DNA from: Akkermansia sp.
GTDB lineage: Bacteria > Verrucomicrobiota > Verrucomicrobiia > Verrucomicrobiales > Akkermansiaceae
Length of the DNA stretch: 64,000 bases
NCBI GenBank assembly: GCA_017555025.1
Contig: JAFZHC010000040.1
Coordinates: 1,711 to 65,710 of the forward strand
Direction of reading: 5' to 3'
Shown: piece after piece, positions 1-64,000 of the stretch
Numbering within the stretch: position 1 is the first letter of the stretch
Layout: every line of letters starts with the position of its first letter
Translations under genes and position numbers: made by a program
Notes under the pieces: generated by a model
Seen by the model: only the letters and a program-made list of their open reading frames with translations
Database searches by the model: none
Told to the model about the DNA's origin: nothing

Positions 1-456
1 TGGGCGAAATCCGTAAAGGAAAGTGGTGCTCAGAGCGAAACTAAACTGTTCCAGTTGGAGTTTTGGTCTGCATTCCGAGAGGCGGCTAAAGATGACAAGG
101 ATTTTATGCAAGTATTCAGTTTGCGTAAAGCCCATGCCCAGGCTTGGTATGACCTGAGCATTGGAAACTCAAGTTGCGTAATATCATTGCGACTCAATAC
201 TCAGAAGAACCACGTTACTGCTCTTTTGTATATTAGCGGAGACAAAGAGCTTTTCTCTGAGTTACGAAACGCTTCTGATTCCATTGAAGAAGAAATGGGG
301 CACAAGATGGTATGGACTGAGGCTAGCAAAGATTGCACAATTAACATTATTCATAAATGTGATTTGAGAAAGAAAGAGGAGTGGCCTGAGCTGTTCTCGT
401 GGATGAGAGAACAGTCACTTCTCATTCGCAAGGTTTTTAAGTCACGAGTCGGTTAG
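1..456 (+). CDS. DUF4268-domain protein, C-terminal part (5' end lies outside the window)
   Basis: Frame is open from base 1 (WAKSVKESGAQSETKLFQLEFWSAF...) to TAG at 454-456. The QLEFW, WYDLSIGNS and W..LF.WM pattern is typical of DUF4268. AT-rich. Confidence 0.7.
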   Translation, partial: WAKSVKESGAQSETKLFQLEFWSAFREAAKDDKDFMQVFSLRKAHAQAWYDLSIGNSSCVISLRLNTQKNHVTALLYISGDKELFSELRNASDSIEEEMGHKMVWTEASKDCTINIIHKCDLRKKEEWPELFSWMREQSLLIRKVFKSRVG

Positions 457-822
457 CCTAGAAAGGAACGCGAAATTAAGAAGCGAGTTCGCAGGACTTG
501 GAAAAGGACTTGGCTTTTGGGTGAAAAAACGTACAAAACAGCGGGGTGCCGTACCCCTCTCAAAGGATGTTTGGTTTGGTAACTTGGGAAAATAACTTGC
601 TGAATTGTGCTTAGTTATTAAATATAAGGAGATAAGATTTTGTAAAAAAGAGCGGGCTTGTTCAGGTAGTGCCTAACAGGGGAAAAATTAAAGCAGAGCC
701 CGCTCACTATGGGGGGCTCCGGCATGTTAACACCCGGAATGATGTCGTATGTCGCCCGCCTATTATTGTGGACGTCGGCCTGCGGGGGAGTAGGGATTGT
801 TCCGTAGTTTATCGAGTCAGCA

Positions 823-858
823 AATCAGGCGCCTTGCGGTATAGCAGGGCGCCTGATT
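823..858. terminator. Hairpin, probable terminator of the adh-oxidoreductase operon
   Basis: AATCAGGCGCC / GGCGCCTGATT 11-bp inverted repeat, extendable inward; lies just past the stop at 881. Confidence 0.65.
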
Positions 859-880
859 GGTGCTGAGATGATGTGTTGTT

Positions 881-1411
881 TTAAGCTTGCAGCAGGGCGA
901 TGAGCTTCTCCGCATGAGCCGTGGCCCGCTGCGTGATATCTGCAAGCTGCTGAGGGTCCTGCCTCAGGTTGTATGATACAGAGCCCGTGTGCACCGTGCC
1001 GCCGTAGCTCATGCCGGTGAATTGGCAAGCTCCGCGCAGGAAATGGAAGAAATCATCCCAGTTCATGCAGTCTGCCGGAGCCCCTGTGGTGTAGGAAAGC
1101 ACCATTGTTTTGCCTTTCAGCTTGTCACCGGCGGAGCCGTGCGAGAAGCCATGCAGGAATACCTCCTCCATCCAACGGTGCATGAGGGAGGGCATGGAGA
1201 ACCAAAACACGGGGAACTGCAATACGATGGTGTCTGCCCACATCAGGTTTTGCTGCTCAGCCGCTACATCGATGGGCTTATGCGTGTACAGGCGGTCCAG
1301 ATATACCGTGCGGCACTCCGGAAGTTTTTCTTCCAGAATGCTCATGATTGTCTTGTTGGCCACGGAGTCGTTCATGTCCGTGTGCCCGGAGATAATGAGT
1401 ATGTTTTTCAT
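881..1411 (-). CDS. NAD(P)H-dependent oxidoreductase, flavodoxin-like fold (KefF/YwrO/MdaB type), 176 aa
   Basis: Starts MKNILIISGH at ATG 1411; QFPVFWFSMPSLMHRW.EEVF..GF and KGK...LSYTTG motifs. Confidence 0.88.
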   Translation of the reverse strand: MKNILIISGHTDMNDSVANKTIMSILEEKLPECRTVYLDRLYTHKPIDVAAEQQNLMWADTIVLQFPVFWFSMPSLMHRWMEEVFLHGFSHGSAGDKLKGKTMVLSYTTGAPADCMNWDDFFHFLRGACQFTGMSYGGTVHTGSVSYNLRQDPQQLADITQRATAHAEKLIALLQA

Positions 1412-1424
1412 AAAATGGATTGGG

Positions 1425-2594
1425 TTACATGCTTTCAGCAAGGATTTCTCGTACCTCTGCGGTGGTGAGCTCGGGCTTATACCCGCCACGCAGCAGGAAT
1501 GTACCTTCGGCGATACCATCCAGCATATCGTCAGTCGTACCCAGCTCACGCAGGGACAGCACAAGGCCTATCTCCTGCATCCACGCCTTCATGGCATCCA
1601 GCCCGGCTAAGGCTGTTTCTTCATCCGTCTTGCCATTCTCGGATATGCCCCATACATTGACGGCAAATCGCTTGAATTTGGGCAGACCGCAGGGGAGAAT
1701 ATGGCGGAAGTAAGGCAAGGTGACAGCGGCCAGCGTCATGCCATGTGTGGCATCTGTGTAGGCTCCGACGGATTGGCCCATCATGTGCACCATCCAGTCG
1801 GTTGTTTTGCCTTTGGCTATGAGTGTGTTCAGAGCCCAGGTCGCTGTCCACATGATATTGCTGCGAGCCTCGTAATTCTGCGGATCGGCGGCAGCCGTGC
1901 GGGACGCGGTGATGAGAGAGCGCATCAGCCCCTCGGCGATGTAGTCGCTCGTATTGTCATCGGTGCCGGAGAGGTACTGCTCCAGAATGTGAGACATAAT
2001 ATCGAAACAGCCTGCCACCATCTGATAGCGGGGGAGCGTGAGGGTGAGCTCGGGGTTCAGAATAGAGAAGCGGGGATATACGCGGTCATCAAACACACGG
2101 CCAATTTTGCGTTTTGTGGCGTGATTGGTGATGACGGAACCGCCGTTCATTTCACTGCCGGTACCGGCCATGGTCAGTACGCAGCCCACGGGGATGACCG
2201 GATTGCTCAGTGGCTCCATGCGCACGTAATATTTTTCCCACGCATCTTCCGGGCAGTGTGTGGCCACGGCCACGCCTTTGGCGTAGTCACACACAGAGCC
2301 GCCGCCTACTGCCAGTATGAGATCAGCCTTGCAGGCTCGGGCGCGGGCTACACCTTCTGCCAGTTTCTCTACTGTGGGGTTGGGCATAACGCCGGGATCT
2401 TCAGTAATGGTCTTACCGGCGGCATGAAGAATGGCGATTATTTTATCGTAAAGACCATTCTTTTTAATGGATTGCTTGCCATAAATCAGCAGTACAGAGG
2501 GGCCATAGTTTTGCAGTTCTGTGGCCAAATTATCCAGCGCATTCGGACCGAAATGCAGCTTTGTCGGGTTGGAGTAGGTGAATGTTCCGTTCAT
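1425..2594 (-). CDS. Iron-containing alcohol dehydrogenase (BdhA/YqhD-like)
   Basis: NPTKLHFG, AVGGGSVCD, TMAGTGSE motifs; metal ligands D..SH, H..G and H-G.TLA. Confidence 0.93.
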   Translation of the reverse strand: MNGTFTYSNPTKLHFGPNALDNLATELQNYGPSVLLIYGKQSIKKNGLYDKIIAILHAAGKTITEDPGVMPNPTVEKLAEGVARARACKADLILAVGGGSVCDYAKGVAVATHCPEDAWEKYYVRMEPLSNPVIPVGCVLTMAGTGSEMNGGSVITNHATKRKIGRVFDDRVYPRFSILNPELTLTLPRYQMVAGCFDIMSHILEQYLSGTDDNTSDYIAEGLMRSLITASRTAAADPQNYEARSNIMWTATWALNTLIAKGKTTDWMVHMMGQSVGAYTDATHGMTLAAVTLPYFRHILPCGLPKFKRFAVNVWGISENGKTDEETALAGLDAMKAWMQEIGLVLSLRELGTTDDMLDGIAEGTFLLRGGYKPELTTAEVREILAESM

Positions 2595-2658
2595 GGTTGT
2601 GTGAAGAAGTTTTTCTGTTTAAATGCTCTGCATTTATTCTGCATAAAGGACAAGCTGT

Positions 2659-2841
2659 TTAGATTGGCTGCATGAGCCGGGGCTTTTTTTCAATACCTTT
2701 TGCAACAAGGTCATCCTCTTTGTACCACTCGCCACGCACATGGTGCCGGTTTAACGAAAAATCAGCCATTTCTATACCAATTGCCTGACCGACGGAACCT
2801 GAGCATATATAAACAGACGAAAACTGTCTTTTACTTGCCAT
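2659..2841 (-). CDS. Small 60-aa ORF, possibly a degenerate remnant
   Basis: ORF with an upstream TTGCAA-16-TGTGG-TAGAAT promoter-like sequence (~2879-2906); no firm homology. Confidence 0.3.
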   Translation of the reverse strand: MASKRQFSSVYICSGSVGQAIGIEMADFSLNRHHVRGEWYKEDDLVAKGIEKKPRLMQPI

Positions 2842-3042
2842 TTTTTTTGCGTTTCGAGTGTACCTTTAATCCACAATCATTCTACCACATCAACAAAGTT
2901 TTGCAACCGCAAACGGGATGGCAAGACGTGAAAAAGAGACAGGGGCTCTGTAAATCCTTGCGTGAGATTTACATAAATTAATGGACATCAGCGGTCCGAA
3001 TTGATATAATATTCCGTAGCTGATACGCGCTCAGCTAAAATT

Positions 3043-3714
3043 ATGGCCGACTACGCCCCCAGACTTGACCAGAGGGAATCCCTCACGCTGAGGGAGCGGC
3101 GCATTATTGACCGAACTTTGGGCATGGATGAGCAACTGCTGCTGGTCATGCGACCGGACCCCACTATTCTGAGTGCAGAGCGACTCATTTGTTTCGGGAT
3201 GGTTGCACTCATCCTGATAGTGAGTGAAGGCGAGCTTTTCGTGCTTCCGTTTGTTCTCCTTTTCTGCGTCCTTCCCTGGTTCAGGAAATGCTACAAGAGG
3301 CGTATGCTCTATCTGGTCACCGACCGCCGATGCCTTATCCTGACCCCCAGACTACTGCCGGGTATGAACTGCCAATCATATCCGCTGGAGCCCGGCTGCA
3401 TCAAAGAGTACGAGATTTTCAGCGGTGGTATAGGTAATATCGTCTTTGAATATGACTATAGCTCCACTCACGACAGCGGTGGCTCTGACCCCGAGGACGA
3501 CCGCCGCCCTGTGGGATTCTTAGACTTGCCGCAATGCAAGCGTGTGGTCACCTTCATCCGAAAGCAGATTAAGAAGCTGCACCGGCTCGACCACCTGCCG
3601 CCCACACCGCAGCCAAAGGAGGAGACCTTCGCCGACACCGGCGGATTTGTCCCCTTTGCTGCGCTGGTTCAGGACAGGATGCAGGAAATCAAGGTGGAGA
3701 AAGAAGAAGACTGA
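3043..3714 (+). CDS. Hypothetical membrane protein, bacterial PH-domain-like
   Basis: Two hydrophobic segments followed by YLVTDRRCLIL, GxGNIVF and GFLDL patterns. Confidence 0.6.
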   Translation: MADYAPRLDQRESLTLRERRIIDRTLGMDEQLLLVMRPDPTILSAERLICFGMVALILIVSEGELFVLPFVLLFCVLPWFRKCYKRRMLYLVTDRRCLILTPRLLPGMNCQSYPLEPGCIKEYEIFSGGIGNIVFEYDYSSTHDSGGSDPEDDRRPVGFLDLPQCKRVVTFIRKQIKKLHRLDHLPPTPQPKEETFADTGGFVPFAALVQDRMQEIKVEKEED

Positions 3715-3932
3715 TGTTGAAACGTTGACTCAGCTCAGCGTGTCGGGTGATGACTGGGCGGAAGAGATTGCAGACTTGAATTTTTTTGGGGGGGAGAACG
3801 CTGTTTTGAAGTACAAAATAGCCGATAGTTGTACCATTCTCAAAGGCTGGCTTTTTATGGGGCATTTGAATGGGGGACGGGTGTCGTTTTTTCTTTACAT
3901 CGGTCGGGTGGGATGTTAGTGTTGTGACAGGT

Positions 3933-4790
3933 ATGAAGGATGCTTATCTCGTATTGTGCCATGCGCGGCCTGCGCAGGTAAATGCTCTTGCTGCTTATCT
4001 GCGGGAGCAGGGGCATGATGTATTTATTCATGTGGATGCATCGAGCCCGGAGAAAGCTGCTTTTACCGAGGGGCAGGGAATACACCTGATTGAGCCTTCG
4101 GTTAAGGTGGAGTGGGCTGATTGGAGCATAGCACAGGCTACGCTGCGCCTGATGCAGGCCGCTGTGAACACAGGGCGGGAGTATCGCTACCTGCACCTCA
4201 TCAGCGGTCAATGTATGCCGGCAATGGGGCGGGGGCAGATGGAGGCTTTTCTGGATGAGGCGTACGCGCGAAATCTCCAAATCATTGAGAGTACACCCAT
4301 ACCTACTCCCGGTAAGTACGAGAAGTGGCAGCACCGTGTGCAGGTGTGGTACCCGCGCTTTATGGTGAGCAAGTACAGCCCTTGGCACAAATGGTTTTGG
4401 TGGTACACAAACAAATGGCGCCGCCTGCGTGTGAAGAGGCCGGGCTGGTACCTTTTCCGCCCGTTTTATGGCGGTGCTCAATGGTGGTCGCTCACGCTGC
4501 CTTGTGTAAAGGATGTGCTGTGCTACCACCGCTCGCACCGCTTGCATGCCTGGTTTTTCCGCAATGTATTTTGCAGCGATGAGTTGTATATTCAGACCTG
4601 TGTGCGGCGCTGCGGTTATGAGGTGAGTGGGGACAACATGCGCTACCTCAGCTGGCCGTTCCCCTCGGCGCCATCGCCTGATGACCTCACGCCGGCAGAT
4701 TGGCCCGCGGTGCGGGAGAGCGGGTGCCTTTTTGCCCGCAAGTTTGCGCTTACGGAGGAGGAGTGCCGCAGTTACCTCGACTCGCTCTGA
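3933..4790 (+). CDS. Glycosyltransferase family 14 (core-2/I-branching beta-1,6-GlcNAc transferase-like)
   Basis: AYLVLCH, FIHVD, LISG, GGAQWWSL, SDELYIQT and FARKF motifs; start set at MKDAY (3933). Confidence 0.88.
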   Translation: MKDAYLVLCHARPAQVNALAAYLREQGHDVFIHVDASSPEKAAFTEGQGIHLIEPSVKVEWADWSIAQATLRLMQAAVNTGREYRYLHLISGQCMPAMGRGQMEAFLDEAYARNLQIIESTPIPTPGKYEKWQHRVQVWYPRFMVSKYSPWHKWFWWYTNKWRRLRVKRPGWYLFRPFYGGAQWWSLTLPCVKDVLCYHRSHRLHAWFFRNVFCSDELYIQTCVRRCGYEVSGDNMRYLSWPFPSAPSPDDLTPADWPAVRESGCLFARKFALTEEECRSYLDSL

Positions 4791-4827
4791 TTATTGCTTT
4801 TTCGGCAGTTGCTGATACGATAAAGTA

Positions 4828-4857
4828 AGGCCGCGCTCCCGTAAAGGAGCGCGGCCT
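4828..4857. terminator. Hairpin terminator between convergent genes
   Basis: AGGCCGCGCTCC-CGTAAA-GGAGCGCGGCCT perfect 12-bp stem. Confidence 0.8.
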
Positions 4858-4881
4858 GAAGTTTTGCTGTTGCTTGCGGGA

Positions 4882-6963
4882 TTACTTCAGAATCATCTTG
4901 AAGTCCACCACAACGGCGCGATCGGCTGTTACGAGCACGGGGTTACCATCGATAGCGGTAATCTCGGGAATCTCGAGCACGAGCTTCTGCACCTTGGCAA
5001 GGGTATCGGCCAGCGGGCCTACAGCCTTGGGAGCCTCGCCGCGAACACCGTTCAGGATGGTGCCGACCTTGGTCTCCTTAATCATGTCGGAGAAGTCGTC
5101 GGTGGGCAGGATGCGCATGGTGGTGTCGCGCATGACCTCGGTGTACACACCGCCGGTGCCGAATACCATGACGCGGCCGAAGTTCTTGTCGGTGTTCACG
5201 CCGATGATGGTCTCGGTAGCCTTGGTAATCATCTCCTGAATGAGTACGGAAGCGCCCTTGAGCTGGAACTTGGTGATGGAGCCCCACAGGCCTTCCCAAG
5301 CCTCGTTGAAGGAAGCCTCGTCGTTGATGTTGAGGTAAATGCCCTTCATCTCGGTCTTGTGCAGAGCATCGGGAGCGGAGAGCTTGAGCACCACGGCGTT
5401 CGGGAAGATGGTCTTGCAGAAGGCGAGAGCCTCTTCCTTGTCGGTGAAGTTACCGCACTTGGGATAATCGATGCCGTAGTGGTCCATGAGCATGTTCACG
5501 GTCTCCTGGGGCAGGGAGGCAAGGCCGGCCTCCTTAGCAGCGGTCACAGCTGCCTTGATGTCGGCGGGAACCTCACCGGTCTCGCAGGTGGCAAGCTTCT
5601 TGCCGCGGAAAGCCATCTGAGCCTTCAGCAGACCGAGCAGGCGCACGATGTCGGCGGGGTACTCGTAGTTGAGAATCTTGGCCTCGTTAAGCAGCACGCG
5701 ACCCTCGTCCACACGGGCGCCACCCACGAAGGAGCAGTAGATGTTGACGTTGGGGTACTGAGGAGCCAGCTTGATAACGGCCTGAGCGGTCTCGGGGCAC
5801 TCGGTTACGCGCTGGGGGGTAAGGAGAACGAGAATGTTCTTGTACTCGCCGCTCTCGCAGAGCACCTTGAGGGCAGCCTCGTAGCGATCGGCCTTGGCGT
5901 CGCCCACTACGTCGATGGGGTTGCCCAGAGAAGCCTCGGGGGTGAGCACGGCACGCAGGGCAGCCTTGGTCTCTTCGCTGGGGGGAGCGAGGTCGAGGCC
6001 GGCCTCTTCGCAAAGGTCGGAGGTAAGCACGCCCACGCCACCGGCGTTGGTCAGTACGGCTACCTTGCCGTCAAACTGGTTGTGGTTGCAGTACTGCAGT
6101 ACTTCCAGCAGGCCGAAGAGCTCACGGTCGTTGTATGCCTGAATGGCGCCGGCACCCTGCAGAGCCATTTCGAGCACGCGATAGTTGGGAGCCAGAGAAC
6201 CGGTGTGGGAGAGGGAAGCAGCCTGAGCCTTGGCGCTCTTGCCGGGCTCCATGATTACGCAGGGCTTGGTGTCGGAAACCTCCTTGATAACCTTGAGGAA
6301 CTCCTTGCCGTTCTTGAGGGACTCGAGGTAGAACACGAAAGCGTTGGTGTTGGGGTCGTCCTTCAGAGCAGCGAGCAGGGCGTCTTCGCCCATAACGGCC
6401 TTGTTGCCGATGGAGATGAAGTGGGAGAAGCCGATGCCCTTACCGGCAGCCCAGTCCATGATGGCGGAGCAGTAAGCACCGGACTGAGAAACGAAAGCCA
6501 CGTTACCGCGGGCGGGGAAACCGTCAGCGAAGGAGGCATTCACGTTGTCGAACGTGGAGATGTGGCCAAGGCAGTTCGGACCAAGCAGGTTGATGCCGTT
6601 GTCCATGCACTTCTGGGCAATGCGCTTCTCAAGCTCCTTCTCACCCACTTCAGCGAAGCCGGCGGTGATGATGGAGATGTTCTTGGTGCCGTTGGCGATG
6701 CAGGCATCAATCACGCCCTCGGTGAAACGGGCAGGTACGAGAACTACCACCAGGTCCATGGGCTCAGGCAGAGTGTCTACGCTGGCGTAGCAAGGCTTGC
6801 CGCAGAGCTCCTGACCAGCCATTTTGGGGTTAACACCGTAGAGCTTGCCCTTGTAATCGGCAGAGATGATGTTGTTGAATACAACGGCGCCCAGCTTGGT
6901 GGGGTCGGCAGATACGCCGACAACAGCGATGCTCTTCGGATTGAAGAATGTTTCGAGTGACAT
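4882..6963 (-). CDS. Acetate/acyl-CoA ligase (ADP-forming), fused alpha-beta chain
   Basis: FFNPKSIAVVG, LGPNCLG, SQSGA, catalytic SHTGSLA, TNAGG, NPIDVVGDA; C-terminal ATP-grasp (VLKLS..LHKTE.KGI, DGNPVLV, VVVD); no GNAT domain. Confidence 0.9.
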   Translation of the reverse strand: MSLETFFNPKSIAVVGVSADPTKLGAVVFNNIISADYKGKLYGVNPKMAGQELCGKPCYASVDTLPEPMDLVVVLVPARFTEGVIDACIANGTKNISIITAGFAEVGEKELEKRIAQKCMDNGINLLGPNCLGHISTFDNVNASFADGFPARGNVAFVSQSGAYCSAIMDWAAGKGIGFSHFISIGNKAVMGEDALLAALKDDPNTNAFVFYLESLKNGKEFLKVIKEVSDTKPCVIMEPGKSAKAQAASLSHTGSLAPNYRVLEMALQGAGAIQAYNDRELFGLLEVLQYCNHNQFDGKVAVLTNAGGVGVLTSDLCEEAGLDLAPPSEETKAALRAVLTPEASLGNPIDVVGDAKADRYEAALKVLCESGEYKNILVLLTPQRVTECPETAQAVIKLAPQYPNVNIYCSFVGGARVDEGRVLLNEAKILNYEYPADIVRLLGLLKAQMAFRGKKLATCETGEVPADIKAAVTAAKEAGLASLPQETVNMLMDHYGIDYPKCGNFTDKEEALAFCKTIFPNAVVLKLSAPDALHKTEMKGIYLNINDEASFNEAWEGLWGSITKFQLKGASVLIQEMITKATETIIGVNTDKNFGRVMVFGTGGVYTEVMRDTTMRILPTDDFSDMIKETKVGTILNGVRGEAPKAVGPLADTLAKVQKLVLEIPEITAIDGNPVLVTADRAVVVDFKMILK

Positions 6964-7013
6964 AGTGAGTAATAGTGATTGGTGAGTGACTAGCCTACAG
7001 CGGCTCTGCATTT

Positions 7014-7042
7014 ATTCTAGCATGCCTGTCCTTTTATTTCAA
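7014..7042 (-). promoter_or_regulatory. Sigma70-type promoter of the acyl-CoA ligase
   Basis: TTGAAA-17-TAGAAT with an extended TG. Confidence 0.65.
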
Positions 7043-7087
7043 GCCTCAAATAGTGAAAAATCTATGTTATAGTAAGCTCTATGTGGC

Positions 7088-7119
7088 AAAAAATCGCCTC
7101 AGCTGATGGCTGAGGCGAT
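7088..7119 (-). terminator. Intrinsic terminator downstream of coaE-rho
   Basis: ATCGCCTCAGC / GCTGAGGCGAT 11-bp stem followed by T6 on the minus strand. Confidence 0.8.
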
Positions 7120-7137
7120 GTAGAAAACGAAAGAAGT

Positions 7138-9036
7138 TTATTTTTTGTCGATCAGACCGCTGATGAGTAGCTCGGCATTGTTCTGCGTGCGGCGGATATT
7201 TTTGAGCAACAGTTCGAGGGCTTCCCATCCGGGGTGGCTGGCGAGCTGACGGCGCAGTTGCAGAATGCGGCTGAATTCGTCGGGGTGGTACAGGCGGTCG
7301 TCATTTCGCGTGCCACTCTGGGGAACGGATATGGCAGGGTACATGCGGCGCTCTGCGAGTTCGCGGTCCAGACGAATCTCCATATTACCGGTGCCTTTGA
7401 ATTCCTCGAAGATGATTTCATCCATGCGGGACTCCGTATCCACAAGGCAAGTGGCAATGATGGTCAGGCTGCCGCCTTCCTCCACATTGCGTGCTGCACC
7501 GAAGAATTTGCGGGGTTTTTCGAGAGCGTTGGAGCCGAGGCCGCCGGACATGATGCGCCCGCCGGTCTGGTTGGCATTGTAGCCGCGGGCGAGTCGGGTG
7601 AGCGAGTCGAGCATGATGATAACATTCTTGCCCTGTTCTACGAGGCGGCGGGCACGCTCCAGCACGAGGTCGCTCAGCTGGGCGTGGCGGCGGGAACTTT
7701 CGTCGAAAGTGGAGGCCAGTACGGGGGCGTCCACCGTTTCCTCAAAGTCTGTCACTTCCTCGGGGCGCTCGTCGAGCAGGAGAATGAGCAATTCAGCATC
7801 GGGATAATTAGCGCGTATGGATTTGGCCATGCTCTTGAGCAGCACGGTCTTACCACCGCGGGGCGGGGCAACCACGAGGGCGCGCTGCCCCATGCCGACG
7901 GGGGTGATGAGGTCGAGCACGCGCATGGAGGGGAGCTTGAGCTCAGCATTTTCGAGGATGATGCGCTCGCGCGGGAAGAGCGGGGTGAGCTTATCAAACT
8001 CCTTGGGGGCTGTGTATTCTGCGGCGAGGGTACCTTCAATCTCAAGTACATCTCCGGCACGCAGCGGTTTGTTGGCCTTAGCGCTCTGATCTTGCGAGAG
8101 GCGGAGCATCACCTTATTGCCGGGGCGCAGCCCGTAGCGCTTAATGAGCTCATTCGGTACGGCGATATCGTCAATCTCATGGCGGTAGCTGCGGTTCTCG
8201 TCGCGCAGCAGCACATTGCCCTCCTTGGTGAAGTCGAGCACACCCTGTACCTGCACTTGATTACCCAAGCGGGCAAAAGTGCGGCAGAGCTCCATCGTAA
8301 GCTCCTGGCGAGTTTTACCGATAACGCCTTTCTTGATGTTCTCCTCGGCCAGCTTGCGCAGCTCATTGAGCGGCATGATGCGCAACTCGTTCATGTTGAC
8401 GAGTTTGGCACGCTGGTTTACTACTTCAGCCACTTTGGCCAGTTCGGAGTCGAAGAAGTACTTGACCTGCGAGCGCAGCATGTCCAGGCTGCCCTCATTC
8501 CAGAATACGGTGCCGGATTTCTCGATTTTTTCCTGCGTGGGCATCTGGGCGGCCAGCATAGCCTCGGCTGCGGCGCGGTCAAAGCCATCGCGCTCAGCCA
8601 TACGCTTAATCTGGGTTTCGGGGGTGACTGCTACTAAGCACACGCGGTCTGCGCCGAAATCAGCCGGACTTTCAAAATAGAGGGGAATGTCGATGAGGAA
8701 AGTGTGCACAAGCTCGGAGCGGCGTGCTTCAAACTGAGCCTCTTTGCAAAGTTGGGCAACCTTGGGGTGTACAATGGCATTGAGCTTATTGCGCCCTTCG
8801 GGGTCATGCTTGACCACCTCACGCAGCAGGTCTTTATTGACAGAGCCATCATCGAGCAGGGCATCTGCACCAAAGGCCGTCACCAGGTCGCGGGACAGTT
8901 TGCCGCTCTTCTGCAATTCTTCCACTGCCTTATCGCAGTCAAATACTTGCAAACCATTTCCGCCGATTTCACTAAGCAGATTGACAACTGTGGATTTACC
9001 TGATGCGATGCCGCCTGTAACAACAATAACCTTCAC
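7138..9036 (-). CDS. rho: Fusion: dephospho-CoA kinase (CoaE, aa ~1-195) plus transcription termination factor Rho
   Basis: N-terminal VTGGIASGKST, DIPLYFE, AQMP..EK; then the Rho N-helix (LNELRKLA), APPRGGKT, LLLDERPEEVTD, DSLTRLARGYN, FFGAARNVEEGGSLTI, EEFKGTGNME. One uninterrupted frame. Confidence 0.92.
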   Translation of the reverse strand: MKVIVVTGGIASGKSTVVNLLSEIGGNGLQVFDCDKAVEELQKSGKLSRDLVTAFGADALLDDGSVNKDLLREVVKHDPEGRNKLNAIVHPKVAQLCKEAQFEARRSELVHTFLIDIPLYFESPADFGADRVCLVAVTPETQIKRMAERDGFDRAAAEAMLAAQMPTQEKIEKSGTVFWNEGSLDMLRSQVKYFFDSELAKVAEVVNQRAKLVNMNELRIMPLNELRKLAEENIKKGVIGKTRQELTMELCRTFARLGNQVQVQGVLDFTKEGNVLLRDENRSYRHEIDDIAVPNELIKRYGLRPGNKVMLRLSQDQSAKANKPLRAGDVLEIEGTLAAEYTAPKEFDKLTPLFPRERIILENAELKLPSMRVLDLITPVGMGQRALVVAPPRGGKTVLLKSMAKSIRANYPDAELLILLLDERPEEVTDFEETVDAPVLASTFDESSRRHAQLSDLVLERARRLVEQGKNVIIMLDSLTRLARGYNANQTGGRIMSGGLGSNALEKPRKFFGAARNVEEGGSLTIIATCLVDTESRMDEIIFEEFKGTGNMEIRLDRELAERRMYPAISVPQSGTRNDDRLYHPDEFSRILQLRRQLASHPGWEALELLLKNIRRTQNNAELLISGLIDKK

Positions 9037-9043
9037 GGGCGAG

Positions 9044-9072
9044 ACTTTAACATGTTTTCAGCCACCTTGCAA
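9044..9072 (-). promoter_or_regulatory. Promoter of coaE-rho (leaderless geometry)
   Basis: TTGCAA-17-TAAAGT, 7 nt before the GTG start. Confidence 0.55.
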
Positions 9073-9165
9073 GCTCAAAGAGCGTGTGCAAAGCGCTTTT
9101 GCTGAAGAGACGACCTTCGTAAAGCTCTGCCTGGTCCCCGGTAACTTGTGCCTGGTCCTTTCTTT

Positions 9166-10560
9166 TTATTCGTACACTACGATGATTCTGGCAACGGCGG
9201 GTAATTCTGAGCGCAGTTTGCGGTTAATGGCCGTCAGGCGCTCATGGCTTTCCTGTACATTAAGGCAGCATTCCTGCGGTATGGTGATGATGCAGAAACG
9301 GCGGTTGCCGGCTGTGTAGAGGCTGATGCCGGTTGGCAAGGGGGCACCGCTGGTAATCATTGCCTGGCGCACCAGTTGCTCCCAATCATCGGGTACAGGG
9401 GTGGCGTAGGCGGGGATTTCGCGCAGGTCGGGCTCAACATGCACCATCACTCGGTCGGCGTTCAGTCGCAGGCTGACTTCTTTGCGGAAGGCCTGAATGG
9501 CAATGTGCCAGCTATCGAGCGAGGCGTTCCCCGGCAATTCGAGGTCAGCAAATACGGTGTAGCCCTGTTCACTCTGCATGAGCACTAAGCCATGCACGCC
9601 GAAGCGGTGGGTGAGGGCAATGCGGCGCACCAGCATTTCGTGTGAGTCGGGTTCGGCATCTTTGGGGTGCATGTGTACTGCTGTTTCGGCACCCGGCAGG
9701 GCGGCAGAAATAAGCTCTTCGATTGCCTCTGATATATCGTGAGCGGTATCTACGTGCAGTTCTCGGGGTACGGCCACCACCATTTCAATGTAAGCTTTGT
9801 TGCCCACCTCGCGCACGCGCAAGGTTTGTAAAGGGTAGGCAGGCATGCGCTCTGCCATCAGGCGGCGTACCGTGCGGGCGGATTCCCCGTCGGTCTTGTC
9901 CATCAGATTGTTGATGGATTTACAGCCCAGCTCCCAGCAGATGTGCAGAATCAGCACAGCAACGGCCAGCGAGGCCAGTACGTCCGCACGTAGGAGCAGC
10001 CAGTTAAGCCAACTGCCCTCAAGGGTCATGTGAGCGACTGCTGCACCGCTGATACCCAGCAACACCGCAGCACTACTCCAGATGTCGGAGGCAAAGTGCG
10101 CGGCATCGGCCTCGAGCGCATCGCTTTTCGTCTCCTTGGCCACGCGTTTGAGCATGGCGGCGCGGTTAATGTCCACCACCAGCGAGACGATGATGACTAC
10201 AAAGGCCCATACATTTGTCTCCACATGTAGAGCCTCGGCGCTATCGCTGGTCAGGCGCTCAATGGCCTCCATAATAACCCAACCGGCGGTGATGAGCAGC
10301 AGCAGCGTTTCTGCCAGGGCGGTGAGGCTCTCCACGCGCCCGTGCCCGTAGGGGTGTTCGGCATCGGCCGGGCGTGCAGCCAGCTTAACCGCAAAATATG
10401 TACCGAGAGCCGCCAGCATATCAAGCGCACTATGCAGCGCCTCCGACAGTATACCCAGTGAGCCCGTCACAATTCCCACGATAAACTTCATGACCGTGAG
10501 CAATGCGCTCCACAAGACGGAAGACCCGGCGGCGATGGCTTTCTTTGTATCGGCATCCAT
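9166..10560 (-). CDS. Cation diffusion facilitator (FieF-like) with three tandem C-terminal dimerisation-type domains
   Basis: SEALHSALD, HPYGHGRVESL, ADAAHFASD; three ~75-aa repeats ending VHMHP, VHVEP and IVVYE. Confidence 0.9.
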   Translation of the reverse strand: MDADTKKAIAAGSSVLWSALLTVMKFIVGIVTGSLGILSEALHSALDMLAALGTYFAVKLAARPADAEHPYGHGRVESLTALAETLLLLITAGWVIMEAIERLTSDSAEALHVETNVWAFVVIIVSLVVDINRAAMLKRVAKETKSDALEADAAHFASDIWSSAAVLLGISGAAVAHMTLEGSWLNWLLLRADVLASLAVAVLILHICWELGCKSINNLMDKTDGESARTVRRLMAERMPAYPLQTLRVREVGNKAYIEMVVAVPRELHVDTAHDISEAIEELISAALPGAETAVHMHPKDAEPDSHEMLVRRIALTHRFGVHGLVLMQSEQGYTVFADLELPGNASLDSWHIAIQAFRKEVSLRLNADRVMVHVEPDLREIPAYATPVPDDWEQLVRQAMITSGAPLPTGISLYTAGNRRFCIITIPQECCLNVQESHERLTAINRKLRSELPAVARIIVVYE

Positions 10561-10571
10561 AGTGTGGCCTC

Positions 10572-10601
10572 ATGATAGCACACCGTATGTGCTTTAGTCA
10601 A
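10572..10601 (-). promoter_or_regulatory. Promoter of the CDF gene with a dyad in the spacer
   Basis: TTGACT-18-TATCAT; AGCACA-N5-TGTGCT inverted repeat at 10577-10593. Confidence 0.55.
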
Positions 10602-10630
10602 GACAAACTGATGTCGCGACAAAGGCCGCA

Positions 10631-11122
10631 TCATACGAGCTGAGCGGCCATGGTAAGGGCGGCTATGAGGGGTGCCAGACAGCGTGTCGCCGTTAGTTCG
10701 AAGGGGTAGGGGGCAGATAGGTCGATGGGGGAGGCTGCAATGTAAGCACCAATGCAGAGATTGAGTTCTTGTTGGCTGAGTTTATATTTGCTGCGTTGGC
10801 GGTGCAATAGCAGCTCCGTTGCAATGGTGCAGAGCAGGGTGAGGGTGAAAACCCCGGTACTGAACATGTGGCAGATGAACAATGTGAGGTTAACCGGTAT
10901 GGAGAGCAGCAGCAGAGACAGCAGATTGGCCGCTGAACGTCCGATAGCCCGTTGTTCTGCCGGCATGGTACGGTAGCATTTCTCGAGTTTATTGATGGAA
11001 ATGCCGACAAGCTTGCAGATGAGGGCTCGCGTGAAGTAATACAACACCCCCAAGGGAATGAGCAGGAACAGTAGCTCGAAGTGGGCCTGTAGTGTAGGGG
11101 AGTTGAACATGGAGAAAGTCAA
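10631..11122 (-). CDS. Hypothetical membrane protein
   Basis: Several hydrophobic segments; TTG start overlaps the upstream stop (an ATG at 11110 is an alternative). Confidence 0.5.
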   Translation of the reverse strand: MTFSMFNSPTLQAHFELLFLLIPLGVLYYFTRALICKLVGISINKLEKCYRTMPAEQRAIGRSAANLLSLLLLSIPVNLTLFICHMFSTGVFTLTLLCTIATELLLHRQRSKYKLSQQELNLCIGAYIAASPIDLSAPYPFELTATRCLAPLIAALTMAAQLV

Positions 11123-11541
11123 TGCGCAAAAAAGCCGAGGTATAGCAACTCTTCCTGTGGGTTGTACACCACCCAGCGCACTCGGTTGGCGATTTCGTTG
11201 TTGAGGTAAATGACAGAATCAGATTGTCGAATCTCGTGGAGAGTGGGGAAAAAGCACTCGGTGGGGGAAGCAACTTTTTGCCAGCCTTGGCCGGGGGTGA
11301 GCTGCTGAGCCTGTAAAGTGGCAAATTCCGAAGCTGCAAGGTTGTAGCGGAAGCGACATCCCAGCGGGTTAATTGCTTCCCAATCGGGGTTACAGACGGC
11401 GCCGGCTGCGGTGGGGTTAATGCCGACAAGTTTGAAGGCCGTGCGGGTCATGTCGGCTTTTTCAGCCGCAATGAAGCCCAGCATCAGCAGCACGGGTACC
11501 AGCAGAATCCATTTGAAAACGCGCAGCATGGTGTCTGTCAT
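11119..11541 (-). CDS. Hypothetical exported or membrane-anchored protein
   Basis: N-terminal hydrophobic helix; start overlaps the rseP stop (TAATG). Confidence 0.6.
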   Translation of the reverse strand: MTDTMLRVFKWILLVPVLLMLGFIAAEKADMTRTAFKLVGINPTAAGAVCNPDWEAINPLGCRFRYNLAASEFATLQAQQLTPGQGWQKVASPTECFFPTLHEIRQSDSVIYLNNEIANRVRWVVYNPQEELLYLGFFAH

Positions 11542-12986
11542 TAGGGTTGCGTGGTGGAGAATACCGGGGGCGGCAGTTGCTGCTCATCCTCACCGCTGCC
11601 CACATTATCACCAACATCCTTGAGGGTGATGAAAACAAACATGAACATGAGCAAGAAGACGAATGCCATGCTGATGGCGTCCACAATCTTGCTGTTCAGC
11701 GGTTTGCCACGCAGCAGCTCAATGAAGCCAAGCACCACGTGACCGCCGTCCACTACCGGCAGAGGAAGAATGTTGAGTATAGCCAAGTTGACGTTGAGAA
11801 CAACGGCAAACCACAGCACCAGGCGCCAGCCTACGCCGTCACCGGCCTGGAACATCTGGTACATATAGGTGCCGATGCCGACGGGGCCGCTGAGGTGCTC
11901 CATGCCGATGCTGCTGCCGGGGGCGCAGACTTTGGCGATGGTCTCTTTCATCCATTTGAGGCTTTGGTTCACCTGAGCCTGGGGGGCGGGGTGCTCAAAC
12001 TTTACCTCTACATCTGCTACCAGCCAGCTGAAGCCCATGATGGGGTGTGCGCCGCTCATGCCCTGCCAGTTGGTAGGGGTGGCGGGGGTCAGCTCAGCTG
12101 TAGTGGTGCTGCCATCGCTGTTGCTGAGGGTGAGCTGCAGGGGGCTGCCCTTTTCTGCTTCGGCCATGACGGCATAGGGGGTATAGACGGCGGTGCCGTT
12201 GACTGCGGTGATGGTCTGCCCTTTCTTCAGGCCGGCTTGCTCGGCGGGAGAGCCGGGTATGATGTCGCCCACAATGGCTGGCTGTACGGGCATGATGCCG
12301 ACCTGACGCAGAGCGCTGCGCTGCCACCACGATGTTTCAGGTACTTTATAACCGCTGGTGATTTCGAGTGTCTGCTCTGTGCCATCTGCCATGGGGCGAG
12401 AGACGGTGAAGTGAATGGTCTCGCCCTCGCCGAGGGCGATGAGCTCACGCACACCCTCCATGTTGCCGGCCCATTTGGTAACGCTGCGGCCATCGATGGC
12501 AAGGATGCGGTCCCCCGGCTGCAAGGCTGATTCGGCAGCGGCTGAATTGGGGGCGATGTAGCCAATGACGGTGTCTTCCATCTCGGCAACGGGCTTGCCT
12601 ACCCCCCATACGATTACGGCAAAGGCATAGGCCAGCAGCAGGGAGAAAAGCGGACCGGCGGCGGCAATGATAATTTTGTCAATCGCTTTGAGGGGTTTAA
12701 GGTCTTTCGGCATATCGGCTTTGCCCTCAATGCTCTGCATGTCCTCCAGCTGGGGCAGGGATACGAAGCCGCCCAAGGGCAGCCAGCCTATGCCCCAACG
12801 CACGCCTTTGATTGTTTTACTCCAAATGGGCTTGCCGAACCAGATTTGAAAACGGTCGATGTAGGCACCGCGCCATTTGCCGGCAAGGAAATGACCCAGC
12901 TCATGCACAAAAATCATGAGATTGAAGAACAGAATGACCAGCAATATAATGCCTGCGGTCTGAAGTGCAGAAAGGATGGTTGCCAT
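11541..12986 (-). CDS. rseP: RIP metalloprotease RseP (M50, PDZ domains)
   Basis: FVHELGH, LPLGGFV, IAAAGP, two PDZ segments, LSGPVGI, NILPLPVVDGGH. Confidence 0.95.
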   Translation of the reverse strand: MATILSALQTAGIILLVILFFNLMIFVHELGHFLAGKWRGAYIDRFQIWFGKPIWSKTIKGVRWGIGWLPLGGFVSLPQLEDMQSIEGKADMPKDLKPLKAIDKIIIAAAGPLFSLLLAYAFAVIVWGVGKPVAEMEDTVIGYIAPNSAAAESALQPGDRILAIDGRSVTKWAGNMEGVRELIALGEGETIHFTVSRPMADGTEQTLEITSGYKVPETSWWQRSALRQVGIMPVQPAIVGDIIPGSPAEQAGLKKGQTITAVNGTAVYTPYAVMAEAEKGSPLQLTLSNSDGSTTTAELTPATPTNWQGMSGAHPIMGFSWLVADVEVKFEHPAPQAQVNQSLKWMKETIAKVCAPGSSIGMEHLSGPVGIGTYMYQMFQAGDGVGWRLVLWFAVVLNVNLAILNILPLPVVDGGHVVLGFIELLRGKPLNSKIVDAISMAFVFLLMFMFVFITLKDVGDNVGSGEDEQQLPPPVFSTTQP

Positions 12987-13136
12987 AATCGTTGTATTGC
13001 TGTTATCCTGCCACAGGCTGCTCGCTCTTGCAAGCTTTCCTTCTGCCATAATGTGTCAAAATTGTCACATTAAAATCATTAAAATTTGGCTTGACCTTTT
13101 AATGGCTCTATGTTCTAATGTCCTGCATTCAGAGCA

Positions 13137-13646
13137 ATGACTGCCAAAGCAACACGTTACACCATCTCTTCTCTCGCCCGCAAGACCGGGTTGTCAGTCC
13201 ATACTCTCCGTTTCTATGAGAAGGAGGGTATCATTCGCCATGTAGAGCGTACTTCATCCGGCCGTCGTGTGTACGGTGAAGATGCCGTAGCCTGCCTGAT
13301 TGGTGCACTTTGTCTTAAGCAGGCCCGTGTGACGCTGGCTCAGATTAAGGAGTTTTTCGATGCAACGGTAAAGGGTGAGGAATCGCTGCCGCACCGCCTT
13401 GAGATGTTGACTCAGGCTCACAACAACCTGCTGGATATGCAGGAGGGGATTGCCCGCAGCCTGAAGCTGGTAGACTTTTTCATTGCCGGCACCAAAGATG
13501 CTATTGCTGCGATGAAGTGTGGCGATAATCCCGATGAGGCTTTCCCGCTGATTACCCGTGCCGGTATTACAGCGCTGCCGACCATGTTGGAGGATGGCAA
13601 GCTGGCTCCTGACATTGCCTCGCTGTTTGCGTCGTTTGAAAAATAA
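13137..13646 (+). CDS. MerR-family transcriptional regulator (AdhR/YyaN-like)
   Basis: YTISSLARKTGLSVHTLRFYEKEG...SSGRRVY wHTH followed by a coiled coil; upstream TTGACC-19-TAATGT (13091-13121). Confidence 0.9.
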   Translation: MTAKATRYTISSLARKTGLSVHTLRFYEKEGIIRHVERTSSGRRVYGEDAVACLIGALCLKQARVTLAQIKEFFDATVKGEESLPHRLEMLTQAHNNLLDMQEGIARSLKLVDFFIAGTKDAIAAMKCGDNPDEAFPLITRAGITALPTMLEDGKLAPDIASLFASFEK

Positions 13647-13669
13647 TTTTTACTGTTGATTTAGTGTAT

Positions 13670-13704
13670 AAGAAGCGCAGCTCCCTGATGGGGGCTGCGC
13701 TTCT
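13670..13704. terminator. Bidirectional hairpin terminator between merR and htpG
   Basis: AAGAAGCGCAGC..GCTGCGCTTCTT stem. Confidence 0.8.
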
Positions 13705-13730
13705 TGCATAGTAGCTTGTCAGCTGTCGGC

Positions 13731-15572
13731 TTATTTGCTGAGGAGTTTTTCCAGCAGCGCCTGAGAGTTGTCAGCAAGCTTGGCCGGGTCATCGAGCATG
13801 CCGGCACGCAGCAGGGCGGTGTTGATGAGCTGATCTGCCAGCAGGGTGGCAAGCTCCTCGTTCTCCGTACGCAGGGCTGCGAGTTTCTGCACGATGGGGT
13901 TGTGCGGGTTGAAGGCAATCTCCGGGTGCGTCTCGGGAACGGGTTGTCCCATCGCCTTGAGGTAGGCCTTAATTTCGGGGGAGATATCGTTCTCGCCCTG
14001 TAGTGCGATGGCGGGCGCTGAGCTCACTCGGTCGCTGGTAGTTACTTTGCTGAAGGAATCCTTGAAGGTTTCGGTTACCCATTCGGTGAGAGCCTTGGCC
14101 TGTTCTTCGTCCAGGCCGGGGCGGTCGGGCTGACCTTCCAGCGGGGGCAAATCAAGGTTGGCGCGGTCGATGGACTTAATCTCCTTGTCCTCCACCTTCA
14201 TGAGGCTTTCGACGACGAATTGGTCGCCGCCATCGGTGAAGAAAGCCACTTCAAAGCCGCGAGCTTGCAGCGCATCCAAGTAGGGGCTGTGCTCCAGCTG
14301 TGCTCGGGACGCGCCGAAGAGCACGTAGACATCCTTCTGGTTTTCCTTCATGCGGCTCACATAATCGGCAAAGGAGGTCAGTTTGCCGGGCTCAGTAAAG
14401 GTGGACTCGAAGCGCAGCAGCTTGCCCAAGGTATCCTTGTGCTCCCAAGAGGTCACGATACCTTCTTTCACAAAGCGGCTGTAACGGCGCCAGAACTCCT
14501 CGTATTTTTCAGCGTCGTCCTTGGCGAGCCCCTCGAGGTGCTTGATGAAGCGCTTGGTGATGATGCCGGAGATGCGGCGCAGCAGGGAGTTGTCCTGCAG
14601 CATTTCACGGGAGATGTTCAGGGGCAGGTCTTCGCTGTCTACCACACCGGTGAGGAAACGCAGCCACTCGGGCAGCAGGTTGTCGGGCTTGCTGTCGATG
14701 AGTACTTTGTGGCAGTAGAGTGCTACATTGGGCTCGCAGCGGCCAAAGCCCATGGCCTCGGGATTGTCCTCGGGGACAAACAGAACTGAGTTGAGAACGA
14801 TGGGAGCATCGGCGCTGAAGTGCATGTAGGTCAGAGGGGAGCTCTCGCTGTGAGCGGTGAACTTGTAGAAAGCCTCATACTCTTCGGGCTTGACGTCCTT
14901 CTTGTTCTTCATCCAGATGGCCTGCACGGTGTTGAGGTGCTCGCCGTTGAAGTCAATGGGGAAACCTACGAAGTTGCTGTACTTGTTGATGATGTGGCGT
15001 ACATGCTCAGCGCGGGCAAAGTCGGTGGCGTCATCCTTGAGGTGGATGCGGATGGCTGTGCCGCGAGGTGTGTCGGCGGGGGCGTCTTCCATGGTGTAAC
15101 CCTCCTTGCCATCGCTGGTCCATTTCACGGCTGTAGCATCGGGCTGCCAGGAGCGGGTGGTGACTTCCACCTTGTCGGCTGCCATGAATACGCTGTAGAA
15201 GCCTACGCCGAACTGGCCGATGAGGTCCTGTGTGCCGCCCTTGCTCTCCTTCATCATTTCCAGGAACTTCTTGGTGCCGGAGTGAGCAATGGTGCCGAGG
15301 TACTCCACAACCTCGTCACGGGTCATGCCGATACCGGCATCGGCGATGGTGAGGGTTTTGCCCTCCTCATCGGTGGTGATGGTGATGCGCAGCTCGCGCT
15401 CCGGCTCATAGACGGTGGCGTTGGTGAGTTGCTTCAGGCGCAGCTTTTCGAGGGCGTCAGAGGCATTGGAGACAAGCTCACGCACAAAGACCTCGCGGTC
15501 GCTGTAGAAGGCGTGAATGACGATGTCGAGCAACTGTCGTACTTCTGTCTGAAATTGATGTGTATTGGCCAT
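13731..15572 (-). CDS. htpG: Molecular chaperone HtpG (Hsp90)
   Basis: FQTEV, EVFVRELVSNASDALEK, DAGIGM, IAHSGT, IGQFGVGFYS; start MANTH at 15572. Confidence 0.96.
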   Translation of the reverse strand: MANTHQFQTEVRQLLDIVIHAFYSDREVFVRELVSNASDALEKLRLKQLTNATVYEPERELRITITTDEEGKTLTIADAGIGMTRDEVVEYLGTIAHSGTKKFLEMMKESKGGTQDLIGQFGVGFYSVFMAADKVEVTTRSWQPDATAVKWTSDGKEGYTMEDAPADTPRGTAIRIHLKDDATDFARAEHVRHIINKYSNFVGFPIDFNGEHLNTVQAIWMKNKKDVKPEEYEAFYKFTAHSESSPLTYMHFSADAPIVLNSVLFVPEDNPEAMGFGRCEPNVALYCHKVLIDSKPDNLLPEWLRFLTGVVDSEDLPLNISREMLQDNSLLRRISGIITKRFIKHLEGLAKDDAEKYEEFWRRYSRFVKEGIVTSWEHKDTLGKLLRFESTFTEPGKLTSFADYVSRMKENQKDVYVLFGASRAQLEHSPYLDALQARGFEVAFFTDGGDQFVVESLMKVEDKEIKSIDRANLDLPPLEGQPDRPGLDEEQAKALTEWVTETFKDSFSKVTTSDRVSSAPAIALQGENDISPEIKAYLKAMGQPVPETHPEIAFNPHNPIVQKLAALRTENEELATLLADQLINTALLRAGMLDDPAKLADNSQALLEKLLSK

Positions 15573-15692
15573 AATGGTTGAGAAAATCGTGCCTCCTATT
15601 CTACGCGCGTGCGCGGCGGCGTCAAGGGCAATGCATGTCAGCAGCCTCATGCTGCCCGCTACTCGGGTGAGGTCGTGGAAATGGTAATCAAA

Positions 15693-15723
15693 ACGGCACT
15701 GTTTCGCGTGGAAACAGTGCCGT
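15693..15723. terminator. Hairpin downstream of the 34-aa peptide gene
   Basis: ACGGCACTGTTTC-GCGTG-GAAACAGTGCCGT perfect 13-bp stem. Confidence 0.75.
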
Positions 15724-15767
15724 GAGAAAGAACAGCGTCGCTTGCGGACGTGGCCTAAGCGCGCAGC

Positions 15768-15872
15768 TTAGGACTTGTAACGCAAACGCTTCTTGTGGCG
15801 GTTCTGGCGCATGCGCTTGCTGCGCTTGTGCTTGTTGATCTTAGCCTTACGTCTCTTCTTAAGCGATCCCAT
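15768..15872 (-). CDS. 34-aa highly basic peptide, AURKAIP1/COX24 (bS22/mS38-like) small ribosomal protein family; absent from the ORF track
   Basis: MGSLKKRRKAKINKHKRSKRMRQNRHKKRLRYKS*, matching the MGS..KKRRK.M.KHK..K family pattern. Confidence 0.85.
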   Translation of the reverse strand: MGSLKKRRKAKINKHKRSKRMRQNRHKKRLRYKS

Positions 15873-16072
15873 AATTGTTTATGATGTCGTTTGTGGTTTC
15901 TCTTTTGGGAGAGGTGTCTGTCGGCCTACCTGTTTAACAGGATGGGCTCAACGATGTCGTCAGCACTCACTATCTGCGGTCAGGTTGAGAGCATCAGAGC
16001 ATTACGGGGAGATATGGAACTATTTTTTCGGGTAAAAGTCAAGCCGAAAGCGCTTTGTGAACACACTTTTTG

Positions 16073-16906
16073 TCATTTCTGGCATGATACCCGCTCACGG
16101 AACCAGGTTTGCAGAGCTTGCAGCACGCCTGCCTCGGGGGAGATGTAACCGGTGTGGCGCTGCTGCATCCATTGCAGGATTTCCGGGTGAGCTGTAGCGG
16201 GTATTGCACAGAAGGCGTGAGGAAAATGGCAGAAGGCGTCTAAATCATTATGACCGTCGCCCATGATGAAGATATGCTCATCGGGCACCTGCCAGGCTTG
16301 GGAAATATAGCGCAGGGCCGTTCCTTTGGAAAATCGCTCATCGGAGAAGCGTAGGTAACGGCCGGCTCGTTGAATGGTGGCTCCGGGGATGAGCTGCATG
16401 CGCATATAGGGCATGAGAGCATCCATGGTAAAGGTATCGACAGCCTCGATAGAGAGCGGGTCACTAGCCGCAAGTTCCCACTCGAGTTCCGGGCGAGTGT
16501 GGCGGAGTTGTTCGAGTGCTGCGTGTAGGGAGGGTACCAATTTACGGCGCAGTTGTAGGTTAATCTGCATGCAGCGTTCATTATGGGTGGTTGCCGGTTG
16601 CAGCCGCCCCTCCTTGTCAGAAAGGTAGACGTAGCGCTCGCAGGTGCAGATGAAATCCGGCAGCACGGGGCTGCAGGGTATCAACTCCTGTAACAGGTAG
16701 TCCAGCGAGCGACCCGTGTTGATGCCCCATCGTACGCCGAAGCTTCGCCAGGTGGCCATCAGCTCAAAGAAGGCCGGAGCTACCGGCGGTTCGCTCTCGC
16801 TACGCAGGGTGCCGTCGTAATCAAGCGAGACGAGCCATCGGCACGGGCCATCCTGCGGGGCTGCCAGACCGGGGGGCCGACTACCCTCAGCAATGGTGGC
16901 GTTCAT
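16073..16906 (-). CDS. HAD-IIB family phosphatase
   Basis: SLDYDGTL, INTGRS, SKGTAL, MGDGHND motifs. Confidence 0.85.
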   Translation of the reverse strand: MNATIAEGSRPPGLAAPQDGPCRWLVSLDYDGTLRSESEPPVAPAFFELMATWRSFGVRWGINTGRSLDYLLQELIPCSPVLPDFICTCERYVYLSDKEGRLQPATTHNERCMQINLQLRRKLVPSLHAALEQLRHTRPELEWELAASDPLSIEAVDTFTMDALMPYMRMQLIPGATIQRAGRYLRFSDERFSKGTALRYISQAWQVPDEHIFIMGDGHNDLDAFCHFPHAFCAIPATAHPEILQWMQQRHTGYISPEAGVLQALQTWFRERVSCQK

Positions 16907-18186
16907 TACCGTTTGTTGCGTTTGTTACCGTTGTTGCGGCGGTTATTGTTGTTTTTCTTATCCTGAGCGGGAGCCGCGGTTGCCTCACCATTGTTATGGG
17001 AGGCTGCCGGATATGTTTTGGGTATGACTACCCCGGCAGAGAGCTGTGCGCTAAGCTTGTTAGTGAGGTCGACCTTATACTTATCATTCTCGCAGCCCGG
17101 GGGCAGGGGCTCGGAGGGTTTGCGCATGTGAATTTCCACACGGCGATTGAGCGCCTGAGCATTGCGGTCGCCGTTCGTGTCTGCTAACGGTGAATTATCG
17201 GCGCAGGCGCGAATGAAGACGTTGTTGGTGGGAATGCTGTTGGACTTGAGCCACTCACGCACGGCAGCAGCGCGCTGAAGTGAGAGCAGGGCATTGTAGG
17301 CGGGGCCGCCTATGCTGTCTGTATGACCTTCGATAATGAATTTGGTCTCGGGGTTTTTGCGGATGAGGGCAGCCAGTTGCAGCATGGTAATACGGGCGGC
17401 ACTCTTGAGCTTGCATTCATTGAAGCCGAAAAGTACGTCAGACCCCAGACGAGCCACACCCGAGGCGGCTCCCAGATTCTTTTCACCAATGAGGTCGGAG
17501 AGCGAACGTCCGTCGCCCGGCAGGTTGCCGCTCTGGCTGGCCTGAGCTGTTTTGATGAGGTCAGAATCGACAGCATTACCATCCTGCTCGACCACATCGA
17601 GCTGAGCGGTGGCGTTGGCAACAACAGCGTTGTGGTTAATGGGGGTGGGCTCGGGCATGTCGAGCGCCTCCTCAGGCATGCTGGGTACGCTCAGCATGCC
17701 GGCATCGAGCTCGCCGGGTTTGATTTCACTCACGGCAGAGGGCTCTTCGGGGGTGGAAATGGGCTCAGGTACGCTCAAATCCGTTTCGCCGGGGGCCATG
17801 ATGAGCTCTTCGATATTTTCGGCATCGAGGATGTCAATTTCTGCCGGTTCCTGCTCAATCTGCTGTATTTCTGTGGGCTCTTCGGTTTCTATCGGTGTGT
17901 CTGCCTCGATGAGCTCTTTTTCGGGTACCTCTTTAACCACCACGCGTACATAGTCGTCCTTCACCTCGTCTACGTGGTCGTTGAGCACCTTCATCTCAAA
18001 GGCAAAGATGGCCGGGGCGTAGTAGTACAGAAGGCAATAGACCATGACGGAGGCAAGTCCTGCGCCGAGGGCAATGGGGAACATGTCTCGCTGGCTGGTG
18101 AGTTCGTAGCCGTTTCTCTTGCGGTTGCCGTTACCTCGTTTGTGATGACGGCGGGGTGTAGTGTCGAGTGATGAGGCGTTAAACAT
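16906..18186 (-). CDS. Membrane-anchored OmpA/MotB-like peptidoglycan-binding protein
   Basis: N-terminal TM, acidic Pro-rich linker, DVLFGFN, IEGHTDSIG, LSLQRA, NRRVEI. Confidence 0.85.
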   Translation of the reverse strand: MFNASSLDTTPRRHHKRGNGNRKRNGYELTSQRDMFPIALGAGLASVMVYCLLYYYAPAIFAFEMKVLNDHVDEVKDDYVRVVVKEVPEKELIEADTPIETEEPTEIQQIEQEPAEIDILDAENIEELIMAPGETDLSVPEPISTPEEPSAVSEIKPGELDAGMLSVPSMPEEALDMPEPTPINHNAVVANATAQLDVVEQDGNAVDSDLIKTAQASQSGNLPGDGRSLSDLIGEKNLGAASGVARLGSDVLFGFNECKLKSAARITMLQLAALIRKNPETKFIIEGHTDSIGGPAYNALLSLQRAAAVREWLKSNSIPTNNVFIRACADNSPLADTNGDRNAQALNRRVEIHMRKPSEPLPPGCENDKYKVDLTNKLSAQLSAGVVIPKTYPAASHNNGEATAAPAQDKKNNNNRRNNGNKRNKR

Positions 18187-18201
18187 TTTTTTGCGAAGCT
18201 G

Positions 18202-19314
18202 TCAGAGCTGACAATCAGAGGTTAATAAAGGACGAGCCGGTACATGAACGTGGGGTGTATCCAGCGCTGTGATGAAAGTATCGTTGAGCCAGTGCACAAT
18301 AGCGGTTGCCGCGCTGTCTTCATCTTTAATCAGTCGAGCCTCCACCGCGCTGTCGCGGTTGTGTTTGCGGCGTATGGTGCTGATGCTGCGGGTCGTTGCG
18401 TGGGGCGCATCTGCACCGGTGTGCAGCGTCCAGAGGTCGCGTTGGTCGCAGGGAAGCTGTTTATAAATAGTTACGGCATCATCGAGTGTGCTGATGGGGT
18501 TGTCCTGCACCAGATTGACAACGAGCACGGGGGTATTGCGGTCTATGCGGGCTGCACTCTCTACCGGGGCAACATCAAAGCATTCGAACCCCACGCTGCT
18601 GTTCATGCGTAAATCCATGAGCCACAAAGTGGCAAGGGTGAGGGGGGAGTTCGGCATGGTACGCATGAGCGATTCTCGCAGCGAGGCAAAGGCATCGATA
18701 GAGATGAGCCCCTGCAAACGAGGCTCGCCGGCTGCCGCCTGCAACATGAGCCCGGCACCGTAGCCTTGCCCCACACCTACAATGACCGGACTGTCCTTGC
18801 CGCTGCGGCGAATCAGTTCGTTGATGAGCAGGGGAACATCGGCGCTTTCTTTCAGACCATGGGTGCAGTAGGGGCGGCGGTTGTTTGTGCCGCGGGGCTC
18901 CCATAGTACACAGGTGATGCCGGCTGCTGTAAGGGATTCTGCAAGAGGGAGGGAGGAGCGGATGCCATGGTCCCAGTCTACGCAGATGAGGGCGTAGTCA
19001 ATAACGCCCAGTCGGTCGGCTCGGTTGACGGTTAAATCGCCGATAACGGAGAGCTGGCGGGAGGATTCTTCGCCGTCTTTGCTGGCAATGACGGCCAGCA
19101 CGTCTTCGTTGTCCCACCCCTTGAATGTAAATTGTTCCAGTTTGAGCCCGGGTACTTTCTGGGGTACGATGGAGTAGCCGGAATAGGACTTGTTGATAGG
19201 TTGCAGCACCGGCTCGGTCATGCCGGTAATGTAGCTCCACAGGCACAGCCCTGCTATGACCAGTGCCGGCAGCAAGGTCAGCATCAGCAGGCGCATGGGG
19301 CGAAAGATTGACAT
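18202..19314 (-). CDS. Membrane-anchored alpha/beta-hydrolase-fold protein
   Basis: N-terminal TM; LWEPRG.N, G.KESAD and GVGQGYGAG at the nucleophile-elbow position (G-Q-G-Y-G, non-canonical). Confidence 0.6.
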   Translation of the reverse strand: MSIFRPMRLLMLTLLPALVIAGLCLWSYITGMTEPVLQPINKSYSGYSIVPQKVPGLKLEQFTFKGWDNEDVLAVIASKDGEESSRQLSVIGDLTVNRADRLGVIDYALICVDWDHGIRSSLPLAESLTAAGITCVLWEPRGTNNRRPYCTHGLKESADVPLLINELIRRSGKDSPVIVGVGQGYGAGLMLQAAAGEPRLQGLISIDAFASLRESLMRTMPNSPLTLATLWLMDLRMNSSVGFECFDVAPVESAARIDRNTPVLVVNLVQDNPISTLDDAVTIYKQLPCDQRDLWTLHTGADAPHATTRSISTIRRKHNRDSAVEARLIKDEDSAATAIVHWLNDTFITALDTPHVHVPARPLLTSDCQL

Positions 19315-19413
19315 TTGGTACCGCACTCAGTATACCATTTTGCCCTCAGGTCTGCAATGGTAAAAACTGTCAATCTGCAATTTGAGTAGCTGAGAAAATT
19401 TAATGCCCGAGTA

Positions 19414-20388
19414 TCAGCCGCCACAGAGGGAGAGCAGCCAGGCGCAGGTTTCTATGAGACGTTCTCCGCAGGAAAGGAAGTCCTGCCAGTAGCCTCGCAG
19501 GGAGATGAAGTTGAAGAAGCGCAGGATGCCGATGAGAATGAAGATGTTCATAATCACGACAAAGAGCAGGGAGAACATGACGCCGTTTTCGAGCAGGTCG
19601 GGCTGTTCTCTCGGTATTACCCACATGGTCCAGAAGATGTGGAAAGACCACCAGAAACCGCAACCTCCGAAGAACCACGGGTCTACATCGGCGCTGTCGA
19701 AGAAGAGGTAAAATACCGAGGTAACCAGCACCCAGACGATGAGCCAGAGCGGCACAAAGTAAGGTGCCAGAGCAATGATGACGTTGTCCTTGTCTGTCTC
19801 GATGTAGCCACCTTCGATGTCGACGTTGACCACGTCCACGCGCCCCAGAAAGCATAAGGCGGTCAGGGCGTGCGTGAGTTCGTGCCCCAACACATAGGCG
19901 TACACCAGAATGGGTGTACAGAACTTGGCTATGATGAGAGCAATAAAAGTGAATGTTCCTAAGGCTGAGAAGTAGATGGGATCGCTGAGCCAGAATTGGC
20001 TGTTAGCGGTGGTGGCCGGCAGCGCGTGGTAGAGCTGCAAGGCCAGAGCATAAACCATGGTGATGGATAAGGGCAGTAACAGGAGAGCCAGCAATAAGTG
20101 CAGGGCTCGTCGCCACCCGCTGATGGGCGTGATGAGTGGCTCGTCGTCACCGTAGGCATCATCTGCGGTGTAGGTAACATTCACGCTGTGGCGCCATAAC
20201 TCGCCCAGAGAGGTGGAGTTTTCCAACTGCTCCAGACGCAGTTTGGTTTTCTTCCACATGCTCAGCGGTGGGTTGCGGTAGTGCTCGGCCTCTTCCGGGC
20301 GCGAGAGCGCAACGCGCCAGTCCCCATGCTCGGGTGGTGGCGTCGGCCGGTGCAGACCGGAACGAGCTTGCTGGCGTGGCGGAATCAT
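19414..20388 (-). CDS. M50B-like membrane metalloprotease
   Basis: YVLGHELTHAL, IALAPYF..P; ATG 20388 overlaps the recJ TGA (ATGA). Confidence 0.7.
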   Translation of the reverse strand: MIPPRQQARSGLHRPTPPPEHGDWRVALSRPEEAEHYRNPPLSMWKKTKLRLEQLENSTSLGELWRHSVNVTYTADDAYGDDEPLITPISGWRRALHLLLALLLLPLSITMVYALALQLYHALPATTANSQFWLSDPIYFSALGTFTFIALIIAKFCTPILVYAYVLGHELTHALTALCFLGRVDVVNVDIEGGYIETDKDNVIIALAPYFVPLWLIVWVLVTSVFYLFFDSADVDPWFFGGCGFWWSFHIFWTMWVIPREQPDLLENGVMFSLLFVVIMNIFILIGILRFFNFISLRGYWQDFLSCGERLIETCAWLLSLCGG

Positions 20389-22112
20389 ATACTGTGAGGT
20401 GGTTGCGCGGCGGGGCGTATGTCCTGAATGGACATGGACACGGTTGTGCGACCTCGCCACACATTGCGGTCAATGGTGAAGGCGATGTCCCAGGGCGGGT
20501 CAGGCAGGCGCACATGGCCGCCGTTGAAGTACATAGCATCGCATTCGCAGGTGTCCTGCCTGAGGCTGAGTTTCAGGTGGTTGCCGTTCAGGTGCCTTGG
20601 CGCGTCTGTGAGCATGACGTTGCGGCTCATGAAAATGGGCTGGGGATTGGAGTTGCCGAAGGGTTCCAGCAATTCGTAACAATCCAGCAGGTCGAGCGTC
20701 AGTTCATGGAAGGATACCTCGGCATCAATATTAAGGCGGGGTTTAAGCTGTTCTGCTGAGCTGTTGTTGAGCACAAACGCATCGAAAGCTTCGCGGAAGG
20801 AGTCAATCATTTCCTCGCGAATGACCAGACCTGCTGCCATGTCGTGACCGCCGCCGGAGATGAGTGTGTCGGCACAGGCGTGGATGGCCTGCACGAGTGA
20901 GATGCCCGGTACGGAGCGGCCGGAGCCTTTACCCAGCCCGTTTTCATCGAGTGAGATGATGAAGGTGGGTTTGTGGTAACGCCGCATGAGAAGAGAGGCT
21001 ACAATGCCCACCACGCCGGGGTGCCAGGTGCGGGAGCCCAGTACGATGACTCGATCTCGACTGGGTGAGAAGTCCGCGGCTTCGAGCATTTCGGTGGCTT
21101 CGGCACGAATTTTTTCTTCCTCTTGCTGGCGGGCTCGGTTGTGAGCTTCCAGACAATGAGCCAGTTGAACTGCTCGGTCAGAGTCGTGAGTCATGAGCAA
21201 CTCCAGCGCGTCGCGGGGGGAGTCCATACGACCTGCTGCATTGAGGCGAGGCCCAATGCGGAAGGAGACATGGCTGGCGTTCGGCGTGGTGCGCAAACCG
21301 GTTACTTCGTTGATGGCCTGTATGCCGATGTTGCCGCCGCGAGCCATCAGGCGCAGGCCGTGGCGGGTCAGCAGACGGTTTTCGGCTATCAGCGGTACAA
21401 TGTCGGCTACTGTGGCGATGGCTACTACATCCAGGTGCTCCTTCAGGTCGAAGTTTGGCAGTCTGCGTTGCTTAAGCATGGCGTGAGCCAGTTTGAATAC
21501 CACACCCGCGCTGCACAGGTAGGTTAGCGGGCTGTCTTTTTCCAGTTTGGCATTCACTACGGCTACTGCCGGGGGGCGCCCTTGGGTGCCGGCTTCGTGG
21601 TGGTCAAGCACTACGACGTCAATACCTAATGAATTGAGATAACAAACCTCGGCAACTGAGGAGGTGCCGCAGTCTACCGTAATGAGCAGCTGCGGCTTGC
21701 AGCCGCATTTCTCAATAGCGTGGCTGATGCCCACCTCACTCAGGCCGTAGCCTTCTTTGGTGCGCACCGGAATGAAGCAGGTCGGTTGTAGCCCGTAGGC
21801 TGTCAACATGGTATGCAGCAGCGTGACGGAGCTGACTCCGTCCACATCATAATCCCCGTATATGCAGACATGCTCGCCGTGATCTACCGCGCGGAAGATG
21901 CGCTCCACGGCTGCATCCATCTCCCGCATATCAAAAGGGTCCCCTAGGTCGGCTAATCGGGGTCTGAGGAATCGTTCCGCCATTTCCCGGCCGCAGATGC
22001 CCCTTTGGGATAATATTCGCCGAACCAGCAGCGGTAGCTGTCGGTTCAGTTCATCACCATAGTCTACACCTCCGTCCGTCGGGCGTAATTCCCAACTGAA
22101 CTTCGTACTCAT
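20385..22112 (-). CDS. recJ: Single-stranded-DNA-specific exonuclease RecJ
   Basis: GDYDVDG, EGYGL, TVDCG, LDHH, ATVAD.VPL, GPRLNAAGR, KGSGRS, GGHDMAAG, LEPFGNSNP. Confidence 0.96.
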   Translation of the reverse strand: MSTKFSWELRPTDGGVDYGDELNRQLPLLVRRILSQRGICGREMAERFLRPRLADLGDPFDMREMDAAVERIFRAVDHGEHVCIYGDYDVDGVSSVTLLHTMLTAYGLQPTCFIPVRTKEGYGLSEVGISHAIEKCGCKPQLLITVDCGTSSVAEVCYLNSLGIDVVVLDHHEAGTQGRPPAVAVVNAKLEKDSPLTYLCSAGVVFKLAHAMLKQRRLPNFDLKEHLDVVAIATVADIVPLIAENRLLTRHGLRLMARGGNIGIQAINEVTGLRTTPNASHVSFRIGPRLNAAGRMDSPRDALELLMTHDSDRAVQLAHCLEAHNRARQQEEEKIRAEATEMLEAADFSPSRDRVIVLGSRTWHPGVVGIVASLLMRRYHKPTFIISLDENGLGKGSGRSVPGISLVQAIHACADTLISGGGHDMAAGLVIREEMIDSFREAFDAFVLNNSSAEQLKPRLNIDAEVSFHELTLDLLDCYELLEPFGNSNPQPIFMSRNVMLTDAPRHLNGNHLKLSLRQDTCECDAMYFNGGHVRLPDPPWDIAFTIDRNVWRGRTTVSMSIQDIRPAAQPPHSI

Positions 22113-22118
22113 GGCTTA

Positions 22119-22147
22119 AATCTACCATGTTGCGCCTCGGTAGTCAA
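22119..22147 (-). promoter_or_regulatory. recJ promoter (leaderless geometry)
   Basis: TTGACT-17-TAGATT, 6 nt before the ATG. Confidence 0.65.
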
Positions 22148-22271
22148 GTTGTAATCGTGTTAATAGCGACTGAAGATGTTTGGCCGAGGGGCTGATGGGT
22201 CAAAAAGGATACAGGCTCCAAGCTGTTTCGGTGGGGCAGAACGTTTTGGTAGGTGGACAGAGCAGAAAGGA

Positions 22272-22301
22272 GAAGGGCATTGCCTTGCAGCAATGCCCTT
22301 C
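22272..22301 (-). terminator. Hairpin terminator after rplT
   Basis: GAAGGGCATTGC / GCAATGCCCTTC 12-bp stem. Confidence 0.75.
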
Positions 22302-22332
22302 GGGGTTAAATGAGTGTGTTTGGTTCGGTTTC

Positions 22333-22716
22333 TTATGCCTTGAGAGCAGCACCCTCCTTGGCGTCGATTGCCTTCTTGGCCAGTTCGAAAACAGCCTTGA
22401 AAGCCTCGGGGTTGGCGATAGCCAGCTCGGCGAGGGACTTGCGGTCCAGATCAACGTTAGCGGCCTTGAGACCCTCCATGAAACGGGAGTAGGTCAGACC
22501 GAGGGGACGCACAGCGGCGGAGATACGAGCGGTCCACAGACGACGGAATTGACCCTTCCTCTTCTTGCGGTCGCGGTACTCATACTGCCATGCTTTGTAA
22601 ACAGCATCCTTAGCATAACGGAAGAGCTTGCTGCGGAAACCGCGGAAGCCCTTGGCGCGGAGCAGGATGCGCTTGCGGCGGGCGCGAGAAGCCGGCCCAT
22701 TTGTAGCACGTGCCAT
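22333..22716 (-). CDS. rplT: 50S ribosomal protein L20
   Basis: MAR...RARRKRILLRAKGFRG, YRDRKKRKGQFRRLW.ARI, LTYSRFM, DRKSLAELA. Confidence 0.97.
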   Translation of the reverse strand: MARATNGPASRARRKRILLRAKGFRGFRSKLFRYAKDAVYKAWQYEYRDRKKRKGQFRRLWTARISAAVRPLGLTYSRFMEGLKAANVDLDRKSLAELAIANPEAFKAVFELAKKAIDAKEGAALKA

Positions 22717-22866
22717 ATTTTAGTATTTTATGTATTGTGAGCGGACTGTTCTTCCTCACCTCCCTGCAGTCTCGTCCGTTCTATCCTTGGCGAATTCACG
22801 CCAGGCAGGCTGCAGAAAGGCCGCCCGATTTGCGGGCGGAGCTGGCTTGTGGCCATGTTCCTCGGC

Positions 22867-23076
22867 TTAAGCGAAGGGCATGTTCTGCTTAACGGCCCAA
22901 ACCTGGGTGGCGTCCACCAGAGCGGGTTTGCCCAGAGCGCGCTTGCGCTTGCTGGACTTCTTCTGGAGGATGTGACGCTTACCCTGCTTGCGACGCAGAA
23001 CCTTGCCCGTGCCGGTCACCTTGAAACGCTTGGCGACAGCCTTACGTGTCTTGTTGATACCACCTTTGCGGGTCAT
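22867..23076 (-). CDS. rpmI: 50S ribosomal protein L35
   Basis: KTRKAVAKRFKVTGTGKV...GKRHILQKKSSKRKR. Confidence 0.95.
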   Translation of the reverse strand: MTRKGGINKTRKAVAKRFKVTGTGKVLRRKQGKRHILQKKSSKRKRALGKPALVDATQVWAVKQNMPFA

Positions 23077-23341
23077 GGTGCAAGGAGTATACGCCGAAAT
23101 TTTGATTTGGCAAGAAAAATATCAATAATTGTGAGATTTTTTTTGCAACCGCATGGCTGCCGCTGCGAGTGTTGAGCGTCGAACTTTAAACCGGGGCTCG
23201 CGGCCGGTGACTTGTCATCTGATTTCCCTTTATCTCATTTTTCGTTCACCGTAGCGATTTTTCTTGACGCGAGTACTTGTTTTGTGGTAGTCTGTCACCA
23301 ACAAATGGGGTGTACTGTACCCCCAGAGAATTTCTAAAATT

Positions 23342-24835
23342 ATGAAACCTGCAACATTCAACTGCACAGTACTCCGCGACGGTCACCAGTCGCTGGCTGC
23401 CACTCGTATGGCTACCGAGCAGATGCTCGAAATCGCACCCATTCTGGACACCATGGGCTTCTCCGCTCTGGAGACCTGGGGTGGTGCCACCATTGACTCC
23501 GGTCTGCGCTTCCTCGGCGAGCTTCCTTTTGAGCGCCTTGATACCCTGAAGAAGCTGGCTCCCAAGACTCCGCACATGATGCTGCTGCGTGGTCAGAACA
23601 TGGTGGGTTACACCAACTACGCTGATGACGTGGTGGAGGCCTTCGTGAAGACCAGCGCCAAGCACGGCATGAACATCTTCCGTATCTTCGACTGCCTGAA
23701 CGACCCGGAGAACATGCGCACCTCCATCCGCGCTGCCAAGGAGGCCGGCGCTACTGCTCACGGTACAATCTGCTACACCACTTCTCCCGTTCACAACCTC
23801 GAGTATTTTGCCAACCTCGGTAAGAAGATTGCTGAGATGGGCGCTGACGGTATTGTGATTAAGGATATGGCCGGTCTGATTCCCCCGAGCGAGACTGCTG
23901 CTCTGGTAGAGGCTATCAAGAAGAGCACCAACCTGCCGGTGTGGATTCACACGCATGACACCGCCGGTCTGGGTGCCGGTTCCTATGTTGCCGGTATCAA
24001 TGCCGGTGCTGATGCCGTGGACTGCTCCATTGCTCCCTTTGCTAACGGTACTGCTCAGCCTGACTGCATGCGCATGCTGGCTTTGCTGAAGGGCTACGAG
24101 CGTTGCCCCGAGGTGGCCGACGACTTCACCGAGAAGCTCACCAAGATTTCCGGCATGCTTCAGCCTGTCTACGAGAGCCTGAGCCGCTTCACCAGCCACA
24201 AGAATGAGATTGTGGATAGCGCTACGCTGCTTTACCAGGTGCCCGGCGGTATGCTTTCCAACTTCCGCAACCAGCTCAAGGAGCTCAACATCATGGACAA
24301 GTTCGACGAAGTGATGGCTGAGATTCCCGTGGTTCGCAAGGCTCTTGGTTGGATTCCGCTTGTAACGCCCACCTCTCAGATTGTGGGCTCTCAGGCTGCC
24401 TTCAACGTGAAGTTCGGCCGCTGGAAGCAGATTACCCCGCAGACGATGGACGTAGCTCTGGGCTACTATGGCCACACCCCGGCTCCCGTCGACCCCGAGC
24501 TGCAGGCTGAGTGCGCCAAGCGCTCCGGCAAGCAGCCCATTACCTGCCGCCCCGCTGACCTCATCAAGCCCGGCATGCAGGATCTGCGCGACAAGCTTAC
24601 CGCCAAGAACATACCCGCCACCGACGAGAACTGCGTTATCTATGCTATGTTCCCGCAGCAGCTGGAGGACTACTATGCCGGCAAGCGCCCCGAGCCGCCC
24701 ACCGCAAAGAAGGAGGAGAACTACGGTGCTCCCACCGCTCTTTCCACCGTTGGCGTATCCGCCGCCATTTCCGGCCGCGATATGAAGCTCAACATCATGG
24801 GCCGTGTGTACGATGTGCACATTGAGGAGAAGTAA
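23342..24835 (+). CDS. Pyruvate/oxaloacetate carboxyltransferase subunit (OadA / PycB / transcarboxylase 5S-like) lacking a biotinyl domain
   Basis: LRDGHQSL.ATRM, ETWGGAT, IKDMAGL, HTHDTAG, YQVPGGM.SN, PLVTPTSQIVG; ends with no AMKM motif. Confidence 0.9.
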   Translation: MKPATFNCTVLRDGHQSLAATRMATEQMLEIAPILDTMGFSALETWGGATIDSGLRFLGELPFERLDTLKKLAPKTPHMMLLRGQNMVGYTNYADDVVEAFVKTSAKHGMNIFRIFDCLNDPENMRTSIRAAKEAGATAHGTICYTTSPVHNLEYFANLGKKIAEMGADGIVIKDMAGLIPPSETAALVEAIKKSTNLPVWIHTHDTAGLGAGSYVAGINAGADAVDCSIAPFANGTAQPDCMRMLALLKGYERCPEVADDFTEKLTKISGMLQPVYESLSRFTSHKNEIVDSATLLYQVPGGMLSNFRNQLKELNIMDKFDEVMAEIPVVRKALGWIPLVTPTSQIVGSQAAFNVKFGRWKQITPQTMDVALGYYGHTPAPVDPELQAECAKRSGKQPITCRPADLIKPGMQDLRDKLTAKNIPATDENCVIYAMFPQQLEDYYAGKRPEPPTAKKEENYGAPTALSTVGVSAAISGRDMKLNIMGRVYDVHIEEK

Positions 24836-24858
24836 ACTTCCCTTTCATCGCTGATTTT

Positions 24859-24895
24859 CATGCACCTACCGCAGTTTTGCTGTGGTAGGTGCATG
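24859..24895 (+). terminator. Hairpin terminator
   Basis: CATGCACCTACCGCAG / CTGTGGTAGGTGCATG stem. Confidence 0.8.
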
Positions 24896-25020
24896 CGTTT
24901 TAGGTGGGAGAGCCGGCAGAATTCGTTGTCCGCTCTCTCTGTGTAGTACTGCTTTTCTGCTTGAAGGCGGAGCCAAGTTTTGCTAGAGTGTGGGTAGGCG
25001 TTTATAAGTCGATGTCATTT

Positions 25021-26487
25021 ATGAAATACCTTTTGTATTTATTGTCAATTTGTGTGTGTGCCTTTGCGTTGGAACCGGCGGATGTGGCAGTTGTGTATAA
25101 TGCAGACTCTGAGCTGAGTAAGAAAGCCGCTGAGCGCTATAGGGAAGTACGCCGTATACCGGCAGATAACATGTTCCCACTGTATGGTGTAACTCGTAAG
25201 GATATATCGCGGGTGGAGTATGAAAGTATAGTGATGAGCTCATTGCTGGTGCAGGCTCGGCAGCGCGGGTTGATATGGCCCAGCGGGCCTCGTAATGGTA
25301 GAAAACAGTTGAAAGCCATGGTCCTCATGCCCGATTTACCATTGCGTGTGATGAATGATGCACCTCAGGGCGGGCGTAACCATACCGGAGCCGCTCTGGA
25401 TGGCGAGTTGGCTCTGCTGGGAGCACGGTTCCCGACTCAGGGAATGGGGTTTAACGTGCTGTATAAGAAAAAAATGCCCGGCAAAAACGAAAAGCAGCCG
25501 GTCATGAGTGTATGTCGTATTGACGGGCCGGATGAAAAAAGCATTTTCCGCATGATTAATGACCCTGTGCAGGTAGAGCGTAGTGGCGGTTTGCATGGGT
25601 GGGTGGTTGTTGATCAGGGTGGCCCATATAAAGAGGGGGATGACATGATGGCTGCTGTGGCTGATTGTGCTCGCAAGCACCACCGCCCTCTGTTTTATGA
25701 GACGTCCAAATCCACTTTGGCAGATTCTTTTCCGCTCATGCCCCGAACCTCTGTTTATTTTGGCTGGTACACTAATCCTCCCAACGGACCGTTTGCTCAG
25801 AAGGCTCCATCGGAATTTCGTTTCGCCAAGGGTGCCATAGCCAGTCATTTACACTCATTCAGCGCAGTAGGTATCCGAGATACATCGCATTGGGTAGGCG
25901 CCTTGCTGGCCAGGGGGGCTTGCGTGACTGCCGGTAATGTGGCAGAACCATATTTGTCGGCATGTCTGGATTATCAGTTTTTTTATGAGCGCCTGCTGGC
26001 CGGCGACTGCGTGGGGGAGGCCGCGTTGTTGGCGTCTCCCACGGTTTCGTGGCAAACGATAGTGCTGGGTGACCCCTTGTACAGACCTTTCCCCAAAGGC
26101 GTAACCCCCAAAGGGGATAATCCTTATGCTCAGTGGGTGGAGATGCATAAACGAGCTGCAGGTGATCTTACACGCCTGCAAGCTTCGGTCAACGTGAAGA
26201 TGCGTGCCGGGAAGGATGGCGGCGTTTATGCTGAAATGTTTGCCTGGCAATGCCTTGAAGAGAAAGAGTTTGGCAAGGCTGTAGAGTATTTCAGGGTGGC
26301 TCAGGCTTATTATAAGTCAAAGAACGACAAAATTCGTGCTCAGCTGATGATGTTGAGCGCCCTTGCTGCCGATGGAGAACGCGAGGATGCCCTGGAAGGG
26401 GCAGAACAATTATTGAGAGAGAGCACCGGCTCTCCTTATCTGCCGGCGATTACGAAAACCGTCGAGGCTCTTACTCCTCGTAAATAA
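25021..26487 (+). CDS. TIGR03790 family exported protein with a C-terminal TPR-like region
   Basis: Signal peptide; VAVVYN, RIDGP, YFGWY, GAIASHLHSFSA, GACVTAGNVAEPYL, VLGDPLYRPF. Confidence 0.82.
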   Translation: MKYLLYLLSICVCAFALEPADVAVVYNADSELSKKAAERYREVRRIPADNMFPLYGVTRKDISRVEYESIVMSSLLVQARQRGLIWPSGPRNGRKQLKAMVLMPDLPLRVMNDAPQGGRNHTGAALDGELALLGARFPTQGMGFNVLYKKKMPGKNEKQPVMSVCRIDGPDEKSIFRMINDPVQVERSGGLHGWVVVDQGGPYKEGDDMMAAVADCARKHHRPLFYETSKSTLADSFPLMPRTSVYFGWYTNPPNGPFAQKAPSEFRFAKGAIASHLHSFSAVGIRDTSHWVGALLARGACVTAGNVAEPYLSACLDYQFFYERLLAGDCVGEAALLASPTVSWQTIVLGDPLYRPFPKGVTPKGDNPYAQWVEMHKRAAGDLTRLQASVNVKMRAGKDGGVYAEMFAWQCLEEKEFGKAVEYFRVAQAYYKSKNDKIRAQLMMLSALAADGEREDALEGAEQLLRESTGSPYLPAITKTVEALTPRK

Positions 26488-26564
26488 ACCTGCCGCGTTT
26501 GCGGCAGGCGACGGAAAGACCGAACTCGGCAATGGCAGACGCTCATGCGGGCGTCTGCCTTCTT

Positions 26565-26825
26565 TTACTGAACCTGATTTCTCTGCTGAGCCAGAAGCTC
26601 GGTTGCAGAGTCAAAAACAAGTGCTGGATCTGCTCCCTTCTTCTTCAGCTCCTTGAGAATGTCATTCCTCAGAGCAACGGCTGCCTTGAAAGCAGCCGTG
26701 CTGTCGCCATACTGGCGATCAGCAAAGTATTTGACAAACTGTTTGCCCTGCCGTCGCAGCGCCAGACGCCATCCTTGGAAGGCTGTTTTTTTGTATGTGT
26801 AGCGAGAGATGTTTTTTGCTCTCAT
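26565..26825 (-). CDS. Stand-alone AP2-domain-like DNA-binding protein, 86 aa
   Basis: NISRY...GWRL..RRQG..F.KYF.D.QYG...AF.AAV..R pattern; own promoter TTGCAA-17-TACAAC upstream. Confidence 0.7.
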   Translation of the reverse strand: MRAKNISRYTYKKTAFQGWRLALRRQGKQFVKYFADRQYGDSTAAFKAAVALRNDILKELKKKGADPALVFDSATELLAQQRNQVQ

Positions 26826-26911
26826 GATTTCTGAAAAATCTCGTTAACCTGTACGTGTTGTACCACGTTTTCGGTTATATTGCAAGCAAAAAAACAAAAA
26901 AATAACAGAAT

Positions 26912-28261
26912 TTAGCTATCTTGATATAACATGCTACGCACTTGCTGCCAACATAGGATGAAAGAGGAAGCAAAATCTTGCGGCCTTCGTTCTAACCAAG
27001 TGTCGATGATTGACGCCGGGAAGGGCAGCACTCCGTCAATTTCGGCAGCGGGGAAAGATACTCTGCCATCCTGTACTGCGGCATAAATGGTTACGTGCTC
27101 AAAGCCGGTCTGCTCAGTTGGGGGCAGCGTGCCTACTTTAATAAGCGGCGTGTCGGTTATGCCCAGTTCCTCGGCCAATTCTCGGCGTGCTGCTGTTTCA
27201 TAATCCTCACCGGCATCGAGGTGGCCTGCGGCGGAAGAATCCCATACGCCGGGATGTTTGTCTTTGAGCATGGAGCGCTTTTGCAGCAGACAGTCACGGT
27301 TTTTATTGAATACCAGCACATGAACGGCTCGGTGGATAAGATTTTTCTCGTGAACTTCCTTGCGCGTTGCCCGGCCTATCGGCTTATCGTCTGCGTCTAC
27401 AACATCAAAAAGTTCGTCGTCCTTCTGGGCTACAGCCGAGAGGGGGTGCGGGTCGTAGGCGCGGGTCAGGCTTACCCATTGGGCCAGCCCCAGTTCTTCG
27501 GGTCTTGCCGTGGGAGATACCCCTACAGCTGCCGCCACCTCAGCCCAGGGGCGCGTAGCAGGCAGTTGCTTGTGCATTTGCTTACGGCGCTGCGCAAAGC
27601 AGCGGCGCATGAGTTCATCCATGAGGCGATGGTCATAGGGAGGCAACTCCTGCGGAGGGCGAGGCGTAAGCAGCATGACGGTGGAGTCAATTTTCGGACG
27701 CGGCGAAAAGGCCTCGGGCGGAACGGTTTTGAGTGCCTTCGGTACCCAGTCCATCTGAATGCGCAGGGAGAGCAACCCATAGGCATCGTCCCCCGGTTTG
27801 GCCAGTATGCGGTCAATGAATTCCTTTTGCAGCATGACGACTGCGCGGCTGCAAGCGCAGGGGGAGGTGAGAAAGTTTGCGAGAATGGCTCCGCCGGCCG
27901 AGTAGGGCAGATTACCCATAAACTTAACGGGTTGCTCAGCAAAAAGTCGGCGCGGGTCCCAAGTGGCTCCGTCGGCATGATGTACTTCGACGTGGGGCGT
28001 ATCGGCCCAGCGTTTGCGCTGGTAATCAGCTAAGCGGGCATCGAACTCAACCAGAATGAGCTTGCGGCAGAGGGGGGCCATGTGCTCAGTAAGTGCACCG
28101 GTGCCGGGGCCGACTTCCACCACGCAATCCTCGGGGCTAATCTCGAGCTGGCTTACAATCCAGCGGGCAATGTTTTCATCAATTAGGAAATTCTGACCGA
28201 GAGACTTGGAGGGTGTCACGGCGAAGTTATCGAGGACCTGGTGAATCTGGCTGGCATTCAT
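26912..28261 (-). CDS. rsmA: 16S rRNA dimethyltransferase RsmA/KsgA fused to a C-terminal IDI-like NUDIX hydrolase
   Basis: SLGQNFL, EVGPG.GALT, GNLPYS, QKE, F.PRPKIDS; then VHV.VFN, QKRS..KD.HPG.WD, GHLDAGEDYETAARRELAEELGI. Confidence 0.92.
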   Translation of the reverse strand: MNASQIHQVLDNFAVTPSKSLGQNFLIDENIARWIVSQLEISPEDCVVEVGPGTGALTEHMAPLCRKLILVEFDARLADYQRKRWADTPHVEVHHADGATWDPRRLFAEQPVKFMGNLPYSAGGAILANFLTSPCACSRAVVMLQKEFIDRILAKPGDDAYGLLSLRIQMDWVPKALKTVPPEAFSPRPKIDSTVMLLTPRPPQELPPYDHRLMDELMRRCFAQRRKQMHKQLPATRPWAEVAAAVGVSPTARPEELGLAQWVSLTRAYDPHPLSAVAQKDDELFDVVDADDKPIGRATRKEVHEKNLIHRAVHVLVFNKNRDCLLQKRSMLKDKHPGVWDSSAAGHLDAGEDYETAARRELAEELGITDTPLIKVGTLPPTEQTGFEHVTIYAAVQDGRVSFPAAEIDGVLPFPASIIDTWLERRPQDFASSFILCWQQVRSMLYQDS

Positions 28262-28372
28262 GGAACGGGGGATATTGTATCGCTCCTTATACTGAAAAGC
28301 AAGTGATTTATTACTCTGTGCGCATGTTAGTGCCTTTACAAGCGGGCAGAAAGGTGGTATGCTGTCGGGGAT

Positions 28373-29368
28373 ATGATGGAACTCGCAATTCGCCCTCGCC
28401 GCAATCGCAAATCAGCCGCAATGCGCGGGCTGATGCGCGAGACTTCTCTTAGTGCTGCTAATCTCATTTATCCCATGTTTGTTCAGGAGGGCGATGAGAA
28501 TACGCCGATTGCTTCGCTACCCGGTTGCACCCGCTGGTGCGTGGCTGACATAGCTGCCGAGTGCCGCCGTTTGTATGAATTGGGAATTCCCTGCGTGGAT
28601 TTGTTTGCCGTGGTGCCGGAGGAAAAGAAAGATGCAGCCGGCTCTGAGGCGTGGAACCCGGAGGGTGTGGTGCCGCGAGCCATTGCCGCCATTAAGGCAG
28701 AAGTGCCTGAGCTGTTGGTGATGACGGATGTAGCGCTGGACCCCTTCAACACCTATGGGCAGGATGGTATTGTGCGTGAATATGACGACGGTTCGTATGA
28801 AATTCTGAATGATGAGACGGTGGAGGCACTTTGTCGTCAGGCCTTGTGCCACGCCCGCGCCGGGGCTGATATCATTTCGCCGAGTGATATGATGGATGGC
28901 CGCATAGGTGCCTTGCGTTCTGCTCTGGATGCCGAGGGATTTACCTCCGTCTCATTGCTGAGCTATACGGCCAAATATGCTTCCGCTTACTACGGGCCGT
29001 TCCGTGGTGCGCTGGGGAGTGCGCCCAAGTTCGGCGACAAAAAGACTTACCAGATGGACCCCGCCAACGTACGTGAAGCTCTGCGTGAGGCTGAGTTGGA
29101 TGTGGCTGAGGGCGCCGATATGCTGATGGTGAAGCCGGCCACTCTGTATCTGGATGTCATTCGTGAAATGCGGGCACATACTCATTTACCCATTGCTGCT
29201 TATCATGTGAGCGGCGAATACCTCATGGTGAAGGCCGCAGCGGCCTCCGGCTGGCTGGATGAAAAGCAGTGCATGCTGGAGGCTCTTATGGCTATACGGC
29301 GTGCCGGTGCGGACATGATTCTTACCTACGCAGCGCCTCAGGTAGCTGAGTGGTTGCGTGAAATGTGA
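28373..29368 (+). CDS. hemB: Delta-aminolevulinic acid dehydratase (porphobilinogen synthase)
   Basis: RPRRNR, TDVALDPF, SPSDMMDGRI, SYTAKYASAYYGPFR, YQMDPAN, MVKPA, AYHVSGEY. Confidence 0.97.
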   Translation: MMELAIRPRRNRKSAAMRGLMRETSLSAANLIYPMFVQEGDENTPIASLPGCTRWCVADIAAECRRLYELGIPCVDLFAVVPEEKKDAAGSEAWNPEGVVPRAIAAIKAEVPELLVMTDVALDPFNTYGQDGIVREYDDGSYEILNDETVEALCRQALCHARAGADIISPSDMMDGRIGALRSALDAEGFTSVSLLSYTAKYASAYYGPFRGALGSAPKFGDKKTYQMDPANVREALREAELDVAEGADMLMVKPATLYLDVIREMRAHTHLPIAAYHVSGEYLMVKAAAASGWLDEKQCMLEALMAIRRAGADMILTYAAPQVAEWLREM

Positions 29369-29388
29369 GCCATCTATGATGATTTCCC

Positions 29389-30432
29389 GTGCATAAGCGC
29401 AGCAACCAACACATGCAGAAAAAATCGGTTTGGCAACGAGCCGATTTTCTGCTTTTATTGTTGGTGTTTTCGCTGGCCGGGCTGCTCACGCTGCGCTTTG
29501 GCTCAGACGTTGAGGGGCTTACTGTACGGGAGGTAGAACCTGCCGGGGAGTTACTACATCAGGAGGGCGCACCGGTAGCTGATTATTTACCGAAGCCGCC
29601 GGAAGCCGGAGAGCCGGTTCGTTTTCTGATGTACAACGTGCAGAATTACTTTGTAGCCGGTGAGAAAAGCCGTTCTCGTTATATGTGCCGCCCGAAGTCT
29701 GTTCGTTCTCGTGAGGCGGTGGCCGACGTTATTGCCACGGCTGCGCCTGAGATTGTGGGGCTGATTGAGATTGGTGGGGAGCTGGCTTTGGCTGATTTAC
29801 AGAAACGACTGGCTGAAAGAGGGCTACGTTACCCGCACGCAATGGTGCTGGAGCGCGAGGGGGAAGACCGGGCTCTGGCTTTGTTATCGATGCACCCTGT
29901 TATTCGCGATTTCTCTCAGGCTAATTATCCTCTGTACGGGCAGAAGCGGCGTAAGATGCTGCGAGGAATTCTGGATGTTACGGTGCAGTTGCCCGATGGG
30001 CGCTATTTTCGGGTGATGGGGGCTCACCTCAAATCTCGTGTGGCACAGGATGCCGCTGCCGCCAACAACCTGCGTAGTCGTGAGGCTCGCACGCTGGCTT
30101 TTTACCTGCACGAACAAGTGCAGCGTGCTCCCGAGGTTCCCATTGTATTGTTTGGTGATTGGAATGATGGGCCTGAAGATGCCTCGCTGGGAGTGTTGAC
30201 TCATGGCCTCAGCCGCCAATCTTCCATGTCGCGCCTCGAACCGCTGGATGACCGTGGGCACGCTTGGACCATTTATTTTAAGGCGGGGAGTGAGTACCTT
30301 GTCTTTGACCAGATTTATGTCAACCCGATACTGAAACGCCGCCGTGGGCGCCATAGCCAATGCGGCATTGTTGATATAGACGCCGCCTCGACAGCCAGCG
30401 ACCATCGGGCAATTTGGTGTGAACTGCGCTGA
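29389..30432 (+). CDS. Membrane-anchored endonuclease/exonuclease/phosphatase family protein
   Basis: MYNVQN, GLIEI, GAHLKS, FGDWND, FDQIYV and SDHRAI motifs. Confidence 0.85.
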   Translation: MHKRSNQHMQKKSVWQRADFLLLLLVFSLAGLLTLRFGSDVEGLTVREVEPAGELLHQEGAPVADYLPKPPEAGEPVRFLMYNVQNYFVAGEKSRSRYMCRPKSVRSREAVADVIATAAPEIVGLIEIGGELALADLQKRLAERGLRYPHAMVLEREGEDRALALLSMHPVIRDFSQANYPLYGQKRRKMLRGILDVTVQLPDGRYFRVMGAHLKSRVAQDAAAANNLRSREARTLAFYLHEQVQRAPEVPIVLFGDWNDGPEDASLGVLTHGLSRQSSMSRLEPLDDRGHAWTIYFKAGSEYLVFDQIYVNPILKRRRGRHSQCGIVDIDAASTASDHRAIWCELR

Positions 30433-30443
30433 ACAGAGCCCCC

Positions 30444-32861
30444 TTAGCGGGAGCCCCTGTTGGTCGGCAGGAAATGATGTTTGCGGATATTGTCAGCCCA
30501 GTGCAGGAATTGGTCTGCTCTCTTACCCGGCCCCTTAACGCGAGCGTTGTCTGTCGTCGGGAGCGGCCAGGCGGCTATGCGCTCGGCTAATTCCGCAGCG
30601 GCTGCGGGCTCCTTTAATTCAATGTATTGAGCAATGGCTCCCGCTCCGGCAAAGTACAAAATAAACCAATCCGCTTCAGCGATTTCGGCTTCATCGGTCG
30701 GAGTATCATCAATCAATTTGCAGTAATTTTCCAGCGCCTGACGGTTGTCGCCGCTGCGAGCATGCAGAGAGGCTTTCTGTATGCGGGCGCGGACAATCCA
30801 TTCGCGTGGTAAACCGCCGATGGAGAATATCTTGCGGTTGGCTTCTATAGCCTGTTTGACGGATTCATCCGTTCCTTGCAGCGTGAGGTCGTGAGCCTGC
30901 ACACTCAGTGCCATGGCTCGATCGGTAGCGCTCAGTTGGTTGTTGCGCAGCAGGTTGTTAGTAATAATCTGCGCTTCCTCCCCGCGATTAATCCAGGCGA
31001 GCAGGCGCGCTTGCAGAATCTGTGCGCGGTACTTGTAGGGACTGTTCAGTTCAGCTGCTGCGGCATAATACTCTACTGCTTTGTTCAGCTGCTCCTGTGA
31101 ACTGAGCCTTTCCGCCTGGCGGGCAGCGAGGTAGAGCGCTTTCGCCTTGAGTTCGCCGGTATCTGCTTTTTCGGCTAGTTCTACCAGCAGGGTAGCGGCT
31201 TCGTCGTGGCGCTCATGGGCTGCCAGTTTCTCAGCGAGATTGAATGTGAGAATAATGCGATTTTCCTCCTTTGTGGATACTTGGAGAGCCTCTGTCAGAA
31301 TATCAATCGCCTTGGGGGCAGGGGTGCCCTGAGCACGGAGTTTATCCGCAGCTTGCAATTGGAGTGAATAATAACGTAGTTCCTGCTCATTTTGCCAGCT
31401 GTTGCGTGTTTCCGGCGGGCATTTTTGCAGACTGTTCAGCGTGTTTGCCGGTGCAGTTTGGAGGTCGAGTTCAGCCAGTAGCAGCAAAATTTCCGTTTGT
31501 TCCTGTTCCGTCGGGGTGAGCAGCTGTACCGACTCAATTTCAGCCCGAGCCTGAGCCGGGTTTTTGTGTAGAATCAGTCCGGCATGCATCAGCAGGATGG
31601 CCCGTCGGGCTCGGGGCGGTAACTCTTTAGTCAGCAATTCATCAATGATTGCTTGCTCTCCGCTGAGTACCGCGCTGTACATGGCATTGCTCAGAGCGGC
31701 CGGTTGCAGGTCAGCAGAGGCCAGTTCTGCACTTTTGTAGAAATTTTCAGCTGTGCCTTTTTCTGCCTGAGGCAGGCAACATCCGCGGTAAAAGAGATAA
31801 CGCGGATCGCTCATGTCCGGCTTCAGCATATCCAGATATAGATTTGCTTTTTCCGTCTGCTGGCTATTGATGAGGCGACGAACCTGTTCTCCTAAAATGA
31901 GCTGTGTGGTGGGTTCATTGGGGAGAGCGGTAGCAGCTGTGTTGGCAATAGTGACGTCATCTTCGCTAAGTCTGGGGTCACTCAGCTGTAAGCGCTGCCG
32001 TACAGCCAGTGCTAATGCTGCACGATGCGGTTTGTTGAGTTCTTCACTCCACTCATTGAGTTTGCGTTGGGCGTATTCACTTTCGGTGAAGGCATTGTGA
32101 CGGTCCAAGTGGCGAAAGGCTTCTTCGAGCAGCGGAGACTCCGGATTCGCCGAGATGAAGTGCAGGAGCGTTTCTTCGCCTTTACCCTCATCGTCTTCTT
32201 CTTCGTCAATGGGGGCTTCTTCTTCGGTTTTTGCAGCTTCAGCTTTTTCGTAATAAATTTCGGCGAGAGCCAAGCGCACGCGCTGCTTCATGATGATAGA
32301 CAGATTCGGCAGAGATTCCATCTCTCGGCAGGCTTCAATCGCCTCTGCATATTGCCCGCTGCGGCGCATTTCTTCAATGTTGAGCAACTGCACCATCGGT
32401 TTCAGGTTTTCATCTCGAGCCGCCATTTTGCGCAACGGTTCCAGCGTGGAGACATCTCCATGTGTTGTATGGCGCAGTTGAAATTCGGCAAGTGCGGCTT
32501 GTGCAAGTGTGGCGATTTCTTCGTTGGAGCTGGCGGTAAGAGGTGCCACATATTCTACGAAATCGAGCAACTGGCTTTGCCAGGCACAGTATATCAAGGC
32601 CTTGGCTGAATAGGGGTAATATACGCTCTCTGCCGGTACCTGACTGAAGAAGACGACAGCCTGAGGGTAGCGGTTGAGCTCGGTAAGCGCTCTCCCTTTC
32701 CAGTAAAGTACTGCCGGTGTGTGGGGCTCGAGCTGCAGCATGGCTAGAGCCTCTGCCGGTTTGCCATCGCGGAGCATTTGTTCTGCTTCGGCTAGGTCAG
32801 CTTTGGCGCTTAACGTAAGAGCTAAGGGCAGGAGGAGATGTAAAACGGAGCGTATGTTCAT
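30444..32861 (-). CDS. Large exported tetratricopeptide-repeat protein
   Basis: Signal peptide; repeated helical A/L/Y-rich TPR-like units over ~800 aa. Confidence 0.7.
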   Translation of the reverse strand: MNIRSVLHLLLPLALTLSAKADLAEAEQMLRDGKPAEALAMLQLEPHTPAVLYWKGRALTELNRYPQAVVFFSQVPAESVYYPYSAKALIYCAWQSQLLDFVEYVAPLTASSNEEIATLAQAALAEFQLRHTTHGDVSTLEPLRKMAARDENLKPMVQLLNIEEMRRSGQYAEAIEACREMESLPNLSIIMKQRVRLALAEIYYEKAEAAKTEEEAPIDEEEDDEGKGEETLLHFISANPESPLLEEAFRHLDRHNAFTESEYAQRKLNEWSEELNKPHRAALALAVRQRLQLSDPRLSEDDVTIANTAATALPNEPTTQLILGEQVRRLINSQQTEKANLYLDMLKPDMSDPRYLFYRGCCLPQAEKGTAENFYKSAELASADLQPAALSNAMYSAVLSGEQAIIDELLTKELPPRARRAILLMHAGLILHKNPAQARAEIESVQLLTPTEQEQTEILLLLAELDLQTAPANTLNSLQKCPPETRNSWQNEQELRYYSLQLQAADKLRAQGTPAPKAIDILTEALQVSTKEENRIILTFNLAEKLAAHERHDEAATLLVELAEKADTGELKAKALYLAARQAERLSSQEQLNKAVEYYAAAAELNSPYKYRAQILQARLLAWINRGEEAQIITNNLLRNNQLSATDRAMALSVQAHDLTLQGTDESVKQAIEANRKIFSIGGLPREWIVRARIQKASLHARSGDNRQALENYCKLIDDTPTDEAEIAEADWFILYFAGAGAIAQYIELKEPAAAAELAERIAAWPLPTTDNARVKGPGKRADQFLHWADNIRKHHFLPTNRGSR

Positions 32862-32875
32862 GGTGCAGTACGTGC

Positions 32876-33931
32876 TTAGTGGGGAGCATCAGGAGAAGCC
32901 ATCAGCCCCTCGTGCCACAGAAAAAGGTTGATGTAACGGAGCCCGGAAGCGGTGAGCGCAGCATTTTTGCTGTTGCCTTTCAGTCGATTCACTGTGCAGT
33001 TCTGTTGCCAAGTGGGCATGGGCTTGCATTTGGCAACGGTTGGTGTGCTAACCGCCTGTGCAGAGGGGTAGATAGCGATGGGAATGCCCTCCTGCGTAAA
33101 GGCAATATCGAGTGCCGGCGTCGTTTTACCCCATGTTCCTTTGTAGAGGAAGGGGTAACGTTCGAGAAAATCCATTTTGCCGCTATAAGGCACTCTTACC
33201 CGGTAGTGTTCGCTGAGGGTGGAAAAATAACGGCTCAGGGAGAATGGTTGGCCGTTTTTGCAGGCTCGCAGCACATCGCTGACGTTGATGCCGATGAGGT
33301 TGAGCCCGTTGAACAGCCCGTGCTTGTTAGTAGGCGGCTGCACGATGAGGTCGTAGGCCGAATTAATCATCAGGCATATTTCCAAGTGCAGGTGAGCTCT
33401 TGTTTTGTTAAGCCCTACACCGGTGTAGCCGAGCACGCCGATCGTATCTGCCGGGGTGACCTGCTGCCCTTCACTACAGGAGGTAGCTGCCAGATGGGCA
33501 TACAGACTGTAGATGGTTCCCTCTGTTACATGATGAGCAATAATGATATAGCGCCCATAATTACTTTTACCCGCATCGTTGCTTACATAAGCCACCGTAC
33601 CCGGTGCTATCGGGCGTACCTTATCGAGCGGTTCGTTGTTGGCATCTCTGCGGATGGGCTTTACATCAATACCTTCGTGCAGGCGAGAGAAGCTCAGCTG
33701 TTTATTGCTGTCGCGGTAAGGATTGCGAACCATTCCCCAGGTTCCGCCCTGCCACGGGCGAGTCGTTTCCCCCTCGAAAGTGCGGTCTACATACATGTAA
33801 TATTCATCCTCGCCTTTGCCGTAGATGGCTCGATTATCTGTGGGCAGGCTGAATACCATGTCTCCTGCCGCCGGGCAAAGGCCTGACAGCAGGAGGGAGA
33901 TAAGCAAATAGAGCAGGGGGAATTTATTCAT
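32876..33931 (-). CDS. M23 family metallopeptidase
   Basis: Signal peptide (MNKFPLL...); HEGID, NYGRYIII.H, SLYAHL, IG.LG.TG, HLHLEI. Confidence 0.88.
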   Translation of the reverse strand: MNKFPLLYLLISLLLSGLCPAAGDMVFSLPTDNRAIYGKGEDEYYMYVDRTFEGETTRPWQGGTWGMVRNPYRDSNKQLSFSRLHEGIDVKPIRRDANNEPLDKVRPIAPGTVAYVSNDAGKSNYGRYIIIAHHVTEGTIYSLYAHLAATSCSEGQQVTPADTIGVLGYTGVGLNKTRAHLHLEICLMINSAYDLIVQPPTNKHGLFNGLNLIGINVSDVLRACKNGQPFSLSRYFSTLSEHYRVRVPYSGKMDFLERYPFLYKGTWGKTTPALDIAFTQEGIPIAIYPSAQAVSTPTVAKCKPMPTWQQNCTVNRLKGNSKNAALTASGLRYINLFLWHEGLMASPDAPH

Positions 33932-33935
33932 GCTC

Positions 33936-34517
33936 TCAGTTGAAGATTTCGCCAACGGTGCGCCCGGTGAAGTCGCGCGTCTGCTTCTCCACATCTTCCG
34001 GCTTGGTGGGCAGAGGTCGCGGGTTCTTGCTCTTAAAGCGTTTCTCTTCCAGCTCCTCGTCGATGGGTTGTACTGTGCGGGCAATCATTTTCAGGTCATA
34101 GCCGTTAAGCCCGTTCCAAATGACCAGCACGCCATCGTTGACCGGCGAAATGCGCATGGGCTCCATAGCCAAACCATTCACGACGGGGAGCATGAGCATG
34201 CCTCGCTTCTCAACGGTGTTGTAATAGAGACGATTGCGCCATTCTTTTCGTGCGTAGAGGGTAACACCGTATGAGCCGTCGGGGTTGAGGTGTGACTGGT
34301 ACTTCTCAAAGTGATCCAGCGACATGATAGGCATGCGTGTATAGGTTGTCCCCTTGTAGCGAACAATCATCTTGGCGCTGGTGCTATCCGCAGCCTCTGT
34401 TACTGTGTTAGAATCCTGTACAAGGAAATACACGGGGTATGCCCGCTGGCCTTGCTGACAACCGCAGGCCATTACTACTGTGGCAATGATGGCTGAAATG
34501 GTGCAGAAAAATTTCAT
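33936..34517 (-). CDS. Lipoprotein resembling a stand-alone SecDF P1-head subdomain
   Basis: Lipobox MACGC; GVTLY...RL...T....G..M...VNG......I..V.DG.L.I pattern. Confidence 0.55.
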   Translation of the reverse strand: MKFFCTISAIIATVVMACGCQQGQRAYPVYFLVQDSNTVTEAADSTSAKMIVRYKGTTYTRMPIMSLDHFEKYQSHLNPDGSYGVTLYARKEWRNRLYYNTVEKRGMLMLPVVNGLAMEPMRISPVNDGVLVIWNGLNGYDLKMIARTVQPIDEELEEKRFKSKNPRPLPTKPEDVEKQTRDFTGRTVGEIFN

Positions 34518-34579
34518 ACGTAAATGGTGTAATACACCCGCAATTCTACCATGTTTCGCCTGCGATATCCAGCCAAAAA

Positions 34580-35224
34580 TCAGCCACGCAGGAAACTACG
34601 GCCGGAAATGCAGTAATGCAGGCCGCTCCACAGGGTCAGAATGACACTCGACCAGAGGAAAATGGCTCGCAACCATTCAGCCCAGATGCCGACGGACAGG
34701 GTGTGAAGCGGCTCGGGCAGGTTGCCGGCATAGGCCAAGTGCACGAGGCAGGCTATGCAGTAGGCCAGCTGCAGACCGGTCTTCCACTTGCCGCTCTTAT
34801 CTGCGGCCATGACAACGCCTTTTTCCACAGCCAGCTGGCGCAGACCGGTAACAAGGAACTCGCGGAAGATGATGAGGATGGTAACCCAGAAGGGGCACAT
34901 GCCCACGTAGGTGAGGTAAATGAATGCGGCGCTGACCAGAATTTTGTCTGCCAGCGGGTCAATCAGCTTGCCGAAATTGGTAATCAGGTTGTACTTGCGA
35001 GCCAGATAGCCATCCAGAAAATCGCTGATGGCACCGGCCACAAATGCCCAGAGCGCTATGCAAGAGCCGATGGTGACAGGGACAAACCAACCCTGCACAG
35101 GTATGGATTCCATCGGGCTTACGCCGTTGACAAAAGGAGCAACCCCATCAGCAGCCAGGGCTACAGCAAAAACAATGACAAGCGCTATGCGCACAAGCGT
35201 GATGGAATTCGGCAAGTTAAACAT
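34580..35224 (-). CDS. pgsA: CDP-diacylglycerol--glycerol-3-phosphate 3-phosphatidyltransferase
   Basis: NLPNSITLVRI, DFLDGYLARK....FGKLIDPLADK, REFLVTGLR, GKWKT. Confidence 0.93.
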   Translation of the reverse strand: MFNLPNSITLVRIALVIVFAVALAADGVAPFVNGVSPMESIPVQGWFVPVTIGSCIALWAFVAGAISDFLDGYLARKYNLITNFGKLIDPLADKILVSAAFIYLTYVGMCPFWVTILIIFREFLVTGLRQLAVEKGVVMAADKSGKWKTGLQLAYCIACLVHLAYAGNLPEPLHTLSVGIWAEWLRAIFLWSSVILTLWSGLHYCISGRSFLRG

Positions 35225-35392
35225 GTTCGCCTTTTTTATACTCGTTTACCCCCGGGCTTGCAAGCTTAAAAGCGGCCGCTGATTGCATTAGAACGCAATT
35301 TCCCGCACAATGTTGTCCAAATCACTCGAGAAGTCGTCATTCTGACATACTATGAGCTTGAAAGCGGGGGTAAATGTGCTATACTTTCCGCC

Positions 35393-36109
35393 ATGAACGG
35401 TTTTAGAATCACTGTGCTGGCTCTGCTTGTGCTTGCCGTGGGCCTGATGATGTATGTTATCTTCGTGAAACTGCCTGATATGCAGGCAGATCACAACATC
35501 TATGAAATTTCTCAGAAGTCTGCTCAGGTGGCTCAGCAGGATGCCGGCCACCGCGAGCGCGTGAGCATTTACGGCGAGGCCGCAGAGAACTCGAGCTTGG
35601 CTTCCGCTTACTCCGAGGCTGCCGAAGCTGACCGTACTGCTGAATCTTCTGTACATGAGGCCGAGGCTCGTGCCGTGATAGAGGATGCCAAGCGCAAGGC
35701 CGATGCCGCTATGGCCGAGCAGATTAAGGAGGAAGGTGCTGCTCCCACTACTATCGGTCTGGTTAAATCGTTCAACAAAGATTGGGTGTCTATCATGTTC
35801 ATGCCCGCAGTGAAGGACCCCATAACGGAAGGTCTTGTAGTGGCTGTTCGCCGTGAAGGGATTGTGCTCTGCGAGGCTACGGTCGACTTCATCGATGAGG
35901 AGTCCGGTCAGGTTGGCGCAACGCTCAAGCCTCAGGAGTTCGGAAAAGCTCAGGTGAATATCGATGAGGAGAAGATGTTGCCCATTCCCGGCGATGAAGT
36001 TATCTACTCACCGTTCTCCTCCGCTAAAGATTTGCGCTCGCAGAATAGTTTCCTCACGCCCCAGCCTCTCAGCGTACCCAAGAACAGCACGGAGCCTGCA
36101 CCACTCTGA
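35393..36109 (+). CDS. Hypothetical membrane-anchored protein (coiled coil plus beta domain)
   Basis: N-terminal TM; strong codon bias; promoter TTGAAA-16-TATACT 7 nt upstream. Confidence 0.7.
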   Translation: MNGFRITVLALLVLAVGLMMYVIFVKLPDMQADHNIYEISQKSAQVAQQDAGHRERVSIYGEAAENSSLASAYSEAAEADRTAESSVHEAEARAVIEDAKRKADAAMAEQIKEEGAAPTTIGLVKSFNKDWVSIMFMPAVKDPITEGLVVAVRREGIVLCEATVDFIDEESGQVGATLKPQEFGKAQVNIDEEKMLPIPGDEVIYSPFSSAKDLRSQNSFLTPQPLSVPKNSTEPAPL

Positions 36110-36117
36110 GTTTTCCC

Positions 36118-37059
36118 ATGTCTGCCTCTTTCCACTCGTCTTTGTTCGACAATACGCCCACGTTCTCCTTTGAGTTCTTCCCTCCGAAGACTGAGGAGGG
36201 GGCTCGCTCTTTGCTCGCAACGGTGGTAAAGCTTCAGGAGTTTCGTCCCAGTTTTGTGAGCGTAACCTACGGTGCCGGCGGTGGTTCGCGTGAATTGACT
36301 CGCTCCGTTGTGCATGATATTCAGCAGCGGGGAATTCCTACTGTTCCGCATCTGACTTGTGTGGGGCATACCGAGCAGGAAATAGAACAAATTCTGGAGG
36401 GCTATGCCAACGCCGGAGCCTCTGCTATACTGGCTCTTCGAGGGGACCCTCCCCGCAATATGCCCTACGATCCTTCGAAGGATGCTTTCCGCCATGCGTC
36501 CGAGCTTGTTCGCTTCATTCGCGAATGGGAGTCGCGCAACCGTCTGCCGCGTCGACTGACCATCGGTGTGGCCGGTTTTTGTGAGGGGCACCCCGACACC
36601 CGTAACCGCATTCGCGAGATGGATTATCTCAAGGCCAAGCTCGATGAAGGGGCTGATTACATTTGCACGCAGCTTTTCTTCGATAATCATGCCTTCTTTG
36701 ACTATCGCGACCGCTGCCGCCTGATGGGGATTGATGTGCCCATTATCGCCGGCATCATGCCTGTAACCACCATTTCGGGCATGAATCGTATGGCCGAGCT
36801 TTCTGCAGGTACTAATTTTCCCGCCCGCTTGCTCAAGGCCATGCTGCGAGCCGGTGGCGATAAGGAGAGCATTGAGCGCGTAGGTATCAACTACGCCAGT
36901 AACCAGTGCTCCGAATTGCTGGATGCCGATGTGGACGGCATTCACTTCTACACACTTAACCGCTCCAAGGCTACTCTGGAGATTTATCGTAACCTCGGTA
37001 TCAACAATTATTTTGATGTGGATCGCATCCACATGCTCAGCAGTATTTATAAATCCTGA
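36118..37059 (+). CDS. metF: Methylenetetrahydrofolate reductase
   Basis: SFEFFPPK, SVTYGAGG, PHLTC, LALRGDPP, TQLFFDN, GIMP, HFYTLNR. Confidence 0.95.
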   Translation: MSASFHSSLFDNTPTFSFEFFPPKTEEGARSLLATVVKLQEFRPSFVSVTYGAGGGSRELTRSVVHDIQQRGIPTVPHLTCVGHTEQEIEQILEGYANAGASAILALRGDPPRNMPYDPSKDAFRHASELVRFIREWESRNRLPRRLTIGVAGFCEGHPDTRNRIREMDYLKAKLDEGADYICTQLFFDNHAFFDYRDRCRLMGIDVPIIAGIMPVTTISGMNRMAELSAGTNFPARLLKAMLRAGGDKESIERVGINYASNQCSELLDADVDGIHFYTLNRSKATLEIYRNLGINNYFDVDRIHMLSSIYKS

Positions 37060-37062
37060 ACC

Positions 37063-37968
37063 ATGGAAATGAACAAAACCACCACCAATACGGACGAAAT
37101 GCCGCTCTCCCCGGAGGATATCAAAGCTATCGGCGAGATTGAACTCGGACCCGCTAAGCACGAAATTTTCCTTAACAAGCACTACAAGAAGCTCATTGCC
37201 GGCGGTATCGCCGTCATGGTAGCAGCAAGTGCCGGCATTGGTTACTATTCATACAAGTGCCAACAAGCCGAGCTTGCAGGTGCCAGCATTGTACAGGCTA
37301 TGGGAACCGCTACGGCCGAAGGGGTTGTAGAGCCTTCTGCCTACGATGCCAAGCTGCTTACTCAGGTTTCTACCGAATATGCAGATACCAATTCCGCTGA
37401 GTTGGCTCAGCTGCTCGAGGCTCAATCTCTCCTGACCGATAGTGCTCGTGTGGAGAATGCTTTGTCTCTGCTTGAAGGCCTCGCAGCCCGTACAAAGAAT
37501 GATCTGCTGAAGGCTCGAGCCATTGCTACGATTGCCACTTACTACATGAACGAAGAGCAGAACGATAAGGCTGTTGCCGCCTGGCAGCAGATTATTGCCA
37601 TGCCCTCCAATCCCTACAGCGCTGTGGCATACATCAACCTTGGTGACCTCGCCCGACTTGCCGGCGATATCGAGGGGGCTCGTGGTTATTATACTCAGGT
37701 GAAGGCTGCTTGCCCGCTTAGCCCGTTGGTACGTGAGAATGTGGCTGAGCTCCGCCTGGCTTTGCTGGATGTCGATGCTCCTAAGCCTGTAGCCAAGGCT
37801 GAGCCCGAGACGCCTGCTACACCTGCACAGCCTGCTGCCACCGATAATCCCTTCGGCATTGATACCGCTAACCCCTTCGGCACGGCTCAGCCCACCACGC
37901 CCGCTACTGATGGTGGCTCCACCGACCCCTTTGGCGGTATGTCTACTCTCCCCGGGGGCGCTAACTGA
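37063..37968 (+). CDS. Membrane-anchored TPR protein (YfgM-like) with a low-complexity NPFG/DPFG tail
   Basis: Single TM after KHYKK; TPR helices; Pro/Thr/Ala-rich tail. Confidence 0.65.
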   Translation: MEMNKTTTNTDEMPLSPEDIKAIGEIELGPAKHEIFLNKHYKKLIAGGIAVMVAASAGIGYYSYKCQQAELAGASIVQAMGTATAEGVVEPSAYDAKLLTQVSTEYADTNSAELAQLLEAQSLLTDSARVENALSLLEGLAARTKNDLLKARAIATIATYYMNEEQNDKAVAAWQQIIAMPSNPYSAVAYINLGDLARLAGDIEGARGYYTQVKAACPLSPLVRENVAELRLALLDVDAPKPVAKAEPETPATPAQPAATDNPFGIDTANPFGTAQPTTPATDGGSTDPFGGMSTLPGGAN

Positions 37969-37983
37969 TAACCTCTGAAGAAT

Positions 37984-38805
37984 ATGGGGCTTTTTCAGGA
38001 TAACTTCTCCATGCTCTCTGAGCTCGAGCGCCTCGCCGCCATGGTGCAGGACCCCGCCCGAGTGCAGGAGATAGGTGCCGATGAGTGGCCGCTTGCTATG
38101 ATTGCCTGCGGCCTCGTTACATGCAACGACCCCGAACGTTTGCAGGAGAACCTCGATGCCTACAGCATTTTTGCATCGAAGGTGAATACTGCGGGACGTA
38201 AGGGCAGCTTGGCTCAACTGGTTCGCTTTATCACCTCTCGCAAGGGGGATGGCTGGCGGGCATTGCTGCCCTACACCTTGCAGGAGCCCGAACCCGTTCT
38301 CAGTCGTGCTGCTGCCATGCAGCTGGCCACGCTTGCACAGCCCGGTAACGATAAACTGACCGGTGTTGCTGAGTTGGCTCGCCTGATGTGCAGCCGTGAG
38401 GATGCTCCCGTAACTGTGCTCGAAGCGCTGCTCAGCCTGAGTGACCAGCGAGTGCTCCCCTATGTTGAGAAACTTTACAGCCTCTCGCCTGAGCGTATGG
38501 CTGCTATTGTGGCAGCCATCAATCCCGCACCTAATCACCTCAGTTACAGTTGGGTGCTGGGTGCATTGGCTGCGCAGCCTCAACTGGCAGAGCCCATTAC
38601 CAACCTTCTGGAGCGTATGGCCGCTGCCACAACTGCGGTTATCGACCTCGTATTGCCCATTCCTACCTGGGCATTCGAGAAACCCGCACCCCAGCCGCTG
38701 CATGGCTGGTCCCGAGCCGAGTATTTCCCCCGTATGCTCCCGGCTCTTTCTTCCCACCTTACCGAAGCGCAGATTTCACGCTTGCGCGTAGCCTTTGGCG
38801 CCTGA
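37984..38805 (+). CDS. Hypothetical protein, probably alpha-helical
   Basis: 273-aa ORF with host-like codon usage; last gene of the operon. Confidence 0.65.
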   Translation: MGLFQDNFSMLSELERLAAMVQDPARVQEIGADEWPLAMIACGLVTCNDPERLQENLDAYSIFASKVNTAGRKGSLAQLVRFITSRKGDGWRALLPYTLQEPEPVLSRAAAMQLATLAQPGNDKLTGVAELARLMCSREDAPVTVLEALLSLSDQRVLPYVEKLYSLSPERMAAIVAAINPAPNHLSYSWVLGALAAQPQLAEPITNLLERMAAATTAVIDLVLPIPTWAFEKPAPQPLHGWSRAEYFPRMLPALSSHLTEAQISRLRVAFGA

Positions 38806-38860
38806 AGTCACACTTCAGGCTTGCCAAGGCCTCGCCAATAGTGTGTAATACCTGCCGCAC

Positions 38861-38932
38861 GGCCCCGTAGTTCAATGGATAGAACGGCCCTCTCCTAAAG
38901 GGCAGATGTGGGTTCGATTCCCGCCGGGGCTG
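38861..38932 (+). tRNA. tRNA-Arg (anticodon CCT), CCA not encoded
   Basis: Cloverleaf: GGCCCCG acceptor, GTTC/GAAC D arm, GCCCT-CTCCTAA-AGGGC anticodon arm, GTGGG-TTCGATT-CCCGC T arm. Confidence 0.96.
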
Positions 38933-39888
38933 CTTCAAAAACGCTCAGTTTCGTCAAAGAAATTGACAAAAACGTGTCTGGAGTGTACGCTCACATCGAC
39001 AAGATTCTGGATTACTTCATGAGCCATGAATCTTTCAATCGAGAAGATGCTCAGTCTTTCGTACGTCAGCAAAAGCCTTACACGCTAAAGAATGACTACT
39101 CAAAAACATGGCGTCTGGCTGATATGTTGGATGCGCCTGAGCTATACGAAGCCTATCCTCGGTTAAAAGATATCTTGGTTTCCGAAGAAGACATGGGCGA
39201 CCCGCAAAATGCTGGCTCAACAGAACGCAACGATATAACAATCAATGAAAATTCTCCAGCGAGACTCCAGTTTGAGACTCTTCTTCACGAGACTCAGCAC
39301 ATCATTCAGGATATTGAAGAGTTTGCCGCAGGCTCTGACCCTGATACTGTTTATACGCAGTTCCAAAAAGCGTATGAAAGAATTGCCAAAATTGCCAAAG
39401 GGGGAGTTAATACAAGATTGGCGTCTCGCAAGATGGCAGATGGTATACTTAAGACATTTGTATCGCTTGCAAAAGACATCGCGCCTAATAAAACAAGAAC
39501 TGAAATCCTCATAAACCGTTTAACTGATGGCCTTTGGCCTAAAGTATTAAACGAAGTCGGTTTATATTTGAGAGCTGCTGGAGAAGTAGAAGCCCGAAAC
39601 GTAACCAGCCGCTTAGATTGGACATTAGAACAGAGGAAAAACATCCCCTTTAACGACACCCTTAAGTACAATGGTGAAGCCTGGGTTGACTTCTCTTTAA
39701 TAGCAGACCATCTGGAAAGCTGGCAGCGCGACCCTGTGGCTGAGCTTGGCGAACTGGGGCGATTTGGCAACAATATACAAGGTAAACTGGCTCCAATTGG
39801 AGAAAACGTATACGATGAGCGCGTTACCGCAATGATAAACGCCTTGAGCTGCCTTTTGTTTCCATTACCAAGAGCCGTAGGTCCATGA
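38933..39888 (+). pseudogene. Truncated fragment of a phage/ICE large polyvalent protein (LPD23-like zincin domain)
   Basis: L.D.LD.PELY.AYP.L, TLLHETQHIIQDIE.FA.GS, YLRAAGEVEARNV..R....EQRK..P; AT-richer than the flanks; frame open back into the tRNA; first ATG at 39019. Confidence 0.72.
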
Positions 39889-39895
39889 TAGTTTC

Positions 39896-39949
39896 TTTCA
39901 TTTATGTACATTTATGCGTTCTCCTACGCATAAATGTGCATAAATGAAA
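39896..39949. repeat. 23-bp-arm palindrome built from four CATTTATG boxes around an 8-nt spacer
   Basis: TTTCATTTATGTACATTTATGCG-TTCTCCTA-CGCATAAATGTGCATAAATGAAA, one mismatch. Confidence 0.9.
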
Positions 39950-39967
39950 ATCGATGATTTCATGATG

Positions 39968-40000
39968 AAAAAAAGGAAGCACCGTAATGGTGCTTCCTTT
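39968..40000 (-). terminator. Intrinsic terminator of the RND operon
   Basis: AAAGGAAGCACC / GGTGCTTCCTTT stem with a T-run on the minus strand. Confidence 0.85.
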
Positions 40001-40024
40001 AAAGTCGGATGGGATGATGGGGGG

Positions 40025-43000
40025 TTATGATTCCTCACCTTCGGCCAGTTTGGCGTAGGCGATTTCCTCGTCGGGGTCAGCACCATGGTGAGCCTTCTCA
40101 ATCTTGGAGCGGAAGAGCTTCATGATGAAGACGAAGGAGCAGGGGATGAAGAACACACCCACAAGGGTGGCAACGGTCATACCGATAACCACCACTACGC
40201 CGATGGCGTTTCGTGCCAGAGCGCCGGAGCCTTCAGCTGTCAGCAGCGGTACACAACCCAGAATGAAGGCGAAAGATGTCATCAGAATGGGGCGCAGACG
40301 CATGCGGGCTGCGGTAACAGCGGCGTCGAGCAGGCTCTGGCCTCGCTCCATCTGCAGCACGGCGAACTCCACAATGAGAATGGCATTCTTGGCGGCAAGA
40401 CCCACCAACATCACCAGACCAATCTGGGCATAGAGGTCGAGCGTCATGCCATACAGCCAGAGGCCGAGGAATGCACCCAGCACGGCAATGGGCACGGAGA
40501 GGAAGATGGCGAGCGGCAGCGTCCATTTCTCGTACAATGCGGCCATAATGAGGAATGCGAACACGCCGGAGAGGGTGAAGATGGCACCCAGACCGAGGCC
40601 GTCCTGCACTTTTTTCTCCTGGAAGCTCATATCAACGTAGGAGAAACCGAACTTTGTTTTGTCCATCACCTTATTGAACTCCTCTTCGATGGCGGCCATG
40701 GCCTGAGCGGAGGAGTAGCCCTCGGCGGGCTGCACGCTGATTTTACCGGAGTTGTAGTTGTTGGTATGCTGAACATACTCGGTATCGGCAATGTCTTTAA
40801 TGGTGACGAGGGTACTCAGCGGTACCGATTCGCCCTTGCTGTTGGCAACGTAGAAGTTGGCAATCTGATCCGTATTGGTACGGCTTACACCGGCAGCCTG
40901 CAGGTACACCTGCCACTGCTGACCGAACTGGGTGTAATAGTTCACGAATCGTGAACCGTTGAAGCACTGCAGCAGGGTGTTTGCGCCGGAGTAATCCACG
41001 CCCTGAGCCAGACATTTATCCTTGTCGATGGCAATGCTCTTCTGCGGTACGGCAGGCAGCATCATGTCCGAAGCCTTGGCAATGGCGGGGTTGGCGTTCA
41101 GTGCAGCCTCGAGGCGCTGCATTTGGCGGTACAGCTCAGCTACACCCTGACCTTCGCGGTCTTCCAGCACGAAGGTGATGTCGTTACCGGTACCTACGCC
41201 GGGGATGGCAGGGGGCATGGCAACAAAGACCATACCGTCGGCTCCGCTCATGGCAAGCTTGGCATTGAGACGTTTGTAAATGTCCTCTGCCGTGGGGCGC
41301 TTGCCGTTCTCCATCACCGGGCGCTCGGCGAAGTCGTGCAACTTCACGAAGTAGGTCATGGCGTTGGTGGTCTGCACGTTAATCATCATGTTCATACCGA
41401 TGATGGATACAACGTGGTCAACGGCAGAGTCCTCCAGAAGTGTTTTCTCAACCGGAACGGTTTCTTCCGTCAGGCGCTGCATGGAGCAGCCGGGTTTCAT
41501 GATAACACCGGCAATGAGGAAGCCTTGGTCCTCGGAGGGAAGGAAGCCACCGGGCACACGGGAAGCCGTGGGGATGATGAGTGCGGCCAGACCGGCAAGT
41601 AAGGGCATGGAAATCCAGAGGCGGCGGCAGAGGAAACCGCAAATAGCGGCAAACTTACCGGCCAACCAGTCATAGCCCTTATTGAAGCCGTTGTAGAAGG
41701 GGGTGAGCAGAGACTTGTGCTCATGCTTGTTCTTGAGCATGATTGCCGAGAGGGCGGGGGAAAGCGTCAGGGCGTTGAAGGCCGAGATGAGCATGGAGAC
41801 GGCAATCGTTACGGCGAACTGCTGGAAAAGCGTACCCGTAATGCCGGGTAACAGCACCGAGGGGAGGAACACAGCCGCCAGCACGAGAGCAATGGCTACT
41901 ACCGGACCGCTCACTTCCTTCATGGCGGCAAAGGTGGCCTGACGGGGAGTCAATCCGTTCTCCATGTGCGATTCTACAGCTTCAACCACCACGATGGCGT
42001 CGTCCACCACCAGACCGATGGCCAGCACCATGCCGAGCAGACAGATGGTGTTGAGCGAGAAGCCCAGAATGGGGAAGAAGCAGAAGGTCGTCACCAGAGA
42101 TACCGGCACAGCGATGAGGGGAATGAGCGTGGCACGCCAGCCCTGCAGGAACAGGAATACCACAAGACCTACCAGCACGAGAGCTTCGAAGAGCGTGTGG
42201 ATGATCTCGTTGATGGAGTCACTTACTGTTGTGGTGGTGTCCAGAGCAATGAACCCGCGCATACCTTCGGGCATGACCTTTTCCTTTTCGGCAAAGAGCT
42301 CACGCAGCGAGGCAACCGTTTCCAGTGCATTGGCATCTGACGCCTGATAGATGGCAAGACAGGTGGCGGGCTGGGCGTCTACTCGGCCGGCGAGCGAGTA
42401 GCTCTGGGAGCCCAGCTCAATCTTGGCGATATCTTTCAGGCGAACGGCCTGAGTGCGGTTCTGGTAAATGATGATGTCACCGAACTCTTCGATGCTTTCC
42501 ACGCGCCCCTTGTTACGGATGGTGAAGGTGAACTCCTGGCCATCGGGCATGGGTTCGGCACCTACGGAGCCGCCGGGGTTGGTGTTGTTCTGCTGGTAAA
42601 CTGCATTGTACACCTGATCGACGGTCAGTCCCTTTTGAGCCATGCGCTCACTATCCAGCCAGATGCGGACGGCATAGCGGCCGCCGAACACCATCACATC
42701 ACCCACGCCTTTTACGCGTTTGGTGGGGTCGACCAAGTTAATGTAGGCGTAGCCGGTCAGGTCGATGGGGTTGAAAAAGCCTTCGGGAGAATCGATAGCA
42801 TAAATCATCAGCGGCAGACCGGACGACTGCTTGATGGTAACACCCATCTGCGATACGGTGCTGGGCAGCTGTGAGGTTGCCTGGCTGTAGCGCATGTAGG
42901 TGAGCTGTTGGTTGGTATTGGCATCTGACCCGGGTTCAAAGATAACATTGAGCGAGCACGAACCGTTGTTGGAGGAGGTGGAGCTCATGTAATCCATCTT

Positions 43001-43219
43001 CTGAATACCCGAGAGCTGAAGCTCAATGGGGGTAGCCACGGCATCCGCCACTTCCTGAGCATTGGCACCGGGGTAGGTGGCGCTCAGCTGAATGGTGATG
43101 GGGGTGATGTCCGGGTACTGAGAGATGGGCAGAGCCAGCATGCAGATGATACCCAGCATCGTGGTCACGATGGAGATAACGCCTGCGATGATGGGGTGTT
43201 TAATGAAATAAGGAGACAT
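40025..43219 (-). CDS. RND efflux permease (HAE1, AcrB/MexB-like)
   Basis: [47 protein letters not shown]; proton-relay D-D-K-T residues intact. Confidence 0.96.
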
Positions 43220-43240
43220 GTTGTTGCTTGCTGTTAAAGA

Positions 43241-46210
43241 TTATTTGAACTGAGGAGCGATGGAGGTGTCAGTATCTGCCGTGACGGAGTCTACCACCGT
43301 CTTCGGGGTTACATAGTGGAACGGTGAGGGGGTGAGCTTATTGGCTCGGGTTCCCTTTTCCATGTTGGTGGCCAGCGTTTGACTGGCGGCCATCAGCGAG
43401 CCTTCCACGATAACGGGCACGTTTGACATGTCGGTGAAGTTCATGCTCTTCAGAATCATCTCCAGAGCTGAGGCAAAGCCGGCATCGCGGGCGACCAGCT
43501 CCAATTCGTCTTTAGCATTGCTGCGATTGAACTCCAGTTCCTTAGCGCTCTTCACACCGGCCTGTCGCAGAGCAAGTTCCTTCCAGTCGGCTGCACCGGC
43601 TTGCTGCGGATGGTCGTCCGGCAGGGCTTGCCCGAGTTCTTTCTCCAGTAGGGCTCGGTAGTCGGCTACGCCTGCTTTCTTCAGTACCAGGTCATCCCAG
43701 GTCTTAACCCCGGCTTTGCCCAGAATCATGGCATCGAGGCTGGTTACTCCGGCTTTTGCCAGCATAGGAGGAATGACGGAGTCGCGGTCAACGTCAATCA
43801 TGTACATAGGTTGCACAACTTCCTTACCGCCTTCTTCCTTGACCGGTACGACTACCAGCGAGCCCTTGGTGATAGGCAGGGGGGTGGGGGCGTTGTCCTC
43901 TGCAAGTAAGAGGATGATGTCCTTGCCGTTGGCATTCATCGGTGCTCGGGCAGGTACCAGATAGGCACCCTTCACGGGATTCATGGCGGCTCTTACGCGT
44001 ACCGGCATGCCGCTGCGCAGCCCTTGGTCCACATTTTCCACACGACCGACAATACCGAAAGTACCCTTGGTGGTGCTCAGAGTGTTGTCCATGGAGATAA
44101 TTTCACCCTTGGCCGGATAGACGGAACCGTCTTTCAGGATGAGGTCAAACTTCGGCTTGTTGTCCGGGCCGATTTTGTGCTGTTGCAGCGCTTCAATGCT
44201 GGCAAGAGCCCCCTTACCGCTCACGCTGAAATCCACACGGATGGGATTGACGGAGGAGAGGGTGACCAGCGGCTCGACATCGGTGGGGCTGACCAGCGCA
44301 CCGATGGAGGGTTTGCTGATGCCGGCGCGGCCATCGAAGGGCGCGGTGATGGTGGTGTAGCCGAGGTTGATTTCAGCCAGCTGTACAGCAGCCTGCATCT
44401 GCTCAACAGTAGCTTCAGACTTGAGCACGGCAGCCTCGTTGGTCTGAACATCGGTGCGGGTATCGGTGACAGTCTTTTCAGAGACGGCACCGGGGCTGTT
44501 TGTTACCAGACGGGTGTAGCGCTCCAAGTCGGCGCGGCTCATGCTGAGTTTGGCTTTTGCTTCATCCAAAGCGGCTTCGGCGGAGAGCAGGTTGGCCTTT
44601 GCCTCATCCAGAGCTGCCTGATAGGGCGCCGGATCGATGGTGTAGAGCACATCTCCCTTTTTCACGATGGTGCCGTTGCGGAAGTTCTGTGTGAGGATGA
44701 AGCCGCTCACGCGGGGGCGGATGTCGGTTTCTTCCTCACCACGCAGGGTGCCAAACCATTCATCCTGTACTGCAACGTCTTGCTGTACCAGCGGCATTAC
44801 CTGTACGGGGAAAGGCGGTTTTGTGGCTTTAACTTCGGCCTTAGGCTTAGCCGGCTCGCCATTCGTGACTTTTGCCATGATGGCCTTCTCGGCGGCGGTC
44901 ATGGCGGGGCGGAAGCTGAAGGGAACGGTCTTGATGGTGCCGCGCGGGGTGGGGTCATCCTTCGCCAGTCGGCTGTTGGCAGACGAGATGTTCATGGCTC
45001 GTACTCCGTTGTCCGGGTCTGCGACAACCGGCACATCCTCGGCTTTTTCATAGCCATAATCGCGGAAGTAATCAGCGAGAGGGCGGGCGTAGTCCTTAAC
45101 GGCCACCAGCTGTTGCACAGAGCTGTAGCCATCCTCTTCATTAATGTTGATATCGTATTTGCCGTCTACCACAACCGGTATGGTATGGGGCTGGTTGTTT
45201 TTATCAACAATGATGATGAAATTATTGCGCAGAACGGTGCGGATGGCTGAGGGCGGTACCAGCAGCGCCTCCTTGGTGCCGAGCGGAATCTTCACGCGCA
45301 CCGGCATGCCGCCTCGCAGCAGATTGTTCGGGTTGTCAATTTCTCCTTCAACGTCAATCAGCCCGGTTTCGGCCACTTTGCTTTCCATGGAGAGCAGGCG
45401 GCCTTTGCTGGGGTACACGCTGCCGTCTTCCAGAATGAGGTCAAAGGAAGGCGAGGTGAGGGTTTCGTCTTTTTTGTCGGATTGCACCTTGCCGAAGCGA
45501 CGGAAAGAGTTGACCAAACCATCGCTGTTGATGGCGAAATCCACACGGATGGGATTAAGGGATGTCAGGTTAGTCAGCTTAGTGGTGGAGCCCACCAAAT
45601 CGCCTTTCGAGACAAATGCCGAGCCGGCGATGCCATCATAGGGGGCTCGCACGACGGTATAGTCAAGGTTAATGCGAGCCTTGTTGACGGCGGCCTTGTT
45701 TTGTTCGATACTTGCCAGACATGCCTTCACTCCGGCTTCTGCCGCTTGCAGTTTGTGGCGGGCATCGCTTACTTGTTTCTCGGAGGCGGCTGCGGTCTTC
45801 ACCAAGTGCTCATAGCGCTCGACATCCAGTTTGAGCTGGTCACGGGTGGCAATGGCCGACGTCAGCGCTGCTTCGGCTGCTTTCATGTTAGCCTCAGCCT
45901 GAGCTAATTCCGCTTCGTAAAGGTCGGGGTCGAGCTTAAAGAGCACATCGCCCTTTTTCACAGGTTTGCCATCCTGGTATTCCTGCGAAATAATAAAGCC
46001 GCTGACTTTGGGGTGAATATCTGTGTTATTCTTGCCGCGAAGGTAACCGAACCACTCACCATAGTCTGTTACTTCCTGCTTGATAATTCGGAAAGCTTTG
46101 ATGGCGGCTTCCTCTGTTTGTACCTGCTGAGCATCCTTATTGTCGCATCCGGTCATCAGCCCAAGTGTGCAACTGCTCAGGGCCAGCGCTATGAGTGTTT
46201 GTCTGGTCAT
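43241..46210 (-). CDS. RND periplasmic adaptor lipoprotein comprising two complete tandem MFP modules (989 aa)
   Basis: Lipobox LMTGC; module 1 EWFGYLRG..DIHPKVSG..VKKGDVLF, RAPYDG; module 2 EWFGTLRG..DIRPRVSG..VKKGDVLY, TAPFDG. Confidence 0.9.
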   Translation of the reverse strand: MTRQTLIALALSSCTLGLMTGCDNKDAQQVQTEEAAIKAFRIIKQEVTDYGEWFGYLRGKNNTDIHPKVSGFIISQEYQDGKPVKKGDVLFKLDPDLYEAELAQAEANMKAAEAALTSAIATRDQLKLDVERYEHLVKTAAASEKQVSDARHKLQAAEAGVKACLASIEQNKAAVNKARINLDYTVVRAPYDGIAGSAFVSKGDLVGSTTKLTNLTSLNPIRVDFAINSDGLVNSFRRFGKVQSDKKDETLTSPSFDLILEDGSVYPSKGRLLSMESKVAETGLIDVEGEIDNPNNLLRGGMPVRVKIPLGTKEALLVPPSAIRTVLRNNFIIIVDKNNQPHTIPVVVDGKYDININEEDGYSSVQQLVAVKDYARPLADYFRDYGYEKAEDVPVVADPDNGVRAMNISSANSRLAKDDPTPRGTIKTVPFSFRPAMTAAEKAIMAKVTNGEPAKPKAEVKATKPPFPVQVMPLVQQDVAVQDEWFGTLRGEEETDIRPRVSGFILTQNFRNGTIVKKGDVLYTIDPAPYQAALDEAKANLLSAEAALDEAKAKLSMSRADLERYTRLVTNSPGAVSEKTVTDTRTDVQTNEAAVLKSEATVEQMQAAVQLAEINLGYTTITAPFDGRAGISKPSIGALVSPTDVEPLVTLSSVNPIRVDFSVSGKGALASIEALQQHKIGPDNKPKFDLILKDGSVYPAKGEIISMDNTLSTTKGTFGIVGRVENVDQGLRSGMPVRVRAAMNPVKGAYLVPARAPMNANGKDIILLLAEDNAPTPLPITKGSLVVVPVKEEGGKEVVQPMYMIDVDRDSVIPPMLAKAGVTSLDAMILGKAGVKTWDDLVLKKAGVADYRALLEKELGQALPDDHPQQAGAADWKELALRQAGVKSAKELEFNRSNAKDELELVARDAGFASALEMILKSMNFTDMSNVPVIVEGSLMAASQTLATNMEKGTRANKLTPSPFHYVTPKTVVDSVTADTDTSIAPQFK

Positions 46211-46232
46211 ATATGTGAAGATGGTATAGTCT

Positions 46233-46769
46233 TTATTCGCAACCTTGCATAATGAGAATGAAGAGAATGAAAATAATAGTGGCAATAGTGCCTGCACCAA
46301 TCGTTCCCTCCTTTTTTTCTGCTCCGGTATCGCGAATAATGGTGGGCATTTTGTACTCCCGAGCGGAGGTGGTGTTGACTTGCCTCGTCTCGTTGTATCG
46401 GAAGAATTCCTGGTTGGTGGCGACTTTGGGCACTTCCGGCAGCTTGCGGGTAGGAGGCGGCGGGGCGGTCTTAACCCGTTCTTCTGAACGATATTGAGGC
46501 GCGATGCGAGCCTTGATTCCTGTCTGCTGCGGGGCGGCAACCGGAATTTCCGATATAACGGGTTCTGCTACCTCCGGTACGCTGAGGGTGGGTAAAGAGG
46601 AGAGGGAATGCTGCTGTGCAGCAAACTCTCGAGCCCTCTGTTCCTGCTCGGCAACCATGGCATTGAGCTTGCGTACCAGGTCGTTCGACATCGCTTCGAG
46701 CGCCAATCGCTGGGGCTCTGTGGTGACTTCGTCACCGTGAGGAACATCAATAGGGCTGTTTGTATTCAT
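46233..46769 (-). CDS. Hypothetical tail-anchored protein
   Basis: Coiled coil, Pro-rich linker, C-terminal TM (IATIIFILFILIMQGCE). Confidence 0.6.
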   Translation of the reverse strand: MNTNSPIDVPHGDEVTTEPQRLALEAMSNDLVRKLNAMVAEQEQRAREFAAQQHSLSSLPTLSVPEVAEPVISEIPVAAPQQTGIKARIAPQYRSEERVKTAPPPPTRKLPEVPKVATNQEFFRYNETRQVNTTSAREYKMPTIIRDTGAEKKEGTIGAGTIATIIFILFILIMQGCE

Positions 46770-46777
46770 AACACTTG

Positions 46778-47407
46778 TTAATCAAGTTTGAGTTCACTCT
46801 GAACGGGTATCCCGCCGGTCGGTGTGCTGCGCCAAATCTGTGGGGACGTCTGCTGGGGGCGGGGCGCTTCCTCCTCGGTGTGGCCGTTCTGCATGGCTGA
46901 GAGCACAGCCTTAACCATCTTTTGTTTGTCACCGGCGGCTCTCCAAGCGAGATACAGGAAATCTGCGGGGTGAATGTTGCCGTGCTCTCGCAGGAAGATG
47001 CGATCCTGCTCGTCGTAGTACATCAGTCCGGCATCGAGCACACCGTACAGCTTAGCTTCTGCCTTACGGATAATACGTGGCAGGTAGGGAATGCCCTGAA
47101 AGTCGTCATCGGCTGAGGGCAGGTCGATGGCTCGTACCGGTTTAGCGTTGCCGGAAATACCGCGCTGAGCCGTTATGAAAAAAGTGCGGCGGGCAGCTGC
47201 TATCAGCAGAATGGTGCTGGGGGAAGGGTCTCCCAGAGTTGCATAATCCTGAATGTAGGGGTGCATTTCCTGAGGAGTGTAGCCGATTTCGGTGAGCAGT
47301 TTGACCTCATCGGGCAAAAAGAAGCCGCTTGCCGGTGTCTGCGGCCGCTCGTGGTAACGCGTGACAGAATCACGTATCAGGCTCATGAATGCATCATTCC
47401 ATTCCAT
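46778..47407 (-). CDS. DUF5069-like protein
   Basis: YLPRIIRKAEAKL.G.L....MY...D..FL...I...DFL; start set at MEWND because the first ATG overlaps the TATAAT box. Confidence 0.6.
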   Translation of the reverse strand: MEWNDAFMSLIRDSVTRYHERPQTPASGFFLPDEVKLLTEIGYTPQEMHPYIQDYATLGDPSPSTILLIAAARRTFFITAQRGISGNAKPVRAIDLPSADDDFQGIPYLPRIIRKAEAKLYGVLDAGLMYYDEQDRIFLREHGNIHPADFLYLAWRAAGDKQKMVKAVLSAMQNGHTEEEAPRPQQTSPQIWRSTPTGGIPVQSELKLD

Positions 47408-47541
47408 ACGCTCCATTATAGGTGAAGTTCATGTGCTGTTGCAAGTACAAAACATGTCTTCGTCGTGTTAAGTTTTTCCATGTCTGAAAATGACATGTTG
47501 TGTGCTTGCCAAATGAAGCAAGTCGGAGACAATAGGGGGCT

Positions 47542-48351
47542 GTGAATAGTGCTCCGCATAAGACTTCCGTTTCGTATTGGCAACTCCCCGCTCTTTGGGG
47601 GCTTGATGTTGCTCTGTGTGCACTTTGCTGGGGTGTGTTAGTGGCTGCTCATTATGGTATTACCATGATTACGACGGGGCCGTTGCTTGTTCTTTCGTCT
47701 ACTGTGTGGTTAGTCGTTATGGCCGGGCGTCTGACCAAGGCCTGCGGTGGGCAGAAGATGATGTCTGCCGATTTTTATCGTCGTAATCTTGTGCCGCTTC
47801 TTCCGCTGTTTTTGGCTGTACTGGGTGCCACATGGTGGATGCTCTTTTTCCGGGTGGGGCAGTACCTCTTGTATTTTGGGCTTATACCTTTTCTGATGTT
47901 AGGTGTGAGCCGGTTCCCGCTGTTGTACCGCATTCCCGGTTTTTCGCTCTTTTTTAAGTCGGCCGCCTTTGTGTTTGCGTGTGCCGTTCCGACTTTTTAC
48001 TACAGCTTTTACCTGTCACCCTTGCAGATGTGGCAGAGCACGCCGCTGTGGATGTTGGCGGTGCTGTTCTTCCTTTTCCATGTGGAAAGAGGGCGAGCGG
48101 CTTCAGGCATGGGAGGAGTACAGGTGTTTTGTCTGGCTGCCGTCTTTGGCTTTAGCATGTTCCGCATGATTCATGCTCCGGCCGGCGTGAGCAGCTGGTA
48201 CCTGATTCTTTGCATGGCTGTGGCAGGGGTGCACATGTTGTTCCGCTTGCGTGCCCGCCTTTCGGAGGAGGCTTGGTATGCCCTCGGTTGGCCGGTGATG
48301 ACGGTGCCTGCGTTGCTGGGCATTGTCGCTTTTGCCCCCGAGGCCTGGTAA
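47542..48351 (+). CDS. Hypothetical polytopic membrane protein
   Basis: About 8 hydrophobic segments; promoter-like TTGCCA..GACAAT upstream. Confidence 0.65.
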   Translation: MNSAPHKTSVSYWQLPALWGLDVALCALCWGVLVAAHYGITMITTGPLLVLSSTVWLVVMAGRLTKACGGQKMMSADFYRRNLVPLLPLFLAVLGATWWMLFFRVGQYLLYFGLIPFLMLGVSRFPLLYRIPGFSLFFKSAAFVFACAVPTFYYSFYLSPLQMWQSTPLWMLAVLFFLFHVERGRAASGMGGVQVFCLAAVFGFSMFRMIHAPAGVSSWYLILCMAVAGVHMLFRLRARLSEEAWYALGWPVMTVPALLGIVAFAPEAW

Positions 48352-48354
48352 ATG

Positions 48355-49446
48355 CTAATTCTCCATTTGCCCGAATTTTCGTTTATGTTCTTCCAGGTAA
48401 GCGTCTTCTATCTCTCTTGCTCTTTTGCCGCCATGGCGTTTGAGCAGTTCCGCCATAGCGGGGAACGGTGCGTGAGGCTCTTCTGCCATATCGAGCGGGG
48501 TTTGGGCAAAAGGTGGGTACGGAGACAGGGCAATGGCGTTGACATTTGCGCGAGCCTCCAGCAGAAGTTCAGCTATTTCGAGTGCTGCTTCAGTACTGCT
48601 GCACCAGTCTTGTGCTACGTAATGCAGCGCAGTTTCCCGACTTTCCGGTGAAACGGTCTGACAGACATTTTCGCCGTGACTGAGTATTTTGCGCACGCAC
48701 TCGACATCGCCGTCTCTGATGGGCTCTGCGAGTAGTGGTTCCATGACCAGAGCCGGACTGTTGAATTTTCCGCCGTATGATTCCAGCAGCGGCAGGAGGT
48801 GGCGATGACATTTGGTTATGGCGAGGCTCATGGGTGTGGCACCCATGATGCGCCCCTGATAAGCGCGGTTAGTGTCAGCTCCTTTGCTCAGCAGGTATTT
48901 CACTTGTCGGCTGATATCTTTTGCCGGTGGTGATTTGTCATCGCTCCGGTTGTCTGCCAAAAGCAGGTAGAGTGTATCTTCCCGGTCGGGATTTGCCTGT
49001 AGCACATGGTGGCAGATATCGGCGGTCAGGTAGTACTCGCAATTTACTGCATCGGAAAAGTCTTCGTCCGCATCTGAAAATGAATAGAAGATGAATATAA
49101 CGACGCAAAGAAGAGCATAGCCGGGGAAATTGATTTCCCGGTGCTCACTTTTCTCCGGCGTCGGTACAGCCGCGGAACTTTTCTGCACCGCGGAGGGTAA
49201 GCGGAAGCTGTTTTTCTGCTCCCAGCTGCGCTCAGGGGGTGTGGGTTGATCTAATTTCCATACTTTCCAGAGCAGATATTCGAGCGCCAGCGCCCCCACA
49301 AGCAGAAGTCCCCATGCCGTCAGAATAAAGGCCTCGCTTACTCTTCCGGGCGCAGGGAACCATTGCGGCACATTTCGGCTCAGGGTCGTATGCAGCCAGC
49401 TGTTGAACAAGGTAAAGAGTAGCAGAATAAGAATGCGCTTAAACAT
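48355..49446 (-). CDS. Membrane-anchored ankyrin-repeat protein
   Basis: 3 N-terminal TM segments; GATPMSLA, ETALHYVA, LLLEARANVNA, QTPLDMA..LLKRHGGK. Confidence 0.8.
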   Translation of the reverse strand: MFKRILILLLFTLFNSWLHTTLSRNVPQWFPAPGRVSEAFILTAWGLLLVGALALEYLLWKVWKLDQPTPPERSWEQKNSFRLPSAVQKSSAAVPTPEKSEHREINFPGYALLCVVIFIFYSFSDADEDFSDAVNCEYYLTADICHHVLQANPDREDTLYLLLADNRSDDKSPPAKDISRQVKYLLSKGADTNRAYQGRIMGATPMSLAITKCHRHLLPLLESYGGKFNSPALVMEPLLAEPIRDGDVECVRKILSHGENVCQTVSPESRETALHYVAQDWCSSTEAALEIAELLLEARANVNAIALSPYPPFAQTPLDMAEEPHAPFPAMAELLKRHGGKRAREIEDAYLEEHKRKFGQMEN

Positions 49447-49448
49447 AG

Positions 49449-50135
49449 TCAGGGAAGGTCGTTGCCGCACAAAACGCTGATGAGTAAGATTGCCGGAAGA
49501 GCTGCACTCATGGCAACAGAGGCCGGTAAATCAATGCAGACTGCACTCAGGCAGGCCGCCGGGCGAGCCCAGTAGTGCCCGCTGGGATTTAACGGCTCGG
49601 CCGATTCGAACGGAGAGTAGTAATCATCTCTTTTTCTTTTGGCTTCCCATTCGGGGGATACAATAAGGTAACTATCTTTCCGTTGGATGGAGGGCTTGGC
49701 AACGATTGGGATAATGGTGCCGTTGCTGTGCTCGGGGAGTGGTTGGCGAGTTTTCAGGCGTTCTTCGATATCTTTTTCCAGTTTGACGAGGTCATAGTAA
49801 GCCCCTTGAGAACTCAGTCTGCTTGCCATGTGGGTAGATAGCGGCAGCCAGGCATAGGTGCCGGTTCTGCTCTGTATTTTATCGCCGTAACATACTGCGA
49901 CAAAGGGGCCGTAATTGATTGAGCCATCTATTTTGCGCCTTTGCTGCATGGCTTGTACATTTTCTGCCTTGATATAATAACGCCCATCTTTATGGAGCAA
50001 CTCGGCGGAATGTTCGGTTGACCAAGCCGGGAAACATCGCGCATATTCAGCGATACTGCTATGGGTGTTGAGTGTGAGGCAGGACGTGAGCAGACAACAT
50101 AAAAGGAGTGGTATGAGGTAAGTTGGGGATTTCAT
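49449..50135 (-). CDS. Hypothetical lipoprotein with a C-terminal hydrophobic D-x-P segment (paralog family, copy 1)
   Basis: LLTSC lipobox; HKDGRYY; C-terminal PAACLSAVCIDLPASVAMS. Confidence 0.7.
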   Translation of the reverse strand: MKSPTYLIPLLLCCLLTSCLTLNTHSSIAEYARCFPAWSTEHSAELLHKDGRYYIKAENVQAMQQRRKIDGSINYGPFVAVCYGDKIQSRTGTYAWLPLSTHMASRLSSQGAYYDLVKLEKDIEERLKTRQPLPEHSNGTIIPIVAKPSIQRKDSYLIVSPEWEAKRKRDDYYSPFESAEPLNPSGHYWARPAACLSAVCIDLPASVAMSAALPAILLISVLCGNDLP

Positions 50136-50166
50136 AGGGGAATATTAGCAGGCTGAGCTTTGCCTG

Positions 50167-51195
50167 TCAATTGTTTTGTGCGTAAAAAAGCTGGTTCCCT
50201 TTTAAATGAATAGGGTGGGAATTATCGTCTGTGAAAAGCTGCCCCGTTCCGAGGCCTTGCAGTTTATCGGGGGCCGTCAGAGCGCTCCATTCGGCGAGGG
50301 CCGTAAGGCCAATGTGACTTTCCAACGCGGAGTTGACCCACCAGTCGATGTTGCGCTGCTCTGCCTGCTGAATCCATTGCTGAGCGGCAAGCAAGCCTCC
50401 ATGCAGGGAGGGTTTAATGACAATGGCTTGCGGGGCAATGGCATCCAGCAGTTGCTCCCTAGAATGGCTGTTAATCAGCTCCTCATCCAGAGCAATGGGC
50501 AGAGGAGAGGTGCGGCAGAGTATGGCCATTTGCTGCCATTGACCGGGGCGGATGGGTTGCTCAATGCTGCTTACACCGGCTGCGGACAGTTGCTCCAGCT
50601 TGTGCAGAGCCTCTTGCGGGGTGAAGGCTCCGTTTGCATCCACTCGGATATCGGCCCGGGGGAAGGCGGCGTGCGCCTCGCGCAGCAGCTCCAGCTCCTG
50701 CTCAAAAGGGAGGGCGCCTACTTTAAGTTTAAGGCAGGAGAAGCCGCGCTCAATGCCTTGTTTCATGGCGCTGAGCATGGTGTCGATATCTGCCATCCAG
50801 ATGAGGTGGTGGATGGAGATTCCTTTCTCACCGCGTGAAAATGGGGTGTTCCACCGTGGTAAGCCGGGGCGTAAGGCCGACAAGAGCGCACTCTCCAAGC
50901 CGAATTGTATGGGAGACGGCGCTTCGATATCCTGTAATCCGCCTCGCTTTTCTGCCTCTGTACACCATTTTGCCAGCTCAGCTTCGGTAGGCTCGGGCAG
51001 CAGGCCGGGCATGGTGCAGCACTCGCCGTAGCCCGCCCCCTCAGCCGTTTGAGCCTCGATGATATAGGTGACGCGTTCCCTTAGTGCACCCCGCGAGGTT
51101 GTTGCCGGGCGCTTGAAGTGCAGCACTCGCCGCTCCCATTGCAGCGTAAACGGCCGCGGGAATTGCATGAGCGGTGCTGCATCAATGAGTCTCAT
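50167..51195 (-). CDS. menC: o-Succinylbenzoate synthase
   Basis: F..PATTSRG, GYGEC, LKLKVG, IRVDANGAF, SIEQP, IALDEE, IKPS, W.NSALES.IG. Confidence 0.9.
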   Translation of the reverse strand: MRLIDAAPLMQFPRPFTLQWERRVLHFKRPATTSRGALRERVTYIIEAQTAEGAGYGECCTMPGLLPEPTEAELAKWCTEAEKRGGLQDIEAPSPIQFGLESALLSALRPGLPRWNTPFSRGEKGISIHHLIWMADIDTMLSAMKQGIERGFSCLKLKVGALPFEQELELLREAHAAFPRADIRVDANGAFTPQEALHKLEQLSAAGVSSIEQPIRPGQWQQMAILCRTSPLPIALDEELINSHSREQLLDAIAPQAIVIKPSLHGGLLAAQQWIQQAEQRNIDWWVNSALESHIGLTALAEWSALTAPDKLQGLGTGQLFTDDNSHPIHLKGNQLFYAQNN

Positions 51196-51280
51196 CTGCA
51201 ATGTAGAAGTACGAAAGCCGATTTTTTTAGCTTGGCACCATTTGTCGCAAGGCGTTGCATCGGCATTCGCTCCGCGCTTC

Positions 51281-52099
51281 TTACGGCATTTTGGGGTATT
51301 TGGAGAAGTCCGGCTTGCGCTTCTCGAGGAAAGCGCGGGAGCCTTCGTGGGCTTCGTCGCACATGTAGAAAAGCATGGTGGCGTCGCCCGCCAGCTCCTG
51401 AATACCGGCCTGACCATCGAGCTCGGCATTCAGACCGGCCTTAATCATGCGCAGCGCAATGGGGGAGTGCATCATCATTTCCTCGGCCCACTGCACATAT
51501 TCATCCTCCAGCTGAGCAAGAGGTACAACCTTGTTGATCAAGCCCATTTCGAGTGCTTCCTGAGCGTTGTACTTACGGCAGAGGAACCAGATTTCACGTG
51601 TCTTCTTCTGGCCGATACAGCGCGCCATGTAGGAGGAACCGAAGCCGGCATCGAAGCTGCCCACGCGCGGGCCGGTCTGGCCGAAAATGGCGTTTTCGGA
51701 GGCGATGGAAAGGTCGCACACCACATGCAGCACATGACCACCGCCAATGGCAAAGCCATTTACTGCGGCAATCACCGGTTTGGGCAGGGAGCGAATCTGT
51801 TTTTGCACATCCAGTACCGAGAGGCGGGGTACGCCGCCTTTGTCCATATAGCCGCCGTAGCCCTTCACATTCATATCGCCACCGGCGCAGAAAGCCACAT
51901 CGCCCGCACCCGTAAGCACGACAACGGCGATATCCTGCATTTCGCGGCAGAGGTAGAGCGCATCGCTCATCTCAGCGGTGGTGAGGGGCGTAAAAGCGTT
52001 GCGGTAGCGCTCACGATTGATGGTGATGCGGGCTATGCCGCCGTATTGCTCGAAGAGAATTTCCTCGTACTGCTTGATGGTTTTCCACTCGCGTTTCAT
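51281..52099 (-). CDS. menB: 1,4-Dihydroxy-2-naphthoyl-CoA synthase
   Basis: [47 protein letters not shown]. Confidence 0.97.
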
Positions 52100-52102
52100 G
52101 GT

Positions 52103-53707
52103 TCAGTATTGTGCGTAAAATTGTTTAAGAAGTGAGGCGTCGGATTTGCTGTTGGTGAAGGCTTCCACAATGATGGGGCGCTCGCTTGGTGTGCTGAGGG
52201 CTGCCAAGGCTGCCGGCCAGTCGTATTCGTTGCGCACGGTCAGGTACTCAAAGCCACAGCTTTGAGCCCAGGCTGCGGCAGAGGCCGTGTGGGTTCCGTT
52301 TACCATCGGATGGTTCGGCGTGGGGATGAGGTCAAAGATGCCTCCGCCGCCATTGTTGAGCAAGAGAATGCGCAGATGGGAGGGTATGCCCTGCAACCAT
52401 AATGCGTTCATGTCGTAAAAGAAGGAGAGGTCACCGCAGATGAAGAACTGAGGGCGCTCATCTCCGATGGCATAGCCGATGGCGGTAGAAAGGGAGCCTT
52501 CTATGCCATTTACGCCGCGGTTGCACTCCACCTGTACATCTTCGGGCAGGGGGTAAAGTTGGGCGAATCTGACGGCGGAGCTGTTGGCCAGGTGCAGTAC
52601 GCTTTTTTCGGGCAACGCTCCTACTAAGTCCCCCACCAGCTGCATGCCACTGTAGGGGAATTGCGGTACGGGAACGGGGGTAAGCCAACGTTCGGCGTAG
52701 GCTTCATCTCCCTCTTCGGCAAAAGCTGCCAGTAGTCCCCACAGCTCGTCCGGTGCGCCCTCAATGACGCGGGTCAGGCAGCAGAAAGTGTCGGTCACTT
52801 GACCGTCCGGGCAGATATGCCAGTGTTCTTTCGGCGGGTGGCTGCGCAGCTGTGCTTTTAACCGTTTGGAAATGATGCACCCTCCGTAGGTAATGAGCAG
52901 GTCGGGACTGAGGTCGGCAGAGGCCTGCGGACCGAGCACGGCATCCGGCTGAGTGTTGGCCAACGCTGTGTTGCACAGGTGCTCGCCGGCAACGGCAAAT
53001 GCCTTTTCTGCCATGAGCTGCGGGGGAATATCTGTACCGTAGGGCAATTGGCCAAGCAGGATAAGACGGCGGGGGCAGTCGGCTATGGTGTCCAGCAGCT
53101 CGGTTTCCTCGTCGGCCGTCATGCGGGCAAGCTCGGTGCGGCGAATGAGGCGGGGCTCGGGCAGGGGCTCAGTAGTGGTGCCGAAAAGGGGCTCGGTAAG
53201 CGGCATGTTGATGTGCACCGGCCCGCCGGAGCGGTGGCGCAGTTCCAACAGCGCTTCATTAAGCAGTCGGTTGCGGTGCCAGCTCTCATTTTCTGCTTCG
53301 GGAATGTGTACGCTCATGCGGCAGAGAGAGCCGAGGGCTCCCGGTTGGGGAAGGGTTTGGCCGTCCTGCTGACCAATCCAGCTTGCTGGTCTATCTGCTG
53401 AAATAACAAGCAGGGGCAGGTGGCGGTAGTAGGCCTCCGCCACGGCTGGATGCAGGTTCAGCAGTGCTGAGCCCGAAGTGACACAGACGGCCACGGGGGC
53501 TTGTACTTGAGTTGCCCAGCCGCAAGCTGCAAAGCCGGCGCTGCGCTCATCGGTTGCTCCACGCAACTCGAAATCTCCGAGCGCTGCCAGTGTGGCCACA
53601 ATGGGCGAATTGCGACTGCCGGGGCAGGCTACACAGCGTGTTACGCCGTGTGCGCGCATGAGTGCTGCCAGTTCTCTGATTGCTGCGGAGCTGCTGATTT
53701 CTGCCAT
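52103..53707 (-). CDS. menD: SEPHCHC synthase
   Basis: CPGSRNSP, DERSAGF, TSGSA, SADRP, GQQDGQT.PQ, NRGVNGIEGS.ST, GDLSFFYD.N, NNGGGGIF. Confidence 0.95.
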   Translation of the reverse strand: MAEISSSAAIRELAALMRAHGVTRCVACPGSRNSPIVATLAALGDFELRGATDERSAGFAACGWATQVQAPVAVCVTSGSALLNLHPAVAEAYYRHLPLLVISADRPASWIGQQDGQTLPQPGALGSLCRMSVHIPEAENESWHRNRLLNEALLELRHRSGGPVHINMPLTEPLFGTTTEPLPEPRLIRRTELARMTADEETELLDTIADCPRRLILLGQLPYGTDIPPQLMAEKAFAVAGEHLCNTALANTQPDAVLGPQASADLSPDLLITYGGCIISKRLKAQLRSHPPKEHWHICPDGQVTDTFCCLTRVIEGAPDELWGLLAAFAEEGDEAYAERWLTPVPVPQFPYSGMQLVGDLVGALPEKSVLHLANSSAVRFAQLYPLPEDVQVECNRGVNGIEGSLSTAIGYAIGDERPQFFICGDLSFFYDMNALWLQGIPSHLRILLLNNGGGGIFDLIPTPNHPMVNGTHTASAAAWAQSCGFEYLTVRNEYDWPAALAALSTPSERPIIVEAFTNSKSDASLLKQFYAQY

Positions 53708-53859
53708 ACATGTATATCATAACACAAATGGAGGGGTGGTTCAAATGCTTCGCGCGTCAGTTGAATCTCTTTAAAAATACCTTAATTTTTTTCTTTTTCT
53801 CAACAAATCCGGGGGATAATGCTTGAAATGCGGTTCAGCTGTGGTAAACTCTGGAGCGT

Positions 53860-56800
53860 ATGGAAACAAGAACTGTTTTACCTGTTCGCTCTGCCATGGC
53901 TGCTTTGGCTCTGGCCTGTGGCGCGGTTGTCGCTGCACAAAATAGCGATTTTGATGCGCTGAAAGCTCATTGGAGCTTTGATGAAGGGCGTGATTGGCAC
54001 AATATGCCGACGCCTTTTAAGTGCGATGCAACATTCGTTGATGAACTGACCGGCAAGTCTGATTGCTTGGTTATCAATGGTAAGTGTGAGGCTGATAACG
54101 CAGCTTGGGTGTCCGGTCGTCAGCATGCCGGTATGGCTCCCGGGCGTCTCCTCAGCACCATGAAAGAGTTGCATTGGCTGAACGGCTCGGTTACATTCTC
54201 GTACTGGACCCGCCTGAATGGTGCTCCGAATAAGCGCGGCGTGGTTGGCTCTAACTACACGACTCTGTGGGGCGTGATGAATGACAAGGGGCAGGTGGGC
54301 ATGCGCATGAAGGGGCGCAATATTGTTGTGTCCCCTGTTGCCATTACCGATAATGACTGGCACCATGTGGTATTCACCCGCGATGCCGCTACCGGTAAAG
54401 TTGTGCTCTATCTCGATGGCAAGGAAGTAGCTACCGGTACCACCACCAAGGGCAAACTGCCGGGCGTTTTCGAGGCATTTGCTACCAACAACGCAGCTCT
54501 GGATCAGATTCACATCTTTGACAAGCCTGTTTCTGCCGAGACCGTGGCAACTCTGTACGACAACCACGCTCCGCAGGTGTTTGACCAGGTTTATTTGGTC
54601 GAGACCTCTAAGCCTACTGTGACAGGCAGTATCCTGCACCGTTTCACCTACGATGTGGATCAGGACAAGATGAGCGTGGCCTACTACACTCAGCCCGAGG
54701 GTGGTAAGGTAACCAGCAATGGCGATGGTTCGTTTACCTTCACTCCGAATGCCGCCTTTGCCCGTACGGGTGAGACTTCCTTTGATGTTGTGGTGACGGA
54801 TGGTCGTGGTGGCTACACCAAGGCAAAGATGACCCTGCAGGACAGCCGCTATCAGGTGGCTCCCGCTGTGCGCGAGTTCCGCTACTTCGGTGCTCTGCCT
54901 GAGTTCACCACCGGCGCCGGCAAGAAGCAGAACCACCGCAACCCGATGGCTATTTATCTCAACGGTAAGAAGGCGGATTTGCTCATTCAGGCCGATTCAC
55001 GCTTGTGGTACAGCATCAATGAATCCAAGCGCGGCAAGATTCTGTTCTCCGAGCCTCAGGTTCTGCGTACAACTGCTCAGGCTGAGTTCGAGACTGATGG
55101 TGCCGCCGTGCTCGAGGACAATAAACTCATCGTCCGCAAGCCTGATGGCACAATGGTGATGGCCTATGTGATGGGGCAGGATGTTCCCGCTCTGGAAATC
55201 GGTGCTACTGTGAAGGACACCACCGGTGCAACCATGAAGCTGCCCACCCGCCACTTCTCTCTGCTCGACTACGACCACGATGGTACTCCCGATTTGATTA
55301 CCGGCTATAGTGGTGGTCTGTACTATCACAAGGGGCAGGCTTCCTTCTACACCATCGAAGGTGGTGTGAAGAAGGTGCGCAACATCAGCTTTGCTCCCGA
55401 GCAGCAGGTCATTTACCTGCGCTCTTACAACATCGCTCCCGGTGTGGGTGACCTGAACGCTGATGGTCGCCCCGACTTGCTGCACGGCATTAACTGGGGT
55501 ACCCTGCATGCATGGGTGAACCAGGCAACCAAGCCCACCATCAGCGATGGCGAGTACATGCAGTTGGCGCTTACCAATATGCCTCACGAGCATTTCGTGC
55601 GTAACCTCAACGGTGCTCATCTGGCTGTGGCTGACTTTGATGGCGATGGTACTGCTGACATGGTGCTGGGCGGTAATGCCGGTCGCGAACTGGCAAGCGC
55701 TCTGGGTGTGAACCCCGACAGCTGGGCCGGTAACCTCACCATTATCGAGAATGAGCTTTACAAGGGTCATGAGAAGGATCTCGGCAGAGTGCTCGAAGCA
55801 GATGGCCAGAAGGGCCTGAAGCGCTACCGCGAGCTAATGACAGGCTGGATTCGCTGGGCGGTGTCTCAGAATACCCCCGCCAAGCGTCAGGCTGCATGGA
55901 ATATGCTGGCTACTCACGTGAAGAAGTACCCCTTCCTGCAGCGCTGCGTGCTGGAGGAGGCTTGGGTGAAACGCGAGAAGAACGAGCTGGTAAGCTATGG
56001 CGATATGCACCACGTGCCGGGTATCTTCACCATGAACTGGATTGTGCTGCACCGCTTGCTGCCGGATTCTGCCAAGCACCGCAAGGCCGTGGCCAATGCT
56101 CTGGGTATGACCGGGCTTGACCGCGAGGCTTATCTGGCTAAGGGTATGCCGCTGGCCGACAATAAGCGTTGCTCCGAAGGTCAGCTGCGCGCTACTTGGG
56201 ATCTGCTCAATTACCACGCTCCCATTCTGTTCCCGGATGATCACATCTCCATCAGCCAGCATTTCGATGATGGCCGTGAGGCTATGTGCTATATCTTCGA
56301 GTCCAATAAAAACACCTTCAGCGTGGAGGTGGGTAACAATGTCGCTGAAATGCACGGCGATATGGTCAAGCTGACGGAAGAGTGTTTCGGTCAGAAGGGT
56401 GCTGCAAGTGGCGATTATTATACCTTCGTGCTGGCTCACGAGGTATGTCACTCGCTGGATGGCTATGTGAACCGACGCGCCAATACCGACCTGAAGCGCC
56501 GTTGGGGTGATCAGAACTTCTATGCCTCCACCAATGCCGGCCAGAATAACGTCGTTGTTGCCGATGAAACCGGCTGGTGGAATATGAACCTGACCAAGGA
56601 GCGCTTTAAGGAGCTCGGTCTGTGGGATGGTAAGAATGAGACTTGGAACGACACTTGGAAGGCCTACTGGAAGAACTGTCCTTATCGCAGCAAGGTATTC
56701 ATGCGCGGTGATATCGATTGGTTCCTTGCTGCTCAGCAGGAGTCCCTTGCTACGCAGGCTAACCACCACTGGGCTCGCTCCGAATCCCGACTTATCGGCG

Positions 56801-57099
56801 CCATCCTGCGCTATCTGCAGGGGTACAAATCCAATATCAATGAGGTGGTGTTCTATCTGGACGTTCTTTCTGCCGGGCAGAATAAGTTGCCGATGCTTCA
56901 CCCCTGGGGCTCCGGCAAACCGACGCTCGTAAACTTCAATGTGGAGTACGCCTGGCTCACGCGTAACGACAAGGGCTATATCACCGATGTCCGCATAGGT
57001 GACCGCCACTACGGCTTTGAGGTGGATGACAACGGCCGTGTCGTCGGTCTGCGCACTTACCCCTTCGCTGATAAGATTCAGGCCGCAGCCAAGAAGTAA
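53860..57099 (+). CDS. Secreted multidomain protein: LamG/ConA-like, Ig-like, FG-GAP repeats and a C-terminal HExxH domain
   Basis: Signal peptide; HWSFDEG, NDWHHVV, LYLDGK (LamG); NHAP..DVDQD..DGSFTFTP..VTDG (Ig); DYDHDG.PDL, DLNADG.PDL, DFDGDG.AD; LAHEVCHSLD. Confidence 0.8.
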   Translation: METRTVLPVRSAMAALALACGAVVAAQNSDFDALKAHWSFDEGRDWHNMPTPFKCDATFVDELTGKSDCLVINGKCEADNAAWVSGRQHAGMAPGRLLSTMKELHWLNGSVTFSYWTRLNGAPNKRGVVGSNYTTLWGVMNDKGQVGMRMKGRNIVVSPVAITDNDWHHVVFTRDAATGKVVLYLDGKEVATGTTTKGKLPGVFEAFATNNAALDQIHIFDKPVSAETVATLYDNHAPQVFDQVYLVETSKPTVTGSILHRFTYDVDQDKMSVAYYTQPEGGKVTSNGDGSFTFTPNAAFARTGETSFDVVVTDGRGGYTKAKMTLQDSRYQVAPAVREFRYFGALPEFTTGAGKKQNHRNPMAIYLNGKKADLLIQADSRLWYSINESKRGKILFSEPQVLRTTAQAEFETDGAAVLEDNKLIVRKPDGTMVMAYVMGQDVPALEIGATVKDTTGATMKLPTRHFSLLDYDHDGTPDLITGYSGGLYYHKGQASFYTIEGGVKKVRNISFAPEQQVIYLRSYNIAPGVGDLNADGRPDLLHGINWGTLHAWVNQATKPTISDGEYMQLALTNMPHEHFVRNLNGAHLAVADFDGDGTADMVLGGNAGRELASALGVNPDSWAGNLTIIENELYKGHEKDLGRVLEADGQKGLKRYRELMTGWIRWAVSQNTPAKRQAAWNMLATHVKKYPFLQRCVLEEAWVKREKNELVSYGDMHHVPGIFTMNWIVLHRLLPDSAKHRKAVANALGMTGLDREAYLAKGMPLADNKRCSEGQLRATWDLLNYHAPILFPDDHISISQHFDDGREAMCYIFESNKNTFSVEVGNNVAEMHGDMVKLTEECFGQKGAASGDYYTFVLAHEVCHSLDGYVNRRANTDLKRRWGDQNFYASTNAGQNNVVVADETGWWNMNLTKERFKELGLWDGKNETWNDTWKAYWKNCPYRSKVFMRGDIDWFLAAQQESLATQANHHWARSESRLIGAILRYLQGYKSNINEVVFYLDVLSAGQNKLPMLHPWGSGKPTLVNFNVEYAWLTRNDKGYITDVRIGDRHYGFEVDDNGRVVGLRTYPFADKIQAAAKK

Positions 57100-57119
57100 C
57101 AGCTGTTGAAAGCTATTCC

Positions 57120-57160
57120 AAACGGTTCCTTTCGGCCCTTGCCGGGAGGAACCGTTTTTT
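57120..57160 (+). terminator. Intrinsic terminator
   Basis: AAACGGTTCCT / AGGAACCGTTT stem plus a T-run. Confidence 0.8.

Positions 57161-64000: not shown

Follow-up and report, generated by a model that had tools for sequence, protein, structure and literature searches.

In-frame fusion of dephospho-CoA kinase to transcription termination factor Rho in a clade of uncultured Akkermansia-like bacteria

Introduction

Rho is a general transcription terminator that is essential in many bacteria, and CoaE (dephospho-CoA kinase) catalyzes the final step in making coenzyme A. The CoaE fold can be joined to another domain and yet stay active, as in the eukaryotic bifunctional CoA synthase PPAT-DPCK (PDB 2F6R) and in a two-domain CoaE of 415 residues (PDB 6N39). 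In Rho, additions to the core are known from the "Type 2" proteins (Moreira et al. 2024) of, for example, Bacteroides thetaiotaomicron and Mycobacterium tuberculosis, which carry N-terminal extensions or insertions and are common in PVC bacteria; these additions are intrinsically disordered or prion-like and aid RNA binding or condensation (PMC11347177; PMC12360218). Neither of these two papers mentions CoaE or any enzyme fusion. Separate genes for the two proteins are also known as neighbors: dpck and rho are drawn side by side near the MUL2 locus (PMC13174399). Our literature search returned no description of a CoaE-Rho fusion; such an absence is not proof that the fusion is unreported, and it is apparently new to the literature.

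One reading frame encodes CoaE and Rho

The window analyzed here, a 64-kb stretch of Akkermansia sp. DNA, was proposed in a first-pass annotation, made from the sequence alone, to contain at positions 7138-9036 an intact CoaE joined in frame to a full Rho. The coordinates hold, with the strand corrected to minus, and the gene is organized as follows.

7138..9036, minus strand: coaE::rho fusion coding sequence, one intact ORF of 632 aa plus stop, with a GTG start
8452..9036, minus strand: dephospho-CoA kinase domain (residues 1-195), matching PF01121 and TIGR00152, with its P-loop at 8989-9015
8395..8451, minus strand: connector (residues 196-214), predicted to continue CoaE's C-terminal helix
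8251..8394, minus strand: Rho N-terminal helix bundle (residues 215-262), aligning with E. coli Rho 3-50
8002..8250, minus strand: Rho OB-fold RNA-binding domain (residues 263-345), in which the aromatic pocket has decayed
7141..8001, minus strand: Rho RecA-type ATPase/translocase domain (residues 346-632), with Walker A APPRGGKT at 7846-7869

The layout of CoaE, a 19-residue connector, and full-length Rho (residues 215-632) is borne out by profile searches with the 632-aa protein. Pfam places CoaE at residues 3-184 (E 3.7e-38; 131.4 bits against a cutoff of 27 for PF01121), Rho_RNA_bind at 263-317, and ATP-synt_ab at 371-574. NCBIfam places CoaE (TIGR00152) at residues 3-191 with 125.3 bits against a cutoff of 65.55, and Rho (PRK09376) at residues 214-624, covering model positions 2-410 of 413 with 471.7 bits against a cutoff of 315. 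The stricter Rho model TIGR00767 gives 465 bits, under its cutoff of 509, because the Rho N-terminal domain is divergent. Both P-loops named in the first-pass annotation were confirmed: GGIASGKST spans residues 8-16, and APPRGGKT spans residues 390-397.

In the CoaE domain, G8-T16 (the P-loop, including K14), D33, D35, H90-P91, R145, R149, and Q164 are invariant throughout the clade of related fusions; we take their roles (P-loop GxxGxGKS/T, DxD after strand 2, lid-region arginines) to be those seen in CoaE structures. [quoted passage not shown] Its AlphaFold2 model has a pLDDT of about 85-93, and PDB CoaE entries match it at E 7.6e-25; 2F6R and 6N39 are among the structures that match, but in those proteins the partner of CoaE is a CoA-pathway enzyme or a small accessory domain, whereas here it is a hexameric RNA translocase. 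Because every catalytic motif is kept under strong purifying selection, the CoaE domain is most likely an active enzyme. A second CoaE was sought within the 64-kb window and none was found; the fused domain is probably the sole dephospho-CoA kinase of the cell.

The C-terminal 418 residues, in turn, appear to constitute a complete Rho motor. Fusion residues 214-622 align to residues 2-411 of E. coli Rho (PDB 1PVO, 3ICE, 1PV4) at E 1e-98, a match confirmed at the level of fold, and Walker A and B, the catalytic Glu, the Arg valve, and the Arg finger are all present. The equivalents of E. coli K184, E211, R212, D265, and R366 are invariant in 78/78 clade members. The positions of K181, K283 (Q-loop), and K326 (R-loop) are occupied by Arg in all of them, and the Q-loop and R-loop substitutions are conservative, leaving the RecA-type motor residues of a Rho in place. 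The fusion differs from E. coli Rho in that an enzyme domain of 195 residues and a helical connector precede its Rho part, and in that F62, F64, Y80, and Y110 are replaced. Both halves look functional.

The sequence derives from metagenome assemblies, and this alone raises the general possibility of an assembly or sequencing error, or of a CoaE part that is a catalytically dead remnant. However, contigs of four independent studies read through the junction with zero indels. A complete fused ORF of 628-635 aa was found in 77 of 80 related species-level loci, and the remaining three run off their contigs; all 77 complete orthologous ORFs are thus fused. The best 120 protein clusters matching the fusion protein all have the same CoaE-Rho architecture. 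Together with the invariant P-loop, DxD, HP, lid arginines, and Q164 of CoaE and its low dN/dS, these observations effectively refute an explanation by artifact or decay.

The fusion proteins are annotated solely as "transcription termination factor Rho." The start also varies among gene callers, whose predicted products measure 473, 603-613, 632, and 643-689 aa.

Distribution of the fusion and its unfused relatives

At least 80 species-level genomes carry the fusion, which has become fixed in a clade of uncultured Akkermansia-like bacteria that come mostly from the guts of herbivores. It had been suggested to be a trait of the Akkermansiaceae as a whole: it is indeed a lineage trait, but it is not family-wide, as loci of the Amuc_1100 type are unfused. 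In these Akkermansia-type loci, which adjoin the Amuc_1100 cluster (Amuc_1098-1102, the MUL2 pilus locus), coaE lies directly upstream of rho, matching the gene order of the fusion. Their Rho proteins are the closest relatives of the fusion on the tree, with 56-58% identity, and their CoaE proteins are 34-38% identical and share the motifs. In contrast to the fusion, they are encoded by two genes with a 4-bp ATGA overlap and other flanking genes. The overlap was established for four unfused relatives (4 bp, with 16 bp in one), and ATGA was read directly in two of them. Secretin, Amuc_1100, and RNase D were sought near the fused genes and none was found, nor is there flanking synteny with the unfused loci.

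The Akkermansia-type Rho proteins differ further in having a Lys/Glu/Ala-rich low-complexity N-terminal tail of 95-240 residues and in mostly keeping the Y80/Y110 aromatics. Rho N-terminal extensions had been described in the first-pass annotation as usually low-complexity, and this agrees with both the related Rho proteins examined here and published data (PMC11347177). The fusion resembles Type 2 Rho in having extra polypeptide N-terminal to the Rho core, but its addition is predicted to be a folded CoaE with intact catalytic motifs followed by a structured helix rather than a disordered segment. We also considered whether unfused long Rho proteins (P0124, P0122, P0127) contain a degenerate CoaE; their N-terminal regions are plain low-complexity tails.

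On a tree of Rho domains, the short-connector clade is monophyletic (bootstrap 99) and nested in a group (bootstrap 100) to which unfused forms also belong, and fused and unfused forms are interleaved. Six other metagenomic proteins (P0121, P0123, P0125, P0129, P0173, P0272) likewise have CoaE N-terminal to Rho in one ORF. They differ from the clade in their low-complexity connectors, which span 25-160 residues and are Pro-rich or charged; they are only 39-58% identical to the fusion studied here and are interleaved with unfused forms. The RNA pocket is canonical and the Rho_N domain retained in two of them, P0125 and P0129. The gene for P0129 immediately follows polA, and that for P0125 lies two genes downstream of polA. 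The ancestral gene neighborhood was sought around P0121 and P0272 and was absent.

The comparison of rho and coaE loci, with a clade-wide fusion on the one hand and overlapping unfused pairs in the nearest relatives on the other, indicates how the gene arose. In the ancestral state, the stop codon of coaE would have overlapped the start codon of the adjacent downstream rho (ATGA), and the Rho protein would have carried a Lys/Glu/Ala-rich disordered tail at its N terminus. Loss of the stop codon would then have joined the two frames, and the spacer would have shrunk to the 19-residue helical connector in the fused clade. Fusion of translationally coupled neighbor genes suffices to explain the architecture without coupling between the two activities. 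Thus, we consider it probable that the gene is a bifunctional in-frame fusion of the neighbors coaE and rho, with two independent activities and 1:1 co-expression.

Expression of the fusion gene

A promoter in front of the gene and an intrinsic terminator behind it had been proposed from the sequence alone, and both were recovered, the former as a -35/-10 pair conserved among related loci and the latter as an 11-bp stem followed by a T-run.

9067..9072, minus strand: -35 element TTGCAA; TTGnnn with a 17-nt spacer in 74/78 related loci
9044..9052, minus strand: extended -10 element TGtTAAAGT (TG at 9052-9051, TAAAGT at 9049-9044), with 7 nt between its end and the GTG
9034..9036, minus strand: start codon GTG, which is GTG in 80/80 related loci
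7087..7119, minus strand: intrinsic terminator, with an 11-bp stem (7119-7093) of 7 G-C pairs and a 5-nt loop, then TTTTTT

The pattern TTGnnn-17-TAnnnT precedes the fusion gene in 74 of the 78 related loci, compared with 0.3% of random positions. The extended TG is found in 73 of these 74 loci, and in 73 of the 74 the distance from the end of the -10 element to the GTG is 6-8 nt. A simple promoter scan missed this promoter; it was the cross-locus comparison that revealed it. Translation from the GTG yields a canonical CoaE N terminus, MKVIVVTGGIASGKST. The mRNA is probably leaderless or nearly so, as the promoter abuts the GTG start and just one of the 78 loci has a Shine-Dalgarno-like motif before it. 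The same promoter-start geometry is seen at about six other genes in the window, and leaderless starts therefore look like a habit of the genome. With a sigma-70-type promoter bearing an extended -10 element and an intrinsic terminator behind it, the fusion gene would be monocistronic, with a transcript that presumably lacks a leader.

Transcript data are sparse. The sole metatranscriptome with the window's gene contains two 151-nt contigs, both inside the Rho part. At a related locus (L029), metatranscriptome contigs cover both halves at low depth, and one RNA contig begins 71 nt upstream of the GTG, just past a tRNA gene, and spans the promoter; it is probably read-through from the tRNA gene. 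Rfam and tRNA scans detected nothing relevant near the fusion gene. An autoregulatory rut-like region in the coaE part was also considered and rejected: over its first ~200 nt, the mRNA is rich in G (C-G = -0.125), which is the reverse of a rut site.

The gene might still give two products if free Rho were made besides the fusion, from an internal start (Met215, or Met160/165) or an internal promoter, in which case the hexamer would be mostly ordinary Rho. The first-pass annotation had pointed to a start at MNELRIM, and codon 215 is indeed ATG in the window. In addition, a weak promoter-like site occurs inside coaE at 8582-8555, and one gene caller gave a 473-aa version beginning at Met160 (P0041). 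However, only 21 of the 78 loci have ATG at codon 215, 34 have a non-start codon there (CTC, CTT, ATC, or ATT), and 57 encode Leu or Ile; residue 215 aligns with Leu3 of E. coli Rho, not with Met1; and no Shine-Dalgarno-like sequence is found ahead of it. Synonymous variation shows no dip over codons 140-235, the -35 element of that weak internal site overlaps codon 153, which is variable, and initiation at Met160 would cut through the CoaE fold. Codon usage at 215, the alignment with Leu3, and the synonymous sites together lead us to reject an internal start for free Rho as a conserved feature, and we regard production of two proteins as highly improbable. A separate Rho would thus not be expected as a conserved product of the neighbor-gene fusion.

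The connector and the decayed RNA-binding pocket

The connector had been described as a short linker. A loose tether is not what we find: L199 and A203 are invariant in the clade and R209 nearly so, and AlphaFold2 predicts a single helix across residues 184-210 that extends into the connector. The stand-alone CoaE proteins of relatives stop a few residues past F194. The connector is thus predicted to be a rigid, conserved helix.

Beyond the connector, AlphaFold2 predicts helices at 215-220, 223-233, and 243-256 in the Rho N-terminal bundle, and it predicts the OB fold itself, which Pfam Rho_RNA_bind matches only partially (32.7 bits). The canonical aromatic pyrimidine pocket of Rho (F62/F64, Y80, E108/Y110) is missing from the fusion. 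In E. coli numbering, F62 is replaced by N, F64 by L, and Y80 by A, and Y110 is lost, with no aromatic at residues 318-328 of the window protein; R66 and D78 are kept. An aromatic near Y80 is found in 7/78 members of the fused clade vs 132/147 other Rho proteins, and both the nearest unfused form (P0122) and a fused form with a long connector (P0121) retain pocket aromatics. As judged from these alignments, the aromatics equivalent to F62, Y80, and Y110 have been lost specifically in the fused clade.

These features bear on whether the kinase domain has become part of Rho function, by sensing adenylate, dephospho-CoA, or CoA, by recognizing dephospho-CoA-capped 5' ends, or by substituting, through steric or electrostatic effects, for the decayed RNA pocket. 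In that case, termination would follow metabolic state, or RNA loading would obey another rule. A predicted continuous helix with invariant residues would fix CoaE beside the Rho N-terminal domain, and the clade-specific loss of aromatics, along with the faster evolution of the Rho N-terminal domain relative to CoaE, could be read in the same way. On the other hand, nothing computed here supports control of termination by CoA or dephospho-CoA status or by dephospho-CoA caps, and the monomer model gives no inter-domain confidence. In the fusions P0125 and P0129, the connector is long and disordered and the RNA pocket fully canonical; thus, fusion does not require pocket loss. Conversely, RNP1 has been reported as non-conserved in some PVC and Actinomycetota Rho proteins that have no fusion (PMC11347177). 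Such a role of the kinase in Rho function therefore seems rather unlikely to us. Its more specific form, in which CoaE is rigidly mounted on the Rho N-terminal face and compensates for pocket decay, and in which loading or termination depends on ligands of the adenine-nucleotide or CoA type or on RNA with dephospho-CoA-capped 5' ends, is very doubtful. A fold search of the fusion model against the PDB returned Rho chains only, with no precedent for the two-domain arrangement.

As a fusion of neighboring genes, the protein would form a Rho hexamer carrying six kinase domains on its outer N-terminal face, presumably where related Rho proteins bear their disordered tails. The kinase and Rho activities would most likely be independent, the fusion merely enforcing 1:1 co-expression. 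It should be mentioned that a conserved, predicted-rigid connector and clade-specific pocket decay are not expected of a purely passive fusion.

Implications

Most likely, the CoaE-Rho protein is a simple fusion of neighboring genes rather than a proven regulatory device; the conserved helical connector and the decayed aromatic pocket keep a functional link conceivable. One practical consequence lies in naming: where such proteins are labeled only as Rho, an automated reconstruction of metabolism from gut Akkermansia-like genomes may report that the final CoA-synthesis step is absent. A passive fusion would still be of value as a clean and datable case in which two translationally coupled genes have become one. 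If CoaE were rigidly mounted and responsive to ligands, it would represent a direct metabolic input into factor-dependent termination. Either way, a Rho with a folded, apparently active enzyme and a lost pyrimidine pocket is a test case for how much of the primary RNA-binding site Rho needs, as well as for metabolic input into termination.

The fusion gene and its spread

The first-pass annotation had placed an intact dephospho-CoA kinase (CoaE) and a full Rho in one open reading frame with a terminator behind it, and domain placement with Pfam and NCBIfam, together with a hairpin scan, bears this out:

7138-9036, minus strand: coaE::rho fusion, a single ORF of 632 aa with a GTG start
7119-7087, minus strand: 11-bp G+C-rich hairpin with a T-run, 3' of the stop codon

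Residues 3-191 form a complete dephospho-CoA kinase (PF01121, 131 bits; TIGR00152, 125 bits, cutoff 65.55) and residues 214-624 a full-length Rho (PRK09376, 472 bits, cutoff 315, spanning 2-410 of the 413 model positions); both P-loops quoted in that annotation are present. Two antisense ORFs, one of 467 aa over the fusion gene (7234-8637, plus strand) and one of 698 aa over the downstream CoA ligase gene (4864-6960, plus strand), have low-complexity translations rich in Gly, Ala, Leu and Val, which suggests that they are shadow ORFs of coding DNA rather than genes.

A stop at the junction, raised in the same annotation as the observation that would speak against a fusion, is absent: Logan contigs of gut, bovine and sheep metagenomes, drawn from four separate studies, cross it without any insertion or deletion and differ only by substitutions. 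In every metagenome mapped to the gene, assembly contigs break and depth jumps (e.g., from 121 to 705 in metagenome X6) at 7370-7443; this reflects a tangle of the assembly graph, not a property of the gene itself, because contigs from other species pile up on the highly conserved ATPase part of Rho.

When 5.8 billion proteins were searched, all of the top 120 clusters had the same three-domain architecture (70-100% identity, mostly 629-635 aa), and scanning a single genome for each species identified 119 genomes with a relative. In the best 80 of these 119, residues 1-261 aligned across the junction as one segment at 57-85% identity. These 80 are labeled Akkermansia sp., Akkermansiaceae or Verrucomicrobiales MAGs, except for one whose label is just "uncultured bacterium"; isolate names, where they reveal a source, point to gut contents of cattle, sheep, goat, water buffalo, deer, yak and horse. 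The ORF is complete in 77 of the 80 loci (628-635 aa), and the remaining three run off the contig end. The only name given to these proteins in the sources is "transcription termination factor Rho"; neither the 2024 Rho diversity survey (2,730 genomes; PMC11347177) nor a 2025 Rho review refers to CoaE or to a fusion with any enzyme, and our full-text literature searches found no description of a CoaE-Rho fusion.

Origin from coupled neighboring genes

Among Rho proteins that lack a CoaE domain, the closest (cluster representatives P0122, P0124, P0126 and P0127, 49-58% identical) are each encoded directly downstream of a separate coaE. The two genes overlap by 4 bp in the P0122, P0124 and P0127 loci and by 16 bp in that of P0126, and the ATGA overlap can be seen directly in the sequence of two related loci, L081 and L082. 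The Amuc_1100/secretin pilus cluster lies upstream in three of these four unfused loci (P0122, P0124 and P0127), and a 2026 paper (PMC13174399) depicts dephospho-CoA kinase and rho beside this cluster, there called the MUL2 locus, both in A. muciniphila and in Akkermansiaceae from aquatic habitats. Separate CoaE proteins stop a few residues past the position equivalent to F194, and the four unfused Rho proteins carry an N-terminal tail of 50-240 residues that is low-complexity and Lys/Glu/Ala-rich in three of them. Six representatives of further CoaE-Rho fusions (39-58% identity) have Pro-rich or charged connectors of 25-160 residues; polA is directly upstream of one and two genes upstream of another. 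No flanking genes common to fused and unfused loci were found.

On a neighbor-joining tree of the Rho core, the clade with the 19-residue connector is monophyletic (bootstrap 99), its sister is the long-connector fused P0121 (bootstrap 72), and together they join the unfused P0122 and P0124 (bootstrap 100). Fused and unfused forms interleave beyond this group; coaE-rho is thus an old, translationally coupled pair whose history includes more than one fusion or split. The suggestion of a lineage-wide Akkermansiaceae trait thus holds for the clade, as the best 80 of the 119 relatives are fused, but not for the family, in which the closest unfused relatives keep separate, overlapping genes.

Transcription and translation start

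A TTGnnn-17 nt-TAnnnT promoter was detected in 74 of 78 loci, compared with 0.3% of random positions; an extended TG is present in 73 of these 74, and in 73 the promoter stops 6-8 nt short of the GTG, which is the start codon throughout the clade. Because the -10 element abuts this GTG and a Shine-Dalgarno-like motif is nearly absent (1 of 78 loci), the mRNA is predicted to be leaderless or near-leaderless; transcript data are compatible with either outcome. The same promoter geometry, TTGnnn-(16-18)-TAnnnT, mostly with extended TG and ending 5-9 nt before the first ATG, recurs at some six further long ORFs of the window, so leaderless transcription appears to be common in this genome and not peculiar to the fusion gene:

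35393, 53860, 53707(-), 50135(-), 47407(-), 22112(-): starts of other genes with this promoter geometry

The opening 200 nt of the transcript are rich in G and so give no indication of a Rho-dependent attenuator within coaE.

An internal Rho start at MNELRIM, also proposed earlier, is not a conserved feature. Its Met is residue 215, aligned with Leu3 of E. coli Rho, and this codon varies among the 78 loci (CTC 26, CTG 22, ATG 21, ATC 4, CTT 3, ATT 1, TTG 1); no Shine-Dalgarno-like sequence precedes it, and codons 140-235 show no dip in synonymous variation (z -0.4 to +1.5). A minor internal product is possible in the window's own species. Database products vary with the gene caller: 473 aa (from Met160, P0041), 603-613 aa (without the P-loop), 632 aa, and an over-extended 643-689 aa. 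In locus L029 (9866-11899), the over-extended ORF overruns a tRNA-like gene that lies upstream, along with that gene's terminator. This disagreement is likely due to a GTG start without a ribosome-binding site.

Conservation of the two halves

In CoaE, the P-loop, D33-x-D35, H90-P91, R145, R149 and Q164 are invariant in the clade, as are the Rho motor residues K184, E211, R212, D265 and R366 (E. coli numbering). Approximate dN/dS values, with dS near saturation, are 0.10 (ATPase), ~0.135 (CoaE), 0.25 (connector) and 0.29-0.32 (Rho N-terminal helix bundle and OB fold). Judging from these sequences, the CoaE half looks like an active enzyme and the Rho half like an active motor; no second coaE or rho was found within the 64-kb window. 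In 78 of 78 members, Arg replaces three lysines that matter for Rho function (K181 next to Walker A, K283 of the Q-loop and K326 of the R-loop), and K181R is also general among the related verrucomicrobial Rho proteins examined:

about 7858-7860, 7555-7557 and 7426-7428, minus strand: Arg-for-Lys residues 393, 494 and 537 of the fusion protein

In this clade, the primary RNA-binding site of Rho has a decayed aromatic pocket. The window protein has F62 to N, F64 to L and Y80 to A, and the Y110 region lacks an aromatic. Counting any aromatic near a site, to avoid reliance on exact alignment, we found one near Y80 in 7 of 78 clade members versus 132 of 147 other Rho proteins, and near Y110 in 12 of 78 versus 122 of 147; the anchor residues R66 and D78 are retained in all 78. 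The pocket aromatics are present in the nearest unfused relative, P0122, and in the long-connector fused forms. Such variation has partial precedent, because RNP1 is non-conserved in some PVC and Actinomycetota species, although the RNA-binding domain is generally conserved (PMC11347177).

The AlphaFold2 model predicts residues 184-210 to be one helix that runs from CoaE (pLDDT 85-93) almost straight into the Rho helix bundle, and within the clade L199 and A203 never vary and R209 hardly does; as modeled, the connector is not a loose linker. A connector that is rigid and conserved, and a pocket loss specific to the clade, would both be compatible with real coupling, in which the kinase domain helps RNA or ligand recognition, a reading that we consider unlikely.

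Neighboring genes

4882-7011, minus strand: ADP-forming acyl/acetyl-CoA synthetase (CoA_binding, Succ_CoA_lig, ATP-grasp_5), directly downstream of the fusion
7042-7014, minus strand: strong promoter-like site of the synthetase gene (10/12 matches, with TG)
9166-10560, minus strand: cation-diffusion-facilitator transporter, upstream
11541-13049, minus strand: RseP-type M50 site-2 protease with a PDZ domain, upstream
13731-15650, minus strand: HtpG (Hsp90), upstream
38861-38933, plus strand: tRNA-Arg (CCT); no other structured RNA in the window passes the Rfam gathering thresholds

The synthetase follows the fusion in 25 related loci, where its conservation is unusually high (~96% amino-acid identity versus ~71% for the fusion protein); a CoA-using enzyme here adjoins a CoA-making one. 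The transporter, protease and HtpG order is retained in only 9-15 related loci.

Interpretation

The most economical account, and in our judgment a probable one, is a fusion of neighboring genes that yielded a bifunctional protein. The kinase domain would occupy the peripheral position at which related Rho proteins carry disordered tails, and the kinase and Rho activities would be independent of each other. The protein is a Rho with an N-terminal addition, the addition here being a folded enzyme. The fusion is real, conserved and easy to test, and its default explanation is mundane.

Follow-up and report, generated by a model that had tools for sequence, protein, structure and literature searches.

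An open reading frame downstream of tRNA-Arg(CCT) in an uncultured gut Akkermansia sp., here called orfX, is probably a leftover internal piece of a giant polyvalent-protein gene from a phage or integrative element, left at a tRNA hotspot. On this view it is an ordinary scar in the genome that has kept an open frame by chance. An earlier note on this DNA had described an orphan polyvalent-protein fragment at a tRNA hotspot, and this description held up, as orfX has giant homologues, coding homology extends upstream of its first ATG, the site is empty in the related species G098, and integrases are found at the same tRNA in other genomes.

A single open frame of foreign composition next to the tRNA gene

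The window, i.e. the whole stretch of 64,000 nt that was analysed, comes from contig JAFZHC010000040.1 of assembly GCA_017555025.1. Both the tRNA-Arg(CCT) and the long stop-free frame named in the earlier note were confirmed, the latter as a single open frame of 330 codons at 38899-39888. The features from the tRNA to the end of orfX are as follows.

38861-38933, + strand: tRNA-Arg(CCT), chromosomal (ARAGORN; Rfam RF00005, 65.6 bits)
38938-38953, + strand: left arm of the tRNA terminator; right arm and U-run lost, weak 8-bp hairpin left
38954-39018, + strand: in-frame coding remnant 5' of the first ATG; left junction within it, the foreign DNA beginning at about 38954-38962
39019-39888, + strand: orfX from the first ATG, 289 aa (P0001); single zincin-type MPTase module plus tail
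39106-39330, + strand: zincin core with the PELYEAYP motif, beta-strands and the HETQH helix; invariant columns in alignments A1 and A2
39340-39555, + strand: variable helical insert between the two catalytic helices (alignment; AlphaFold pLDDT 48-73)
39565-39660, + strand: second catalytic helix YLRAAGEVEARNV with GEVEAR; invariant Y183, G188, E189, E191 and R193
39694-39846, + strand: 51-codon tail SLIADHLESWQRDPVAELGELGRFGNNIQGKLAPIGENVYDERVTAMINAL, common to L072; its first 46 residues also in ORF616 of G110
39847-39888, + strand: right junction, 13 window-only codons SCLLFPLPRAVGP and the stop codon; homology to L072 ends after MINAL

The GC content was 57-60% in the flanks and 42-49% across approximately 38950-40000. 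For orfX itself the GC content was 44.8% and GC3 0.43, while GC3 of the flanking genes was 0.63 and 0.72 and the genome GC was 53.5%, which indicated a foreign origin of orfX. The composition was also mosaic inside orfX, with a GC3 of 0.42 in the zincin part vs 0.69 in the tail.

The gene order up301-up273-tRNA-Arg(CCT) was kept across the genus (synteny, 29 loci). Downstream of the tRNA, homology with G050 and G006 ended at 38952-38966, and the sister-species sequence went on for approximately 20-30 nt after the tRNA, reaching the terminator's left arm. The turn to AT-rich composition in the earlier note is therefore real, but the foreign DNA does not start exactly at the tRNA 3' end as had been claimed; its true start is at about 38954-38962. 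The tRNA terminators of G050 and L072 had perfect stems of 16 bp followed by U-runs, at -23.3 kcal/mol (z -6.4) and -20.5 kcal/mol (z -7.4) respectively, and folding of the same region in the window gave -14.7 kcal/mol and z -2.2 and showed no U-run. As the terminator is broken by the loss of its right arm and U-run, expression of orfX by tRNA read-through is plausible from the sequence. No sigma-70-like promoter was found for orfX, and ATG 39019 was not preceded by a clear Shine-Dalgarno sequence; the coding remnant at 38954-39018 contained no ATG, and GTG only at 38974 and 38983.

orfX was absent from the 153 other Akkermansia species (1 of 154 species has it), so the core gene conserved across the genus that the earlier note had considered as the contrary case was not seen. 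A scan of genome contigs with the orfX protein itself as query found nothing.

orfX is a zincin-type MPTase module of giant polyvalent proteins

orfX is a zincin-type MPTase module, a neighbour of LPD23, ART, MuF_C and PBECR domains in giant phage polyvalent proteins. HETQH and GEVEAR, which the earlier note had read in the frame, were there at 39286-39300 and 39580-39597; they are residues 90-94 and 188-193 and lie in helices 81-99 and 187-197 of the AlphaFold model. Both motifs were conserved in 31 sequences, and both helices were modelled with a pLDDT of about 82-95 (82-94 for the second helix; above 90 for residues 30-100). Predicted strands at 53-57, 66-69 and 72-76 and a short one at 30-32 precede the HExxH helix (pLDDT 83-95; prediction only), and Asp98 stands three residues after the HETQH motif in the zincin core. 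All family-invariant residues are kept in orfX. In such a zinc site HExxH would supply the catalytic Glu along with two His ligands, and the Glu of the second catalytic helix, in GE-x-EAR, is the presumed third zinc ligand. The helical insert between the two helices was long in P0005, P0006 and P0008, and P0003 and P0004 had a short one or none. A first structure model built from 7 sequences had a pLDDT of 48.6 and was set aside as too poor.

The label "LPD23-like" given by the earlier note did not survive the Pfam search, in which neither the 289-aa nor the 326-aa form had an LPD23 match at E<=1. LPD23 (PF18838, a profile of 58 positions) does share proteins with the module: in homologues P0004-P0008 it was matched at 51-60 bits as a separate segment N-terminal of the module, 40-60 residues upstream, and in orfX the region where it would be expected is removed by the 5' truncation. 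Around HETQH the Pfam scores were sub-threshold only, with Peptidase_M78 at 18.0 bits (cut-off 22, E 0.0026) and DUF6782 at 17 bits (cut-off 27), and no match to MPTase-PolyVal was listed at E<=1. The zincin clade of orfX thus appears to have no Pfam model that covers it well, and this clade is large.

At least 3000 representative proteins matched orfX at E<=1e-3. The best 150 of these at least 3000 cluster representatives had a median length of 2247 aa, 117 of the 150 were 1000 aa or longer, and 72 of the 150 had two or more HExQH motifs. The homologues were overwhelmingly internal modules of 1000-7242-aa proteins, with MuF_C, PBECR5 and ART-PolyVal as partner domains, and short relatives of 205-497 aa also exist. 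Congeners had the module inside open frames of 2297-3748 aa, and in the window's own genome a 3612-aa polyvalent frame on contig C53 carries the module together with MuF_C and PBECR5. Foldseek against viral models (BFVD) gave 8 matches at E<=1e-3, and 6 of the 8 carry the name [quoted passage not shown]. The 1879-position profile phrog_13543 matched orfX at 1.8e-9, and the isolate phage collection gave three weak matches only (29-30% identity).

orfX is cut at both ends

Judged from the DNA and its homologues, orfX is truncated at both ends. On the 5' side, tblastn of P0014, P0017, P0025 and P0036 carried the homology back to 38947-38956, which is 21-24 codons 5' of the first ATG, and this pre-ATG stretch is internal in P0017, P0025 and P0036 (alignment A3). 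On the 3' side, the L072 tail goes on for 65 codons past the point where the window match stops (39846), and a 38-mer of the right junction region was found at this locus only.

The tail was 80% identical to L072 in nucleotides (115 nt) and about 85% in amino acids, and 65-70% identical in amino acids to P0158 (ORF616) of G110. A search of 5.8 billion proteins with the tail returned P0002 and P0014 only, and among the 153 other species of the genus it was matched in one, G110, at a different tRNA locus. In the AlphaFold model the tail is disordered (pLDDT <50).

The intact frame raises the question of whether the host retained a stand-alone peptidase, i.e. whether truncated orfX is transcribed with the tRNA and started at ATG 39019 or at an upstream GTG as a free zincin. 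Such a zincin would, for example, cleave polyvalent proteins brought in by superinfecting phages, or else a regulator of the host or of a phage, as IrrE/ImmA peptidases do. The intact frame and the presence of every invariant residue agree with this reading, and the broken terminator makes read-through possible. Short relatives are known (205-497 aa), solo polyvalent-protein domains are on record (PMC5512222), and there is a weak likeness to M78/IrrE (E 0.0026), PprI/IrrE being the best PDB folds at E>=1. The sequence was also identical in six assemblies: orfX was unchanged in 6 of 6 metagenome contigs having identical flanking proteins, but these contigs share 100% DNA identity over 21 kb and appear to be one lineage, so they are uninformative on selection. 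However, the pre-ATG coding homology and the truncated tail, disordered in the model, argue for accidental boundaries. The M78 score is under the Pfam cut-off, orfX is limited to 1 of 154 species, its composition has not drifted toward that of the host, and the sister copies L072 and L071 are broken. Neither a promoter-like site nor a PADLOC match was found with orfX. We therefore regard a retained stand-alone peptidase as unlikely. The domesticated anti-host or anti-phage peptidase of the earlier note found no backing in the PADLOC and promoter searches, in the 153 species or in the decaying L072 and L071 copies; no selected function of orfX is evident, and nothing shows a host use.

The tRNA-Arg(CCT) site in other Akkermansia

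Related genomes hold both the empty and the occupied state of this locus that the earlier note had envisaged, and by this comparison of loci the 3' flank of tRNA-Arg(CCT) is an integration hotspot in Akkermansia. The empty site is in the related species G098, which has tRNA-Arg(CCT), a 242-nt spacer, the orthologue of the RND efflux transporter (89.9% aa identity), d1099, d212 and d269. An integrase lies directly 3' of tRNA-Arg(CCT), within approximately 250 nt, in G021, G104, G087 and G120, and the attR of the G021 element was not found within 20 kb. G079 has kept att-arm repeats and an integrase stub at this site. In the window itself, the two absences reported by the earlier note were borne out: no integrase homologue was found in the 64 kb, and no second copy of the tRNA 3' end at <=3 mismatches. 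An 11.5-kb stretch between tRNA and pump in G050 was considered as a full element and rejected, as it carries the Pho regulon (pstSCAB-phoU, phoBR, porin, PHO4).

Polyvalent-protein debris lies at the same tRNA-Arg(CCT) place in L072, G124 and G079. In the L072 copy, from sample SRR7949672, an 11-nt duplication shifts the frame. The L071 copy, from sample ERZ28633443, contains a stop and an indel, and its residues at the conserved positions Gln97 and Asp98 are altered. The type of donor has a precedent, as the order tRNA, integrase, giant gene is seen on contig C53 of the same genome, at tRNA-Ser, and in G004, at tRNA-Arg(CCG). The C53 element is prophage-like and integrase-flanked, and it is the one with the 3612-aa polyvalent protein.

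The shared tail suggests another reading, namely a long-lived polymorphic tRNA-linked locus. The ancestor of G000 and of the G124/G079/L072 lineage would have had the tail gene and an ankyrin-repeat gene here; giant genes of arriving phages would have recombined with it and swapped its N-terminal zincin/ART module again and again, and the window allele would have lost its 3' part in a rearrangement. The window and L072 agree in tRNA, orientation and tail; their zincin parts are only 35% identical, and the GC3 mosaic of orfX runs along the same division. In G124 and G079, ART-/LPD23-type debris precedes the distal part of the L072-type tail and then the ankyrin gene (93% aa identity), G110 has MuF_C and ART joined to the same tail, and L071 is a mosaic in which a 277-nt stretch is 99% identical to the window. 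The tail of the window vs L072 also has a host-like pS of 0.70 (host genes, 0.50-0.63) and a pN of 0.09, giving a dN/dS of about 0.05, but the sample is only 51 codons. The tail is moreover rare (P0002 and P0014 in 5.8 billion proteins, one other species of 154), and every copy but that of the window is frameshifted or internally deleted. G098 is empty. G104 and G124 are equally close to G000, and G104 has an integrase there instead. We consider such a locus very unlikely. A further idea is a "module trap", in which a tail stub kept by the host, with an ankyrin partner in some lineages, would over a long time repeatedly capture zincin/ART modules from the giant polyvalent genes of neighbouring integrated phages, and the window allele would, via tRNA read-through, supply a free zincin interfering with the polyvalent proteins of incoming phages; to this we give an equally small chance.

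A possible course of events

For the scar, which we prefer, the following course is proposed. An element with a polyvalent gene, or an L072-like remnant, would once have sat between the tRNA and the RND pump, and deletions or rearrangements would then have stripped all but about 0.9 kb. At the left break, coding sequence minus its start and upstream region would have been fused onto the left arm of the tRNA terminator, and at the right break the gene would have been cut 14 codons ahead of the present stop. This would leave one zincin MPTase module and the first 51 codons of the next region. Aberrant excision, which the earlier note had favoured, may have been the mechanism by which the element was lost. 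The module of an intact polyvalent protein presumably acts as a zinc peptidase in the processing of the giant polypeptide, and this context is gone here. Transcription of orfX may come by tRNA read-through past the broken terminator, and translation from ATG 39019 or from GTG 38974/38983 could give a protein of about 290-305 aa with the catalytic core predicted to be intact.

Some points count against a scar. There is no stop or frameshift in 330 codons and all conserved catalytic residues are present, which means that the piece is of very recent origin or else has been maintained. In the two intact examples examined, C53 and G004, the giant gene converges on the tRNA, while orfX is co-directional with it, so a simple deletion starting from that arrangement does not yield the present layout. 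Integration that split the giant gene at attP was rejected as an explanation, as both examples have a complete giant gene, with the integrase between it and the tRNA.

Other observations at the locus also sit uneasily with a scar. Purifying selection on the tail was strong as the copies of the window and L072 diverged, and its pS close to that of host genes would also fit a long joint residence in the host lineage. The att repeat and the integrase are both missing.

Comparison with known systems

Zincin-like MPTase domains of polyvalent proteins were described by Iyer, Burroughs, Anand, de Souza and Aravind (2017, J Bacteriol; PMC5512222), and an Asp three residues after HExxH is a trait of a widespread phage-type MPTase clade (PMC5512222). 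Like these domains, orfX has a HExxH helix and, beyond a variable insert, a second helix that carries the Glu ligand, and it has the Asp after HExxH. Its homologues lie, frequently as several copies, within giant phage proteins with MuF_C, ART-PolyVal, PBECR and LPD domains. Unlike them, orfX is a solitary module, truncated on both sides, at a chromosomal tRNA where nothing else of the element remains, and it is missed at E<=1 by the Pfam models, including MPTase-PolyVal. It also differs from LPD23, to which it has no match.

The best, weak likeness of orfX in Pfam and PDB is to the small zincin core round HExxH of IrrE/ImmA/PprI (Peptidase_M78, PF06114) and DUF6782. However, the scores are below the cut-offs, sequence and fold searches of the PDB gave no significant match (Foldseek E>=1, with PprI/IrrE at E>=1.1), there is no partner repressor gene, and orfX has no helix-turn-helix domain. 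The locus resembles prophage and island remnants at tRNA sites in its deviant composition, its position 3' of a tRNA, the empty site in a relative and the integrase elements at the same tRNA elsewhere. It differs from typical remnants in that att repeat and integrase are lacking, the junction lies in the terminator and not in the tRNA, and a single intact frame survives.

We therefore propose that orfX be annotated as a truncated polyvalent-protein MPTase module at a hotspot, neither as LPD23 nor as a candidate defence or virulence peptidase. More generally, tRNA-Arg(CCT) is often used for insertion in uncultured Akkermansia from animal guts, prophage-like elements of the genus carry polyvalent proteins of at least 3000 aa, and a large zincin clade of at least 3000 cluster representatives is without a good Pfam model. 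If orfX were a retained and expressed free zincin or part of a module-swapping locus, it would be a small case of a host reusing phage injection weaponry.

The right flank

To the right of orfX lies a palindrome, followed by the efflux pump gene.

39896-39949, no strand assigned: palindrome with a 24-bp stem and CATTTATG boxes (-32.9 kcal/mol, z -11.9)
39972-40000, - strand: intrinsic terminator of the RND pump gene, 12-bp stem and T-run
40025-43219, - strand: RND efflux transporter gene, right chromosomal flank (PF00873 ACR_tran); its G098 orthologue directly adjoins the tRNA

The palindrome belongs to a small dispersed family, with other copies on contigs C28, C31 and C53, and G098 has it at its empty site too. 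For these reasons an att or recombinase site was set aside. The palindrome is probably part of the efflux-pump flank.

An open frame of foreign composition at tRNA-Arg(CCT)

The open frame on the 3′ side of tRNA-Arg(CCT), named orfX, comes from a polyvalent-protein gene (encoding a giant multi-domain protein of phages and mobile elements) of which a single module is left, truncated on both sides. It lies at a tRNA often used for integration, and it is a real yet ordinary feature in one Akkermansia species. The tRNA, the AT-rich turn, the open frame and the two peptidase motifs described in an earlier note were all real, as judged by ARAGORN and Rfam, the GC profile and the 330-codon frame. The positions were as follows.

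38861-38933, + strand: tRNA-Arg(CCT) (ARAGORN, Rfam)
38899 (within the tRNA) to the stop at 39886-39888, + strand: open frame of orfX, 330 codons
39019, + strand: first ATG of orfX, giving a protein of 289 aa (P0001)
39286-39300, + strand: HETQH
39580-39597, + strand: GEVEAR
39694-39846, + strand: tail of orfX, 51 codons, matched in contig L072 where the P0014 gene continues
39896-39949: hairpin with a 24-bp stem, -32.9 kcal/mol

GC content was 42-49% over about 38950-40000 and 57-60% in the flanks, and orfX itself had 44.8% GC and a GC3 of 0.43, a composition foreign to the host. The note had also reported neither an integrase nor a duplicated tRNA 3′ end, and we likewise found no integrase homologue and no second copy of the 22-nt tRNA 3′ end within 3 mismatches in the whole window. 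The genomes sharing the upstream gene were metagenome-assembled Akkermansia sp., several of them from sheep, goat and deer gut samples.

orfX is a zincin module of polyvalent proteins

The label “LPD23-like” that had been given to orfX was wrong. Pfam gave no LPD23 match; the only hits, around HETQH, were to Peptidase_M78 at 18 bits and to DUF6782 at 17 bits, below the respective cut-offs of 22 and 27 bits. Searches of NCBIfam and PADLOC with orfX returned nothing meaningful, and PHROGs gave phrog_13543, a 1879-position profile, at 1.8e-9. A word-indexed protein search turned up no more than six relatives, all short and distant, of which five had LPD23 and one ART-PolyVal, and pairwise alignments placed the LPD23 of the relatives in a separate segment, N-terminal of the part homologous to orfX, so orfX is the zincin module that accompanies LPD23 and not LPD23 itself.

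In an exhaustive HMMER search, orfX matched 3000 or more cluster representatives at E ≤ 1e-3; among the best 150 of these, the median length was 2247 aa, 117 had at least 1000 aa (the longest 7242 aa), and the HExQH motif occurred at least twice in 72. In Akkermansia, the module was located inside open frames of 2297-3748 aa, with up to three copies per protein. The zincin-like metallopeptidase (MPTase) of polyvalent proteins is described as having two catalytic helices separated by a variable insert, with an Asp three residues past HExxH (Iyer et al., PMC5512222); orfX fits this description, its Asp being D98, which was invariant in an alignment of 7 sequences (A1). The AlphaFold model (31 sequences) had pLDDT > 90 at residues 30-100 and 190-210 and < 50 in the final 68 residues, and the predicted order was strands, then the HExxH helix and the GEVEAR helix. 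Foldseek comparison of this model with the PDB gave no significant match (best PprI/IrrE, E = 1.1), and comparison with viral models gave eight matches at E ≤ 1e-3, all from uncultured tailed phages and six of them named [quoted passage not shown].

In the same genome the module was also found inside a 3612-aa frame with MuF_C and PBECR5 on contig C53, where positions 1-37100, outside the window, form a prophage-like region adjoining tRNA-Ser(GGA). A 762-aa frame preceding the giant gene may encode a portal protein.

C53:24819-35654, + strand: polyvalent giant gene, 3612 aa, with MuF_C, PBECR5 and one zincin module
C53:35738-36874, − strand: integrase
C53:37006-37094, − strand: tRNA-Ser(GGA)

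Truncation at both ends

The nearest relatives served as tblastn queries: P0014 (320 aa), and P0017 (762 aa), P0025 (2650 aa) and P0036 (1150 aa), whose matching regions are internal. Their alignments reached as far as 38947-38956, 21-24 codons before the first ATG of orfX, and in the multiple alignment VKEIDKNVSGVYAHIDKILDYF matched the equivalent stretches of all four proteins. In the three longer ones an LPD23-like motif lies another 70-100 residues upstream, and the segment carrying it is absent here. DNA similarity of the window to the sister species G050 and G006 continued through the tRNA into the left arm of its terminator and ended at 38952-38966; the terminators of G050 and L072 have perfect 16-bp stems and U-runs, and in the window a weak 8-bp stem without U-run remains.

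At the other end, the tail was compared with L072, a Logan assembly contig of SRR7949672 from a congener (KdsB 96.7% identical to that of the window's genome). Identity in the tail was about 85% for protein and 80% for DNA over a 115-nt core, and the homology ended after MINAL, where L072 goes on for 65 further codons and the window has 13 unique codons and then a stop. These alignments show orfX to be cut at both ends.

The tRNA-Arg(CCT) locus in relatives

The comparison of this locus among related genomes that the note had suggested showed it empty in one genome (G098) and occupied by integrases in four (G021, G104, G087 and G120). The order of the two upstream genes, up301 and up273, and the tRNA was kept throughout the genus, and the 3′ side of the tRNA varied. 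The empty arrangement consisted of the tRNA, a 242-nt spacer, an orthologue of the RND efflux pump (89.9% aa identity) and then the genes that lie beyond the pump in the window. In the four occupied genomes a tyrosine integrase (mutually 75-80% identical) started about 130-150 nt past the tRNA, with repeat-rich att-arm-like DNA in between, and G079 retained such DNA and an integrase stub. These integrases were 58-60% identical to that of G004, which has tRNA-Arg(CCG) on one side and a polyvalent gene of 3383 aa on the other, and the G087 element has one gene in common with the C53 element. Truncation at both ends, the empty site and the four integrase-bearing loci together bear out the note's core claim of an orphan polyvalent-protein fragment at a tRNA integration hotspot. 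However, orfX runs in the direction of the tRNA, whereas the giant genes of C53 and G004, the two intact examples examined, converge on their tRNAs, a layout from which simple deletion would not give the orientation seen here.

The hairpin after the orfX stop belongs to a small palindrome family with the core CATTTATGCG-(6-10 nt)-CGCATAAATG. Other copies in the same genome were at C28:74700, at C31:1-355 (a tandem array of a 76-nt unit, 4.7 copies, at the contig start) and C31:1583-1620, and at C53:35676-35703, 20 nt past the giant-gene stop; the family could represent a terminator or a protein-binding site. Because the empty site of G098 has a copy at the equivalent spot beside the pump, the palindrome at 39896-39949 is most likely part of the pump flank and not a recombination site bounding the insert, which would place the right junction of the foreign DNA between 39846 and 39895.

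The Pho regulon lies between tRNA and pump in G050 and G080. The last ~70 codons of a PHO4-family transporter ORF of G050 (L039 = G050:C102, 10918-11127) resemble the pump C-terminus (43% aa identity; 79% nt identity over 90 nt; compared with L097 of G098, positions 341-430), which points to insertion of the Pho cluster together with a duplication of the pump 3′ end. In G006 (L065 = G006:C304, 978-4877) a tyrosine integrase and a complete MmeI-type restriction-modification enzyme come after the pump orthologue, so the pump flank hosts another kind of island. Three independent Logan contigs (L072, L104 and L105) start or end inside tRNA-Arg(CCT) at nearly the same base, as expected if strains with different 3′ flanks coexist in the samples.

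Age, selection and expression

All contigs with an identical orfX protein represented one lineage without any difference over 21 kb. For the 51 codons of the tail, comparison of the window with L072 gave pS 0.70, pN 0.09 and dN/dS of about 0.05, and this pS was similar to that of host genes of the two organisms (0.50-0.63). Long residence in the host lineage is a minority reading of this divergence. The zincin parts were only about 35% identical, both retaining all motifs, and the values fit divergence while the sequences would have belonged to working genes in the element pool. No sigma-70-like promoter was found over 38600-40150 and no obvious Shine-Dalgarno sequence before ATG 39019; with the terminator of the tRNA disabled, the only evident route to orfX transcription would be read-through from the promoter of the tRNA. 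The idea of a host-domesticated peptidase is currently unsupported.

Polyvalent-protein debris at other loci

L072 begins within tRNA-Arg(CCT), whose terminator is intact. About 185 nt containing three ATGGTACA boxes separate this terminator from the P0014 gene, which has the orientation of orfX (P0014 and the translated window frame 34.5% identical over 310 aa). This gene (region 100-1553) is frameshifted just before the tail by an 11-nt tandem duplication (gcgaccctgta), and the tail ORF ends in an ATGA overlap with a 641-aa ankyrin-repeat gene (region 1550-3475). This ankyrin gene matched the PADLOC candidate PDC-M72A at 9e-30, and downstream of it are thioredoxin-like, uppS and kdsB genes. 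G124 and G079 shared the ankyrin gene, at 93% aa identity, and the genes downstream of it; in both, the ankyrin gene was preceded by frameshifted debris with ART-PolyVal-like and LPD23-like motifs and no zincin.

The window tail was matched in only one other species, G110, of 154 species searched in the genus, and a query with the longer L072-type tail over 5.8 billion proteins returned P0002 and P0014 and no others. In G110 (L077 = G110:C121, 8965-11085) a 616-aa frame, without Met over its first ~240 residues, contains MuF_C, half an ART-PolyVal domain and then the tail motif (65-70% identity), and it fills the 1.95 kb between convergent tRNA-Ser(GGA) and tRNA-Leu(CAA). The 581-bp contig L071 is a mosaic that contains 277 nt with 99% identity to 39239-39515 of the window, in which Pro replaces Gln97 and Tyr replaces Asp98. 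Unrelated AT-rich DNA adjoins these 277 nt on one side, and on the other the sequence is ~70% identical and has a stop and an indel; the mosaic may stem from chimeric assembly or be a remnant of recombination.

Follow-up and report, generated by a model that had tools for sequence, protein, structure and literature searches.

In the TriABC-OpmH pump of Pseudomonas aeruginosa, the gene for OpmH is not linked to the operon, and in this respect the system resembles the Akkermansia operon considered here, which has no gene for an outer-membrane factor (OMF). How six adaptors divide their labor between two non-equivalent positions is debated, and the question has been probed mostly with TriAB and with artificial fusions. 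TriA and TriB share 36% identity. The TriAB pump needs two different adaptors, and AcrA-AcrA and TriA-TriB fusions built in the laboratory work (PMC4446572, PMC4338810, PMC13328181). Since Zgurskaya et al. (2009), DSY0927 of Desulfitobacterium hafniense, a dimeric adaptor that is fused naturally, has been cited in favor of a trimer of dimers (PMC4446572, PMC4338810). DSY0927 is described as part of an ABC-type transporter in a Gram-positive host, with an N-terminal half that is of the MFS type and lacks a coiled coil (PMC4338810).

Here, we found that one gene of an uncultured gut Akkermansia (43241..46210, minus strand, of the window, i.e., the whole 64,000-nucleotide stretch of DNA that was analyzed) encodes a lipoprotein of 989 amino acids in which two RND-adaptor (MFP/PAP) modules follow one another. 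This assignment derives from the translation, from TIGR01730 and from homologs, and it identifies the protein as a periplasmic adaptor of the RND type. The genus is a medically interesting gut commensal for which genetic tools are now available. The novelty that an earlier note had claimed for this architecture must be tempered: a natural double adaptor is not wholly new, in that reviews cite DSY0927, TriAB and the engineered AcrA-AcrA fusions. However, our literature search found no paper on an RND-type natural double adaptor with two full hairpins, or on the Akkermansia family.

Layout of the double-adaptor gene

The reading frame starts with the ATG at 46210, 22 nt past the stop of the upstream ORF, and its stop codon lies at 43241-43243 according to the translation. 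Read on the plus strand, 43241-46210 contains many stops and no ORF. A longer, TTG-started ORF (43241-46540, 1099 aa) was discarded because its 110-aa extension is rich in Pro, Arg and Ser and overlaps the upstream ORF, and because homologs of the double adaptor begin at ATG. The signal peptide and lipobox occupy residues 1-22 (46145..46210, minus strand; LMTG-C22), as judged from the sequence and the N-termini of the 120 listed homologs, and the lipoprotein signal at the N-terminus is MTRQTLIALALSSCTLGLMTGC followed by DNKD. Cys22 is invariant in the 67 aligned homologs. The earlier claim of a single 989-aa ORF with a single lipobox is confirmed. This sole lipobox serves module 1; module 2 has no anchor or signal peptide and is tethered by the linker.

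Module 1 comprises residues 37-435 (44906..46102, minus strand), delimited by AF2 secondary structure, self-alignment and conserved columns. It proceeds from an MP strand through the lipoyl domain, hairpin and barrel to an MP domain that holds a short helical insertion, and its C-terminal end is a conserved NISSANSRL helix followed by a PFSFRP strand. Module 2, with the same domain order, comprises residues 465-965 (43316..44818, minus strand) according to TIGR01730, self-alignment and AF2. Its start had been placed near 44815, which corresponds to residue 466, and the AF2 model has the first strand of module 2 at E467. That both modules are full adaptors, as the earlier note also held, was confirmed: the NCBIfam profile TIGR01730 (RND_mfp) scores 336.9 bits, against a curated cut-off of 94.9 bits, in two separate stretches of the 989-aa protein, and self-alignment of the two halves yields 41% identity over 343 residues (E 3e-78). 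Further, the AF2 model (pLDDT 80.4) gives each module an N-terminal strand, a lipoyl domain, a two-helix hairpin, a beta-barrel and MP strands; the best Foldseek matches to this model are AcrA and MexA, with E down to 1e-26. The precomputed Pfam domains of the family are BSH_RND, HH_MFP_RND and Beta-barrel_RND, and the motifs quoted previously (EWFGxLRG...DIxPxVSG, VKKGDVL, APxDG, NPIRVDF and GMPVRV) are indeed present in both halves.

The part of each module that contacts the RND protein, the MP domain, is atypical. The match to TIGR01730 ends at position 286 of the 322-position profile, and RND-MFP_C is never present in the precomputed Pfam lists of the double-adaptor family. AF2 predicts MP-domain strands in the expected places, with helical insertions in both modules.

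The two hairpins are equal in length, and both modules retain the RLS tip motif for docking on an OMF. According to AF2 and the alignment, the hairpin of module 1 covers residues 96-183 (45662..45925, minus strand; helices H96-138 and H144-183 in AF2) and has its RLS tip at R132/L136/S143, and that of module 2 covers residues 528-617 (44360..44629, minus strand; helices H528-571 and H578-617) with the tip at R564/L568/S577. Over 46 species, the Arg is conserved in 100%, the Leu in 98%, and the Ser in 96% (module 1) or 78% (module 2).

The operon and its outer-membrane partner

An HAE1-type RND permease of 1064 aa (40025..43219, minus strand; ACR_tran 923.7 bits, TIGR00915 979 bits) is co-oriented with the adaptor gene and lies 21 nt downstream of it. 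Of the 46 double-adaptor loci, 45 have a homolog of this permease as the next gene downstream, and a contig end truncates the remaining one. Just past the RND gene, the sequence holds an intrinsic-terminator-like hairpin of 12 pairs with a T run (39972..40000, minus strand). Upstream of the adaptor are an ORF of 178 aa with a hydrophobic C-terminal tail (46233..46769, minus strand; synteny partly conserved) and one of 212 aa (46778..47416, minus strand), neither of which has a family match; the latter precedes the adaptor gene at most loci, conserved at 51-80% identity. A promoter-like site with 10 of 12 matches is found at 47444-47415. These predicted operon signals suggest that adaptor and permease are co-transcribed. 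The conserved upstream genes had been missed by the earlier note, as had the strand, the nine-helix insertion and the tip insertion of module 2.

No OMF gene was found near the adaptor by Pfam scans of its neighbors in the window, and a tblastn search of the whole window with two Akkermansia-type OMFs gave a best E of 0.064. Likewise, none is present within about 8 kb at the 46 double-adaptor loci. A search for an OMF immediately downstream found none: the 186-aa and 326-aa ORFs there have no family match, and the A. muciniphila locus has an NAD synthase gene in third place. In one double-adaptor genome, an OMF is encoded elsewhere: this MAG (JAFYUJ01) has, besides the double-adaptor operon (L017), a MarR-MFP-RND-OMF operon on another contig (L088). 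These searches, the terminator-like hairpin after the RND gene and the L088 operon uphold the prior statement that the operon lacks an OMF and that the channel partner lies elsewhere.

Divergence of the modules and readings of the fusion

The survey for the same architecture that the earlier note had called for found a single ORF with both modules in 46 species-level genomes, all of them Akkermansia/Akkermansiaceae, and there are more than 120 full-length homologs or protein clusters of the double adaptor. Module 1 and module 2 each form their own clade with 100% bootstrap. Copies of module 1 are 60% identical across the family and copies of module 2 are 62% identical, whereas the average between modules 1 and 2 is 38%; there is no sign of gene conversion between modules across the family. 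The modules have diverged, as had been noted from the window protein, and they are under separate constraint. Modules 1 and 2 group as sisters with a bootstrap of 48.5%, and an earlier NJ tree put P0134/P0136 beside module 2. The modules could have arisen either by a tandem duplication or by a fusion of paralogs. The 33 single-module loci and the surroundings of P0130 and P0134 contained no unfused, TriAB-like intermediate with two adjacent adaptor genes.

We favor, with a probability of roughly 0.6, a single-chain paired adaptor that would act as three chains per RND trimer, with alternating modules and an OMF from elsewhere. The adaptor protomer pair that is usual in a tripartite RND efflux pump would be made as one polypeptide, in which the N-terminal lipid holds module 1 at the inner membrane and a flexible linker, about 29 residues long, keeps module 2 at its side. 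Three chains around one trimer of the co-transcribed permease would furnish six adaptor modules, and modules 1 and 2 would alternate in the two non-equivalent positions. Such a 3:3 stoichiometry, which the earlier note had also inferred, is plausible by analogy with the stoichiometry of AcrAB-TolC and MexAB-OprM, with TriAB and with engineered tandem fusions (PMC13328181, PMC4446572). As to position-specific roles, the OMF used and the substrate, we infer the following. It is module-specific conservation that suggests non-equivalent roles; an OMF encoded elsewhere, probably that of a second, classical MFP-RND-OMF operon, would receive all six hairpin tips; and the substrate could be bile or host-derived amphiphiles, such that the pump may be part of bile tolerance. 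An RND adaptor and permease pair of A. muciniphila is mildly induced by ox bile, and PAbetaN lowers bile tolerance (PMC7671984), and this pair (AMUC_RS10890/10895; WP_051729712.1 for AMUC_RS10890) may or may not correspond to the double-adaptor locus, whose adaptor in A. muciniphila has 985 aa; the cluster listing for the double adaptor did not show its accession. More tentatively, and at slightly less than even odds, the protein may be an obligate single-chain heterodimeric adaptor fixed in Akkermansia, with its modules hard-wired to the two positions, its OMF borrowed, and tandem fusion a recurrent event.

Could the modules instead be interchangeable, with the fusion merely enforcing 1:1 co-production and the export of a second copy that has no signal? 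The alignment offers this idea some comfort: both modules conserve the same residue at 67 aligned positions, versus only 6 that are at least 90% conserved in both yet hold different residues, and sequence support for module specialization outside the two insertions is modest. Engineered AcrA-AcrA homodimer fusions work (PMC4446572), and in five other lineages each module has its closest relative within the same protein, which implies that there the fusion precedes divergence. Nevertheless, interchangeable modules would be hard to reconcile with 38% identity between modules that are each kept at about 60% over 46 species, or with the two conserved features that are private to module 2. The first of these is the Pro-Gly insertion at the hairpin tip (44489..44497, minus strand; from the alignment), where every module 1 and every single-module relative lacks residues 572-573 (Ser-Pro here), and where conservation reaches 96% for P573 and 98% for the neighboring G574. 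The second, in the MP domain, is a run of nine short helices with repeats of the AGVxxxxxLxLK type (residues 809-922; 43445..43786, minus strand; AF2), a conserved domain with a confidently predicted fold. Together, the tip insertion and the nine-helix domain suggest that module 2 is specialized, and we regard interchangeability as unlikely.

A further alternative holds that the protein is a precursor whose linker is cut after export, so that module 1, which keeps the lipid, and module 2, free in the periplasm, would act as a TriA/TriB-like pair. The linker (residues 436-464; 44819..44905, minus strand; from low AF2 pLDDT and family comparison) is rich in Ala, Lys, Pro and Glu and is predicted to be disordered, as a cleavable segment might be; moreover, the lack of an export signal in module 2 means that the fusion could be an export vehicle. 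Across the family, however, the linker keeps its length (22-34 aa) and varies in sequence, no conserved cleavage motif was seen in it, and engineered fusions function uncut. This renders the precursor model quite improbable. Cys is absent from the linker in all 67 aligned homologs.

Still less probable, in our view, is that one module alone is the pump adaptor and that the other, most likely module 2, has taken on a new role, for instance in binding some other part of the envelope. The nine-helix domain gives the idea its appeal, as it matches no known fold and resides in the MP domain, the usual site of contact with the transporter: a PDB profile search returned no match, the best Foldseek match had only E = 1, and among Pfam families DUF4332 alone matched, weakly (E 0.019). 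The insert is a new helical-repeat element at the end of module 2 that faces the transporter. Yet module 2 has all of the adaptor domains, the RLS motif and a hairpin of the same length, and it is, if anything, nearer to canonical adaptors, with 33% identity to single-module adaptors versus 30% for module 1. Finally, the notion that a frameshift or a missing stop, as an artefact of assembly or annotation, joined two adjacent adaptor genes is refuted by contigs from four independent runs (three studies) that span the inter-module junction with substitutions only and zero indels, and by an ORF that is continuous, with no stop or frameshift between the modules, across 46 species and over 120 protein clusters. 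Metatranscriptome data yielded a few contigs of 151-227 nt on each module, none of which spans the junction.

Comparison with known and other tandem adaptors

Tandem adaptors arose in at least five other lineages, and at least six independent origins are evident among the best 150 representative matches. The other natural examples (P0133, P0140, P0144, P0153 and P0197) are 715-823 aa long and have two full modules each. Unlike the Akkermansia protein, they are independent and more recent duplications, their modules being sisters, and none has the helical insert. The loci of P0144 and P0153, the two that were examined, read TetR-MFPx2-RND-RND, i.e., they have two RND genes. That tandem adaptors recur in unrelated lineages favors the view of the adaptor dimer as the functional unit. 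Tandem fusion of adaptors would be a recurrent evolutionary solution, which is not known to have been described beyond DSY0927.

A genus-wide natural fusion of diverged modules fixes the pairing and the order of the units. Such a fusion is convenient for cryo-EM and genetics, because each module would be unambiguous in a map.

Each module resembles single adaptors of the AcrA/MexA type in fold and motifs. Within Akkermansia, the single-module adaptors P0130 (A. glycaniphila) and P0134 share the C-terminal helix and the "PFxY" strand, but they are modules of about 455 aa in MFP-RND-OMF operons. The locus is like TriABC-OpmH in having two distinct adaptor units and one RND gene. It differs in that its adaptors are encoded by a single ORF, whereas TriA and TriB are separate gene products; its fusion is natural and genus-wide, and module 2 has an extra helical domain. 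The Akkermansia modules are not orthologs of TriA and TriB, and cluster with Akkermansia adaptors. The engineered TriA-TriB fusion (PDB 6VEJ) has the same head-to-tail arrangement and one lipid anchor (PMC4338810, PMC13328181); its 695-aa fused chain, 6vej_P, matches the double adaptor at only E 5e-12. The engineered AcrA-AcrA protein (Xu et al. 2011, as cited in PMC4446572 and PMC13328181) also has two adaptors per chain and functions with an RND trimer, but it is an artificial construct of identical modules, whereas those of Akkermansia are natural and diverged. DSY0927 is likewise a natural single polypeptide with two adaptor modules, and it has been taken as a sign that adaptors function as dimers; in contrast to it, both Akkermansia modules are of the RND type, with full hairpins and RLS tips, and are encoded beside an HAE1 RND permease.

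Gene, operon and distribution

The double adaptor is encoded at 43241-46210 on the minus strand by a single open reading frame (ORF) of 989 amino acids; the plus strand holds no ORF there. The ATG at 46210 lies 22 nt past the stop codon of the preceding ORF, and it opens a lipoprotein signal (MTRQTLIALALSSCTLGLMTGC/DNKD) whose Cys22 is invariant across 67 aligned homologs. The NCBIfam profile TIGR01730 (RND_mfp; cut-off 94.9 bits) matches the protein in two separate stretches at 336.9 bits, and the N- and C-terminal halves share 41% identity over 343 residues (E = 3e-78). The translation and this HMM scan, which the earlier note had proposed, confirm its claim of one ORF with two modules. All of the parallel motifs it quoted are present in each half, and position 44815, near which it began module 2, is residue 466, the start of that module.

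The architecture is not an assembly artefact, because the module junction is free of indels in Logan contigs from four runs in three studies (gut metagenomes, two of them bovine; substitutions only), a check of the kind that the earlier note had proposed, and because the two-module ORF recurs in 46 genomes. The latter came from a survey that the note had also suggested, a pattern-seeded scan of 185,579 species (one genome per species; best 80 loci) that leaves absence in other taxa unproven. All 46 genomes fall within Akkermansia or Akkermansiaceae, with A. muciniphila MAGs and Ca. A. intestinavium among them; within these 80 loci, the next-best matches in other taxa are single modules. A word-indexed search yielded over 120 clusters (971-1023 aa; 52-99% identity), the full-length ones spanning the whole query. 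A few metatranscriptome contigs on module 1 and on module 2 weakly suggest that the gene is transcribed.

Directly downstream, after 21 nt, is an HAE1-type RND permease gene (40025-43219, minus strand; 1064 aa; ACR_tran, 923.7 bits; TIGR00915, 979 bits), followed by a T-tailed terminator with a 12-bp stem (40000-39972, minus strand). Two co-oriented ORFs of 212 and 178 aa lie directly upstream (46233-47416, minus strand); neither matches Pfam or NCBIfam, the 178-aa product has a hydrophobic C-terminal tail, and a promoter-like site (10/12 matches) precedes the pair. At most of the 46 related loci, homologs of these ORFs precede the adaptor gene (51-80% identity for the 212-aa ORF), and none was detected at two A. 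muciniphila loci (L033 and L034). These products may be pump accessories or regulators. Elsewhere in the window are a membrane-anchored ankyrin-repeat protein (48355-49470, minus strand) and a 1079-aa protein containing Laminin_G_3, cadherin-like and FG-GAP domains (53860-57099, plus strand), which may act at the cell surface or in host interaction in this gut Akkermansia.

Fold and divergence of the two modules

In an AlphaFold2 model built from a 67-sequence alignment (mean pLDDT 80.4, pTM 0.62), either module comprises an N-terminal strand, a lipoyl domain, a two-helix hairpin, a beta-barrel and membrane-proximal (MP) strands. Hairpin and barrel, on whose presence the earlier note had staked its reading, are thus found in both. 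The helices of the hairpins (96-138 and 144-183 in module 1; 528-571 and 578-617 in module 2) are about one heptad longer than those of the best-matching solved adaptor in HMMER alignments (MexC-like for module 1, AcrA for module 2), and the two hairpins are equal in length. Foldseek ranks AcrA, MexA and a MexC-like adaptor highest in the PDB (E down to 1e-26). The model shows the stretch between the modules (residues 437-460) as disordered; across the family this linker has 22-34 residues (median 29), is enriched in Ala, Lys, Pro and Glu and lacks Cys. The MP domains are atypical: the TIGR01730 match breaks off at position 286 of the 322 in the profile, and RND-MFP_C is absent from the precomputed Pfam matches of every family member. 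Each module ends in an additional helix and a "PFxF/Y" strand, also common to the closest single-module Akkermansia adaptors.

Over 46 species, mean identity is 60% among first modules, 62% among second modules and 38% between the two, no higher within a protein than between species. These values point to purifying selection on both modules without gene conversion. Further, each module forms its own clade with 100% bootstrap support, which indicates a single origin of the fused architecture. That origin would have been an intragenic duplication or a fusion of two paralogous genes; the tree favors neither firmly, with 48.5% support for grouping the modules as sisters to the exclusion of the nearest single-module Akkermansia adaptors.

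The RLS motif, by which hairpin tips dock on the outer-membrane factor (OMF), is retained in both modules (conservation: R, 100%; L, 98%; S, 96% for module 1 and 78% for module 2), and 67 aligned positions are conserved and identical between modules versus only 6 conserved but different. Module 2 has a private two-residue insertion at its tip (Pro 96% and neighboring Gly 98% conserved) and, in its MP domain, nine short helices of about 115 residues (809-922; 43445-43786, minus strand) with "AGVxxxxxLxLK"-like repeats. Folded alone, this region is predicted confidently (pLDDT 87.2). It found no match in the PDB by fold (best E = 1.0) or sequence, and DUF4332 (E = 0.019) is the sole Pfam hint. 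We take the tip insertion and the helical domain as a sign that the modules are probably no longer interchangeable.

An apparent single unit of the helical element occurs in module 1 and in the single-module relative P0134. The metagenomic family member P0126 (ENA/Logan; 1430 aa, a length repeated in five cluster members) retains the usual C-terminal helical domain and carries about 450 additional residues within module 2, resembling by eye further lipoyl/coiled-coil-like segments (five matched stretches).

The outer-membrane partner

The earlier note's observation that the operon has no OMF gene holds: none was found among the tested window ORFs, by tblastn of the whole window with two Akkermansia-type OMFs, or in the downstream DNA (up to about 8 kb) of the 46 loci that carry a double adaptor. 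The third gene of the A. muciniphila locus encodes NAD synthase. The operon also has no recognizable regulator. The nearest single-module relatives, P0130 (A. glycaniphila) and P0134, with loci L086 and L088, belong to classical MFP-RND-OMF operons. Three single-module paralog operons contain an OMF gene (L080, on an A. glycaniphila-type contig, 7208-14294; L082, 1380-7848; L088, 2814-9392); a MarR regulator gene is directly upstream in the latter two, and an unassigned 163-aa gene takes that position in L080. L088 and the double-adaptor locus L017 come from the same MAG, JAFYUJ01; a double-adaptor genome thus encodes an OMF as well, within another RND operon, which supports the note's suggestion of a channel encoded elsewhere. 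TriABC offers a parallel, in that it reportedly borrows its channel, OpmH (Mima et al. 2007).

The slot of the OMF gene in single-adaptor operons is occupied here by a 326-aa ORF (38908-39888, plus strand), convergent with the RND gene, with a HETQH (HExxH-like) motif and no Pfam match.

Proposed pump assembly and known fused adaptors

RND pumps assemble as 3 RND:6 adaptors:3 OMF, with two non-equivalent adaptor positions; TriABC needs two different adaptors (36% identity), and engineered AcrA-AcrA fusions work, according to reviews (PMC8277102, PMC13328181, PMC4446572, PMC4338810). A fused Tri adaptor chain of 695 aa has been solved (6VEJ, chain P). By analogy, the most economical reading is that three double-adaptor chains would serve each pump, each contributing one anchored and one tethered module; these would alternate round the RND trimer, and all six hairpin tips would dock on the OMF. 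The earlier note's interpretation has partial support; we infer this stoichiometry, the module positions, the partner OMF and the substrate alike. A functional lead is the A. muciniphila adaptor/permease pair AMUC_RS10890/10895, a candidate orthologous locus mildly induced by ox-bile; PAbetaN reduces bile tolerance in this species (PMC7671984).

In an exhaustive representative search, 12 of the 150 best matches had two modules. Seven belong to the Akkermansia family; in the other five (P0133, P0140, P0144, P0153 and P0197), both modules of a protein are each other's closest relatives and therefore reflect independent, more recent duplications. The genes for P0144 (777 aa; L083, 7001-16334) and P0153 (823 aa; L085, 7001-16357) each follow a TetR regulator gene immediately and precede two RND permease genes, so that these tandem adaptors each partner a presumably heteromeric RND, as in MdtBC/MuxBC.

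A 2026 adaptor review lists only TriAB and engineered tandem fusions, and our full-text literature search found no account of a natural RND-type tandem adaptor or of the Akkermansia family. The novelty that the earlier note attached to the architecture is weakened, because natural fused dimeric adaptors have a precedent: two reviews point to the Desulfitobacterium hafniense protein DSY0927 in favor of the dimer as functional unit (PMC4446572, PMC4338810). The Akkermansia protein is of value mainly as a natural model for division of labor between the two adaptor positions, and for its unexplained helical insert. DSY0927 belongs to an ABC-type system in a Gram-positive organism and lacks a coiled coil in its N-terminal half, whereas the Akkermansia double adaptor is RND-type; the latter is a genuine, conserved variation on a known principle that had so far gone unremarked, rather than a new kind of system.
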